DNA of 64,000 nt. Origin: Neoechinorhynchus agilis (Eukaryota > Animalia > Acanthocephala). The notes beneath the pieces were generated by a model. It saw only the letters and a list, made by a program, of their open reading frames with translations, was not told the DNA's origin and ran no database searches. Within the stretch, counting starts at the first letter, position 1. Each line of letters opens with the position of its first letter. Both the position numbers and the translations under genes were made by a program. The stretch covers positions 12,043,480 through 12,107,479 of the forward strand of contig CM121342.1 in NCBI GenBank assembly GCA_051530055.1, given 5' to 3'. Shown here piece by piece: positions 1 through 64,000 of this stretch.

Positions 1-413
1 CCTTACCCACAAATTCCAGCACAGATAACCGACCCGGTGCTGGTATTGCTAAGATTGCGTTCTGCACGCAGTAGAAAAATTATAAAACTGTTAGTAATTG
101 TAATTTCTCTTAAGATAAAGTATAAAACACTTTGAACGTATTGCTATTTAGACTGATGTAATGTTATAATTGTCATGATTCAACAGTACCAGTATTTATT
201 CTTTTAATCGCTCAACAATCAAAACCCCATAATTCGTATATGCAGGTTCACGCTGATATCGATTACCTGTATTTCAACTGCCGGATCTCAAATTCAAACC
301 ATAGCCATACAAGACCCTATCATATCATGCCCAGAACGTATCATTAATAGAAAATTAAATATTATATATCATTGTCCTCGGAGTAAATTTGATTGTACGT
401 TGGCGAATTATGT

Positions 414-610
414 TCCCGGCGTTTTCGATACTCATTTATTAATTGCAAAATATTTCACAAGGTTTTCCTTGCCTCTTCAGTCGCTATTGATTGTAAGTTT
501 TTAAATATTCGAGTTCGTGTTTAAAAACTTACAATCAATAGCGACTGAAGAGGCAAGAAAAATCTTGTGAAATATTTCGCAATTAATAAATGAGTATCGA
601 TAACACCGGG
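414..610. repeat. Long inverted repeat / foldback (MITE-like) hairpin
   Basis: Arms 414-505 and 520-610 (~92 bp) are near-perfect reverse complements (core tcgatactcatttattaattgc...tcgctattgattgtaagtttttaaa), separated by a 14-nt loop. Confidence 0.85.
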
Positions 611-1473
611 GACAGGATTCACTAACGTGCAAGAAAATTAAATGTTTCTTGTTGTTGAAGCAACACCTTATCAATAACAACAACAATTTATTCGGAAAGG
701 CGCACCAAGACTCATCAATTGAACGTTTACGATAAGTTGCACGCGGCGTTTTTATGGACATTCTCGTTTTCGCGAATGTTTTTCTACCGATACATGCTAC
801 TGTTTTTTTTAGAAATATTTTTGCGCAAATCGAATTTTTCACGGAAACTACGCAAATAAGAATGCATTAAACCCATCGTAAGTAAATGTTTACGAAGTTT
901 GCAAGTAGAAGTCTTTTTAGGAAATCACAGGTAAATAGCGGATATGTAAGTTTATTTCGTATTTAAATCAGAACATTTAAATTTGTTCGATCAGAACCGA
1001 GATTATTTCGTTCGCGATTTTTAAAGTGATCCGGTTTAACATGTTTTTAAGAGTCAATCAAGACAACGTCCCAGAAAGGAGAGGTCTTGTCAGAAAGATT
1101 GCTCCTGAGAAATGAGCCTGAAGTTGCATGTTGACCTTCTAAAATCGCTATTTTAGCAACTTTGCGTTGTGGGAATTTATTGTCGCAAACTTTTGATAAT
1201 TTCCGCTTTGATCTCTTTGTGAATGAAGTAACTATAGTTTCCTAGTAGAGCATTTGCTTGCGCTTTTCGAACATCGTGATAAAAGTTCTTATCCGAAATA
1301 ATAGGCATGTTCTAGAAACGAGATGTATCGATGTTTTGAAAGACTTGCCCGTGTACGTTGATCGATTTGATAACATTGCAGCTAAATGTACAATATTTGC
1401 TGCCTTTGCCGAATGGATAAAAGTGAGCCCGTAGATCACTTGAAGGTATCTTCTTTTGTGACTCCTCTGATCA

Positions 1474-2154
1474 ATGGCGTTCGTTCACTTACTTCTCGCG
1501 CTCTTCGTTACATCAAAAACGTTTTCTGCGATGGAAATTTCTGACTTAATGCAGAATGGCGATGAACCAAACGCAACAATTATTGAAGAGAGAGGCTGCG
1601 GAAGTTTCATCTGCCCAAAACTTCTTTGTTGTTCAGTCCCAAGAATAATCTACACGACAACATGTCCACCAACCTGCCAACCACCTTGCAGACCACACTG
1701 CCCACCACCTTGCCCACCAACCTGCAAATCATACTGCCCACAACCTTGTCCACCAACCTGCCAACCACCTTGCAGACCACCTTGCCCACCACCTTGCCAA
1801 CCAACCTGCCCACCACCCCACCACCCCTCCACCACCACCTGCCCACCAACCTGCCCACCAACCTGCCAACCACCTTGCAGACCACACTGCCCACCAACCT
1901 GCAAACCACACTACCCACCAACCTGCCCACCAACCTGCCAACCACCTTGCAGACCACACTGCCCACCACCTTGCCCACCAACCTGCAAACCACACTGCCC
2001 ACCAACCTGCCCACCAACATGCCCACCAGTATGTCAAAGTGCGTACCCAGCTCCATGTCAACAATGCCACGATGTTATGGATCAAGGATGCAACATTCCG
2101 GCACATTGCAAGTACCAGAATGTTTGCCCACCAAAGGATATTGGTTGCTGCTAG
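1474..2154 (+). CDS. Secreted cysteine/proline-rich repeat protein (CXXXC periodicity, C-terminal CC)
   Basis: 226-aa ORF with a hydrophobic signal peptide ([19 protein letters not shown]) and an acidic pro-segment ending EER. Then ~30 [16 protein letters not shown] tetrapeptide repeats, ending DIGCC. AATAAA at 2238-2243. Confidence 0.8.
1668..2030 (+). repeat. Coding 12-bp-period minisatellite inside the Cys/Pro gene
   Basis: Repeated tgcccaccaacc / tgccaaccacct / tgcagaccacac units. Explains the overlapping low-complexity ORFs in the other frames. Confidence 0.9.
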
Positions 2155-3451
2155 AAATGGTAAAATTTGTAGCCATTTCATAGAACAATTAGATAGATGG
2201 CAAAATCGTAGAATGCCACACTTAGATGTTAGAACGCAATAAATATTCCATTTAATTCTTTTATTGTCTGAACTTCGGGGTTTAATCATCGTAAAGTAGT
2301 GTTTTTGGTATTATTAGATAATTATTTTGTTATTAATTTCCAAAAGTCCCGATGGGAACGGAGGAATATCTTATAAAAACAGATCGCTGCCCGGGGTCCT
2401 TTGATCGTGCGCCATTTTCCAACTTCGGTTAAAAATTCTGCGCTGCTGTTCCGATGGCGCCAATTGTCTCAGTGGCGAGATGTTGGAAAATGAGGAGCGA
2501 CGTATATATGTATTTATACTTCTCCATTTTCGCCACTTCACGGCCTACAACTTGCTTTTAGCAATCGTTTTAAGGCAGCCGAAATACTGGGCGACGGCCG
2601 CTTTTCAGACGAACTTGCATGTCGCCGGAATTGAGCAAGCTACGAATAAGCGTAGTGCCGAAGCGAGACTAAAGGAACGGTCATCCATTTTAGTACCAAT
2701 CGACGGGCTTGAGGAAGCGTAAAGGAAACTACGGGACCCTTTAGTTGCAGCCACGAATAGGCGTGCTCGTTCTTTGTGGTCGACACAAGAATCAATGAGG
2801 TTTCGAAAATGCTTCTGAAACCCAGAGTCTGATCAACGTTTTTGTATTGATGTATCCATTGAGACAAACATTTCCAGTTCTTTACTACTTTTTCTCTTGC
2901 GATTCGGTAAGATTTATCGTTAATTCCCCATTCTGAGATTGCTATTTCTGTCGCGCGCAGAACACGAAAATCTCCCTAGTGAACTGGGAAAGAAGTTTGT
3001 CGCTAAGCCGAGTCAGAAACTTTAACCACCAGGATTCCGGTCATTACGCGACAGATATCTTCGTCAAATTCGCCAACTCATTTTTCGGACCCTAGGGGAA
3101 ATCATAGTGAGGCGCATTTTTTGTGAAGTCGTCTAGATTCAAAATAACGAGCGGCGGTGATAGACTATGGTTAGCTCGTTAATGTTGAGTGCCACAGAAG
3201 AGCACCGAGTTGATCGTTTTGCTGAGCACCAGCTCGAGAGGTTTTCACAATGTCGCCAAATATAAAGTAGCTGTTTTAATACATCGCAACGAGTGTTAAT
3301 AAGCTCGGGAACTCCTATTCAATGCAGCTAATGAATGCATGACGACTAATCGAATTAAAGGCTTTCGTGAGATCTATCTTAACTATGACAAAAAGAACAC
3401 CAAAGACCATGTTCAGTAAAACAAATTTCAGCACGTTGAAAAAACACCTTA

Positions 3452-3763
3452 CACCACCTTGCCCACTAACGTGCCAACAATACTACCCACCAACATGCCC
3501 ACCAGTATGTCAAAGTGCGTACCCAGCTCCATGTCAACAATGCCACGATGTTATGGATCAAGGATGCAACATTCCGGCACATTGCAAGTACCAGAATGTT
3601 TGCCCCCCAAGGATATTGGTTGCTGCTAGAAATGGTAAAATTTGTAGCCATTTCATAGAACAATTAGATAGATGGCAAGATCGTAGAATGCCACACTTAG
3701 ATGTTAGAACGCAATAAATATTCCATTTAATTCTTTTATTGTCTGAACTTCGTGGTTTAATCA
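3452..3763 (+). pseudogene. Partial duplicate of the 3' end and 3' UTR of the Cys/Pro gene
   Basis: Near-identical to ~2020-2290. A 1-bp loss near ccccaagg frameshifts the final KDIGCC. No signal-peptide exon and no poly(A) tail. Confidence 0.85.
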
Positions 3764-3779
3764 TAATTGTAAAAGTTGT

Positions 3780-4148
3780 GTTTACGACAAAGAACGACTC
3801 GTCGACTTTTCTTAAACAATAAATAGGTTTACATACCTGGATGCCTACCCGTTACCGAAAATTGAAGCCATAGTTAATGATACCGCAAAGAATACAGTGT
3901 TTAGTCAAATTGACTTGAAGGATGCATACAATCAAGTTCCGATAGACGCCAAAGAGAGAAATTATACGTCCTTCGACGCTTGCGGAAGACTATACCGATT
4001 CAAGAAAATTCCCATGGGAGTCACGAATGGCGTGGCCGTGTTCCAACGCTTTATGAATCACATCATCGAAGAAAATAAACTCGCAAATACTTATTCGCAT
4101 TTGGATGATGTAGTCATATGTGGGAAGACCCAACAAGAACACGAGCCC
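3780..4148 (+). mobile_element. Ty3/Gypsy reverse transcriptase fragment
   Basis: YLDAYPLPKI...FSQIDLKDAYNQVP...IPMGVTNGVAVFQRFMN...HLDDVVICG. Closely similar to the RT of the element at 58373-61815. Confidence 0.9.
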
Positions 4149-4164
4149 TGAATCAAATATCGCT

Positions 4165-5180
4165 AGCGCAGATCTACAAAACTCCTTAGTCTCGATTTAC
4201 GAGAAAGCTCTTGCCCGATACTTTTTAGAGTTTGCGGTGGAGGGCAAATGCGTTAACCCACGTTGCCACGGGTTTTGTACCAGGGAAATCGGTGCACTCA
4301 GCAATTAGGGAGATCGCCAATCATTTTTACAATAATCAAAACTCAACGAATTTATTGATTTCGTTTGATATATCCCGGGCATTTGACAACATCAATATAG
4401 ACTTTATCATTAATATTCTTAAATTCTTTGATTTTCCGTACAATATCATCGTTCGAGTCTCTAAAACATTAAGGTCTAAATCCTTTTTCTTCCAAGACGA
4501 TCCCGTTAATAGCACATATTATCAGACCAAAGGAGTTCCTCAGGGTTCCCCGCTGTCTCCTATACTCTTCTGCCTCGCCACCCAGTTTATCATACAGAAC
4601 TGCAGGGCCTACAAAGCCATCTACATCTACGCAGACGATATGACTGCGGTCATTAAGGAGGTCAATTATCTGCGAGCTGAAAAACGGCTTCTCGCTCTCT
4701 TAACTTTTCTTGAAGGCACACTCCCTATGATGGGACTGCAGCTGAACCCCAAGAAAACCCAGTTTATTATTAAATCCAAGTCACGGATGGGCAAAATAAA
4801 TCTTTTGGAGGCATTCAACAATTTTTTTGGTACCAATATTAACAAAACCTCCTCTAAGCTGACCATTTTGGGTTATTCATTTACGGCTAATTTCTCCCCC
4901 TTTCATGACTTAGCCAAACTTAAAAAATAATTAAAACTTGCGAACATAAAGGCACGAAGGCCTCAGCGGCTAGGCCTTCCTTTGAAGTGTATTCGTTCAG
5001 TTTGGAACGCATGGGCTATTTCGGGCCTTGTTTTTTACTACCGCGGCCGACCACCTGACCAACGTATGGTATTCCACGATACCTTCCTTAAAGCTCTCCA
5101 ACATCTTCAATACCCTTGGGCGCATACTACAGATTTATCCGACAAAACGTACCGATGGATCGACTTAAAAATGTCCTGAA
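4165..5180 (+). mobile_element. 5'-truncated non-LTR retrotransposon RT fragment (same group as 5264-8962)
   Basis: LQNSLVSIYEK...CHGF, then a frameshift to PGKSVHSAI...FDISRAFD...GVPQGSPLSP...YADD. Confidence 0.9.
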
Positions 5181-5263
5181 TCGCTATCCTCACTGTCCGA
5201 TCCAAAATTTGTAAATACATTGCGATTCCTAACGAATAAATCCTTGTTGTTGTATCAACAGGC

Positions 5264-8200
5264 ATGCGCAATTTTCGTTGTAACGGAAAAAGCGTTGTTT
5301 CTGGTGATTTCCTTTCGAGACCTCCCGATCCTTCTGATGATCGTGGAGGTTTGGATGTCGGTGGTTCGCTAAGCTCTAACAACTTGCGAATTCCAATGTT
5401 CTTGGAGAAGCGAGAGCAGTTCAAGTCCTGGTAAACAATTCCCAGTTGACATCGACAAAGCAACAAATTCCAAAATACTCTTCTTTGCCGACAAAAAGAT
5501 GGCCTTTCATATCCATTTTTAAAACCAAACTTATCCTACCCAAACAAATTATGTACGACCAAGCAGTAAGTCCGTGGACTCGTACCTTCAAGAACGATGG
5601 TATTAAAAGGATCGATCACATCACATATTACGCCGGCACCCTACGAATCTACCTGACTTCACACAATTGGTTGGATCACCTTGTCAAGTTTTCGAAATCT
5701 AACCTCCCTAAAGAAGTCTACGATATTACGTCCAGTTCTCAAAAAGTTCAATTTCTGGTTAAAGGTGTTGAATCTTCTCTCAGCAAAGAAGAACGGGACG
5801 AGTTCGAACAAACTTTTGGATGCAATGTAAAGTTTTTTCTAAACTCAAGAAAGACGGGCCAACCTATTTCTATTGCCATGGTGGAAGGACAAAGGAATGT
5901 GCGTGATGACTTATGTTCTCAACAATTTTGCTCCTTCAACTGCTTCGAAATTAACTTCGTGTTGAAATCAAACTATGAGTAAGATGATTTCATAATTCCG
6001 CAATGCAATATCTGTCAGCATTGGGGCCATTGGTGCCAACACTGCCCCAATCCTTCTCACAAAAAATGTTGTCACTGTGGGGATTCTTCTCACGGTTCGG
6101 ATCAACGTACCAGTTCAAATAAACATTGCCCAAATTGTCAAGGACAGCATTCGTCTTTTTACAAAGGATGCTCACAATTCAAAAATTACTGGGCCTGGGC
6201 TCAAAATTCTCGTATTAACGCCGCGGAAAAAAGGAAAAAGCTCATTACTTCAACTAAGCAAGTAGCGCCTAAACACAATTCATTGCTTCCAACACCCTCC
6301 TTTCGACAGGACGTCAACTCTAACTTCTCAGGATTTTCCGGTAACGTGCCCTCTACTCAAGTGGTAACCATGGAGGTGCTAGAGAGCAAACTAGATGAAG
6401 TTTGTAACAAGATTCTAATGATTATGCAAGCTCGTTTTACGAAGGCAATGCTGGCTTTTGAAAGAAAGATGAGCGTCTTAATTGATAAGTAAATGAACAT
6501 TCCGACTATTTTTTCCTCGTCTTTACCAGAACAAAGCTCTGCAAAACTAAAAAGAGCGAGTGTGTCTGGCGGGGTTGCATGAGCAGCCAAAAAGCCGAAT
6601 GGTAGCTCTCGCTCGCAGCACGAGGATGATGTTGTGATGGATGAAGATCAATCAACTTCTGAATTCGTTGCAAGAATAATTGAAACCCAATCCAGGCTGA
6701 TTGACAACGGAACAGCCAATTTGATTTCAAATGCCAATGCGAAGAAACTTTGACTCGATGGCTCAGGAGAAGGTAGGCAATGTTAAGGTGTCGCAGTGGA
6801 ATTGTGGGGGTGCGACCAACCTTTTTAAGCTCACTCGAAGCGTTTTTAATTTAGAGCAACTATATGTTCATCTGCTACTTTTAAAGTCTTCGGTTTTTAC
6901 TTTTTCGTTCATCCTCCCTATGGACTTGCCACACAAGGTCTTATTTCCATTTTTCAATCTTCCCTTGTTCCCTCACTGAGCATGTCCTATTCCTCTGAGG
7001 AATTGTCTTACAGTATTTTTAAAATACTTTTCAAAACGAACTATCTCTCCCTTGCGAATATTTTCATAAGACCAGGTCTTACTCATCTTTCGCATGTAAA
7101 GAACAAAATCAAATGGCTCCTAGGGGCTAACATCGATCTTATTGTGGGAGATTTTAATGATCCATCCTTGAAATGGTCTCGGGCCATTGTTAACGCTATC
7201 AATCCTTCCCATTCTCTTATCATGCCTAACAATCCTTCCTTTCACAATACGTCTACCAACAAACACTCCTTTTTGGATCTAGTATTATTGAAGAAAATTT
7301 TAAACCTTTCAATCGAATATGATCGCCGTCTCCAATTTTGTCCTCTTAGGACACGACATCTTGATTTAGTCCATTGGTCCCTTTGACAGGCTGCGCAAAG
7401 TGTATCATTTACCCCCTTTAAATTTTGCGTTTTTTTCGGCTAGTTTGCGAGAAAATTCTATTACATTTATGTTCTGATTGCAAGTTACCAGATATTTTAC
7501 CTTCAGCAAACTCCTCAGTTAATAAAGCCGCTAATTCTTTCTTATGTCACACCGTAAAAACCTTCTCTCGCCCTTATGTGAGCCGATCACTTCGTTTTCT
7601 TGAACGCCATGGTGGCGTACCTTTTCTAATAAGGGTAAAGTACCTTGGAGATCAAAAATTACGTCTTGGTTAAAATCCTCGTCTTTGGAGGATATTCTTA
7701 CTCAAACTTTTGACTTCCATTCCGCAGGCTACTCGACCAACGTGCCGTCAATTTGTTTTCGTAAAGTAATTCGTAATCGTACGAATATCTCATTAAATGA
7801 CATTCTCGAAGTTTGGTCCACAAATCCGAAATTGGGTTCGGCTAACGGCTACTCCGGGACGAAAATTTTCACCTTGCTTCCTAGGGATTACATAATCCTC
7901 CCTGCAAAGGCTATGCTATGCTGTTCGCCATGCGCGTGGAGGTATATCAATGTTTCTAGACGCATTTTCTTGGTCAAAAATGGCAGGAAGGCTATTGTTG
8001 AACCAAAGGATGTTCGTCCAATCTCACTTCAAAATCCTCTAGTTAGCATATATGAACGCGCCCATGCAAATAGGTTGAGATCTTTCATTAATGAACATAA
8101 TTGCATCTCTCCGAACTGTCATGGCTTTCTAAAAGGGAAATCAGTTCATTCTGCCCTTGCAGAGGTTTACTCCAATTTTTCCTGCTCTAACCAGCCCATG

Positions 8201-8962
8201 CGAGCCATTCTTGCCGTGGACATTTCTCAAGCTTTTGATAAGATTTCTCTTTTTTTTATTATTAAAATGCTTGAATTTTTCAGTCTACCTCACAATTTAA
8301 TTACACGTATCCACAATATTTTATTTACAAAATCCTTTTACTACGAAGACGACGCCTCAAAGACACTTTACTGTCCGTCCAGTGGTGTTTCGCAGGGGTC
8401 ACCTCTGTCACCTATTCTTTTTTCTATGGCATTACAATACTTGATTCAGAATTTTAAAGTTCGGGCATCGCTCACCTGCTACGCGGATGATTTTACTTTT
8501 GTCATCTCCACCCACAGAGTAGCTAGAATGAAACTCCTGATTGAGCAATGTATTGATTTTCTTAACTCCTTTTTACCTAAAATGAACTTATCGTTGAATA
8601 ACTCGAAATGTTTACGCATTTTTAAAGTTCGTTCAAGCAGAATTAATAAAGATTTAAAATCCTTTTTCAACAATTTAATGAACAACCCTGACACCTCTTC
8701 TTCACGTTTTACGAATACACCCCTTAAAATTAAAATATTGGGTCACACCTTTACTGCTAATCTCTCGCCTAGATTAGATTTGAATAAAATGAAAAAAATG
8801 CTCACTTTAGCATCGAAAAAGACGAAGCGCGCCGTTACTCTCGGGTTAAACGCTAATCAATGCCAAACTATTTACAAAAGCTGGAGCATTCCTGGCCTGG
8901 TCTTTTTTCTCGAGGTCGCCCCCCGAACAAGAGGCTTTACTCATCAAAACGTTCTGCGATAA
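5264..8962 (+). mobile_element. Decayed LINE (I/Jockey-superfamily-like) with ORF1 (three zinc knuckles) and ORF2 (APE + RT)
   Basis: ORF1 ~5446-6492 reads through one in-frame TAA (5980-5982) into CNICQHWGHWCQHC, CCHCGDSSH and CPNCQGQHSSFYKGC. APE remnants: QWNCGG, LIVGDFND, FLDLVLLK. RT 7685-8962: RPISLQN, VDISQAFD, GVSQGSPLSP, YADD. Several frameshifts. Confidence 0.85.
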
Positions 8963-9117
8963 CCTTACTACCCTGTCTTTCTCCTGGGCCAGAGAATTGA
9001 GGATCTTCTGCAACAGTAGACTTATGAGATGGTCTAGTTGGACGATACTGGTTAGTTTCTTGTTTTGGGTTTTCTTCTCATACTGCCACATGATGAATAA
9101 ATCTGTATTATAACGTA

Positions 9118-9720
9118 TCAACGAGTGTGTGGTTGTGGAGGGGCGGGGTTATGAAATAACAAAAAATAAAAAGTCCATTGATGAAAACGGAACCAACCAT
9201 CACAGTGATGATCACGTTTATCCCAGACGGGTGAACGGGGAGATTTCATACACTGAGGTGGGTTGGAGGGAGTAATTAGGGTAGAAGAATGGTCAGAGTT
9301 CGCGGGGGAGGGAGTATTTGTGAACACTTTGTCAAGGTGAGCGTCAAGACGGGTAGGGAAGTCAATAAGTAGACGCAATTCGGAGAAGGGTAGAAGAGGA
9401 ACTAGATTATTGAAGTCCCCTGCTATTAAGAAATGGTGCGAATTTGTGGAGTTTATGAGCTCAACCATAGAGTCAATTTGGAGCAAGGAGGACTCAGATC
9501 GAGAAGCCGAAGGGCGATAGACGCCAGCAATGTTGAATTCTCTAAGGCCGTTTCTTGGAGAAGCTGAGAAATGGACAGCTTGTATCTTAGAATTCCCATT
9601 TGAAGCCTTTGTCTGCCTCTTTGAACTGTTAGATTTTTCCCTTTGCCTTTTTTGACTTCGACCAACTGTTCACCTTTAGGAGCGTCGATTTCGTACTGAA
9701 TAGCCTTCGTTGATGTTATT
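9118..9720 (-). mobile_element. CR1/L2-like LINE APE fragment
   Basis: HHFLIAGDFNNL...PTRLDAHLDKVFTN...ANSDHS...PVWDKRDHH. Same family as 61816-63220. Confidence 0.8.
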
Positions 9721-9721
9721 T

Positions 9722-10007
9722 ATAGATTGATTTTGGTCATTCGAAATTAAGAAAAATGATTTAATTTTAATTTAGTATTTCGTCCTCTACGTGGGACTTC
9801 TTCAGAACATGTCGATATGTGAGGTACCGGGGAATGTGATTGGAATTATTGTTTAGGCCTACACCCGGTAAATGATTTTTATTAAAGACGTTTCGAACCT
9901 CGTCGGAGCATCAGAGGTTCGAAACTTCTTTAATAAATAATGATTTACCGGGTTTAGATCTAAACAATAATTCCTTCTCCAGATTAGTTGTATACAAACA
10001 ATTCTGA
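9722..10007. mobile_element. Palindromic MITE-like element, copy 1 (right outer arm missing)
   Basis: Highly similar to 14433-14720 and contains the ~59-bp inner inverted repeat. Confidence 0.8.
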
Positions 10008-11002
10008 GATGAATAGGACAATTCTAGCTCCAGGCAGGAAGAATTAAACGCCAGAATCGATAATGCCATTGCTTTTAAAGAGGAAAACTATTACTTTTGA
10101 GGCGAAGCGACATCCGATCGAAGCTCTGACATCAAACAAGACTGAGTACTTTGATGCCTGAGTGTTTGAGTATCCGTGCTCTCGTTCAAGTTGCAGAGGA
10201 AGTCAAAAGTAACGGCCGTATTGAATTTCTTTAAGATAAATTACTGCCATTGCTGCCGAGGAGGCACCAAGGCGTTTTAAATACGCGTTCATGAGGCGGA
10301 GTGGGTGGCGAAGATAGATTTCAATAATCTTAGGATACAGAAAGAGAAATTATGTGAGAATTGAGCAAGTTATTGAAATCAAAGAAGGCCAAAAGAAGAC
10401 GTTCTGCAATCAAAGTGTTTGAGGATAAAAACTGCGAATAGGGTCCCGGCGACTCCTCCTGAACAATGGACTAGTTCCAAAATATCTGAGAATATCATGC
10501 CGTTTTCGTTTGTCACATTAACATTGGCTGATTCTGGTACTGTAAGGTGATAAACAGAAAGACAAGCATTAGCAGGAAGACTGGGTAGGATTGATTGAAC
10601 TTGAACAAGAGAAGGGAGGACCCGTCTCCAAAGAGTCCTACACTCAGCGAAATTCGTGGTCCGATATTGTTTGCCAGTTGATCAAAGAGCATTTTAAACA
10701 GTCCGTAAGGCAAGAGAAGTGGGAGGTAAAAAAGACCCTCTGGAGTGCTACTTAGTCCTGGATTACGTTCACCACCCTCCAATGTTTACCATCCCCAAAG
10801 ATCTTCTTGATATGATTAAAAGTAATTCAATTTTATTACAAATAAAAAATAGCTTGAATGATCTGAACAATCTCAGTTGACCCCATCTTGCTTTGACCAA
10901 ATATCCGATCCACAAATACGATCGGGACTTCTTCAATAGACATTCCGACGCGATGGTAAACACAATCTAGAGGGGAATGGTCGTGTGATCCAATCTGCAT
11001 CG

Positions 11003-11061
11003 ACCTTGCAGACCACACTGCCCACCAATCTGCTCACCAACCTTCAAACCACACTGCCCAA
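11003..11061 (+). pseudogene. Small orphan fragment of the Cys/Pro gene repeat
   Basis: accttgcagaccacactgcccaccaa...aaaccacactgccca matches the repeat units of 1474-2154. Confidence 0.7.
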
Positions 11062-11906
11062 CCCGTTTCGATTTGTGTCCACTAAACACCGAAGGAATAT
11101 ATAAATCTACGACGTTCCCTAAACTTTTATTGAATGATGAATCCAACGGTAAAGAAGGAGAGCTATGGTATCCATTTTCGAATATTTGATTTGCCTCAGG
11201 CAAAACGTTAGTACCTGAAAATCCATAATGTGCACACTCAAAATGATATATCGCTTTATTGTTTCCACCTCTTTAGTAAGTAAAACAAACTCCGACCATA
11301 GAATGCGAACCTCACACTGCAAATCTATCGTTGCTCGTGTACCGAAGATTTGAATTAGGTGCAAAATAAATGCTTTATCATTAAAAAAAAGTCCTCATAA
11401 AAGAGTTGAATTTAACACATGTTCATCTTCTAGCGATATTTTATTTTAATATTTGCTTTTGTCGTTGTTATGAGGTTTATTTGAATACTGGAGTTTTACG
11501 TGCTGATTTCGGTAACGTGAGCTAGGTAGATTTTCGAAGTAACGATAAGTTCTCGCCTGTACAGGTGGCGAATGATTAGATACATTTTTATAGAATGAAA
11601 TTGAGATTAACTGCGGAAATGTTTTTGTTATATGTGAAATTTCGCGGTTTTATTTATACGTTAAACATAACTGCTAGTGATTGTCAATATATACTTTACT
11701 TTGGAAAATGAAACATGAAGCGTACCTTCAATTTTTATGTTTATGTCTTCTTATTATCTGTGGATATCTAATTACTTTTTGGTTTTTCAATTATTGCAGT
11801 AGAAATTCATAGTTGTAATATCTCGGCTTTTTGATACTTAGAAAATTTTGGTGCTGCCAATCTAATGACCGTAACAAATTAGAAAAAAATAGATAGTGTT
11901 GGATCA

Positions 11907-12500
11907 TTCACACCACCGCTCTGGATCACTCAGCTGCCGTCCTGTTGTAACAGTCGAAAGGACGGATGCAGCGTTCTCTCGTTGCACAGCCAGACTTATG
12001 TTTTGTAGGAGGAATGCTCCTGATCTCGGATCGCCAGTCATTCGTCTCAATCTCTTAGACAATTGCTTGACCAGGTCCTGTGCCGCAGTACCAAACGACC
12101 CTAGTGTCTCGACGCCAAAGGGAACGAAATAATGCTTTTGGCCCGTCTGTATTTGATCTATTTGCGATCCGCAGTGGCGGTTGCTGCTCCCCCTGGTTTA
12201 ATAGTGGCGAATTTTATGTTGTTGGTTGCCTAGACAGGCTAAGTCTTTTAGGAAGCTGTATTTTTGATCTACCTTCAACCGCAACTTTCGGTGCTGTGCG
12301 AACAAGTTAATGAATTATCTTCACACGAGATTCCGTTCCTGATCAAAAACATCTTCTTAGACATAAGGGCAAGCTGGCAAAATTAGAGGAAACGGCTAAA
12401 GCCTCTCTCGAGAAAATTTTATACACTCAGCTGTCGGACGAGGCCTGGCGTCAAGCGTCCTTGCCTGTGTCGTCCGGCAGTTTGAGTATCTGAAAAGCAG
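11907..12500 (-). mobile_element. CRE-like retrotransposon 3' end with an inverted internal segment
   Basis: 11907-12229 is the reverse complement of ~25430-25718. ~12250-12500 matches ~24645-24880 in the forward orientation and continues into WRQASLPVSSG. Confidence 0.8.
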
Positions 12501-13438
12501 CTGTTATTTCTCGGCCAGATTATTTGGGATCGTATGAAGTAAGCCGCAAAATAGTTCAGTCTTTTCTTGGCGAGAATTACACTTTGGTTGACCATTGACG
12601 GGTACCTGCTCACTGCCTTTCCGGTAAGTAACCTGTTTTAAATGCATTGATCGATGTGAGATTTTAAAACTAAATGTTTTAGTATACAACAGTCGATATA
12701 ATGAGGTCAAACCCCTTTTCCGCTGGATATTATTTGTCTTATGAAACTTTCCCAACATGAACCACTCGGAACGGATACATGCACAAGACACCCCAGAGCT
12801 TGTTGCAATCAAACTGATTAAGGACTGAAAAGGACGAGGTGTATCGTTATGTAAAAATTGATAACAGGCAAACCTAAAAGAAGAAGGCTAAGGAAATTAG
12901 AATTTCACTGGTGTTGCATAAGCGACTAGCGATAATTGAACCGAATTCATGGCAAAGAACTAGTTTGCATCGATAAAATTATTCCAAAGGATTGTAAATC
13001 TGCTATGAAAACTACATTACGTGAATGATACTAATGCGAGATTTGCGTCTCATAGGTGATTACAGTTCCGAAGTTCAATATTACAGATACTCGTCGCGCT
13101 AAAAAATTCATCATTTTTCACACTTTTATTAGTCAGTACATATAAATACACAGACTGCTCTTTACGATGTCGATACGGATGTTTCAAGGTATTAATTAGT
13201 TGTAGTCGTTTTGACTTTTCTATCAAAGGAGAAATATGACTTTTGTCGTTAAGAGATTTCAATAGTCTCATTTTTCATGAGGAAGTTTGCTTGAATACAA
13301 TTGAACGACTAGATATAATTTGATTTTAGATCACAAAGTCATGCTAAGGAGCATAAAATCGTACTCAATTAACAATTATAAATTTCTAACATTTTAAACT
13401 GTAAGAAAGCACCTACTTTCAGACCGTAAATTTAATAT

Positions 13439-15043
13439 CTAAATTAATCGTGGCCGATTGAACGTTTTTACCTCCAGAAGCACTAAAACTATGCCATAAA
13501 AGCAACCAAAAATTTGTCCCAATTTGAATTGTCCTATGACAAAGTCACATTTATCCTTTATAACTTTGGATTGACAAAACCAATATGGAATTTTAAATGG
13601 CGTTAGTTGATTAGACGATGGTACCTGATTTATGGACATTACTTCCTTTTCGATATTAGCGACGATAAAGCGCAACTCTTTGTTTGATTGAGTGATATTG
13701 AGCTGTTCTCTCAGAAGAGGATGTCGCTCAAAGACGTTTGCGAATAGTTTGTGGAAATATCCTCTCACGGAAAGACGCCGAACTGGATTTTGATCAACAA
13801 TGCTCAAAAATTCATTGGCAATGTCCCATATTGGTAAATGTTTACCCGTCATTATTGCAGGGTTGTAAAGCGCACCCTCAGCCACCATAACCGCATTACA
13901 TCCAGTTAACTCAAGGCAAGTTTGGGCATCTTCAAGACACCGAATATTTCCGTTTGCGATGACCGGAATTTCGATTGATTCTCTACGAAGGTGAGGAAAG
14001 ATTAGTAGATTACTGAAACCCACCTGATCTTCTTAATTTTATTCCAATCGGCAAGTCCCGTGAATTGACCTTTTTGATCGATTGTTCGTCCGTGAACGCT
14101 TAACACAGAGCAGCCGGCTTTTTCGATCATCTGTGCATATTGAACACTTTTGTGTACGTCGTCAAAAACACGAATCTTGGCACTAATCTCACATGCTTGA
14201 TCCATGTTAGCAGCCCGGCCTACTATTTCCGAAATAAGGTTCCACTCATCTTGAAGAAACGCTCCATAATGTCCACGCCTTGCAATATTTTGAGGACACC
14301 CGAGATTTAAATCGACACCCACGCAATCGCTTTTTACTAGTCGTACACATTCAACAAACAAATCAGGATCATTTGCACAAAACTAAAATCACAGTCATCA
14401 GTATAGATAAGGTTGTTGTACAGATGTTATCCATAGATTGATTTTGGTCATTCGAAATTGAGAAAAATGATTTAATTTTAATTTAGTATTTCGTCCTCTA
14501 CGTGGGACTTCTTCAGAACATGTCGATATGTGAGGTACCGGGGAATGTGATTGGAATTATTGTTTAGGCCTACACCCGGTAAATGATTTTTATTAAAGAC
14601 GTTTCGAACCTCGTCGGAACGTCGGAGGTTCGAAACTTCTTTAATAAATAATGATTTACCGGGTGTAAATCTAAACAATAATTCATTCTTCAGCTTAGTT
14701 GTATACAAACAATTCTGAAGTCCCACGTAGAGGACGAAATATTAAATGAAAATTAAATCATTTTTGTTAATTTTTAATAAACAAAAACAAAATAGACGAG
14801 GTTGTGTTTGCTTACTTGGTATACAAGAGGATAATCTTCATCTGAACTTGTCAAAGCAATTTTGCGGTATGATTCATCGGTCAAAAACAAACGCGGGTGC
14901 CACATAGGCGTGAAACATAAACCGATTCCATATCGGCGGACTAGTAGTCGAAATGGAAGTTGGCCATATTCTACCATTGGAGCAAGGACGAATGATGATG
15001 CGGACAAGCACGAAGAAGTGGTAAGGCAAGTCTTTCTTGACAT
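13439..15043 (-). CDS. DUS1L: tRNA-dihydrouridine synthase 1-like; exons 15043-14816, 14382-14024, 13982-13439
   Basis: Motifs LAPMV, FTPM, QFCAND, DLNLGCP, GHYGAFL, KIR, VHGR, VIANGNI, VMVAEG. GT-AG introns of 433 and 41 nt restore the frame. 3' end is uncertain. Confidence 0.92.
14433..14765. mobile_element. Palindromic MITE-like element, full copy, in DUS1L intron 1
   Basis: Outer inverted arms 14463-14511 / 14717-14765 (49 bp, 2 mismatches). Inner arms 14554-14612 / 14625-14684 with a 12-nt loop. Confidence 0.85.
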
Positions 15044-15781
15044 TTTAATCTGAAGCAAAGTAGCTTATAGGCAATAGATAATGAATGTCCCATGGTTGGA
15101 AGTTCGTTAGATGGACGGAAAAACACACATAAACTAACAAATCTTGAAATCGGTTATACGGCAAAATCGCTCCCGATAGATGAAAAAGCTAGAAATTATC
15201 TTTTAACACATGTGCACTTTTCGAAATTTGTAATTAAAAAAAATGATACTCATTAAAATTACACTTCATGGTAGCCGCTAATGTCGATAAATAAGGAACG
15301 ATTTCATCGTTACGAAAAGAAGCCGTCAATCAAGACTTCATCTTGATATGAAAAGGATATAAGAAAAGCAAGACAGAAACTAAGATGTCGTCTTTATACA
15401 TAGAAACAATTTCACTTATTACCCAGTCAAATTATTTAAACGTTTTATAGCTGCTTTAAGGAGTATAGCTGTCGATAAAAGCTGACAAAAATCGATAACG
15501 ACAAGAGCATCTCCCGATCACTCTTAGAATACCCGCGATCGCATTCTTGAATTCATCGAAACATAGCGACATGTTTAAAGTTTTCAGAAAACATTCAGGA
15601 CACCGTTCAGCTAAAATCTTCATTGTGCAATATTTGTTGGGAAAGCTACTTACAGGGCGCGATCTCCTTATAATTCGGGCTTTACGTGTAGTAAAATCAA
15701 TTAGAAATTAAATGTAAAAACGATTGTCCGTTGACATGGCTACCGTGATTCAAATCTGCTTCTCTCTAGAACGGAAAAACA

Positions 15782-15997
15782 ATGACTGACTCAGATTCTT
15801 CGGATCTTAAAGGACTGGATAACATTATTCGTCGAATGAAGCGAGTGGGGGATTCTCGGAAGACGGAACAAGTTATGGAATCAATACAAGTTGATACCGA
15901 CAGTGTCGAAGGAATCTTGGACATGATATACCGCGCCAATTGTTCACTTAGCCAACTAGATTACAGTGACCAACAGCCGGACTTTAAAGACAGATAG
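15782..15997 (+). CDS. Possible small protein of unknown function (71 aa)
   Basis: ATG-initiated ORF with natural composition, convergent with the EDRF1 3' end. No recognised domain. Confidence 0.3.
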   Translation: MTDSDSSDLKGLDNIIRRMKRVGDSRKTEQVMESIQVDTDSVEGILDMIYRANCSLSQLDYSDQQPDFKDR

Positions 15998-16121
15998 AAA
16001 TTATCTGCGTGAACGTACTTAAGATATTCTTTAATCGTTATTCGAACTTATACATTTTGGTGTGCAGATATGGCAAATACAAGTGCGCTTCACGCATCAC
16101 ATAACATTCAATTGTTCCAGA

Positions 16122-19100
16122 TCACTGCTTATAAGTGTATGACGTTGACATTAGTTCATTTATAAGCCCTTCGAATACTTTCTTTGTAATCTCGATGTCT
16201 TCTTCTTTTACCTGTCCACTCTCGCATTTCGATCCGTACGTATTTACGATCACTTTTAGCTGTTCACCAACAACGGCAACTAGTTCCTTCGTCTTTGGGT
16301 TTGACGAAAGGTCAAGTACTTCCAACACCGAAAGCATGCCTTCCTCTATGTTCTGCATCCATTGTGTAAAAAGGTGCATAAACTCGTTGTAGGACTGCTC
16401 CGCGTGAGCCGCCTTGACTGCAGGCAAAAAATCCGTTTGGAGACTGCCAATCAAAGCTTCAATTGTGCTTAACTTCTCAGTTCTTGGGGATTAAGCGGAG
16501 TATTGATTCGGAGAGACTAAAAATAGCAACATATGCAAATCTAAGATAATTTGGCAAAAAATGATATTACCATAAATTAGATGAAATTCAATAATTTCAG
16601 CAGCGTTCTACAAAAAGATTAAAACGTCTTTTTGGTTCCAGTACGGAATATTGAAAATTATCAAATATATTTTGCTTGAATATTAAACCCGAAAAAGCAC
16701 TTTGACCCAAGATCGAGTAGATATTCTTTGCTGTATTTGCTGTTTTGCCACAGTGATAGTCCGCTCACTGCCGCCCTTTGGTTTCGAATCCCATTGCAGT
16801 CTGGCCTGTGCAAAGAGTTCAATTCCAATCCTCATGAGATTCGTAGCGCAATCGGCTTTTCTTGCCACAAGTTCCGTTAGAGCCATAATGGGTAAATTCT
16901 TGCTTGTACCAAAGACCTTGTGATAGAGAGTCATCGCATTCTCATAATAATTTTTGCAAATCCCTCTGTACTGTTTGAGCCTCCGAGAGCTCATGTCCGT
17001 TGAACGAATGGCACCCGCATAGAGAGTAGCGATCTGATGATAAATGTATCCCGATAGATATGTGAGTTTTACTTGTCTTTGATGGCAAGTTGGATTAAGG
17101 GACTTAAAATCGGCGAGAACGTGAGTAAGACTATCAACGTATTGACTGTCGATCGAAAGTTGATCACTACACTGTTCATGAAGAGCAAAGGCGCGTGATA
17201 AATAATTCGTAGTTCGCTCCCATACGACTTCTTCAAAAAGATGATGCTGAGTCTTGCTTGAGCGAAGAATGTCCTCTGCTTTTTGATAAGAATCGATTAT
17301 ATTAGTCATTAGGTCAATCTCGGTTTTCCTTGATTTTGCACTACCTTCACTGTCATCGACACTATTAAATCTTCTATATGCACTTAGAGAAGTTTTGTGA
17401 ACTTTGCCTGTGTTCATCAAAAGAAGAACGCGACTTTCTTTGTCGTCAGGCAGATTGTCAAGTTCATTTAAACCCGATTCGAGAACAGAAAGAGCTTCGT
17501 TGATCTTTTGTTCCACCACCAATTTGACTTGATCCTCTTCTCCTTCTTTCCAGATCTTTAGACCCATGTCAGTAAGAACGTCATTAACGTATTGGATCAA
17601 TTCCGTGCCGTACGCATTACGACATCCCACTAAACGCCGCATGCAATCGTCTTTAAAAGCCTTATCTCGATCAGTTGCAAGTTCAATCGCGACATAGAAT
17701 GCACGATCCGCCGTGGTCAACAAGTGTTTGTAATTGGACGTTATCATTGTGATCCATCCGAGATCGTCAATCCAACTCACTTCCCCTTCATGAAGATCAT
17801 CTCCATATAAGGCATCGGCAGCTTCCTCGACAGCCTTATCATTATCGTTTAGTTGTTTGTATTGGTCGAGTACAAGGGACATTGCAACCTTTTCTTGAGA
17901 AATCGCCATATAGCAATCACCTGCAATAACCAACAATTTGCATATCTCCAGTGGAACATCGTTTACTTTTGCCAAATGATACAAAGAGTCGATGCAATCT
18001 AGAGCAATTTTAAGACATTTTAGACATCGGCCGTACTTTTTGGACAGGAAACTAGAGTTTGCAAGACAAACATAGCTTGAAAACGCCTTTTGCAAAAGAA
18101 GCGTTGGAATGGTGATTACGCGATTCGTACGCTGAAATCCAAATTGGTTGTTCAAATAGAGGCTTGAAACTAGATCACGGTCTTCGATTCCATTTTCTAG
18201 CGCTTCTCTCACTAATGGAAGAGGAATACGGTTATGCTCGTGTATGGCTAAGGCCTCCGCGAGCTTTTCAATTGCGCGAGTGGCACGGTCATGGAGCGTC
18301 TGAGCGTACTCTGGGGAACGTTTTTGCTTCTTGGAAGTTGAAGTTTTTACAGCTGGAGGGGCGCATTCTAAAGCTGCTTTAATGCTCTCTGGACAGTGGA
18401 GCGACAGTGCTTGGAGACTGTAAGTAATACAGTCAATGTCCAAATCGTCAGCAATTGTCGCATAGTCGTGGTCTAAAAGTTAAGGGTCGTGAGATTTAGT
18501 TATAAAAGGATATCGGTTGATATTAAAATATTAACTTTAAAATGGAATCTGGTTTGTAGGGTGATCACTAGTAAGTTTTTTGCCAATTTCCTATCTTTAA
18601 CAATGTAAAACATCCGGTGCGTCGTACAAAATGTCAATGGAAATAATTTGTAAATCAATATTGATTTTACTCAGCAAATGAGACTGAATTCTAAGTGCTA
18701 ATGAATGAAGATGTGTACTTAAAACGGTCATAATTAAGTCATAAATTTGAAATATAAATTATAGATACAAAACATACCACAGAGCTTACCTCCACCAACC
18801 GAGCATTTAATATCTTCACTGACAAAGAGGTCACTGAGAAGATAACTTGCATAGCAATACAGATCGTGGAATTTTCGTTGCCTTGAGAAACTGAGACATT
18901 GTGTGAGGAGACTCCTAATAGTTCCCTGGTAATTTTGTCTCGCATTTTTAGATTTGCACATTTTAAAAGCAGTCCTGTACATAAGCTCAATGATCGGGTA
19001 AATGTAAGGATTATAAACATCATATGATCGACAAATGCTTGTCAGGTCATACAAACGAACATTATCGTCAGAAATGCTTTTAAATAGCCAATAAGTATGG

Positions 19101-20086
19101 CCTTGACGATTGGCTTTTTCTTTTAGGAAGGCTAGAATGCTTGGGGCATAGGCTTGAACCATTTCCGCGGTAGAAGCGTCCGGTTTGGGTGCGATGTTAT
19201 CGGTTCGGACGAAGTCATAGCGTTGTACATCATTGTCAATATGGTAGCACATTGCAAGTTCAGGAACATCGCCAAGGAGATCATCAAGGAGACAATTAAG
19301 ACCGGTTAATACGGTCACCGGTTCGTGAACATCGTTCAATTGAAGGTTGATGAGGGGATGTTTCGCAGTTCCAAACATGGGAAGACTTGATTCTACGAGC
19401 ATTCGGATGCCGTCAAAGGTCCACAGAAAAGATCTGCTCATGTTCCGTACGAATGTTATATCGATCACAGGTTGATCCGCCGGTGTTTCCTCACATTTGA
19501 GCGATTTTGTGGTTGAGTGTTTTAATCTTTCGTCCGTCGCCTCATTTCTTTCGATCGCTTCCAAATCCACACTGTCGATAAGAAAATGTATAAACAAATC
19601 ACGAAGGCGTTCAATGTGTTCGACGAGTTTCGGATCATCAATCTCCTGCCAACTCTCGCCCAGAGCCCGATTGAACCCAGCTAACCACTTAAGGTCTACA
19701 CCGCCACCACCACCGCCGCCGTTGCCGTTGCCACTGTATCCAGCGGTGTTAAATTTGTCGACGAACAAGTTGTTTTTTACGCGATGAACAATCATCGACA
19801 ATGCAGACATTTCATGCTCAAGATAGTTAGCTCCCATCTTCGTTGGATCTGTAGCATTCGTGGGATCGAATTTAGTTTCACTATTGTTATGTTCGTCTGA
19901 ATTCGCTGGTTTTATGGACGATGACAGAGGGTAGTTTTGTTTCATTATCCATTGAGTGAACTGCCTGTGGAGAATTCCGAATGTCGTCTTTGGGAATGCG
20001 GACGGTGCGCACGACTGAGAAATGCTTTTAAGTGGCAGAACGTCAGCATCTTGGTCGCGATAAGCCAACGAGACTTGCTCTACCAT
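16122..20086 (-). CDS. EDRF1: Erythroid differentiation-related factor 1 homolog (multi-exon)
   Basis: SMIVHRVKNNLFVD, FLWTFDGIRMLVESSLPMFG, VLTGLNCLLDDLLGDVPELAMCYH and GHTYWLFK...VRLYDLTSIC match the EDRF1 N-terminal domain. A phase-1 GT-AG intron 18789-18473 joins it to the long helical ORF. The last exon junction and a possible upstream exon are unresolved. Confidence 0.9.
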
Positions 20087-21359
20087 CTAATAAATGGAGT
20101 TGAAATCCGCAACAAACACTAAAACGTATGGATTCGAATAAAACAACCAGCACCACCACCACCACAAGAAGAAGGAAAGATACAAAACTGAAATAGTGTG
20201 AGAGTTATAAGACGCGAATGAATCTCAACGATTTGCGATGATAAGAGAGCAACGAACAAAGCTATCATTATGATGCCACGCGACGAACACTCAATTCAAA
20301 GTCTCCAAGTTCAACAATTGTCGTTTCTACCGTCTTTGGGGAGTTTTGCGCGACGACAGTCTTCGAAAAAAGGGAGAAAACGTTTTTGAGTTCAACATAG
20401 CTCTTTTAAAAAAGAATGATCGGGCGAGAGTGACCATTTTTAACAGGCCAAGAGATGATAGAGCCCCGAAATCATCTTAAAATGTCTTGACATTCACCAT
20501 TACGAGCAATAGTACTCACAAGAAATTTGTAGTAAACTTTTAACTAACTAAAGAATATGCCTTTTAACACCCGATCAAAAATCATTCTATTGTTCCCGAA
20601 GTATTTCGAAAGAGAGGAAATCTCGACTTATCAATCATTGCTTTAAAAACCTAAATATTTCGCGAACAATAAAATGATTTTTAACCGGGTCAAAATTTAC
20701 CACCCCGATATGGATTTTCTCTCGATAAGATTAAAGAATATGTGTGTGTGTGAAACAAAGGGATTTTTTAACTAGATTGAAGAATACGATGAGCATCCTT
20801 CAGAATTAAAGTTCACACACTCCGTTGCCATGGTAACACGAGGACAGATATGGCTTAAGTGAAAACGTTTTATAGCATCATAAGCAAAGAATGTGCTTTA
20901 ACGCTAGTTCTACAACTTAAACCTGCCGATGTTCACGCTTTCACGAGAAATGGTTTGTTGAAACTACTCGAGTTCTTGATTCTTCCGTTTGAGCGTATGT
21001 TGCACACTTGATGAAATGCGAGTGCGGAAAGGATGTCGTCATTGTGACGAGCACGTTTTCGTGAGCGTGCGTTAGAGGTGTGCGTATTACTTGAACTCTA
21101 GTGCGTCGCTTTAATCCGCGTAAAATAATGCAATTCGTCACGATTGATTAGCTTGTTGATCGCGTTGTGTGTTCAGTTGCTGTTGTTTACGCAAACGCGA
21201 GGGAGATTTTAAAGTAGGTTAATTTAATCGACAATTGAGGACGAGGACGGCTAGGCATTTTTTGTCATATAAAGTTTTCCTCCAAGATTTTGATAAATAA
21301 TTTCAAATAAATTTTCATTAATGAAGAAAATTTTTTTAATAGTAGGAACGAAATGTCGA

Positions 21360-22350
21360 ATATTCAGATATTTCGAAAGACGAAACCCACCAATGGCGAT
21401 AATGCCTATACGAACCATACAAAACCATCTTTGTCTTGGATTATTGCCTTCGGGGGGAGGCGGGGGAAGATACTTTCTTCTCTTGTTAGTTATACCATCG
21501 CTCAGTTTTAAATTATAGTCGATTATATTTATTTACAATGACAAAAAGCTTTAGGAAAATGTCGAAATTATCCGAGAGGTGAAATATCGGGGACATAAAT
21601 CATCGGTGATTTTTTTGAATCCGAGTGATGGTATAATTAAGAAAAACAAAGAACAAACCCTTCTGGATGACTAATGAAGCATTCTCTTTCGAAATATCTC
21701 AATTCAAAATATACTTCATTCGGTCGCCACACATCTCCAAGTCTATCATCATCGCGAGGGATTTTTTGTCTCTCAACGAATTCGAGATGTCTTGGATTAT
21801 TAGATACTTTCTTTTTCTTAGTTTCGCCACCCAGGGTTCATAAGATCACTAATTTATTTCCCCGATATTTCGCCTCTTGGATAATTCCTTCATTTCCTCA
21901 AGGTTTGTCATTGTTTAAGAGTTTCGAAATAAAGGAGAAAGTTGTAAAGCTGTTTTTCGCAAGTGAAAGTTCATTTTTGAAATCGCCCACACTGGTTAAA
22001 TTAAATATTTGGCTTCCAATCTCGGATTGCATCCGACATTTTTTCTAAAATACCGTCAACATTTTCTAACGCTAATGACATAATTTAATAAGAATCAATT
22101 CCGCTTTTAAATTGAAATGAAGGTGCTAATTTTCGATCTAACAAACTTGCGAAACAATGACAAAAACCTTCAGGAAAATGTTGGAATTATCTCCGACGTG
22201 AAATATCGGGGAAATATACCCTCGGTGAATTTTTGATTCCGAGCGATGGTATAACTACCAAAGGAAAGTATACTCTCGCCCCGTCGAAGACAATAATTCA
22301 AGACATCTCGACTCAATGAGCGACAAAAAATCATTCGGGATGATGATAGG
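21360..22350. repeat. Cluster of degenerate direct and inverted copies of a ~150-250-bp repeat
   Basis: The motif ggaattatc...gaggtgaaatatcgggga occurs at ~21560 (+), ~21860-21895 (-) and ~22180 (+). gagcgatggtataac occurs at ~22240 (+) and ~21490 (-). Confidence 0.55.
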
Positions 22351-22394
22351 CTTGGCAATATAATATTGGTTCGATAAAAGTAGTTCGAAAAACA

Positions 22395-22505
22395 TTCACG
22401 CCACCGCTCTGGATCACTCATCTGCCGTCCTGGTGTAACGGTCGAAAGGACGGATGCAGCGTTCCCCCGATTGCAGGGGCAGACTTATGTTTTGTAGGAG
22501 GAATT
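22395..22505 (-). mobile_element. CRE-like retrotransposon extreme 3'-end fragment
   Basis: Matches 11907-12010 and the 3' end of 23440-25718 (…gagtgatcc.gagcg.tgg.gtgaa). Confidence 0.8.
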
Positions 22506-22865
22506 CTGCATTTCATAATCACGCACCAAATACACTCTCTTTTTGCAGGGTGAAAGTTATATGATTTTACTACAGTTTCACCGATATTAGCACACCTCAA
22601 TTCAAATTTGGTGTTAATTCGCCTAATTTTGAATTGAACATAACGAAAGGTAAAACAAGTGGGGCCGAATTCGCAAACAAAAGTGCGACGTTTTTTCTTG
22701 CGATTTTCTTTATATTCAAAGTCACGGTCTTCTCAGCGAAACGAAAGCCGCTAAATTCTTCGTGTTTACTCAAATTAAAAGTCCAGCTAACCCTTACAGA
22801 TAATTATTTCATTTCAAAATTTGCGCGTACACCCAAAATCAAGTTTTACATTAAAGTTTGTTTTA

Positions 22866-23177
22866 TTAGATCAACTTGATGTCCTGATACGTAAAATCAT
22901 AGCGTCCACCTTGACTGCTCCGGCCCTCTATAGTGTTTAGCTTCCAAATCAGGATACCAATAGTGAAGATTAGACCAATAATAATACTGATAATCGATAA
23001 GCGGAAGGACTGTCGACCGTATTCAATGGCCATTGCCGGCCAATAAATATCATTAGCAGGGTCCGATAGTTTGTACGATTGAATGGCTCTGATCAGAGCA
23101 AGTGAACCGAGTGGAGGGCATGTTAAAATCGCCAGTAAAGAAAATGCCATATATGGTTTTACAGATGGTGGATCCAT
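22866..23177 (-). CDS. CD225/dispanin (PRRT1/IFITM-like) membrane protein
   Basis: PYMAFSLLAILTCPPLGSLALIRAIQS...SFRLSIISIIIGLIF: two hydrophobic segments with the C-P-L-G dispanin signature. Confidence 0.7.
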   Translation of the reverse strand: MDPPSVKPYMAFSLLAILTCPPLGSLALIRAIQSYKLSDPANDIYWPAMAIEYGRQSFRLSIISIIIGLIFTIGILIWKLNTIEGRSSQGGRYDFTYQDIKLI

Positions 23178-23439
23178 ATTTTCGTTCTCTTCTATAGACG
23201 TACCGCTCTATGTTTCCATGGCAACTCATAATTCCGACTGTGTTTGTTTATAAAATCATGCATACAAAAATCAGTCCATCATCATTGTTCAATTATGGCA
23301 GAAAATTGAAATAATTTATTGAATTTGATATTTCGGTTGGAAGTTTCCTTGATAAAGACACATGAATGTGCCGATATATCGGATTCAATGGATCATTTCA
23401 ACTTTCTCCCACAACATCACCAATACAAAATGAAATTCC

Positions 23440-25718
23440 ACATGTAGGGAATATTGTACCGTTCTGCCCAGGAACGTTCTGAAAAGAATCGCAAGTGGCG
23501 CGCGATATCAAACCGCAAAGTGATTCACTCTATTGGCAGACTGCATCGAGACTAACTCAGTGATGTTTCTGGGGTCTCTGACCACAAAACTAAAAGAGCA
23601 AGCAAGTTCATTTGACATAAAATTTACTCAATGCCTTTCAACAGCATGCGCGCTACGCAAGGAGCGTGCCCAGAAGGCTGACCACAGCCGAAACCCAAAT
23701 CGGTCACTTGTTGGGCGCGTTTTTTCGAAGCTCGCAGACGGAGATGTCAGAGAAGCGGTTCACCTTTTATCATCAATGGACAGTCTCGCCAAAGATGACG
23801 AAGAAACTTTGCGAACGCTTCGTTCCAAACATCCCAGTAACTGCGGTCAGTAGCATTTCAAGGAATCCTCGTCCTTCCATACGATAATAAATTTTTCACC
23901 ATTCAAATCAAAAGTGAAGATGGCGATCTCCTCATTTGCGAACGGATCAGCTCACGGGCTTCACGGGCTCGGATCCCAACACCTAAAGGATATGATTTCC
24001 TTTTCAGTAGGTGACGCTGCTCTGTCCCTTCGAGATGCACAAACGCGCTTGGTCGACCAATTTGCAGGGGAAGAGTTGATTTCGAAAGCAATTGAGCTAT
24101 TTTTGGGTGCATCACTGTGCTCTCGCGGGAAAAGGGCAGGTGGGATTCGTTCCACTGCAATTGGAGCAATTATGCGATGTATAACAGCAAAAATGTTGAA
24201 TAAAAAGATCGCAGAAAAAGTAGACATGCAGCTTTGCAAGAATTAGTTGGGCTGCTGTATACCCCTGCGGTATAGAGGCAGTTGATAATTCACTCCGTAC
24301 GTTAATCACCGGAAACTCAAAACATTTCACTATTTATTTAATGCCTATGGGACTTTAACTCCTTTGTTGTTGAACAACCACGTTTTGTGGTCAGAAAGAG
24401 GAATTCAACAAGGGATCCTTTTTGCAAAATAGTTTCTCACTCGCAGTCAATCCCGTCGCTTACTCTCTCGAATTCATCTTTAACGGTTGGTTTTTGGATG
24501 ATGCCACTCTCGGAGGGAACCCCTCTGTAGTACAGCACGATTTGGAGACACGCGTGAAGAAGACGATAATTGGCATTGAACTTAAACCTGGGAAATGCGA
24601 GACTGGTGATGAACGTGGAGAACTGAGCCTTGGCCCCTTCTAGGAAGCATTATCTTTAATTCTAACGTGGAAGCACAGACTGCTAATCTTCAGTTGCAAC
24701 TTTCAGTGTTGTGCAAACGAGTTAATGAATTATCCTCACATGAGGCTCCATTCCTGATCAAGAATACCCTCTTCATTATGAAATTGCTCTGCAAGTTGCG
24801 CATAGCGCCTTTTTTTAGACATAAGGATAAACTGGCAAAATTAGACGAGACGGGGAAGGCCTGTCATTGTTCAGTGCTTTCTTGACGAGAATTACAGGTT
24901 GGATGAAGACTTCGTGGAGGCTATTAATCTTTGGTGTGAAGATTCCGGTAGCGAGCAGGCACCCGCACCCCTTGTAAGGAGAATTCATAACTCTTTAGTT
25001 CCAGATTCTCGTGACTTGGTGAACCGAACTCGATTGGCCGCAGTCTCGACTAGAGAATCGGGTGCTTGGCTCAACGCTCTCCCAATCCCTCCTGCGGGTA
25101 CCCTTCTCTCCGGCGAAACAGTAAGGATCGCAGTGTCCCTGAGACTTGGGGTACCGATGTGCACATCCCATCGCTGCTGCTGCGGAGCGACCGTGGAACC
25201 ATCGGGACGCCATGGTTTTGTCTGTCGACAATCAAGCGGAAGGTACCCACGACACGCTTCAGTGAACGAAATTCATAGTCGTGCCAAGAATACTGTGAAT
25301 GCGCCCAACATCCTAGAGCCTTGTAATCTTTGCCGACTCGATGGCCGTAGACCGGACGGTGTCACAGCATTCCCGTGACGAGAAGGAAAATGAATTCTCT
25401 GGGACGCCACGTTCGTGGACACGCTCGCAGCCAGCAACATAAAATTCGCCACGATTAAAATCAGAGGAGCAGCAACCGCCGCTGAGGAAAGCAAAAAGAC
25501 TAAATACCGGGACCTGAGTCGAAATCATTATTTTGTTCCCTTTGGCGTCGAGATGCTAAGACCTTTTGGTATCCCGACGCAGGACCTGGTCAAACAATTG
25601 TCTAAGAAATTGAGACGAATCACTGGCGATCCGAGATCAAGAGCATTCCTCCACAAAAACATAAGTCTGGCTGTGCAGACCAGGACGGCAGCTGAGTGAT
25701 CCAAAGCGCTGGCGTGAA
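23440..25718 (+). mobile_element. Decayed RLE-type (CRE-like) non-LTR retrotransposon
   Basis: RT motifs GIQQGDP and FLDDATLGG. ESGAWLNALP...ETVRIAVSLRLG, CCHC finger (CCCG...HGFVC), RH, RPDG...WDAT restriction-like endonuclease. Many stops and frameshifts. Confidence 0.85.
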
Positions 25719-26353
25719 AGTTTGTAAATACTTTTTGTATAATTAGTTTTTTTCCAAATAATAACACTTTTAATGGGATGCGTATTCCTTGCCAACGAAC
25801 CCTCATGCCCTTTCTTGAACTTGCCATATGTCGAAAAGATTTCTCCCTTCGCCTGGACTTTTCATTTAACAGTCGGAGTGTCCATGTCTAGAAAAATAAA
25901 ATTAAAAATAATTGTGATTAACACAAATCGAATTTTATTGCACCGCATCAGAGATTGGACGTGAAATCTATTCTTTACTAAGATTATTTTTGAAGTAAAT
26001 GCAAAGATTATTTTTAAAGAAAATGCTATCTCGAAATCATCTTTTGTTGCACAATCCATAGAAATTTAGTATTGAAAGTTTTGAACTTAAAATAGAATTT
26101 GAAAGCGTAGTACAATTTGTGCTTAGTAGGATTTCTAACTGCTATACCGAATGTTCCAAAATAGACATTCTGTTTTTAAAACACTACGCTGTTGTAATTT
26201 AACGATTATGCTAGTTTTTTAAAATATTTAAAGGACAGAGCGTAGCGAAAAGTTTTAGTTACAGTCAATGAGTATTCGTCACACACGAAAAATTCTGAAA
26301 ATGAGCACACCATTAGTGTTGTAGAATCGCACTCATAAATTGACTGAGGTTGA

Positions 26354-26790
26354 CTATTGGGATTGGGATTTCCTTTCCAAGAATACGTTCCTTTGAAGAT
26401 ATCCAATTCGAAAAGGAGCTAGTATTTTTCTGAAATTTACCCACCGATGAGTCTAGATAAGAGCCAACGTAGATGGTTCAAAACTGCAATAAAACGCACC
26501 TGATTAAACAAATTGGTGGCGTCGATTCCTGCAGCTTTCATAAGTTCTTCTTTGCCTCCTGGATGATACTCCAAATACTCACTGATGTTGTAAACCTCAC
26601 CGCACAGACAAGTCCAGGCATTGTCTGATTTATTGTGCTCAGCTAATTCAGAGGTTGTTATTGATCTTTGAATATTGGATTTGATCTGCATCGATGAACA
26701 TAGCCTGACCCAGTCAACGAGCGATCTACCAGGACCAAGTTGCGGTCTATTGAATTTCAACTTCTTTTCCCCCTCGGTTGTTTTATCCAT
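26354..26790 (-). CDS. CYB5R4: Cytochrome b5 heme-binding domain protein of the CYB5R4/Irc21 type; exons 26790-26500, 26452-26354
   Basis: GRSLVDWVRL, VYNISEYLEYHPGG...AAGIDATNLF. A 47-nt GT-AG intron joins to THRWVNFRKILAPFRIGYL. No reductase domain is visible downstream, so the gene symbol is tentative. Confidence 0.75.
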
Positions 26791-26913
26791 CTTTAAACGA
26801 ATAGAAATAATAGTTTATAATGAATTAGAGATTTTTCCACATCCGATTTCAATTTTTAACAGCGCTCAAGTTGTAGGAGCTTGCAGTGCCAAAAATTATT
26901 AAATAAATAAATC

Positions 26914-27186
26914 AACGCTTACAAACTCATAACCTTATGGATCAAGGAATCTGCTCCTTCGAACTCGTTCCCTTAGAAAAACACCTCTCTCTAATCTTTC
27001 ACAAACACTCAAAGCGCCTTCATTCTCTTCCTCTTCTTCAATTTCTACCACAAATTTCTCCTTTTGCTCACACTTACAACACTCGCGTCGCCCCAACATT
27101 TTCCATCCTTCAGTTCCTCACACAAATCTCAACGAGTACGAAGGAGCAGATTCCTTGATCCATAAGGTTATGAGTTTGTAAGCGTT
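26914..27186. mobile_element. 273-bp element with 56-bp terminal inverted repeats around a captured repeat fragment
   Basis: 26914-26969 and 27131-27186 are reverse complements with 1 mismatch. The 161-bp interior matches ~55850-56000 and ~53500-53644. Confidence 0.8.
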
Positions 27187-27501
27187 TTAAGTGATTCAAT
27201 GGCTTCCCAGGCTCATATCGGTGGACTGTGTGTCCAATTAAAATAATCAGACGTGTAGGGAATATTCACTTCAACACTTGGAAAAAATCGAAACGGCTAT
27301 CGAGACAAGATAAAAAATTGATCACTTGTGCTAAGATATAAAACCGGCAGAATCGGTACATTACGTAGTTGTGTGGACGTGGTCTAGGGAACTTTAGCCC
27401 CATTTCCTGTTTCAGTGTCAAAGAGTTCAAAATCCATTATCGCCGATGACTTGTAAGCAAGGAAGACGAAATACTGCTGAAGAAAATTCACTTATATAAA
27501 A

Positions 27502-27630
27502 ATGTCGATATGTGGGGTACTGAGGAATGTGATTGGAATTATTGTTTAGGTCTACACCGGGGAACGACGAGGTTCGAAACGTCTTCAATAAATAATCATT
27601 TACCGAGTGTAGACCTAAGCAATAATTCCA
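27502..27630. mobile_element. Palindromic MITE-like element, copy 3 (internally deleted)
   Basis: atgtcgatatgtggggtac...ggaattattgtttaggtctacacc plus the reverse arm ...gtgtagacctaagcaataattcc. Same family as 14433-14765. Confidence 0.75.
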
Positions 27631-28029
27631 AATTCAGTTGTGAATTCCGCCTCCTTGGGAGTTATCTGAGGATCCGGGGGGGATCTACAAACTTCTAACT
27701 GTGTGGTTCAGGGTTTCAGTGATTTAATCACTTCCCTCACTCAGAGCGGTGGGCTGCGTGCCCAAGGAAAATAATCTTCAATCGTGTAAGAGATAATCAC
27801 TTCAAATACACTTAAAAAGTAAACGGCTTCCCATACCCGATTTCAATTTTTTACATACGAGAACTTACCATATGTTTCAAACTTAAAGTTGGATGAATCT
27901 TTTTATTAAACAAGATCGCTGACTTGAGCATATCTTTAAAGAATCAAAAGAACCTGATAAGCTTCAAATAAACGTGAATATCACTAAAGTTCATTTTTAT
28001 TAAAGAAAAATATTATGCTTCCGCAAGGA

Positions 28030-28557
28030 TTAGGTCGAAGGATTCATCAATGCGCTAATCCAATCTTCATAATGAACGTTTCCGTTCTTGTCCTCGAATC
28101 CGTGAAGGAGTAACTCGCATTCCTCTTCACTGAGTTTATCTCCGATGGTGGTCAAAAGGTGTCGTAGTTCAGCAGCTGAAATAAGGCCATTCATCTCTCG
28201 ATCGAAAACTCTACGTCCGAAATCTCTTTGTCTTTATAAAAGAGCTTATTTAACTAAGAGACTCGATCTAAGGCCGTCTATAAACTCATCTTTGCTGGGA
28301 AATTCAGCTTGAGCATGCTTTGACAGATTCTCGTAAATTGGAAGGAATTGTTCAAGAGTGATTCGAACTGGTCCCTGTTGACCATCTTTTTGAAAGTCTT
28401 TACTTACGTGAGCAATCTTAGCGTTTGACGGATTTAATCCAAGAGCGCGCACTACATCTCCCAAGTACGTTACACTAATACGGTTGTCTCCTTTATCGTC
28501 GAAGGTCGCGAATACTTCACTGATCGTATCAAGTTGTTCAGGGCTTAAAGATGACAT
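28030..28557 (-). CDS. Myosin essential (alkali) light chain, MYL6/Mlc-c-like; two exons, atypical intron ~28267-28211
   Basis: [14 protein letters not shown]...[13 protein letters not shown]...[10 protein letters not shown]...EFIDGLR | [30 protein letters not shown]...GNVHYEDW. Confidence 0.88.
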
Positions 28558-28843
28558 TTACAGCTACGTAGATCTTGAAGAGCAAAGGGAAAACGAATAG
28601 ACGACGATGGTGAGTCAAAACTTCAGAGTGAATAAGAAAATTTGCAGCGCGTGTCGTTTCCCTTTTAGAAATAATCAAGAATTGTCTTCGAGAATTCAAC
28701 GTAAAACTCTTCTCGATATTCCACGACTATCAAATGAAAGTGAAACATGGCAACTTTCTAATTTTTTAGTCGTACAATGTCTTAGTGATATGCCGGAGCA
28801 AAATTTCAACGTTTGCGGCTCACTCTTCAGTAAAAAGGTAGCG

Positions 28844-29905
28844 TCAATTACAACATACAAACGGAAGGAGAGTGGCTAAAATCTTAGTCACACTCATCAT
28901 TCTCAATTGACAGCTTCTGGACAACTAAACATGAAGACAAAAATAATGGATAATCGAAGAAAAAAACTTTACCGTAACATAATAGTTGCACCTGTCGCCT
29001 AGACAGCAGTCTATACAAGCCCAGTCACGTTGGCCGTCACGGCCGTTACAAACATTAGAGAAGGCCAAAAGATCTAAATTGGGGATATTATTCGTGGGAT
29101 GACTTACGCGAGTCTTTCAAGAAAAGACCTTTGCTTCATAGATATTATAATAAACAAGCAACAATTTTTCAAACAAATGTACTCTGTCCGTTTGAAATAA
29201 CTACAAATATCGATGCACTTTTTGATTGGGTGCGGAGATGCCCGCCTTCAGTAAATACGAGAGAGCTCAATTTTCGAACTGGCAAAACTTGCGAAATTCG
29301 AGTACCAAACGTTTATCGTCACTTCGAAATTCGCGCCTCTGAATTCCTTTAATGATTTTAACTTTATAAAATACAATTTTAGCTTACACACTCACATAGA
29401 GCGATCGAGTTTTATAAAGCATGAAAACTTTAAATTCGCATTTTAAGAATACATTTTTTCGCAACGTAATGAAATCAATTGGTTAAAGAAAAACGATACA
29501 CCGGGACCTAAAAACGATCCTATTCGAAAATATCTCGCAACTGCTAAAAAATGATTACTTGCATTTTTGGCATTCGAGCTCTGTAGAACAGTATTTGTTC
29601 ACATAATGTCGTCTTTGCATTCCTTCAGTCCATTCAAGATTGACTATTATAAAGTCGTAGATAAAGTAGAAAACGAATACGATGAACCTGTGTGATGTAC
29701 TAGAGTCATACAAGTTGTTTGATTTGGTGTGCATTGTCTTATAGTCTTCGCACATTTTCCATAAGCTTCCTCTTGATTTCGGCACACATAACATTCAAGA
29801 AGAACTGCCGTTCGTACTAAAACAAACATATTTTAAACACACTTTCAAAAACATTAATTTACAGAATACGACTATTAAAAGTATGGGCGCCTGTAGACAT
29901 CGCAT
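28844..29905 (-). CDS. cold: Ly6/uPAR three-finger GPI-type protein resembling Drosophila coiled (cold); exons 29905-29863, 29816-29688, 29643-29563, 29073-28973, 28924-28844
   Basis: Splices to signal peptide MRCLQAPILLIVVFLRTAVL + LECYVCRNQE...KCAKTIRQC...YVNKYCSTELEC...DWACIDCCLGDRCNYYV + hydrophobic tail. All exon phases fit if intron 3 is GC-AG. Orthology is from recalled similarity. Confidence 0.82.
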
Positions 29906-29973
29906 ATCAGAATTGCATCGAGATCTAGAATAAATAAAAGAAAAACATAAGTAACATAAAAAACAATCTATTC

Positions 29974-30273
29974 TCAATCATTATCGCCGATGCCAAACCG
30001 TTCAGACACCTGCTTAATCGAACATTGATCAATTGATGCGATTTGACCTAACAGGATTTGAGCCACGTCTTTAATATCGTTGTATTCATGAAGAAGATCG
30101 CGATAACGACGACTTTCATCGCATTCGACATCATTTGCACTCCCGAGTTCAAGTAACTCCTTCTCCAAGTCTTCAATTTCTTTTCGCAAATCAGAAGTTA
30201 AACATTTGTCATCAACTCTCCTCAGAGGAGATTTAAATGCACCCACAGGCGCAGCATTTGCTTGCTTTTTCAT
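29974..30273 (-). CDS. SWI5: DNA repair protein SWI5 homolog
   Basis: LLHEYNDIKDVAQILLGQIA...VSERFGI is the Swi5 domain signature, preceded by a coiled coil. Confidence 0.88.
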   Translation of the reverse strand: MKKQANAAPVGAFKSPLRRVDDKCLTSDLRKEIEDLEKELLELGSANDVECDESRRYRDLLHEYNDIKDVAQILLGQIASIDQCSIKQVSERFGIGDND

Positions 30274-33200
30274 CCGCAAGTGAAAAAGTATCGACAAGAA
30301 AAAGAATTAAAATACTATGGGGAAAACGACAACATCGTAATACATTTAAAAAAATTACTGTAAAAAAACTCATCACCACAAAGTAGATAAAAACAATGGA
30401 AAACAATTTAACGGTAAGGGAAACCTTCAAAAATTAAGATGGTGAATTTCATAGTAACACCGGAAGAACGATTCGCTCCATGAGATCTTTGAATTTGCCA
30501 TGAAATGCGATAATGTTCGCAATTATTGACGAACGATTTTTTGTGAGCATTCTTTAGAATTCTTAGAGGTGAGATGATGAATATCTCAAAAATCTTACTT
30601 TCGCTCCAGTGAACGAATGATGATGTCGAGATTTCTTATCTTATTTTGTAATTGAATTATTGGCGACTGAAATCTCGGACGAATTCTCCCTTTTGTGATA
30701 TTTTATCTTTAATTTTATATGATGAAATGCGATCTTCGCGATGGTCTTCGGATTAATTGACGAACAATTTTCTTGTGAGCATTCTATAGAATTCTTTACA
30801 TGAGATGATGAATATCTCAAAAATCTTACTTTCGCTCCAGTGAACGAATGATGATGTCGAGATTTCTTATCTTATTTTGTAATTGAATTATTGGCGACTG
30901 AAATCTCGGACGAATTCTCCCTTTTGTGATATTTTATCTTTAATTTTATATGATGAAATGCGATCTTCGCGATGGTCTTCGGATTAATTGACGAACAATT
31001 TTCTTGTGAGCATTCTATAGAATTCTTTACATGAGATGATGAATTTCTCAAAAATCTGACTTTCGTTCTACTGAACGAATGATGATATCGAGTTTTCTGA
31101 TCTTAATTTTTAATTGAATTGTTAGCGATTCAAATTTCGGGCGAATTCTCCCTTTTGTGCAATTTTATCCTTTAATTTGCAATGATGAGTTGCGATCTTC
31201 GCGATGGTCTTCGGATTTATTGACGAAAGTTTTGCTTCTGAGCATTCTTTAGAATTCTTTAGATGAGATGATGAATTTCTCAAAAATCTTACTTTCGTTC
31301 TACTGAACGAATGATGATATCGAGATTTCTGATCTTAATTTGTACTTGAATTCTTAGCGATTGAAATCTCGGCGAATTCTCCCTTTTGTGATATTTTATC
31401 CTTTAATTTGCAATGATGAAATGCGATCTTCGCGATGGTATTCGGATTTATTGACGAAAGTTTTGCTTCTGAGCATTCTTTAGAATTCTTTGAGATGAGA
31501 TGATGAATTTCTCAAAAATCTAACTTTCGTTCTACTGAACGAATGATGATATCGAGATTTCTGATCTTCATTTGTACTTGAATTCTTAGCGATTAAAATC
31601 TCGGCGAATTCTCCCTTTTGTGATATTTTATCCTTTAATTTGCAGTGATGAAATGCGATCTTCGCGATGGTCTTCGGATTTATTGACGAAAGTTTTACTT
31701 CTGAGCATTCTTTAGAATTCTTTACATGAGATTATGAATTTCTAAAAATCTAACTTTCATTCTACTGAACGAACGAAGATATCGAGATTTCTGATCTTAA
31801 TTTTTAATAGAATCGTTAGCGATCGAAATTTCGGCGAATTCTCCCTTTTGTGATATTTTATCCTTTAATTTTCTATGATGAAATGCGATCTTCGCGATGG
31901 TCTTCAAATTAATTGACGAACAATTTTCTTGTGAGCATTCTTTAGAATTCTTTGAGATGAGATGATGAATTTCTCAAAAATCTAACTTTCGTTCTACTGA
32001 ACGAATGATGATATGGAGTTTTCTGATCTTAAATTGTACTTGAATTCATAGCGATTGAAATCTCGGGCGAATTCTCTTTTTTTTCTATTTTATCTTTTAA
32101 TTTGCAATGATGAAATGCCATCTTCGCGATGGTCTTCGGATTTATTGACGAAAGTTTTTCTTCTGAGCATTCTTTAGAATTCTTTGAGATGAGATCATGA
32201 ATTTCTCAAAAATCTTACTTTCGTTCTACTGAGCGAATGATGATATCGAGATTTCTGATCTTCATTTGTACTTGAATTCTTGGCGATTGAAATGTCGGGC
32301 GAATTCTCCTTTTTGTGCTTTTTTATCCTTTAATTTCCTATGATGAAAAACGATCTTCGCGATTGTTTTCGGATTTATTGACGAAAGTTTTGCTTCTGAA
32401 CATTCTTTAGAATTCTTGGAGATGAGATGATGAGTTTCTCAAAAATCTAACTTTCGTTCTTGTGAACGAATGATGATATCTAGATTCATGATCTTAATTT
32501 GTTCTTGAATTTTTAACGATTGAAATCTCGGGCGAATTCTCCGTTTTGTGATATTTTATCCTTTAATTTGCAATGATGAAATGCGATCTTCGCGATGGTC
32601 TTCGGATTTATTGACGAAAGTTTTGCTTCTGAGCATTCTTTAGAATTCTTTGAGATGAGATGATGATTTTCTCCAAAATCTAACTTTCGTTCTAGTGAAC
32701 GAATGATGATATCGAGATTTCTTATCTTAAATTGTACTTGAATTCATAGCGATTGAAATGTTGGGCGAATTCTCCTTTTTGTGCTTTTTTATCCTTTAAT
32801 TTGCTATGATGAAATGCCATCTTCGTGAAGGCCTTCGGATTTATTGACGAAAGTTTTTCTTCTGAGCATTCTTTAGAATTCTTTGAGATGAGATCTTGAA
32901 TTTCTCAAAAATCTTACTTTCGTTCTACTGAGCGAATGATGATATCGTGATTTCTGATCTTCATTTGTACTTGAATTTTTAGCGATTGAAATCTCGGGCG
33001 AATTCTCCCTTTTGTGATATTTTATCCTTTAATTTGCTATGATTAAATGCGATCTTCGCGATGGTCTTTTGATTTATTGACCAAAGTTTTGCTTCTGAGC
33101 ATTCTTCGGAGTTCTTTGAAGTGCGATGATGGATTTCTCAAAAATCTAACTTTCGTTCAAGTGAACGAATGATGATATCGAGATTTCTGGGCCTTGTTAT

Positions 33201-36200
33201 AAATTGAATTGTTAACGATTGAAATTTCGGGTGAATTCTCCTTTTTGTGTTATTTTATCCTTTAATTTGCAATGATGGTATTCGATCTTCGCGATGGTCT
33301 TCGGATTTAAGGACGAAAGCTTGCTTCTGAGCATTCTATAGAATTCTTTGAGATGAGCTGTTTAATTTCTAAAAAATCTAACTTCCGTTCTACTGAACGA
33401 ATGATGATATCGAGATTTCTGATTTAAATTTGTACTGGAATTCTTAGCGATTGAAATCTCTGGCGAATTCTTTTTTTGCTATATTATACTTTAATTTGCA
33501 ACGATTAAGTGCGATCTTCGCGATGGTCTTCTGATTTATTGACGAAAGTTTTTCTTCTGAGCATTCTTTAGAGTTGCTTGAGATGAAATGTTGAATTTCT
33601 CAAAAATCTAACTTCCGTTCTACTGATCGAATGATGATATCGAGATTTCTGATCTTAATTTGTACTTGAATTCTTGGCGATTGAAATGTCGGGCGAATTC
33701 TCCTTTTTGTGTTTTTTATCCTTTAATTTGCTATGATGAAATGCGATCTTCGCGATGGTCTTCGGATTTATTGAGGAAAGTTTTCTTCTGAGCATTCTTT
33801 AGAATTCTTTGAGATGAGATGATGAATTTCTCAAAAATCTTACTTTCGTTCTACTGAACGAATGATGATATCGAGATTTCTGATCTTAATTTGTACTTGA
33901 ATTCTTGGCGATTGAAATGTCTTGCAAATTCTCCTTTTTGTGCTTTTTTATCCTTTAATTTGCTATGATGAAATGCGATCTTCGCGATGGTCTTCGGATT
34001 TATTGACGAAAGTTTTTCTTGTGAGCATTCTTTAGAATTCTTTGTGATGATGAATTTCTCAAAAATCGCACTTTCGTTCTACTGAACGAATGATGATATC
34101 TAGATTTCTGATCTTCATTTGTACTTGAATGCTTAGCGATTGAAATCTCGGGCAAATTCTCCATTTTGTGATATTTTATCCTTTAATTTGCTATGATTAA
34201 ACTCGATCTTCGCGATGGTCTTCGGATTTATTGACCAAAATTTTGCTTCTGAGCATTCTTTGGAATTTTTTACATGAGATGATGAATTTCTCAAAAATCT
34301 AAATTCCGTTCTACTGAACGAATGATGATGTCGAGATTTCTTATCTTAATTTGTACTGGAATTCTAAGCGGTTGAAATCTCTGGCGAATTCTCTTTTTTT
34401 GCTATTTTATTCTTTAATTTGCTATGATGAAATGCGATCTTCGCGATGGTCTTCGGATTTATTGACGAAAGTTTTTCTTGAGAGCATTCTTTTGAATTCT
34501 TTGAGATGAGATGATAAATTTCTCAAAAAACTTACTTTCGTTCTACTGAACGAATGATGATATCGAGATTTATGATGGTAATTTGTACTGGAATTCTTAG
34601 CGATTGAAATCTCTAGCGAATTCTCTTTTTTTGCTATTTTATCCTTTAATTTGCTATGATGAAATGCGATCTTCGCGATGGTCTTCGGATTTATTGACGA
34701 AAATTTTGCTTCTGAGCATTTTTTGTAATTCTTTACATGAGATGATGAATTTCTCAAAAATCTTACTTCCGTTCTACTGAACGAATGATGATGTCGAGAT
34801 TTCTTATCTTAATTTGTACTGGAATTCTTAGCGATTGAAATCTCTAGCGAATTCTCTTTTTTTTGCTATTTTATCCTTTAATTTGCTATGATGAAATGCG
34901 ATCTTTGCGATGGTCTTCGGATTTACTGACGAAAGTCTTGCTTCTGAGCATTCTTTAGAATTCTTTAGATGAGATGATGAATTTCTCAAAAATCTAACTT
35001 TCGTTCTACTGAACGGATGATGATATTGAGATTTCTGATCTTAATTTGTACTTGAATTCTTGGCGATTGAAATGTCGTGCGAATTCTTCTTTTTGTGCTT
35101 TTTTATCCTTTTATTTGCTATGATGAAATGCTATCTTCGCGATGGTCTTCGGATTTATTGACGAAAGTTTTTCTTCTCAGCATTCTTTAGAATTCTTTGA
35201 GATGAGATGATGAATTTCTCAAAAATCTAACTTTCGTTCTACTGAACGAACGATGATGTCGAGATTTCTTATCTTAATTTGTTCTGGAATTCTTAGCGAT
35301 TGAAATCTCTTGCGAATTCTCTTTTTTTTCTATTTTATCATTTAATTTGCTATGATGAAATGCGATCTTCGCGATGGTCATCGGATTTATTGACGAAAGT
35401 TTTGCTTCTGAGCATTCCTTAGAATTCTTTAGATGAGATGATGAATTTGTGAAAAATCTAGGTTTCGTTCTACTGAACGAATGATGATATCGAGATTTCT
35501 GATCTTAATTTTTTATAGAGTTGTTAGCGATTGAAATTTCGGGCGACTTCTCCCTTTTTTGCTATTTTATCCTTTAATCTGGTATGATTAAATGCGATCT
35601 TCGCGATGGTCTTCGTATTTCTTGACGAACGATTTTCTTGTGAGCATTCTTTAGAATTCTTTGAGGTGCGATGATGAATTTCTCAAAAATCTAATTTTCG
35701 TTCTAATGAACGAATGATGATATCGAGATTTCTGATGTTCATTTGAACTTGAATTCTTAGCGATTAAAATCTCGGGCGAATTCTCCCTTTTGTGATATTT
35801 TATCCTTTAATTTGCAGTGATGAAATGCGATCTTCGCGATGGTCTTCGGATTTATTGACGAAAGTTTTGCTTCTGAGCATTCTTTAGAATTCTTGGAGAT
35901 GAGATGATGAATTTCTCAAAAATCTAACTTTCGTTCTAGTGAACGAATGATGATATCGAGATTTATGATCTTAATTTGTTCTTGAATTTTTAGCGATTGA
36001 AATCTCGGGCGAATTCTCCGTTTTGTGATATTTTATCCTTTAATTTGCAATGATGAAATGCGATCTTCGCGATGGTCTTCGGATTAATTGACGAACGATT
36101 TTCTTGTGAGAATTCTTTAGATGAGATGATGAATTTCTCAAAAATCAAACTTTCATTCTACAGAACGAATGAAGATATCGAGATTTCTGATCTTAATTTT

Positions 36201-39200
36201 TAATAGAGTTGTTAGCGATTAAAATCTCGGGTTAATTCTCCCTTTTGTGATATTTTATCCTTTAATTTGCAGTGATGAAATGCGATCTTCGCGATGGTCT
36301 TCGGATTTATTTACCAAAGTTTTGCTTCTGAGCATTCTTTGGAATTCTTTACATGACATGATGAATTTCTCAAAAATCTAACTTCCGTTCTACTGAACGA
36401 ATGATGATACCGAGATTTCTCATCTTAATTTGTACTTGAATTCTTGGCGATTGAAATGTCGGGCGAATTCTCTTTTTTGTTCTTTTTTATCCTTTAATTT
36501 CCTAGGATGAAATGCCATCTTCACGATGGTCTTCGGATTTTTGACGAAAGTTTTTCTTATGAGCATTCTTTAGAATTCTTTGAGATGAGATGATGAATTT
36601 CTCAAAAATCTAACTTTCGTTCTACTGAACGAATGATGATATCGAGATTTCTGATCTTAATTTTTACTAGAATTCTTAGCGATTGAAATCTCTAGCGAAT
36701 TCTCTTTTTTTGCTATTTTATCCTTTAATTTGCTATGATGAAATGCGATCTTCGCGATGGTCTTCGGATTTACTGACGAAAGTTTTGCTTCTGAGCATTC
36801 TTTAGAATTCTTTAGATGAGATGATGAATTTCTCAAAAATCTAACTTTCGTTCTACTGAACGAATGATGATATCGAGATTTCTGATCTTAATTTGTACTT
36901 GAATTCTTGGCGATTGAAATGTCGTGCGAATTCTTCTTTTTGTGCTTTTTTATCCTTTAATTTGCTATGATGAAATGCTATCTTCGCGATGGTCTTCGGA
37001 TTTATTGACGAAAGTTTTTCTTCTCAGCATTCTTTAGAATTCTTTGAGATGAGATGATGAATTTCTCAAAAATCTAACTTTCGTTCTACTGAACGAATGA
37101 TGATATCGAGATTTCTTATCTTAATTTGTACTGGAATTCTTAGCGATTGAAATCTCTTGCGAATTCTCTTTTTTTTCTATTTTATCCTTTAATTTGCTAT
37201 GATGAAATGCGATCTTCGCGATGGTCTTCGGATTTATTGACGAAAGTTTTTCTTCTGAGCATTCTTTAGAATTCTTTAGATGAGATGATGAATTTGTGAA
37301 AAATCTAGGTTTCGTTCTACTGAACGAATGATGATATCGAGATTTCTGATCTTAATTTTTTATAGAGTTGTTAGCGATTGAAATTTCGGGCGACTTCTCC
37401 CTTTTTTGCTATTTTATCCTTTAATCTGGTATGATTAAATGCGATCTTCGCGATGGTCTTCGTATTTCTTGACGAACGATTTTCTTGTGAGCATTCTTTA
37501 GAATTCTTTGAGGTGCGATGATGAATTTCTCAAAAATCTAATTTTCGTTCTAATGAACGAATGATGATATCGAGATTTCTGATGTTCATTTGAACTTGAA
37601 TTCTTAGCGATTAGAATCTCGGGCGAATTCTCCCGTTTGTGATATTTTATCCTTTAATTTGCAGTGATGAAATGCGATCTTCGCGATGGTCTTCGGATTT
37701 ATTGACGAAAGTTTTGCTTCTGAGCATTCTTTAGAATTCTTAGGAGATGATGAATTTCACAAAATCTAACTTTCGTTCTAGTGAACGAATGATGATATCG
37801 AGATTTATGATCTTAATTTGTTCTTGAATTTTAACGATTGAAATCTCGGGCGAATTCTCCGTTTTGTGATATTTTATCCTTTAATTTGCAATGATGAAAT
37901 GCGATCTTCGCGATGGTCTTCGGATTAATTGACGAACGATTTTCTTGTGAGAATTCTTTAGATGAGATGATGAATTTCTCAAAAATCAAACTTTCATTCT
38001 ACAGAACGAATGAAGATATCGAGATTTCTGATCTTAATTTTTAATAGAGTTGTTAGCGATTAAAATCTCGGGTTAATTCTCCCTTTTGTGATATTTTATC
38101 CTCTAATTTGCAGTGATGATATGCGATCTTCGCGATGGTCTTCGGATTTATTTACCAAAGTTTTGCTTCTGAGCATTCTTTGGAATTCTTTACATGACAT
38201 GATGAATTTCTCAAAAATCTAACTTCCGTTCTACTGAACGAATGATGATACCGAGATTTCTCATCTTAATTTGTACTTGAATTCTTGGCGATTGAAATGT
38301 CGGGCGAATTCTCTTTTTTGTTCTTTTTTATCCTTTAATTTCCTAGGATGAAATGCCATCTTCACGATGGTCTTCGGATTTTTGACGAAAGTTTTTCTTA
38401 TGAGCATTCTTTAGAATTCTTTAAGATGAGATGATGAATTTCTCAAAAATCTAACTTTCGTTCTACTGAACGAATGATGATATCGAGATTTCTGATCTTA
38501 ATTTTTAATAGAGTTGTTAGCGATTGAAATTTCGGCGACTTCACCTTTTTGTGTTTTTTTAATTTGCTATGATGAAATGCGATCTTCGCGATGGTCTTCG
38601 GATTTATTGACCAAAGTTTTGCTTCTGAGCATTCTTTGGAATTCTTTACATGAGATGATGAATTTCTCAAAAATCTAACTTCCGTTCTACTGAGCGAATG
38701 ATGATATCGAGATTTCTCATCTTAATTTGTACTTGAATTCTTGGCGATTGAAATGTCGGGCGAATTCTCTTTTTTGTTCTTTTTTATCCTTTTATTTCCT
38801 AGGATCAAATGCCACCTTCACGATGGTCTTCGGATTTTTGACGAAAGTTTTCCTTATTAGCATTCTTTAGAATTCTTTGAGATGAGATGATGAATTTCTC
38901 AAAAATCTAACTTTCGTTCTACTGAACGAATGATGATGTCGAAATTTCTTATCTTAATTTCTACTGGAATTCTTAGCGATTTAAATCTCTGGCGAATTCT
39001 CTTTTTTTGCTATTTTATCCTTTAATTTGCTATGATGAAATGCGATCTTCGCGATGGTCTTCGGATTTATTGACGAAGGTTTTGCTTCTGAGCATTCTTT
39101 AGAATTCTTTAGATGAGATGATGAATTTCTCAAAAATCTAACTTTCGTTCTACTGAACGAATGATGATATCGAGATTTCTGATCTTAATTTTTAATAGAG

Positions 39201-40036
39201 TTGTTAGCGATTGAAATTTCGGGCGACTTCTCCCTTTTGTGCTATTTTATCCTTTAATTTGCTATGATGAAATGCGATCTTCGCGATGGTCTTCGGATTT
39301 ATTGACGAAAGTTTTTCTTGTGAGCATTCTTTAGAATTCTTTGAGATGAGATGATTAATTTCTCAAAAATCTAACTTTCGTTCTACTGAACGAATGATGA
39401 TATCGAGATTTCTGATCTTAATTTGTACTTGAATTCTTGGCGATTGAAATGTCGGGCGAATTCTCCTTTTTGTGCTTTTTTATCCTTTAATTTGCTATGA
39501 TGAAATGCGATCTTCGCGATGGTCTTCGGATTTATTGACGAAAGTTTTTCTTGTGAGCATTCTTTAGAATTCTTTGAGATGATGAATTTCTCAAAAATCT
39601 TACTTTCGTTCTACTGAACGAATGATGATATCGAGATTTCTGATCTTAATTTGTACTTGAATTCTTAGCGATTGAAATCTCGGGCAAATTCTCAATTTTG
39701 TGATATTTTATCCTTTAATTTGCTATGATTAAATGCGATCTTCGCGATGGTCTTCGGATTTATTGACCAAAGTTTTGCTTCTGAGCATTCTTTTAAATTC
39801 TTTACATGAGATGATGAATTTCTCAAAAATCTAACTTCCGTTCTACTGAACGAATGATGATGTCGAGATTTCTCATCTTAATTTGTACTGGAATTCTTAG
39901 CGATTGAAATCTCGGGCGAATTCTCTTTTTTTGTTATTTTATCCTTTAATTTGCTATGATGAAATGCGATCTTCGCGATGGTCTTCGGATTTATTGACGA
40001 AAGTTTTTCTTCTGAGCATTCTTTAGAATTCTTTAG

Positions 40037-40111
40037 ATGAGATGATGAATTTCTCAAAAATCTAACTTTCGTTCTACTGAACGAATGATGATATCGAGAT
40101 TTCTGATCTTA
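40037..40111 (+). ncRNA. SNORD59: Representative box C/D snoRNA-like unit (U59/snR54-type, 18S guide), repeated in most array units
   Basis: Box C ATGATGA 40042-48, guide tctaactttcgttct 40061-75, D' CTGA 40077-80, C' ATGATGA 40085-91, D CTGA 40103-06. The guide is complementary to the recalled 18S sequence AGAACGAAAGUUAGA. Confidence 0.7.
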
Positions 40112-40183
40112 ATTTGTACTTGAATTCTTGGCGATTGAAATGTCGGGCGAATTCTCTTTTTTGTGCTTTTTTATCCTTTAATT

Positions 40184-40250
40184 TGCTATGATGAAATGCG
40201 ATCTTCGCGATGGTCTTCGGATTTATTGACGAAAGTTTTGCTTCTGAGCA
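40184..40250 (+). ncRNA. Representative second C/D-like module of the array unit (target uncertain)
   Basis: tgc-t-ATGATGA (40188-94) ... CTGA (40244-47)-gca gives a 3-bp K-turn-compatible terminal stem. 60 nt from C to D. C'/D' boxes are not obvious. Confidence 0.4.
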
Positions 40251-43200
40251 TTCTTTAGAATTCTTGGAGATGAGATGATGAATTTCTCAAAAATCTAACT
40301 TTCGTTCTACTGAACGAATGATGATATCGAGATTTATGATCTTAATTTGTACTTGAATTCTTAGCGATTGAAATCTCGGGCGAATTCTCCTTTTTGTGCT
40401 ATTTTATCCTTTAATTTGCTATGATGAAATGCGATCTTCGCGATGGTCTTCGGATTTATTGACGAAAGTTTTTCTTGTGAGAATTCTTTAGATGAGATGA
40501 TGAATTTCTCAAAAATCTAACTTTCGTTCTACTGAACGAATGATGATATCGAGATTTCTGATCTTAATTTGTACTAGAATTGTTAGCGATTAAAATCTCG
40601 GCGAATTCTCCGTTTTGTGATATTTTATCCTTTAATTTGCAGTGATGAAATGCGATCTTCGCGATGGTCTTCGGATTTATTGACGAAAGTTTTGCTTCTG
40701 AGCATTCTTTAGAATTCTTTAGATGAGATGATGAATTTCTCAAAAATCTAACTTTCGTTCTACTGAACGAATGATGATATCGAGATTTCTGATCTTAATT
40801 TGTACTTGAATTCTTGGCGATTGAAATGTCGGGCGAATTCTCCTTTTTGTGTTTTTTTATCCTTTAATTTGCTATGATGAAATGCGATCTTCGCGATGGT
40901 CTTCGGATTTATTGACGAAAGTTTTGCTTCTGAGCATTCTTTAGAATTCTTTAGATGAGATGATGAATTTCTCAAAAATCTAACTTTCGTTCTACTGAAC
41001 GAATGATGATATCGAGATTTCTGATCTTAATTTGTACTTGAATTCTTAGCGATTGAAATCTCGGGCGAATTCTCTTTTTTGTGCTATTTTATCCTTTAAT
41101 TTGCTATGATGAAATGCGATCTTCGCGATGGTCTTCGGATTTATTGACGAAAGTTTTGCTTCTGAGCATTCTTTAGAATTCTTTGAGATGAGATGATGAA
41201 TTTCTCAAAAATCTAACTTTCGTTCTACTGAACGAATGATGATATCGAGATTTATGATCTTAATTTGTACTTGAATTCTTAGCGATTGAAATCTCGGGCG
41301 AATTCTCTTTTTTGTATTTTATCCTTTAATTTGCAATGATGAAATGCGATCTTCGCGATGGTTCGGATTAATTGACGAACGATTTTCTTGTGAGAATTCT
41401 TTAGATGAGATGATGAATTTCTCAAAAATCAAACTTCATTCTACTGAACGAATGAAGATATCGAGATTTCTGATCTTAATTTTTACTAGAGTTGTTAGCG
41501 ATTAAAATCTCGGCGAATTCTCCCTTTTGTGATAATTTATCCTTTAATTTGCAGTGATGAAATGCGATCTTCGCGATGGTCTTCGGATTTATTGACGAAA
41601 GTTTTGCTTCTGAGCATTCTTTAGAATTCTTGGGATGAGATGATGAATTTCTCAAAAATCTAACTTTCGTTCTAGTGAACGAATGATGATATCGAGATTT
41701 CTGATCTTAATTTGTACTTGAATTCTTGGCGATTGAAATGTCGTGCGAATTCTCCTTTTTGTGCTTTTTTATCCTTTAATTTGCTATGATGAAATGCGAT
41801 CTTCGCGATGGTCTTCGGATTTATTGACGAAAGTTTTTCTTGTGAGCATTCTTTAGAATTCTTTGAGATGAGATGATGAATTTCTCAAAAATCTAACTTT
41901 CGATCTAGTGAACGATTGATAATATCGAGATTTATGATCTTAATTTGTACTTGAATTCTTGGCGATTGAAATGTCGTGCGAATTCTCCTTTTTGTGCTTT
42001 TTTATCCTTTAATTTGCTATGATGAAATGCGATCTTCGCGATGGTCTTCGGATTTATTGACGAAAGTTTTTCTTGTGAGCATTCTTTAGAATTCTTTGAG
42101 ATGAGATGATGAATTTCTCAAAAATCTTACTTTCGTTCTACTGAACGTATGATGATATCGAGATTTATGATGGTAATTTGTACTGGAATTCTTAGCGATT
42201 GAAATCTCTAGCGAATTCTCTTTTTTTTGCTATTTTATCCTTTAATTTGCTATGATGAAATGCGATCTTCGCGATGGTCTTCGGATTTACTGACGAAAGT
42301 TTTGCTTCTGAGCATTCTTTAGAATTCTTTAGATGAGATGATGAATTTCTCAAAAATCTAACTTTCGTTCTACTGAACGAATGATGATATCGAGATTTCT
42401 GATCTTAATTTGTACTTGAATTCTTGGCGATTGAAATGTCGAGCGAATTCTCCTTTTTTGTTTTTTTATCCTTTAATTTGCTATGATGAAATGCGATCTT
42501 CGCGATGGTCTTCGGATTTATTGACGGTGCTTTTTTATCCTTTAATTTGCTATGATGAAATGCGATCTTCGCGATGGTCTTCGGATTTATTGACGAAAGT
42601 TTTTCTTGTGAGCATTCTTTAGAATTCTTTAGATGAGATGATGAATTTCTCAAAAATCTAACTTTCGTTCTACTGAACGAATGATGATATCGAGATTTCT
42701 GATCTTAATTTGTACTAGAATTCTTAGCGATTGAAATTTCGGGCGAATTCTCCCTTTTGTGCTATTTTATCCTTTAATTTGCTATGATGAAATGCGATCT
42801 TCGCGATGGTCTTCGGATTTATTGACGAAAGTTTTGCTTCTGAGCATTCTTTAGAATTCTTTAGATGAGATGATGAATTTCTCAAAAATCTAACTTTCGT
42901 TCTACTGAACGAATGATGATATCGAGATTTATGATCTTAATTTGTACTTGAATTCTTGGCGATTGAAATGTCGTGCGAATTCTTCTTTTTGTGCTTTTTT
43001 ATCCTTTAATTTGCTATGATGAAATGCGATCTTCGCGATGGTCTTCGGATTTATTGACGAAAGTTTTTCTTGTTAGCATTCTTTAGAATTCTTTGAGATG
43101 AGATGATTAATTTCTCAAAAATCTTACTTTCGTTCTACTGAACGAATGATGATATCGAGATTTCTGATCTTAATTTGTACTTGAATTCTTGGCGATTGAA

Positions 43201-46200
43201 ATGTCGGGCGAATTCTCCTTTTTGTGTTTTTTTATCCTTTAATTTGCTATGATGAAATGCGATCTTCGCGATGGTCTTCGGATTTATTGACGAAAGTTTT
43301 TCTTGTGAGCATTCTTTCGAATTCTTTGGGATGAGATGATGAATTTCTCAAAAATCTAACTTTCGATCTAGTGAACGATTGATAATATCGAGATTTATGA
43401 TCTTAATTTGTACTTGAATTCTTAGCGATTGAAATCTCGGGCGAATTCTCTATTTTGTGATATTTTATCCTTTAATTTGCAGTGATGAAATGCGATCTTC
43501 GCGATGGTCTTCGGATTAATTGACGAACGATTTTCTTGTGAGAATTCTTTAGATGAGATGATGAATTTCTCAAAAATCAAACTTTCATTCTACAGAACGA
43601 ATGAAGATATCGAGATTTCTGATCTTAATTTTTAGTAGAGTTGTTAGCGATTAAAATCTCGGCGAATTCTCCCTTTTGTGATAATTTATCCTTTAATTTG
43701 CATGATGAAATGCGATCTTCGCGATGGTATTCGAATTTATTGACGAAAGTTTTGCTTCTGAGCATTCTTTAGAATTCTTTGGGATGAGATGATGAATTTC
43801 TCAAAAATCTAACTTTCTATCTAGTGAACGATTGATAATATCGAGATTTATGATCTTAATTTGTACTTGAATTCTTAGCGATTGAAATCTCGGGCGAATT
43901 CTCTATTTTGTGATATTTTATCCTTTAATTTGCTGTGATTAAATGCGATCTTCGCGATGGTCTTCGGATTTATTGACCAAAGTTTTGCTTCTGAGCATTC
44001 CTTAAAATTCTTTAGATGAAATGATGAATTTCTCAAAAATCTAACTTCCGTTCCACTGAACGAATGATGATGTCGAGATTTCTAATCTTAATTTGTACTG
44101 GAATTCTTAGCGGTTGAAATCTCGGGCGAATTCTCTTTTTTTTCTATTTTATCCTTCAATTTGCTATGATTAAATGCGATCTTCGCGATGGTCTTCGGAT
44201 TTATTGACGAAAGTTTTTCTTGTGAGCATTCTTTAGAATTCTTTGAGATGATGAATTTCTCAAAAATCTTACTTTCGTTCTACTGAACGAATGATTATAT
44301 CGAGATTTCTGATCTTCATTTGTACTTGAATTCTTAGCGATTGAAATCTCGGGCAAATTCTCTATTTTTTGATATTTTATCCTTTAATTTGCAGTGATGA
44401 AATGCGATCTTCGCGATGGTCTTCGGATTTATTGACGAAAGTTTTGCTTCTGAGCATTCTTTAGAATTCTTTAGATGAGATGATGAATTTCTCAAAAATC
44501 TAACTTTCGTTCTACTGAACGAATGATGATATCGAGATTTCTGATCTTAATTTGTACTTGAATTCTTGGCGATTGAAATGTCGGGCGAATTCTCCTTTTT
44601 GTGTTTTTTTATCCTTTAATTTGCTATGATGAAATGCGATCTTCGCGATGGTCTTCGGATTTATTGACGAAAGTTTTGCTTCTGAGCATTCTTTGGAATT
44701 CTTTAGATGAGATGATGAATTTCTCAAAAATCTAACTTTCGTTCTACTGAACGAATGATGATATCGAGATTTCTGATCTTAATTTGTACTTGAATTCTTG
44801 GCGATTGAAATGTCGGGCGAATTCTCCTTTTTGTGTTTTTATATCCTTTAATTTGCTATGATGAAATGCGATCTTCGCGATGGTCTTCGGATTTATTGAC
44901 GAAAGTTTTGCTTCTGAGCATTCTTTAGAATTCTTGGAGATGAGATGATGAATTTCTCAAAAATCTTACTTTCGTTCTACTGAACGTATGATGATATCGA
45001 GATTTATGATGGTAATTTGTACTGGAATTCTTAGCGATTGAAATCTCTAGCGAATTCTCTTTTTTTGCTATTTTATCCTTTAATTTGCTATGATGAAATG
45101 CGATCTTCGCGATGGTCTTCGGATTTATTGACGAAAGTTTTGCTTCTGAGCATTCTTTAGAATTCTTTGAGATGAGATGATGAATTTCTCAAAAATCTTA
45201 CTTTCGTTCTACTGAACGAATGATGATATCGAGATTTATGATCTTAATTTGTACTTGAATTCTTAGCGATTGAAATCTCGGGCGAATTCTCTATTTTGTG
45301 ATATTTTATCCTTTAATTTGCAGTGATGAAATGCGATCTTCGCGATGGTCTTCGGATTAATTGACGAACGATTTTCTTGTGAGAATTCTTTAGATGAGAT
45401 GATGAATTTCTCAAAAATCAAACTTTCATTCTACAGAACGAATGAAGATATCGAGATTTCTGATCTTAATTTTTAGTAGAGTTGTTAGCGATTAAATTCT
45501 CGGGTTAATTCTCCCTTTTGTGATATTTTATCCTTTAATTTGCAGTGATGAAATGCGATCTTCGCGATGGTCTTCGGATTTATTGACGAAAGTTTTGCTT
45601 CTGAGCATTCTTTAGAATTCTTGGAGATGAGATGAGTAATTTCTCAAAAATCTAACTTTCGTTCTAGTGAACGATTGATAATATCGAGATTTCTGATCTT
45701 AATTTGTACTTGAATTCTTGGCGATTGAAATGTCGTGCGAATTCTCCTTTTTGTGCCTTTTTATCCTTTAATATGCTATGATGAAATGCGATCTTCGCGA
45801 TGGTCTTCGGATTTATTGACGAAAGTTTTTCTTGTGAGCATTCTTTAGAATTCTTTGGGATGAGATGATGAATTTCTCAAAAATCTAACTTTCGATCTAG
45901 TGAACGATTGATAATATCGAGATTTATGATCTTAATTTGTACTTGAATTCTTGGCGATTGAAATGTCGTGCGAATTCTCCTTTTTGTGCTTTTTTATCCT
46001 TTAATTTGCTATGATGAAATGCGATCTTCGCGATGGTCTTCGGATTTATTGACGAAAGTTTTTCTTGTGAGCATTCTTTAGAATTCTTTGAGATGAGATG
46101 ATGAATTTCTTAAAAATCTTACTTTCGTTCTACTGAACGTATGATTATATCGAGATTTCTGATCTTCATTTGTACTTGAATTCTTAGCGATTGAAATCTC

Positions 46201-49200
46201 GGGCAAATTCTCTATTTTGTGATATTTTATCCTTTAATTTGCTGTGATTAAATTCGATCTTCGCGATGGTCTTCGGATTTATTGACCAAAGTTTTGCTTC
46301 TGAGCATTCCTTGAAATTCTTTACATGAGATGATGAATTTCTCAAAAATCTAACTTCCGTTCCACTGAACGAATGATGATGTCGAGATTTCTAATCTTAA
46401 TTTGTACTGGAATTCTTAGCGGTTGAAATCTCGGGCGAATTCTCTTTTTTTGCTATTTTATCCTTCAATTTGCTATGATGAAATGCGATCTTCGCGATGG
46501 TCTTCGGATTTATTGACGAAAGTTTTGCTTCTGAGCATTCTTTAGAATTCTTTAGATGATATGATGAATTTCTCAAAAATCTAACTTTCGTTCTACTGAA
46601 CGAATGATGATATCGAGATTTCTGATCTTAATTTTTAATAGAGTTGTTAGCGATTGAAGTTTCGGGCGACTTCTAACTTTTGTGCTATTTTATCCTTTAA
46701 TCTGGTATGATTAAATGCGATCTTCGCGATGGTCTTCGTATTTATTGACGAACGATTTTCTTGTGAGCATTCTTTAGAATTCTTTGAGGTGCGATGATGA
46801 ATTTCTCAAAAATCTAACTTTCGTTCTACTGAACGAATGATGATATCGAGATTTCTGATGTTAATTTGTACTTGAATTCTTAGCGATTGAAATCTCGGGC
46901 TAATTCTCCTTTTTGTGATATTTTATCCTTTAATTTGCAGTGATGAAATGCGATCTTCGCGATGGTCTTCGGATTTATTGACGAAAGTTTTGCTTCTGAG
47001 CATTCTTTAGAATTCTTGGAGATGAGATGAGTAATTTCTCAAAAATCTAACTTTCGTTCTAGTGAACGAATGATGATATCGAGATTTCTGATCTTAATTT
47101 GTACTTGAATTCTTGGCGATTGAAATGTCGGGCGAATTCTTCTTTTTGTGTTTTTTTATCCTTTAATTTGCTATGATGAAATGCGATCTTCGCGATGGTC
47201 TTCGGATTTATTGACGAAAGTTTTTCTTGTGAGCATTCTTTAGAATTCTTTGAGATGAGATGATGAATTTCTCAAAAATCTAACTTTCGTTCTACTGAAC
47301 GAATGATGATATCGAGATTTCTGATCTTAATTTGTACTTGAATTCTTGGCGATTGAAATGTCGGGCGAATTCTCCTTTTTGTGCTTTTTTATCCTTTAAT
47401 TTGCTATGATGAAATGCGATCTTCGCGATGGTCTTCGTATTTATTGACGAACGATTTTCTTGTGAGCATTCTTTAGAATTCTTTGAGGTGCGATGATGAA
47501 TTTCTCAAAAATCTAACTTTCGTTCTACTGAACGAATGATGATATCGAGATTTCTGATGTTAATTTGTACTCGAATTCTTAGCGATTGAAATCTCTAGCG
47601 AATTCTCTTTTTTTGCTATTTTATCCTTTAATTTGCTATGATGAAATGCGATCTTCGCGATGGTCTTCGGATTTACTGACGAAAGTTTTTCTTCTGAGCA
47701 TTCTTTAGAATTCTTTGAGATGAGATGATTAATTTCTCAAAAATCTTACTTTCGTTCTAGTGAACGAATTATGATATCGAGATTTCTGATCCTAATTTTT
47801 AATTGAATAGTTAGCGATTGAAATTTTTCGGGCGAATTCTCCTTTTTTGCTATTTTATCCTTTAATCTGGTATGATTAAATGCGATCTTCGCGATGGTCT
47901 TCGTATTTCTTGACGAACGATTTTCTTGTGAGCATTCTTTAGAATTCTTTGAGGTGAGATGATGAATTTCTCTAAAAATCTAACTTTCGTTCTACGTAAC
48001 GAATGGCGATTTCGATATTTCTGATCCTAATTTGTACTTGAATTGTTAGCGATTGAAATCTCGACCTTATTCTCCGTTTTGTGCTGTGAGATCCTATAAT
48101 TTGCTTTGATGAAATGCGATCTTCGCGATGGTCTTCGGATTTATTGATGAAAGTTTTGCTTGTGAGCATTCCTTAGAATTCTTTGAGATCAGATGATGAT
48201 ATCGAGATTTCTGATCCTAATTTGTACTTGAATTGTTAGCGATTGAAGTCTCGACCTAATTCTCCGTTTTGTGCTGTGAGATCCTATAATTTGCTTTGAT
48301 GAAATGCGATCTTCGCGATGGTCTTCGGATTTATTGAAGATAGTTTTTCTTCTGAGCATACTTTAGAATTCCTTGAGATGAGATGATGAATTTCTCAAAA
48401 ATCTTACTTTCGTTCTAGTGAACGAATGGTAATATCGAGATTTCATATCCTAATCTGCACTTGAATTGTTAGCGATTGAAATCTCGGCGAATTCTCCCTT
48501 TTGTGATAATTTATCCTTTAATTTGCTTTGATGAAATGCGATCTTCGCGATGGTCTTCGGATTTATTGAAGATAGTTTTGCTTCTGAGCATACTTTAGAA
48601 TTCCTTGAGATGAGATGATGAATTTCTCAAAAATCTAACTTTCGATCTAGTGAACGATTGATAATATCGAGATTTCTGATCTTAATTTGTACTTGAATTC
48701 TTGGCGATTGAAATGTCGTGCGAATTCTCCTTTTTGTGCCTTTTTATCCTTTAATATGCTATGATCAAATGCGATCTTCGCGATGGTCTTCGAATTTATT
48801 GACGAGCGATTTTCTTGTTAGCATTCTTTTGAATTCTTTGAGGTGAGAGGATGTATTTCTCGAAAATCTAACTGTCGTTCTAGTGAACGAATGATGATAT
48901 CGAGATTTCGGTTCTTAATTTGTAATTGAATTCTTAGCGATTGAAATCTCGTGCGAATTCTCCCTTTTGTGATATTTTATCCTTTAATTTACTATGATGA
49001 AATGCGATCTTCGCGATGGTCTTCGGATTTATCGACGTAATTTTTTCTTATGTGCATTTTTTAGAATTCTAAAGTTTCAAAAATTGAATGATACGACTTT
49101 TTTTATTATTAAAATTTCTCTCATTTTGCTTATTTTGTTGTCGGCTGGTATCTTTGGTGTGAGATGGTTGTGATAATATTTTTTGCCTTGTCAAATGGAA

Positions 49201-49360
49201 TGTTTATGTTGTATGGTAACATTTTCGAGTGTGCAAATCGCATTGATCTTACGTCACTCTAATTTGATGCTGATCTTCGTTTTTTCCAAAACAATTCTTT
49301 AAATGTTTTATTCGTTTGAAATCGACAACGCTAACTGTCGTTTGTTCCATTTCCGACCTG

Positions 49361-50860
49361 TTAGGCGGCTGTTGTCTGTCCTGCTGCTGTACTGCTTCCG
49401 CTTTGACTAGCAAAAGCGATTTCGAGTTCCGACATTTCCTTGATTAGTCTTGTTTGGAGCATCATTTTGGTTAGTGTCATCTCTGAAACGGCTTTGCTGG
49501 TGAACCAAATCGGTGATTCTGGCATAACGGACTTTTCGGGTTCTAAATAGATGCAATGTTCGGAATGCCGTAAAGATACTGGGCACTTGGAGATGTAGAA
49601 TTCGAAAATGCGGCATGCGCAATGCATGGCAAAGGATCGGTCTTCTATTTGTTCAAAGATAAGATCCGGGTCGCGCGTTGGATAATAGCGAATGAACCGC
49701 TGCCTGCTCACTTCCTTATAGTGCTGATTTTCATTATGACTGCTTTCACTTTCATTTAATTTTTGATCCTCGCTATCGATTGGTACGACCCATCGTTTTA
49801 CATGACGGCGGACATTAGCGAAAGTGAGGTCGTAGTGATCCTGAATGTTAAGAATAAGAAAGCATTTGATGTTAATGTAAAACAAAGTATTCAGTAATGT
49901 TCTGGGTGAATGAGCGCCAAGCATATACGATTTCCATAAGATTTCTTCATTAATACGAGAATATACTCGATTGTCTCGAGGATCGATTTGAACAGTGCAA
50001 TGTTGGATTCGATCAAAAACGAATTGTGAAAAAGCGTTGAATTCAGGATCGTACAGGATGTCTTCCTCCCTTCCGATCGATCTCAGAAAATAGTGAACAC
50101 TAACAGATACGAAATAGAGAACTTCTGGGGAGCACAGTGTTCCGTCGGATTTTTTCAGTTGGATAGCGAATCTAAGCAAAGATTTACTTAGCTGTTCAAC
50201 ACTGAACTCAGGGAATGTTTTTGGAATAGACGGATCCTTACGGCGGTAGGTTTGTACAAAACTCTGAAACAGCTGAGCGCCCAGTGTTAAGTTGTGCTCT
50301 TTATCGGTCGAAATGAAAAATTCGTCGACCGAAGGAGGCATTTCTAACTGGTTTGGTAACCGTCGAGTTTCTACTGTACATTGTTCTTCTTTTTCTATTT
50401 CACTAAAGTGCTCACTTTGCTCTTCAGTTGGTTCATTTTTCACCGATCGATCGATTAGTTCTTTAAATCTTTTTTCTCCAACAGGTAGAAAGACCGGAAT
50501 CGGCAATGGAATCGGCAAAGGGATTGGACGCGGTGTAAAGTATCGAAACATGCACATTGGAATGGGGACCGGAATACCAACGGGAAACGGAATAAATCCA
50601 CCAATTCCATTGGACGTCTGAGTTCCCGTTTGACGAATATCAGGTTTATTCCATGAATGATCGATTTGGAGATCAATTGATCAATCACGATTACATGAAA
50701 CATATCGACTCGAATGGCATGCAGACGTGTTCGTCTTCACATTACGACGAACTGCCAATTCAATGTGGCTACTTGAATGTATTGATACCGGCACATTCAT
50801 ATCAGGATTGTTCGCTCTGTCAGCCTCCAGACTTACCTTCTCCTGCTTTATTTCAGCCAT
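49361..50860 (-). CDS. ZMYM/QRICH1/WOC-type DUF3504 domain protein
   Basis: Pro-rich PVGIPVPIPM...PIPLPIPVFLP, then LSKSLLRFAIQLKKSDG...CSPEVLYFV, EEILWKSYMLGAHSPRTLLNTLFYIN, CACRIFEFYISKCP...YLEPEKSVMPESPIWFT. The 5' exon (ATG 50860) and a ~100-nt intron are tentative. Confidence 0.8.
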
Positions 50861-52095
50861 TTAAAAGTGATGCTCCAAATAGAATTTTTAGCCGGAACAT
50901 GACCGTATATGTCAACAATTCTTCTCGATTTATGACATCATCATTTTCATCTCTACCACACCTGTCTCAACTTTCCTTTTAGGCACGTCCCAGCTAATAT
51001 CATATCTTTTAGATCTGTCAGTTTTCAAACTAAGGAGTCTGCATTAAGAGTGTTCTAGAATGTGATCAGGGTACAGTAGATGCCCGGATGTGTCAGAACT
51101 CTTGTTCATACTTTCCATCTGAATACATTCCCCACTTGATAGCCAAGCAACGAGGAGCCGATGAACAACTACGTACAGTGAGACCGTTCATTCCATAGCT
51201 TGGTCGAATCACATAATAAAAACACGTTTATTTCTTATGCGGTTGTTGATTTTGGAGTAAATTACGGGCCCGGTCGAGTTGGAAAGTCCGTTCTGGTGGG
51301 AACTGGTAGTAATTGTTTCCTGAGCGCTTGAAAAGTTGGTCTTTCTTTAGGTTCATTTCAAGTTCTGATATCCGAGAAGATTGGGCAGCATGGAAAAAGG
51401 AGTGTAGGTATAGGGAGGTTGTGTTAAGGATGAAAAAAATGGGAAGACTCGCCGACATACAAGAGAAAAGGCACGCCCGAACAAAGTTGCGTCCTCACCA
51501 AAGCCGACCACGAGGATATGGTGACCATTCGTCGTATAGAATCCATAGCCTAAAAAACACGTAATGAATGGAACCGGCTTGCCAGTAAGCATTAATGAAT
51601 ACTGATGTATCTTTTACTTTTGGAGTTTGTTAATATAAAACGCAATTATTAAGTTTAATCGAGCTAATAATTCTTAGATATTGTCGTTCGTTTGTTTTAC
51701 GATAATTGAATGTGACTTTCGTCTTTTAATTTTAACATTTTTTAAGATGTGCGCACAATTGAGATCTTTTATTCTCTTAAGTGGCCTAGCTGATAATCTC
51801 TGTGGTATAATTTAAAAAGGACCACATTTTCCTCATTTTTAAAAGTTCTGAGTATGTGTTACTTTTTGTTTTCAAGTCAAATCCAATCGAAAAGTTCTCT
51901 CTGAGATTTCAAACAAATTACTTAATTTTTAATGTTCTTAAGTCGATGTTAAATTATGTACCCACCCTCTCATAAACATTTTCAGTACGAAAATATCCTC
52001 TCTTACAAAGAAGTTGAATCATTTTTCATACGAGCCTTATATCATGATGAGTAATCTATTCTGAAGCTTATAAGATCTTTTTTTGTTAATGTTAG

Positions 52096-52358
52096 AGAAA
52101 AACTAGAAATCCTGTTGAAGTCATGCGTAGAAGCTCTTCTGGCAACTTTTCTGCCTTACCCGCTGTATACCCTGGAATGTATTATGGTGGCTACCGTGGA
52201 CAACATGGGCACCATGGACACCACACCATGGGCACCATGGACAGAGATATCCAAGCTATGGATACTATCAAGGTTACAATTATCCGCGATATGGTTGCCA
52301 AACATACTCCTCACCTGGTCAGTATGGAGGGAATCAGGATGGATGCTCCATAACGTAA
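52096..52358 (+). pseudogene. Gly/Tyr/His-rich low-complexity protein exon with an apparent frameshift
   Basis: PGMYYGGYRGQHGHHGH continues, after a 1-nt shift near 52222, as HHGHHGQRYPSYGYYQGYNYPRYGCQTYSSPGQYGGNQDGCSIT*. Acceptor gttag at 52091-95. Confidence 0.55.
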
Positions 52359-52800
52359 TTGCCGAAATGCACGTATTTTAAAAATTCCAGAAATAAAAAA
52401 GGACAGCTGAAAATACTTATGCCTTACTTAAAAACTCGAGAGTTGTTTAATAAATCTTCCGATCAAGTCACCTGCAGTCGCCGTATGAATGTATTTTTTC
52501 AATTGTTCTCTCGCAACTGCAGGCAGAGCTCCGCCTCATTAGGCCCTACTTCACTGTGAGTCTTTTGGGAAATTACACTGCGCTAACATTAAAATGTCAC
52601 AAAAAAATATGTTGAACAGCACCGAAGGATTATTTTTTGGATAATATCAACCCATCTTCGAGTTATTTAAAATTATCGCAAAACTTATGAAACAACCTTC
52701 GTATATTCATCGACAATGCTCATAAGACGAAAATTGGTTATTAGCTCAATTTCCAATCGCCTTTCCTTTCTTAAATCACCACGTATTCAACGGTGATTTA

Positions 52801-53180
52801 TTAACTTTGTGCGACTGCATTGTTTTCGACATCACTGTTTGATTTCTTTAAGATGGTGCTTGAAAATCCCAATCTATCAAGATTTTCTCCTTTCATTAAA
52901 TTTCTAATAAATGTGCAATCAAAAACATAGAAATCAAACATACTTCGCCATTCTGCATTCAAGATAATCTCTCGCTAATGATTTGCACTTTTCAAATTGA
53001 TTTCTTGAGTCGGCCATGCATTGAAGATACATCCTAGCATTTGATTTACATTGTCCTGTACTTTTTTAAATCATTTTTCTTATTATGAGCAAGAAGCGCA
53101 CCCGATCGATCAAGGGGAAATGATCCTCGTTCCGGTGGTTTTACTTTGCTTAGCTTTTGTCCGAATACAAATGATGACAT
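52801..53180 (-). CDS. COX19: Cytochrome c oxidase assembly protein COX19; exons 53180-53102, 53055-52944, 52903-52801
   Basis: MSSFVFGQK...KPPERGSFPLDRSGQC-x9-C...C-x9-CRMAKNLM..ENLDRLGF (twin CX9C). GT-AG introns of 46 and 40 nt. Not captured intact by the ORF track. Confidence 0.93.
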
Positions 53181-53395
53181 CTCTAAAATGAAGAGGAACT
53201 TTATAAGTACGTAAAGTGTAGAAGTCTCCATAAGCATTAAAGAGATGCATTTCGACGTCGATTGAACTACAATGGCAAAGTCTCTGTGATTGCTCACATC
53301 TCATTTAGCAAAGGGGACCAATATTTTAGCAAACACTTTAATTATATAATAAAAAGAGGAAAAAGCATAAGTCACCGAACCGTGTACCTTAGGTA

Positions 53396-53644
53396 AGTTG
53401 ATTTTGGTTGGTTAATTTTGTACTTGTTGGTTTCCGCTCTTTCCCCCGAATCAATTTGCATTTGGAGGATTGAGCAGTGGGGAAGAAAGATCGGAAGTAG
53501 AGATTTGCGCGAGGAACTGAAGGATGCGACGCAAGTGTTGTAAGTGTGAGCAAAAGGAGAAATTTGTGGTAGAAATTGAAGAGGAGGGAGAGAATGAAGG
53601 TGCTTTGAGTGTTTGTGAAAGATTAGAGAGAGGTGTTTTTCTAA
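53396..53644 (-). repeat. Dispersed ~250-bp repeat, inverted relative to 55849-56114
   Basis: Reverse complement of tagaaaaacacctctctctaatc...ccaaaatcaact. Confidence 0.85.
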
Positions 53645-53664
53645 GGCAACAAGTTCGAAGGAGG

Positions 53665-54140
53665 TTCTCAATCTTTGGTGCGAAGATTCCGGTAGCGAGC
53701 AGGGTACCCGTCAATGGTTGCAAACAATCAGTTTGGGACTCACCCCTCGTCGCTAGAATTCATAACTCTTTAATTTCAGATTCTCGTGACCTGGTGAACC
53801 GAACTCGATTGTCGGCAATCTCTACAAGAGAATCGGGTGCTTGGCTCAACGCTCTCCCAATCGCTTCTGCGGGTGCCCTTCTCTCCGACGAGACAGTAAG
53901 GATCGCAGTGTCTCTGAGCCTTCGACGCCATCGTTTGTCGGCAATAAGGCGGGAGGTACTCACGACACGCCGAAGTGAACGTAATTCTTAGAATACTGTG
54001 AATGTGCCCAACATCCCAAAGACTTTCAAACTTTGCCGACTCGAAGTCCATCGACGGTGTCACAATATTCCCGTGCCGAGGGAACGCAAATACCTTCTCT
54101 GGGACGCCATTCGCAGCCAGCAACATAAAAATTCGCCGCT
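53665..54140 (+). mobile_element. CRE-like retrotransposon fragment
   Basis: High similarity to ~24925-25450 (ESGAWLNALP...ETVRIAVSL), with internal deletions. Confidence 0.85.
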
Positions 54141-54649
54141 CTTAAATAGAGGGAGAAGTATTTGTCGCCGAGCATCGCGAAAAGACCGAAAAAGCTGTAA
54201 TTTGCGATGAGGGTAAGAGGGCCTACGAGTTCGGGGTCGGATTGAGGGGAAGAATTTCGAGGTAATTTCTCGAGATGTTAGCACGTCGCCGCTTTCGACG
54301 TCATTTTGTCAAAACGGCGCAAAGTTCAATTGTGAAAAATCCTTCAATGTATCTCTAACTCTTTATTGAACTCAGCTATTTTGTTTCTATGCCAACAAAT
54401 CTTCGTTTTTCGACGAAACTTTTCCGTGGCAAAAATCACCATAATCATCTCTCAGCTCATCTAATCATGACATTAAAATTCTTTTTTGATTAGAGATGCA
54501 TCCAACTAAGAGTAGACTTTCTCATCTGTATGATAAAATGAGAAAAGGAAATTAAATTGATATCATACAATTTCAATTAGTTAAAAATTCTTCCTTCTTA
54601 GTTTTAAGCCTTCCTTCTACCGCGAATCAAATCAGTGCAGCAGTCATCT

Positions 54650-55650
54650 CCTTAAGATGACGGTATTACCTAGCTGGATTGGAATATTCTAGCGGTCCTC
54701 CGTGATAGTCCCATACGTTTCTGATCTCGCTGATCAGTTTCAACGCCGGCTTTTACGGAGCCCTCCACTCCGAAGGGGTCAAAGTTAAAATTTGCGAGCA
54801 GCTCTATATTTTAGGCTGCTGTCGCCACTGATTCCGGACCCTTCCTCGTGGCGTTGGACTTGGCCAATGTTTCCGCGCAAATCGCGTCTCATAAGAGCCA
54901 TTTTCCTCGGGTCCAAGGAAAAACAGTCACACCATCAGGACGCTTGTTATCTGATCTGTAAAAATTGGTAAGCTATAATTTATTGGGAACATGAATCGAA
55001 GTCAGCGTTCGATGTTGGTTTCTGTGTTTCTCGGTAAACTTACTGCTGATCGGCTACACAATAACTCTAGTATGCCCTGAAGTAAAAAAAGTTAAATCTT
55101 CGTACCAAAGGGTCTAGAGGCTTATACTGTCATCAGCAATCGAAAGATTGCATTAAAAATGATCGGGCATGATGCGATTCGAAGCGTTTCGTCGTCCAAC
55201 GGAGTTCAAAAATTGCGCTGATAGAATCGCTTCAAGTTACATGCCAGACTCCTTTGTTGAGCGTGCGATCAGCTTCATCCGGAACTTCTCGTTCATTTTG
55301 CTTTTTGTGATTTGTTGACCATTTGAGCTATCGGGAAATCCCATGATGACTCTTTGCTGTTCATTTCTGGTGCCTCGGATAATCCAGGTTTAGCCGACCA
55401 AACGAAAAGTGCGCTTGTCTTTTCACAAGTGATCACGGAATTATCACGACGCGCAATGTTAAGCGAAAGCTGCTCGCGAAAAAGGCTATCGAGTTTTTGA
55501 CAACTCTTAGCTCGTGGAGAAGCTTCGGAATGTACAGGCAGTTTTTACTGTCTCGTGGTTTTTCAATTTCGAGGATCTCTCACAGAGCAGTCTTAGCTTT
55601 TCTCTATGCGAAATCACCATCGGTTATTGTTGTAAGTTGACCCATGCAGA
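54650..55650 (-). mobile_element. More diverged CRE-like retrotransposon remnant
   Basis: Minus-strand pieces NCLYIPKLLHELR, LDDETLRIA and KRPDGVTVFPWTRGK.L.DA are homologous to 23440-25718. Confidence 0.65.
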
Positions 55651-55848
55651 AAAAGTGTGATTGAGCGTAGAGCTGATTTTAAATTCCTAAGTTTGCTCCT
55701 GCTGCTTTTTCCTAAAGGATGTCAAATCACAAGCTTTATCGTCGAATCTATCGATATCTAACCTTCTGCAAATTTTCTTCCAAACTATTCTAAAAACTTA
55801 AGACATTTCACAAGAGGTGCGCTCTAATCTGCCCCTCCGAAATCGCGT

Positions 55849-56114
55849 TCTTAGAAAAACACCTCTCTCTAATCTTTCACAAACACTCAAAGCGCCTTCA
55901 TTCTCTTCCTCTTCTTCAATTTCTACCACAAATTTCTCCTTTTGCTCACACCTACAACACTCGCGTCGCCCCAACATTTTCCATCCTTCAGTTCCTCGCG
56001 CAAATCTCTACTTCCGATCTTTCTTCCCCACTGCTCAATCCTCCAAATGCGAATTGATTCGGAGGAAAGAGCGGAAAACAACAACTACAAATTAACCAAC
56101 CAAAATCAACTAAC
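55849..56114 (+). repeat. Dispersed ~260-bp repeat
   Basis: Matches 53396-53644 (inverted) and 26970-27130. Confidence 0.85.
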
Positions 56115-56234
56115 GGACCAAAAACAATTCTACCACAAAAACGAAACAACTTTAAATATATGTTTGAACATAAAAATTCAAAACATCGTGAACCGGAGGA
56201 AAGACCAAACCTCACAAACTAACAATCCCACCTA

Positions 56235-56440
56235 CGAATGATTTCGCAGTCGTTGCAGAGGATGCGGTATACTACGTCGGAATTTATGTTTTGCTGAGGT
56301 TTTCTTTTGAGTATGTCAGTGATAGTCGGAGATCTCTTGTGATATAGGCGAACGGTTATTTCGAATTTCCGAGGGTCCTGCGTATTACATTAGAGCAAAA
56401 ATCATCAACGTATTCAGTTCTGATAAATGTCATTGCTGGG
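56235..56440 (-). mobile_element. Penelope-like element GIY-YIG endonuclease remnant
   Basis: TEYVDDFCSNVIRRTL...LSLTYSKE...NSDVVYRILCNDCE-(shift)-SFVG resembles the Penelope VVYxIxCxDCxxxYVG motif. Confidence 0.55.
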
Positions 56441-56749
56441 CTTTCCATGTGTCGATTGGGTCGTGTATAAAATAGTCGATGCACAATGAAATGGCCAACA
56501 AGATGGAAGGGAACAAAGCAAACATTTCCCTCCAATTACCTGTATTTGACCTAAATGCACCCAGGGAGGGTTTCCGGGTCAAAACGAGCAATCATGTCGT
56601 GTGTGTTGTGACAAATTCCTCTGCAATTTTTAGATAGAATTGATAATGACTGATACAATCAGTCGAAATGTACATTCGTCTTTGACCTGGGAATGGTGGC
56701 TTCTGAGTTGGCATAGAATGCAACGAAACGACAAACATTGAACGTAGTG

Positions 56750-57250
56750 GCCGATAATAATAACACGTTTTATTAGAAGAAAGTCACAATGAAGAGAACC
56801 CATGTACATTTGGGTCCTCATGCACACTCGAGAGAGAACAAATGGATCTTTGTTTCAGGAATAGATGTCCGGTTTGTCCATAGAAGCGCGCCGGCACTTC
56901 GGCGAATCCGGTCGAGAACTGGACGTCATGTCTGAAACTTTTCCAGCATCGTCCTTGATGTGTACGTATGCGCCGAGGAAGTCCATGGACAAAAATCGTT
57001 GACAAGATTCAATTTGCACTTGAAGCAACGTGGTTTATGAAATAACCTGCGAATGATTTTTGATCGATGACAATCGCGGGTTAATCCACAGATATGGAAA
57101 ACTGAACGGTCTTTTCGTCAAGGTTTTACGGGGCCACACCATGTTCAAAGCACGACTGAGAGTGCCACAGCATAGGTTTGTGTTCAAAGACCAGGTAGAA
57201 ATATCTATCTCCGCGGTACCACTTATGTCCCGGACGGTTGAAAGGGGAAG
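56750..57250 (-). mobile_element. Highly degenerate Gypsy RNase H / integrase remnant
   Basis: FYLVFEHKPMLW (cf. FTLVTDHKPL) and TIFVHGLPRRIRTHQG (cf. FxxxGLPxxIxSDxG), with stops. Confidence 0.4.
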
Positions 57251-57349
57251 GAATGGCGTTATCGCAGACGACGCGACGGCGAGTTCTGCCCCATGTATCT
57301 TTGGTTGCCGAAGTATAGTTGGTTGTGCTCTTTCCTCCGATTCAGTTAC

Positions 57350-58372
57350 TATTTAAATATGACTGAGCAGCAGGAAAAAAGGAATGAAGGTGTTGGTTCG
57401 CGATTTGCGCGGTTTGAAGGAGGATGGCTTGCGCGTTCTATGAGGGTGGGTAATATGGGGAACGAGTCGCGGCGGATGGGACATCAGGCGTTTGCTCTGC
57501 TTTGTGAAAATTGTTAGGAGTGTCTTTCATGGACAGAAAATCACCGGAGCAAATTTTGACAGCTCTCTTATGGAAAACTTCTAGCTTGCGTAAATGTAAG
57601 CTAGATAAAATTTCGCTAGATCTGATGGGATCACCCCAAAACGACGAAGGCGTTTTAAGAGGTAGGTCTTGAAATTATTTTTTCTGATGGCTAAAGAGAC
57701 GTGGGAATGCCATTTTAGGTCTTGTTGGAACTGGAGGCCCAAAATTCGAAGGTTAGCGACGCGTTTTGTCGCATTCGGTAGATATGGTTGTGCGTAGAAA
57801 GACGGGTTTCCTTTAAGAGCCGGGATCATCGCAGACGATTTCGAGAAATTGATCGATAACTTCATGCCGTCGCAGAAATCGGAAATGTTTGAGATTTCAG
57901 CCAGGGTAACAGGCAGTGACTTGTTTGCCGGTACAATGGTGACTAGGGTTATGTCGTCGGCATACAGGAATAGACGGGTTTCGCTCGAGAGGAGTTTGAG
58001 TCTGTTAAGAAAGATGTTGAAGAGGAGTGGGGAAAGGATGGCTCCTTTTGGGACACCTTTTGATAGTAGCATGGTCTTTGAGGTGGCGGCGTTGCATTTT
58101 ATGTATTGTGCTCGACTTGTCAAATATGAAAAGAGCCATCGAATTTTCCAAGCATCCAGTCCGAAATCGGAACAGGCTTCGATAAGCTTGTGATGTTAAT
58201 CAACATTTTAGATGAGCGCGTCATAAATGCAGAGTAGAACATCTGTGGCTGAATATTTAGGGCGAAATCCAAATTGTTTAGCTAGGAGATTGGGGAGGAG
58301 GCTCGCTTTAAAGCATTTTTCAAAGACTTGGAGAGCGCGGGAAGGATAGAGATGGGGCGAAAAAATGACGAG
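57350..58372 (-). mobile_element. CR1-like LINE, 3' (RT) part
   Basis: FRPISILPALSK, GVPKGAILSPLLFNIF, LYADDITL, LGLQFQQDLKWHSH, RTNTFIP. Confidence 0.88.
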
Positions 58373-58510
58373 TGATGTGAATTGCGATATAGATCGATGC
58401 GCGTAATTAAATTATGCGCTACATCGATATAAAACCTCCCACGTGCGTGCGGTGCGTGCATCCATCATTAGTGCCCGTTTTGTTTAACAAAAGCCAACTA
58501 AGGGCCATCA
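58373..58510 (+). repeat. 5' LTR (138 bp, TGATG...CATCA)
   Basis: Terminal inverted pentamer. The first 31 bp are identical to 61778-61808. Confidence 0.8.
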
Positions 58511-61500
58511 CAATTTATTAAACAAAACTATTCCTATGACGACTAACAATTCCGATATGGATTCCAAGAAGGTGATCCATAATTTGTCGCTACCGAGCGA
58601 GCTCAACGTCTCGAAGCCTTCATGGCGTCTTGAACGATTCAACGTATTGCCTCACGAGGAGGGAGCGTTGAAGAAGTACAAGTTATGGAGACGGAATTTC
58701 CAACACCTTCTGAAATCAATCGATGGAGGTGTTTCCATCGACACTCTACTTCTGAACATAAGCGCGGACGTTTACGAATTCGTCGAAGAGGAGACCTCTC
58801 TAGATGATACTCTGAAAACTTTAGATCGTTTATTCCTAAAAGAAAGCAACGAAGTCATGGCCAGGTATTTCTTGTCCATACGAAAACAGGCAGACAACGA
58901 AGATATCGACCAATTTATTCAATCACTCCGATCGTTGGCTAAAAATTGTCATTTCAAAAATGTGTCCGCTGAGGAAGCTCGGGACGATTTCCTTCGTGAT
59001 TCGTTCATTGCTGGACTGAGATCTGACTCTACCCGCCAAAGACTTTTGGAGAACGAGCATTGGGATCTTAACAGAGCCATCGCGATCTCAAAATCTATGC
59101 AGAATGCGGTGGAAAGTTTGGCGCATTTCAACCATAAACCCGAGGTTGGTTCTGTCGGCTTCATCAATCCTGGTTATAGCTCGGATTCCATTTTGGAAAC
59201 CGTTGAATGTGACGCAACCGTAAATACCCAGCCATCGAAAATAACGAAAATGTCACGAAACGGGACTAACCTGTGCTATTTCTGTGGACTTAAACGGAAT
59301 CCTCGATTTCAGTGCCCGGCGAAAGAGGCCGTCTGTTACTGCTGCTCCCAGCAGGGCCATTTGCTAGGGTTTGTAAGACTAAAGGAAAATTGACGAATAA
59401 AAGCGTATCTTCGATTTTTCTTGCGACCAGCAATCTCGAAGCTCAGTCCGACAAACGTGTTCAAATCTCAATAAATGTTTCAAATTGTCAAATGTCGGCT
59501 TTAGTGGATACTGGAAGTGTTTTAAACTTCATCGATATGAGCGCGACACGAAAACTACGAATACGTTACACGCCTGTTAATCTCAACGTCCTGATGGCCG
59601 CGGGTAATTCGTCTCGAAAAGTGTTGGGAAAATGCCTGGTGGACATACAGTATGAACAAAGAAACTGTTTGAACGTGGAATTGTTTCTATTAAACGATTT
59701 ATGTTCCGATGTTATCCTTGGAATACCTTTTATTGGCTTACATTTTGAGATGCGGATAAAACCGGGAGGAACTATGGAAAGTTTAGATCTGCGAATCGCA
59801 TCGGTCAATACCAAGCAGTCTCACTATTCACCCCTACTCTTTGAGAATTTGAGCGAAGACACGACTCCGATCGTAACCAAGTCGAGAAGGCACAATGAAG
59901 AAAATTCAACGTTTATCCGTGCAGAAATCAATCGACTATTGCGAGATCAAGTCATAGAACTCGCGAACTCACCTTGGCGAGCCCAAGTTATTGTCGTCAA
60001 GCGCGAAAATGGGAAAAAGCGACTTGTCGTTGACTTTTCGCAGACTATTAATAGGATCACGTACTTGGACGCTTATCCGCTTCCCAAATTAAGCTCTCTT
60101 GCAAAATAAAATCACAAAATATAGATATCTCAGCCACTTAGACCTAAAAGACGCTTACCATCAGGTACCTATACAGATCAAAGAGCGCAATTTTACAACT
60201 TTCGAAGCTTGCGGAAAATTCTATCGCTTTACGCGAATCCCCATGGGAGTGACAAATGGAGTGGCCGCCTTTCAGAGATTCATGAACCACGTAATCGATG
60301 GGAACGAATTAAAAGCTACCTTTGCCTATTTGGGCGACGTTATTGTATGTGACAAAACCCGTGAAGAACACAATGTCAATCTAAACCGTTTTAAAAAAGT
60401 CACATCGCTTGCCGAATTGAAGTTGAACGAAGCAAAGAGTACGTTTTGCAAAGAAACCATTCGAGTATTAGGATACGATATCGGCGCAGGACAGCTGAAA
60501 CCAGATCGTTCGCGGCTTAAACCCTTGGACGAAATCCGAACTTCAACGAACAAAGCGACCTTAAGGCGTTTATTGGGATTTTTTTGCGTATTACAGTCGG
60601 TGGATTTCTAATTATTCCAGCAAAATCCAACCGCTAATCGTTGCCGACTTATCTTTTCCTCTTGATCACAAAGAAATCGATGTCATTCGCAGCTTGAAGG
60701 AAGATATTAAAAAGCTACTGTGAATGCGATTGAGGACGATGGAAAATTCACTCTGGAATGCGATGCGTCAGACAATGCCATAGAGGCGGCCCTTTTTCAG
60801 AACGACGGACCTGTAGCGTTTTATAGTCGAACATTATCGAAATATGAAAAACGCTATCATATCATCGAAAAAGAAGCATTAGCCATGGTCGATTCGATAA
60901 GAGAATGGAAGTGCTACCTCTCAACGCGCCATTTCACCGCTATCACAGATCAGCGTTCCATTTCCTTCATGCTAAATCAACGACACGGCGGGAAGATCCG
61001 GAACGACAGGATTTTGTGGTGGAAGCTACCTTTGGATGTCCCTCCTTTATCCACTCTGATCGCGGCTCCTGCTTCACCTCTAGAACATTACGCGATTGGC
61101 TAACTTCGCTAAGGATATGCTCAAGTCACACAACCTCCTATCGTCCTCAAGCCAATGGACAATGTGAACGTCTCAATGGTACCCTTTGGAAGACGATCCT
61201 CCTAACATTGGAAGACAAGTCTTGGCCAATAACAAAGTGGGACGAAGCGTTCTTACAAGCTCTGGAAATCTAAGATCGCTGCTTTGTACCTCTACTGCAA
61301 AGACACCTCACGAGCGAATGTTCTGCTATGAAAGGAGGGTACCGATTGGAATTAACCTTCCTAGATGGCTCCGATCTGGAGAATCCGTATGGGTGAAGAA
61401 TGGGCCCGCGAAATCGAAAAGTGAAGATTCTGTCCAAAAAGCCAAATTGATCGATGCCAATGAAAAATACTGTATAGTTAAATACCCTGATGGACGTCAG

Positions 61501-61777
61501 GACTCAGTCTCGACACAAAGAATAGCCCCCGCTTGCGATACGAGCGCTTCGGACGTTACAGTGAAGGAATCTCAAGTGCCGGAAGGTGGGGTACCGAATG
61601 ACATTACATGTGATGTCGAAAAAGAAGATAACCTTGACGGGCAACCTACTTCAGACGAGCCTGTTGAACAAACTACTTCGGATACTGCGCATCAGGTACG
61701 AGGTTCGACGTGGACATCCGAAAACAGAAAGCTGGTCCGTCGCTCGACTCGCTTCCGAAAAGAATCCGGCGGAAGGT

Positions 61778-61815
61778 TGATGTGAATTGCGATATAGATC
61801 GATGCGCGGGCCATC
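61778..61815 (+). repeat. Truncated 3' LTR
   Basis: tgatgtgaattgcgatatagatcgatgcgcg followed by ggccatc. Confidence 0.8.
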
Positions 61816-63220
61816 TTTAAACATGATAGATAGATTCCAGATGCGAAACTATGATTGACGATGGTAGTTAATGGGTCAATAATTTCCGGTATGATAACAC
61901 GAACAGCCCAGTTAGGAATGTCCGAATGTGGGGATCCGTTTCGCGGCAGTTTCTTGAGATGCTGAAACACTTCGAGGGAGGAAACCAGTGGGGGTAACTT
62001 CGAAGAGCCCATTTTTTGTGTATTAGCTTCAAGTTGGATGTCACCGTCGTTTGGTGAGCATAGCTTTGCGTTGATGGAATCGAGGATCGCCTTTAATTCA
62101 GAGGCTGACAAGTATGCGAAAGGTTGAGGGTTCCGTAGCCCCGGGCAACTTTTGATTGTATGCCACCAATGTGCGTTTCCCGTGGAGCGAATTCTGGACG
62201 AGAGATATTCTTTGCGGGCATTCATTATTTTTATAGAAAGCGTGGATTGTAGGCGTGACAAATCGGGCGAATTTTTATGGAAAGCCGGCAATGGTTTGTT
62301 GTTGGAGTAGCTTCAGAAGAGGGCTGAGCCAGGGCGGGTCACGGTTAGTGATTTTAACAAATTTCTTGGGGATGCAAGAGGATAAGCAATACCCAATCGC
62401 CGAAGTAAGGTCGGACATCGTAACAGATGGATCTTGTGCATTACCAATAGGGATAAAGGGAACCACAGATTTGTACATTTCTACGAATTTGAAGATGTGA
62501 TGATCCCGTTTGTCCCAGACGGGAACTGCTGGATATTTGATACGAGGAGGTGGGTTAGAAGTGGAGACGAGGACGCAGGAGTGATCTGAGTTGGCGAGTG
62601 GCGGTAGTTTAGTAGCGATTGTGTAGGCTTGTATGTTGGAGAACACTTTGTCGAGGCGGGTTGGCGAGTGACGGTAGTTTAGTAGCGGTTGTGTAGGCTT
62701 GTATGTTGGAGAACACTTTGTCGAGGCGGGATTTTGCCATGCAGGAAATTTGACGAGTTGATGCAGGTCAGAGAGTGGCGTGAGTTGAAAAAGGTTGTTA
62801 AAGTCGCCTGCAATGAGGAAGTGGTGTGAATTGTTGCTGTTGAACAAATCCATCAGTTTTTCCCGCGATAGAGAACTCTCGAAAGCCGTTTCTTAAGTGG
62901 GTGGAGAGATGAATGGCAATGAACTCAAGGTCGGGGTGTTGTAGGGAACCTACGCGGGATATTGAATAAGGCAGTAGAGTGCGAACAAAGATTGAGATTC
63001 CTCCCCCTGTTTTGTCTTCGCGATAAGAGTGAAACGCTGAGAACCCGGGCCGGATGGCGGAGTCCTTGTTCATAAGGGTAAGCCATGTTACGGTTATTAT
63101 TATGATATCCGCATTGGTGTTTACTGGCATATTTATAACCTCATCGAGTTTGGGAAGAAGGTTGCGGGCATTTGAGTAAAGTATCCTAGGAAAGTATATT
63201 TTCTTTCTTCTAGGATTGAG
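61816..63220 (-). mobile_element. CR1-like LINE, 5' (APE and pre-RT) part
   Basis: YSNARNLLPKLDE, ADIIIITVTWL, REDKTGGGISIFV, LIAGDFN, RLDKVFSN, SDH, IVNHSFASGIYLSCLK. Confidence 0.88.
62591..62730. repeat. 70-bp tandem duplication inside the CR1 APE region
   Basis: 62591-62660 and 62661-62730 differ at 2 positions. Confidence 0.95.
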
Positions 63221-63696
63221 GCGATGATTTGTTGAGACCGACTTGGCGTCAGTTTTTTGCAGTTTATCTGAATCACTAACGATTAAATTTACAAGTCCAT
63301 TTCGATCTATATTTTAACCTGGTAGGCATTACATGAACTTCCTTATCACATGTTATTGAACGCTTTCATGTGGACGCTACTTAAAACTATGAGGTTTATA
63401 ACTGCACAAATAGATCATTTATCTTTTTTCACTTGAGTTTGGTGGTTAAACGGCGACAGCGTCAAAGTTATGAAGCGATCGAAACACGCGGAACTAATAA
63501 CGAAAATCACCACAAATATAGCCGTCATTCGTAAATGCGTCATTTGATCAATTATAGCACAAACTAGAAAAATTAATCGATTGATCTCACCCTGCATTCC
63601 CCTTCGCTCAGATACTCTCTCTACTAAAGATTTACTCGCAAGTAAAAGATCTAATACTAAAAACTAAAGAGTAAACTACTTTCATCGACTCCTGAA

Positions 63697-63998
63697 CTAG
63701 CTTGGTGGACTGAGGATAGCAGCAGGATCAACATTAGAGGCAACCACGTCGACTAACTCGGCCTTGAATTCCGAATTTTGTTCAAATAAGATATTTGCTT
63801 CAATGTCGTAATAGTCGCTACCATTGAGACGGATCTAGAGGCGGACGAAGCGTAAGGAATAGGTTTAAATACGATAAAGAAGCTTACCCTGATGCTCATG
63901 GAAAAACCATTTCCTTCAATAGCACCAATAATATATCTTGTGGCAATAATGTCACAGCATCCGGAACGTCCGATGGTCATGCAAATGTCTCGTTTCAT
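63697..63998 (-). CDS. Spliced coding fragment of an unknown gene at the window edge
   Basis: Exon 63998-63888, GT-AG intron 63887-63835 (53 nt, gtaagc...ctag), in-frame exon 63834-63697. No recognised family. Confidence 0.35.
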
Positions 63999-64000
63999 GT

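Follow-up and report, generated by a model that had tools for sequence, protein, structure and literature searches.

A tandem array of about 80 dicistronic box C/D snoRNA units carrying three canonical rRNA guides in an animal genome

Guide snoRNAs of animals normally locate in introns. The family of snR54 (yeast), SNORD59 or U59 (vertebrates) and Z159 (plants) is characterized by the D'-side guide UAACUUUCGUUCU-N-CUGA, and yeast and human carry one or two intronic copies of it (IMD4 and ATP5F1B introns). SNORD35 (U35, snR73 in yeast) and SNORD38 (U38, snR61) are two separate snoRNAs in yeast and human. In trypanosomatids, Euglena and plants, on the other hand, several different canonical guide snoRNA genes are closely spaced on the same strand in head-to-tail repeats, and processing of a polycistronic precursor yields the transcripts. 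Such clusters are the normal arrangement in these protists and plants, with lower repeat numbers and homogeneous copies, whereas the array described here belongs to an animal and most of its copies are degenerate. Animal genomes do contain box C/D snoRNAs in tens of tandem copies, namely in the mammalian imprinted arrays SNORD115/116 and SNORD113/114. In these, a unit extends over kilobases, the non-coding host exons are repeated with a single snoRNA in each intron, and the guides are orphans.

Two further systems are close to this locus. Dictyostelium DdR13/CD13 is a double guide encoded in non-intronic clusters and is assigned to Am1370, the equivalent of yeast Am1133 and human Am1858 (PMC8817022); these clusters comprise 2–3 genes, compared with the ~80-fold array here. 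In Schistosoma mansoni, the available passages of one study (PMC8490949) describe a W-element satellite, W2.2, with a monomer of 709–711 bp that traces back to an LTR retrotransposon, namely its protease region, and contains a 'SNORD59' predicted by StructRNAFinder; one W2.2 variant has a point mutation in the D box. These passages of PMC8490949 contain no rRNA target test for the prediction. W2.2 is the only published animal satellite we found for which a SNORD59-like box C/D motif is claimed in the monomer, and it is unrelated in sequence to the unit of this array. We found no animal precedent in the literature for canonical guides in such an array.

The window analyzed here is a 64-kb stretch of the Neoechinorhynchus agilis genome. 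A sequence-only reading of it had proposed an ~80-copy array of ~231-bp units at 30500–49071. The array is real, and TRF and nhmmer resolve it into 77 full and 5 partial units of 231–233 bp, all head-to-tail on the + strand, of which the first and the last are truncated and degenerate. TRF reports a period of 232 with 76.3 copies and 85% matches over 30516–48199, followed by a period of 233 up to 49069. A single unit as nhmmer query matches 82 times in succession on the + strand, between 30476 and 49070, and with the consensus as query the hits already begin at 30460. Searching the whole window with nhmmer revealed no further copy outside the array or on the - strand. The genes flanking the array are of animal type and are compatible with an invertebrate. 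The units differ from each other by ~10% on average. The nearest relative of a unit is most often 8 units distant, with a median identity of 97%, and the array thus grew by multi-unit duplication. In structure it is satellite DNA: a short monomer that encodes no protein is repeated head-to-tail over a long stretch, and the repeats show unit divergence and higher-order duplication.

The monomer had been described as carrying one snoRNA. That description missed a second one, referred to here as snoRNA B: the 232-bp unit is dicistronic, a cassette of two box C/D snoRNAs with three canonical guides. Table 1 lists its elements for the reference unit at 40797, one of seven that retain both snoRNAs and all three guides intact; the other six start at 36659, 40566, 42175, 44317, 44549 and 46399. 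Both snoRNAs are about 65–75 nt long, with box C near the 5' end, box D near the 3' end, boxes C, D', C' and D in canonical order, and a short terminal stem of 3–4 bp. Folded as RNA, two units do not stand out (z = -1.34).

Table 1. Positions of the array, its upstream interval and the elements of the reference unit, in window coordinates.
Feature	Position	Strand	Basis or state across units
Whole tandem array	30460–49070	+	TRF; nhmmer with a single unit and with the consensus; boundaries read in the sequence
Candidate shared promoter interval, ~200 bp	30271–30476	.	Between the start of a divergent Swi5-family gene and the first unit
Reference unit, both snoRNAs and all three guides intact	40797–41028	+	
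snoRNA B, box C/D double guide	40869–40936	+	Terminal stem TGC/GCA; weak Rfam hits
B box C, ATGATGA	40874–40880	+	Exact in 47/77 units; GTGATGA in 12 more
B D' guide TTCGCGATGGTCTT and D' box CGGA	40890–40907	+	Pairs with LSU TAGACCGTCGTGAG; SNORD35 consensus alignment
B box C', TGACGA	40913–40918	+	One mismatch to UGAUGA; exact in 65/77 units
B D guide AAGTTTTGCTT and D box CTGA	40919–40933	+	Pairs with LSU AAGCAGAACT
snoRNA A, box C/D	40956–41029	+	Rfam snR54 hits; terminal stem TGAG/CTTA, 1-nt offset
A box C, ATGATGA	40960–40966	+	Exact in 64/77 units
A D' guide TCTAACTTTCGTTCTA and D' box CTGA	40979–40998	+	Pairs with SSU AGAACGAAAGTTAGA
A box C', ATGATGA	41003–41009	+	Exact in 59/77 units
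A D-proximal segment TATCGAGATTT and D box CTGA	41010–41024	+	

Within the unit, snoRNA A follows 20–25 nt downstream of snoRNA B, the spacers measure ~20 nt and ~71 nt, and conserved splice sites are absent. This is the layout of a polycistronic cluster, in which different snoRNA genes lie on one strand, tens of nucleotides apart, with no exons between them. Since large tandem box C/D arrays with repeated host genes exist in mammals, each unit might instead contribute a small non-coding exon, with each snoRNA in its own intron, as in SNORD115/116. We regard this arrangement as highly improbable. The only AG...GT pair that might delimit a 31-nt exon (consensus positions 20–21 and 53–54) is not kept: 31% of units deviate at A20 and 25% at G53. 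Moreover, in a unit of only 232 bp with such short spacers the two snoRNAs would occupy one ~200-nt intron, and their guides have canonical rRNA targets, in contrast to the orphan guides of the mammalian arrays.

The C-D'-C'-D architecture of the 18S-guide snoRNA, here snoRNA A, had been recognized before and is real, and the example given for it at 40042–40106 is exact in position (ATGATGA at 40042–40048, terminal CTGA at 40103–40106). That most units contain this motif is true only loosely: the exact 65-nt string is present in 17 units, and 26, 47 and 69 units match it with at most 1, 3 and 5 mismatches, respectively. The D' guide of snoRNA A pairs with the SSU over 15 bp, and the D'+5 rule on a yeast-type rDNA contig leads to 18S A974 (A1031 of human 18S), which agrees with the snR54/U59 site proposed earlier. 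Because the curated Rfam family snR54 has this guide string, UAACUUUCGUUCUACUGA, as its consensus, the guide is not a chance match. snoRNA A therefore has the D'-side guide and the predicted target in common with snR54/SNORD59, and differs from them in its ~80 tandem copies beside a second snoRNA and in its Rfam score, which stays below gathering (39.8 vs 50 bits). Across the 77 full units, the D' guide is exact in 32 and the D' box in 53. An exact box C together with an exact box D occurs in 37 units, and 18 have all four boxes and the 13-nt guide exact.

We notice that two other segments of snoRNA A are well kept. The D-proximal segment is exact in 60/77 units, with 2.5% mismatch; on the rDNA contigs it has no convincing rRNA target, the best pairing being 9–10 bp with 3–5 G-U. 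The segment after box C, ATTTCTCAAAAA, shows 1.5% mismatch and is likewise without an assigned rRNA target. Together with odd internal complementarities, these segments could indicate a non-guide role: the array might sequester core snoRNP proteins, give rise to small regulatory RNAs, or act at the DNA level as a chromatin- or protein-binding satellite; in the DNA-level version, the conserved boxes would be the segments that lack an rRNA assignment. Such a role seems very unlikely to us. The fold of two units is ordinary, and the best-kept single element of the unit is a canonical rRNA guide.

This element belongs to snoRNA B, which is present in every unit (consensus positions 72–141). Its D' guide pairs with the LSU over 13 bp including 3 G-U, and the +5 rule on the yeast-type rDNA contig places the target at yeast 25S C2959, the snR73/U35 site. 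The mismatch rate of this U35-type guide is 1.3%; it is exact in 67/77 units, and its pairing is retained in 71/77. In the G-variant units, the D guide pairs with the LSU over 10 bp, of which 1 is G-U, and by the same rule on that contig it reaches yeast 25S A1133, the snR61/U38 site. In about half of the units the G at -4 of this guide is replaced by T, and the pairing next to the target is thereby lost. Boxes C and D of snoRNA B are both exact in 38/77 units. The human equivalents of C2959 and A1133 are 28S C4506 and A1858 (PMC8817022). snoRNA B thus unites two guides whose predicted sites are those of two separate snoRNAs in yeast and human. Compared with SNORD35, its D' box is CGGA and its Rfam score is weak. 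DdR13/CD13 has the same D guide for the U38 site (AGUUUUGCUU-CUGA), but its other guide points to G2952, the snR67/U31 site.

Target positions were read on a yeast-type rDNA contig, on which the SSU and LSU were located by Rfam. Three of the four guide positions per unit place the +5 nucleotide on known methyl sites (18S A974, 25S A1133 and 25S C2959), with at least 10 nt of rRNA complementarity ending 1 nt upstream of D or D' on this contig. The guide strings are identical to the consensus guides of Rfam snR54, DdR13 and SNORD35, and the target sequences are conserved across 50–120 eukaryotic rDNA contigs. By predicted pairing, the unit addresses the sites of all three families, snR54/SNORD59, SNORD35/snR73 and SNORD38/snR61.

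The Rfam scores stay below threshold. On snoRNA A, snR54 (RF00473) of clan CL00065 scored 39.8 and 39.0 bits, with E 5e-4 for a search of 501 nt. It is the best family, as the sequence-only reading had anticipated, but no Rfam hit on the unit attains its gathering score. snoRNA B gives weak hits to snoR114 (24.4 bits), DdR13 (23 bits) and SNORD35 (15.8 bits vs gathering 36), and at E<=10 no SNORD38 or snR61 hit in Rfam covers it. A single-copy intronic U59-like snoRNA on an unrelated contig of another organism also scores below its threshold (32.8 vs 39 bits), so the missed snR54 cut-off weakens formal membership only mildly.

The copies have decayed to different degrees. The guide of snoRNA A looks competent in 25 of the 77 units, the U38-type guide of snoRNA B in 28 and its U35-type guide in 33. 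At least one competent guide is left in 49/77 units; the units without any number 28/77 under relaxed criteria and 35/77 under strict criteria, and under strict criteria neither snoRNA is fully intact in 40/77. Neither the D and D' boxes nor two of the three guides are conserved better than the spacer: mismatch rates are 10–12% for D boxes and 9% for the U38-type guide, compared with 8–12% for the spacer. Singleton mutations per site are also similar (0.49–0.69 in the snoRNAs vs 0.53 in the spacer). High-frequency, hence old, variants differ, with 1.9–2.9 copies per site in the snoRNA bodies against 5.4 in the spacers. Parsimony counts 3.0 events per site in the spacer and 1.5 in the non-core snoRNA body (base-stratified permutation p<0.0002), a set that was fixed before the D' guide, D' box and C' box of snoRNA B were recognized and therefore contains them; the counts refer to this original partition. 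Among the units of the array there are no compensatory changes, and every variant in a terminal stem or spacer hairpin breaks a pair. Spacer-like variation of boxes and guide had been named earlier as a mark of a dead satellite. It holds for the D and D' boxes, two guides and the singletons, but not for the U35-type guide. Since only about one third of the copies still look usable, the array falls between two states, a multi-copy gene cluster that works and a satellite in decay. Its mean unit divergence of ~10% is far above what is usual for working 5S or snRNA gene arrays. A polycistronic cluster and a snoRNA-derived satellite, the pair of options put forward in the sequence-only reading, are still the right ones, and our data point to a mixture of both.

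Our analysis establishes how both snoRNAs are built, which three sites their guides address, how many copies there are, that the array grew by multi-unit duplication, and how far it has decayed. For its origin, we favor, at a probability of roughly 0.55, a native two-snoRNA unit that was amplified about 80-fold, underwent birth-and-death evolution and has its competent copies expressed as a long precursor. The founder would be the organism's own B-A snoRNA locus, and unequal crossing-over may have produced the array. Now in birth-and-death evolution, the array would be redundant enough that no single copy is under selection; with per-copy selection lifted, variants that kill a box could drift to frequencies of 20–30%, leaving roughly one third of the copies competent for each guide. 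Pol II would transcribe the competent copies from the + strand into a long precursor, and endo- and exonucleases would then free them by trimming up to the assembled snoRNP, the mode known from the polycistronic clusters of plants, yeast and trypanosomatids. Units with broken C/D boxes would fail in assembly and be degraded.

Alternatively, the array may be a silent satellite derived from a captured B-A dicistron, with inert or unstable RNA and with functional guides elsewhere, for example in introns. This is a possibility to be taken seriously, though we judge it less probable than expression of the competent copies. The neutral-looking evolution of single copies fits it, singletons being uniform over the unit, and so do the spacer-like variation of the D and D' boxes and two guides, the 40 units without a fully intact snoRNA, the mean divergence and the lack of compensatory changes. 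The single intronic U59-type guide on the unrelated contig represents the usual animal arrangement and would also agree with silence. Against it, the snoRNA bodies contain significantly fewer old variants than the spacers, the U35-type guide is intact in 71 units, and 17 identical 65-nt cores of snoRNA A persist despite 10% unit divergence. Three different canonical guides per unit further argue for a native, working founder locus, and the window holds no other copy.

If the competent copies are expressed, the start of their precursor may fall in the ~200-bp interval upstream of the array. A divergent gene with its ATG at 30273 on the - strand (Pfam Swi5, 63.8 bits) begins there, and judging from this arrangement we consider the interval a candidate shared promoter region. 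Its + strand contains an ATG at 30396, followed by the 5' splice-site-like ACG/GTAAGG at 30411–30419. A + strand host transcript could start beside the Swi5 promoter, with its ATG at 30396 and its 5' splice site at 30413/30414, and enclose the whole array in its first intron; the snoRNAs would be freed from this intron, whether excised or still unspliced. Such a model varies the favored explanation solely in how the precursor is made. The consensus-like donor 46 nt ahead of the first unit, the ATG upstream of it and the generally intronic location of animal guide snoRNAs are in its favor. We nevertheless think it unlikely: chance alone would yield a GGTAAG hexamer roughly once per 4 kb, neither an exon nor an acceptor site was identified in the window past 49070, and we know of no precedent for ~160 snoRNA genes in a single 18.6-kb intron. 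The interval next to the Swi5-family gene also contains CCGGAAG, at 30460–30466.

Each unit of the array carries two box C/D snoRNAs on the same strand, so that the unit is a dicistronic cassette bearing three canonical guides. The sequence-only reading had described a single snoRNA per unit, here snoRNA A, whose D' guide is the 18S guide. It overlooked snoRNA B, whose D' and D guides we refer to as the U35-type and U38-type guides. What was observed is thus real, and there is more to it than first described. The tandem array itself is borne out: Tandem Repeats Finder (TRF) gives a period of 232 bp with 76.3 copies at 30516-48199, followed by a period of 233 bp up to 49069. A one-unit profile search finds 82 consecutive plus-strand matches at 30476-49070, and with the consensus as query the first match starts from 30460. 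The array contains 77 full-length and 5 partial units, and the profile search of the 64-kb window found no further copy outside the array or on the minus strand. The example given earlier for snoRNA A, 40042-40106, is exact in its coordinates. The accompanying claim that most units contain this motif stands only when mismatches are allowed: the 65-nt string is exact in only 17 units, and occurs in 47 with up to 3 mismatches and in 69 with up to 5.

Features of the window and of one comparison contig; snoRNA positions are those of the reference unit (40797-41028), in which both snoRNAs and all three guides are intact
Feature	Position	Strand	Details
RT ORFs	4232-4930, 7685-8962		retroelement remnants
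EDRF1 exons	16683-20086	-	
Swi5-family gene (left neighbour)	ATG 30273	-	Pfam 63.8 bits; ~200 bp from first unit
snoRNA B	40869-40936	+	5' to 3': box C ATGATGA; 14-nt D' guide TTCGCGATGGTCTT; D' box CGGA; 5-nt linker; C' box TGACGA; 11-nt D guide AAGTTTTGCTT; box D CTGA; 3-bp terminal stem
snoRNA A	40956-41029	+	~20 nt downstream of B; 5' to 3': box C ATGATGA; D' guide TCTAACTTTCGTTCTA; D' box CTGA; 4-nt linker; C' box ATGATGA; 11-nt D-side segment TATCGAGATTT; box D CTGA; 4-bp terminal stem
Spacer after A			~71 nt, T-rich, up to next B
DUF3504/QRICH1-domain ORF (right neighbour)	49361-50557	-	3' end facing array
RT fragment	57581-58123	-	
LTR-type element, aspartic protease and RT	59312-60611		retroelement region 58536-61785
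U59-type snoRNA, plant-metagenome contig L001	595-673 (of L001)		single copy; Rfam Z159/U59 32.8 bits, gathering threshold 39

At gathering thresholds, Rfam gives no match in the whole window. With permissive thresholds, snR54 is the best family for A, as had been expected, although its 39.8 bits (E 5e-4, 501-nt search) stay below the gathering threshold of 50. The matches of B are weak, namely snoR114 (24.4 bits against 45), DdR13 (23 against 65) and SNORD35 (15.8 against 36). In the Rfam alignments, the guide UAACUUUCGUUCUACUGA of A is also that of the snR54 consensus, and B has AGUUUUGCUU-CUGA in common with DdR13 and CGAUGGUCUUC-GA in common with SNORD35. Because all three fall below the score thresholds, the guides of the unit are not filed as curated Rfam members. 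The independent single-copy U59-like gene of L001 likewise lies below its own threshold, which points to cut-offs that are simply strict where lineages are distant.

For the target test, the 18S segment was sought in public assemblies labelled bacterial; it matched more than 120 stretches, of which 80 were fetched as loci. Contig L007, to which the box D/D' +5 rule was applied, is a yeast-type rDNA unit in which Rfam locates the SSU (2050-3849) and the LSU (from ~4601). The D' guide of A is predicted to direct methylation of 18S A974, in agreement with the earlier assignment; this is the established snR54/U59 site, which is also the stated function of Rfam snR54. The D guide of B points to 25S A1133, the snR61/U38 site, and its D' guide to 25S C2959, the snR73/U35 site. 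Both are conserved methylated sites, corresponding to human Am1858 (Dictyostelium CD9/13) and human Cm4506, respectively (PMC8817022). The three target strings are conserved among the rDNA contigs, including a AGAACGAAAGTTAGAGG variant with perfect 15-bp pairing to the guide of A. Three predicted guides falling on three known sites cannot be chance, and by function the unit would resemble snR54/U59 combined with a guide in which U35 and U38 are fused. For the D-side segment TATCGAGATTT of A, the rDNA contigs offer no credible target, the best pairings being 9-10 bp with 3-5 G-U.

The eukaryotic 18S matches came from entries filed as bacterial or archaeal genomes or as MAGs, among them Streptomyces, Endozoicomonas and Poribacteria. 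L007, the only Rfam-checked contig among L003-L082, is a full eukaryotic rDNA unit and a contaminant in a 'bacterial' assembly. Recurring sizes among these contigs (7682 bp, ~9.2 kb) suggest a few common contaminant sources.

We notice several complementarities within the unit. B carries ACGAAAGTT across its C' box and D guide (e.g. 40915-40923), a string identical to the 18S target whose complement, over 9-10 nt, is found in the guide of A (e.g. 40982-40990). A could therefore pair with B, in which case the +5 rule would lead to the A marked in TGA*CGA, the C' box of B, whether by chance or not. The 3' half of the 18S guide, TTCGTTC, is complementary to GAACGAA spanning the D' box and the D'-C' linker (e.g. 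40987-41005), a 7-bp hairpin in A that would mask part of the guide. The D-side CGAGATTTC of A (e.g. 41013-41021) is complementary over 9 bp to the spacer string GAAATCTCG (41055-41063), ~35 nt downstream. This pairing joins consensus positions 218-226 to 27-35 of the next unit; variants disrupt it, and none is compensated. Each 232-bp unit also contains three GAATTC (EcoRI-site) palindromes (consensus 12-17, 39-44 and 148-153), of which the first two can form a 6-bp spacer stem.

The copies are in very different states. Mismatch to the unit consensus is 8-12% in the spacers. The D boxes of B and A stand at 11.7% and 10.4%, the U38-type guide at 9.3% and the D' box of A at 8.1%; the 18S guide has 5.0%, box C of A 3.5% and the U35-type guide 1.3%, the last being exact in 67 of 77 units. 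The sequence-only reading had proposed that boxes and guide no better kept than the spacers would argue for a dead satellite. The D boxes, the D' box of A and the U38-type guide lie within the spacer range, which bears that argument out in part. Disabling variants are common: CTGA has become GTGA in the D box of B in 24 units and in the D' box of A in 17, and ATGA in the D box of A in 14. At position -4 of B's D guide a G/T switch occurs, the T abolishing the pair that adjoins the target nucleotide.

Copies were scored as competent when boxes C and D were exact, the D' box concerned was kept and the duplex reached at least 9-10 bp. On this score, 25 of 77 copies of the 18S guide are competent, 28 of the U38-type guide and 33 of the U35-type guide, and one or more competent guides survive in 49 units. 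Stricter criteria leave all three guides in 7 units and none in 35; the sequence-only reading had put the share of intact units too high. In all three D-type boxes the most recurrently altered base is the C of CTGA (6-12 parsimony events per site), which changes to G in the D box of B and the D' box of A and to A in the D box of A. Recombination spreading old variants, a mutational quirk and selection for silencing are all candidate causes.

Singleton variants, which represent recent independent mutations, are equally frequent in the snoRNAs (0.49-0.69 per site) and the spacers (0.53). Conserved RNA structure in the spacers and terminal stems was considered and rejected, since the fold z is -1.34 and every variant in the terminal stems or spacer hairpins breaks a pair, with none compensated. 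Uniform singletons and the lack of stem compensation indicate that individual copies evolve neutrally, and the variant pattern fits a highly redundant gene array in which no single copy matters. Older, high-frequency variants reach 5.4 copies per site in the spacers versus 1.9-2.9 in the snoRNAs. Parsimony events number 3.0 per site in the spacers versus 1.5 in the initially 'non-core' snoRNA body (p<0.0002, base-stratified permutation), a set that includes the best-kept functional element and, as these constraint tests ignore recombination among units, a comparison that is descriptive only. This set holds the D' guide, D' box and C' box of B because it was defined before the SNORD35 alignment revealed the interior of B; the per-element mismatches are the corrected description and replace the core/non-core partition. 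The older variants fit some degree of filtering across the array, or repeated amplification from good copies, which does not prove present-day function.

Units diverge by ~10% on average, and the nearest relative of a unit has a median identity of 97% and lies most often 8 units off, so that the array grew in part by duplication of ~1.85-kb blocks. The array has satellite-type features, with ~80 tandem copies and block duplication, together with heavy but incomplete decay. The decay and the neutral singletons are what a silent snoRNA-derived satellite would display, with the working genes located elsewhere; the scarcity of older variants in the snoRNAs and the low mismatch of the U35-type guide point the other way, and we consider such a satellite the less likely reading. 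The best explanation as a whole, to which we give a probability of about 0.55, is an amplified native dicistronic cassette of which an intact third works and the remainder decays. The organism's own locus for these guides would have been the founder, which unequal crossing-over may have expanded, and redundancy would then have relaxed selection on each copy. By analogy with polycistronic clusters of plants, yeast and trypanosomatids, the intact third may be co-transcribed from the plus strand and trimmed to snoRNP-protected ends, and broken units would be degraded. We put forward more tentatively, and with less than even confidence, that the array is a working and perhaps the only source of three universally conserved guides, a 5S-rDNA-like polycistronic animal array whose dosage is kept by array-level selection while most copies decay.

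One unit (48029-48215) lacks exactly the A stretch between the C and C' boxes and reads ...GATCAGATGATGATATCGAGATTTCTGA..., the 18S guide and D' box being gone. This loss resembles a recombination deletion between two ATGATGA repeats 43 nt apart. At 42407-42705 (TRF row 42462-42595), a very recent event local to the array has perfectly duplicated, internally, 69 bp that take in the end of the spacer and the 5' half of B (1.9 copies, 100% identity).

The remaining weight is shared by three variants: a host transcript with the array in an intron, a host with repeated exons, and a role other than guiding. As the Swi5 gene starts at the left and the DUF3504/QRICH1 ORF turns its 3' end to the array at the right, the array does not lie within an intron of either neighbour. 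A model with one exon per unit was rejected, since its sole possible AG/GT sites are not conserved and the unit leaves no room for an exon-intron structure. The ~200-bp interval 30271-30476 could hold a bidirectional promoter. On its plus strand it contains an ATG at 30396, a splice-donor-like ACG|GTAAGG at 30411-30419 and CCGGAAG at 30460-30466; the stretch from ATG to donor (30396-30419) may be a first exon with its donor site, as a lead only. Pol III transcription is unlikely owing to T4-T5 runs inside B and in spacer 1.

In animals, snoRNAs that guide methylation at conserved rRNA sites nearly always occur as single or low-copy intronic genes. A degenerate U59-type pattern retrieved one single-copy intronic gene from metagenome contigs, that of L001, whose preceding exon (...GDYYRYLAEVATGD) we take to be 14-3-3-like; this ordinary animal-style intronic copy contrasts with the array. 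To our knowledge, large tandem snoRNA arrays in animals are confined to orphan, imprinted mammalian families. In organisation the array comes closest to polycistronic clusters repeated in tandem in protists and plants, and to mammalian SNORD115/116, the latter differing in unit structure and in their orphan guides. In the literature searched, canonical guides in an animal are nowhere described as forming a tandem array. The nearest item there is the Schistosoma mansoni W2.2, a retrotransposon-derived satellite with a predicted 'SNORD59', which we judge a weak precedent; the available text of that article reports no rRNA target test (PMC8490949). If working, an ~80-copy array with three canonical guides would be a different animal way to organise and dose such genes, closer to trypanosomes, Euglena or plants. 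If silent, it documents a housekeeping non-coding gene seeding a satellite. The array also offers a natural mutant series, with C-to-G and C-to-A changes in D boxes and the G/T switch beside the target nucleotide.

An array-specific 28-mer had no match in public genome contigs, and the contig with the closest EDRF1 relative (bioreactor metagenome) holds neither the array nor a U59-type guide. In a 5.8-billion-protein database, homologues of the EDRF1 exons reach at most 42% identity (Rotaria 32%, Saccoglossus 32%, metagenome proteins 42%) and none was found for the Dus exon, so the source animal seems poorly represented in public protein sets. The DUF3504 ORF has no exact protein match, and no database entry is related to a 425-aa RT at E<=1e-20. 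The window, which comes from an animal, further contains an exon for a cytochrome b5 domain and another that is EF-hand light-chain-like, besides several retroelements.

The array flanks share repeat fragments of 77-96% identity, one of them inverted (24980-25409 and 26948-27130 versus 53526-54109 and 55826-56008). They were rejected as part of the array: they lie 3-7 kb from its edges, look like transposon debris and are unrelated to it. A 12-bp tandem repeat, CAACCTGCCCAC, with 31 copies and 73% matches occupies 1658-2028 within overlapping ORFs (1474-2289), and 70 bp are duplicated in tandem (2 copies, 97% identity) at 62590-62730, near the right end of the window.
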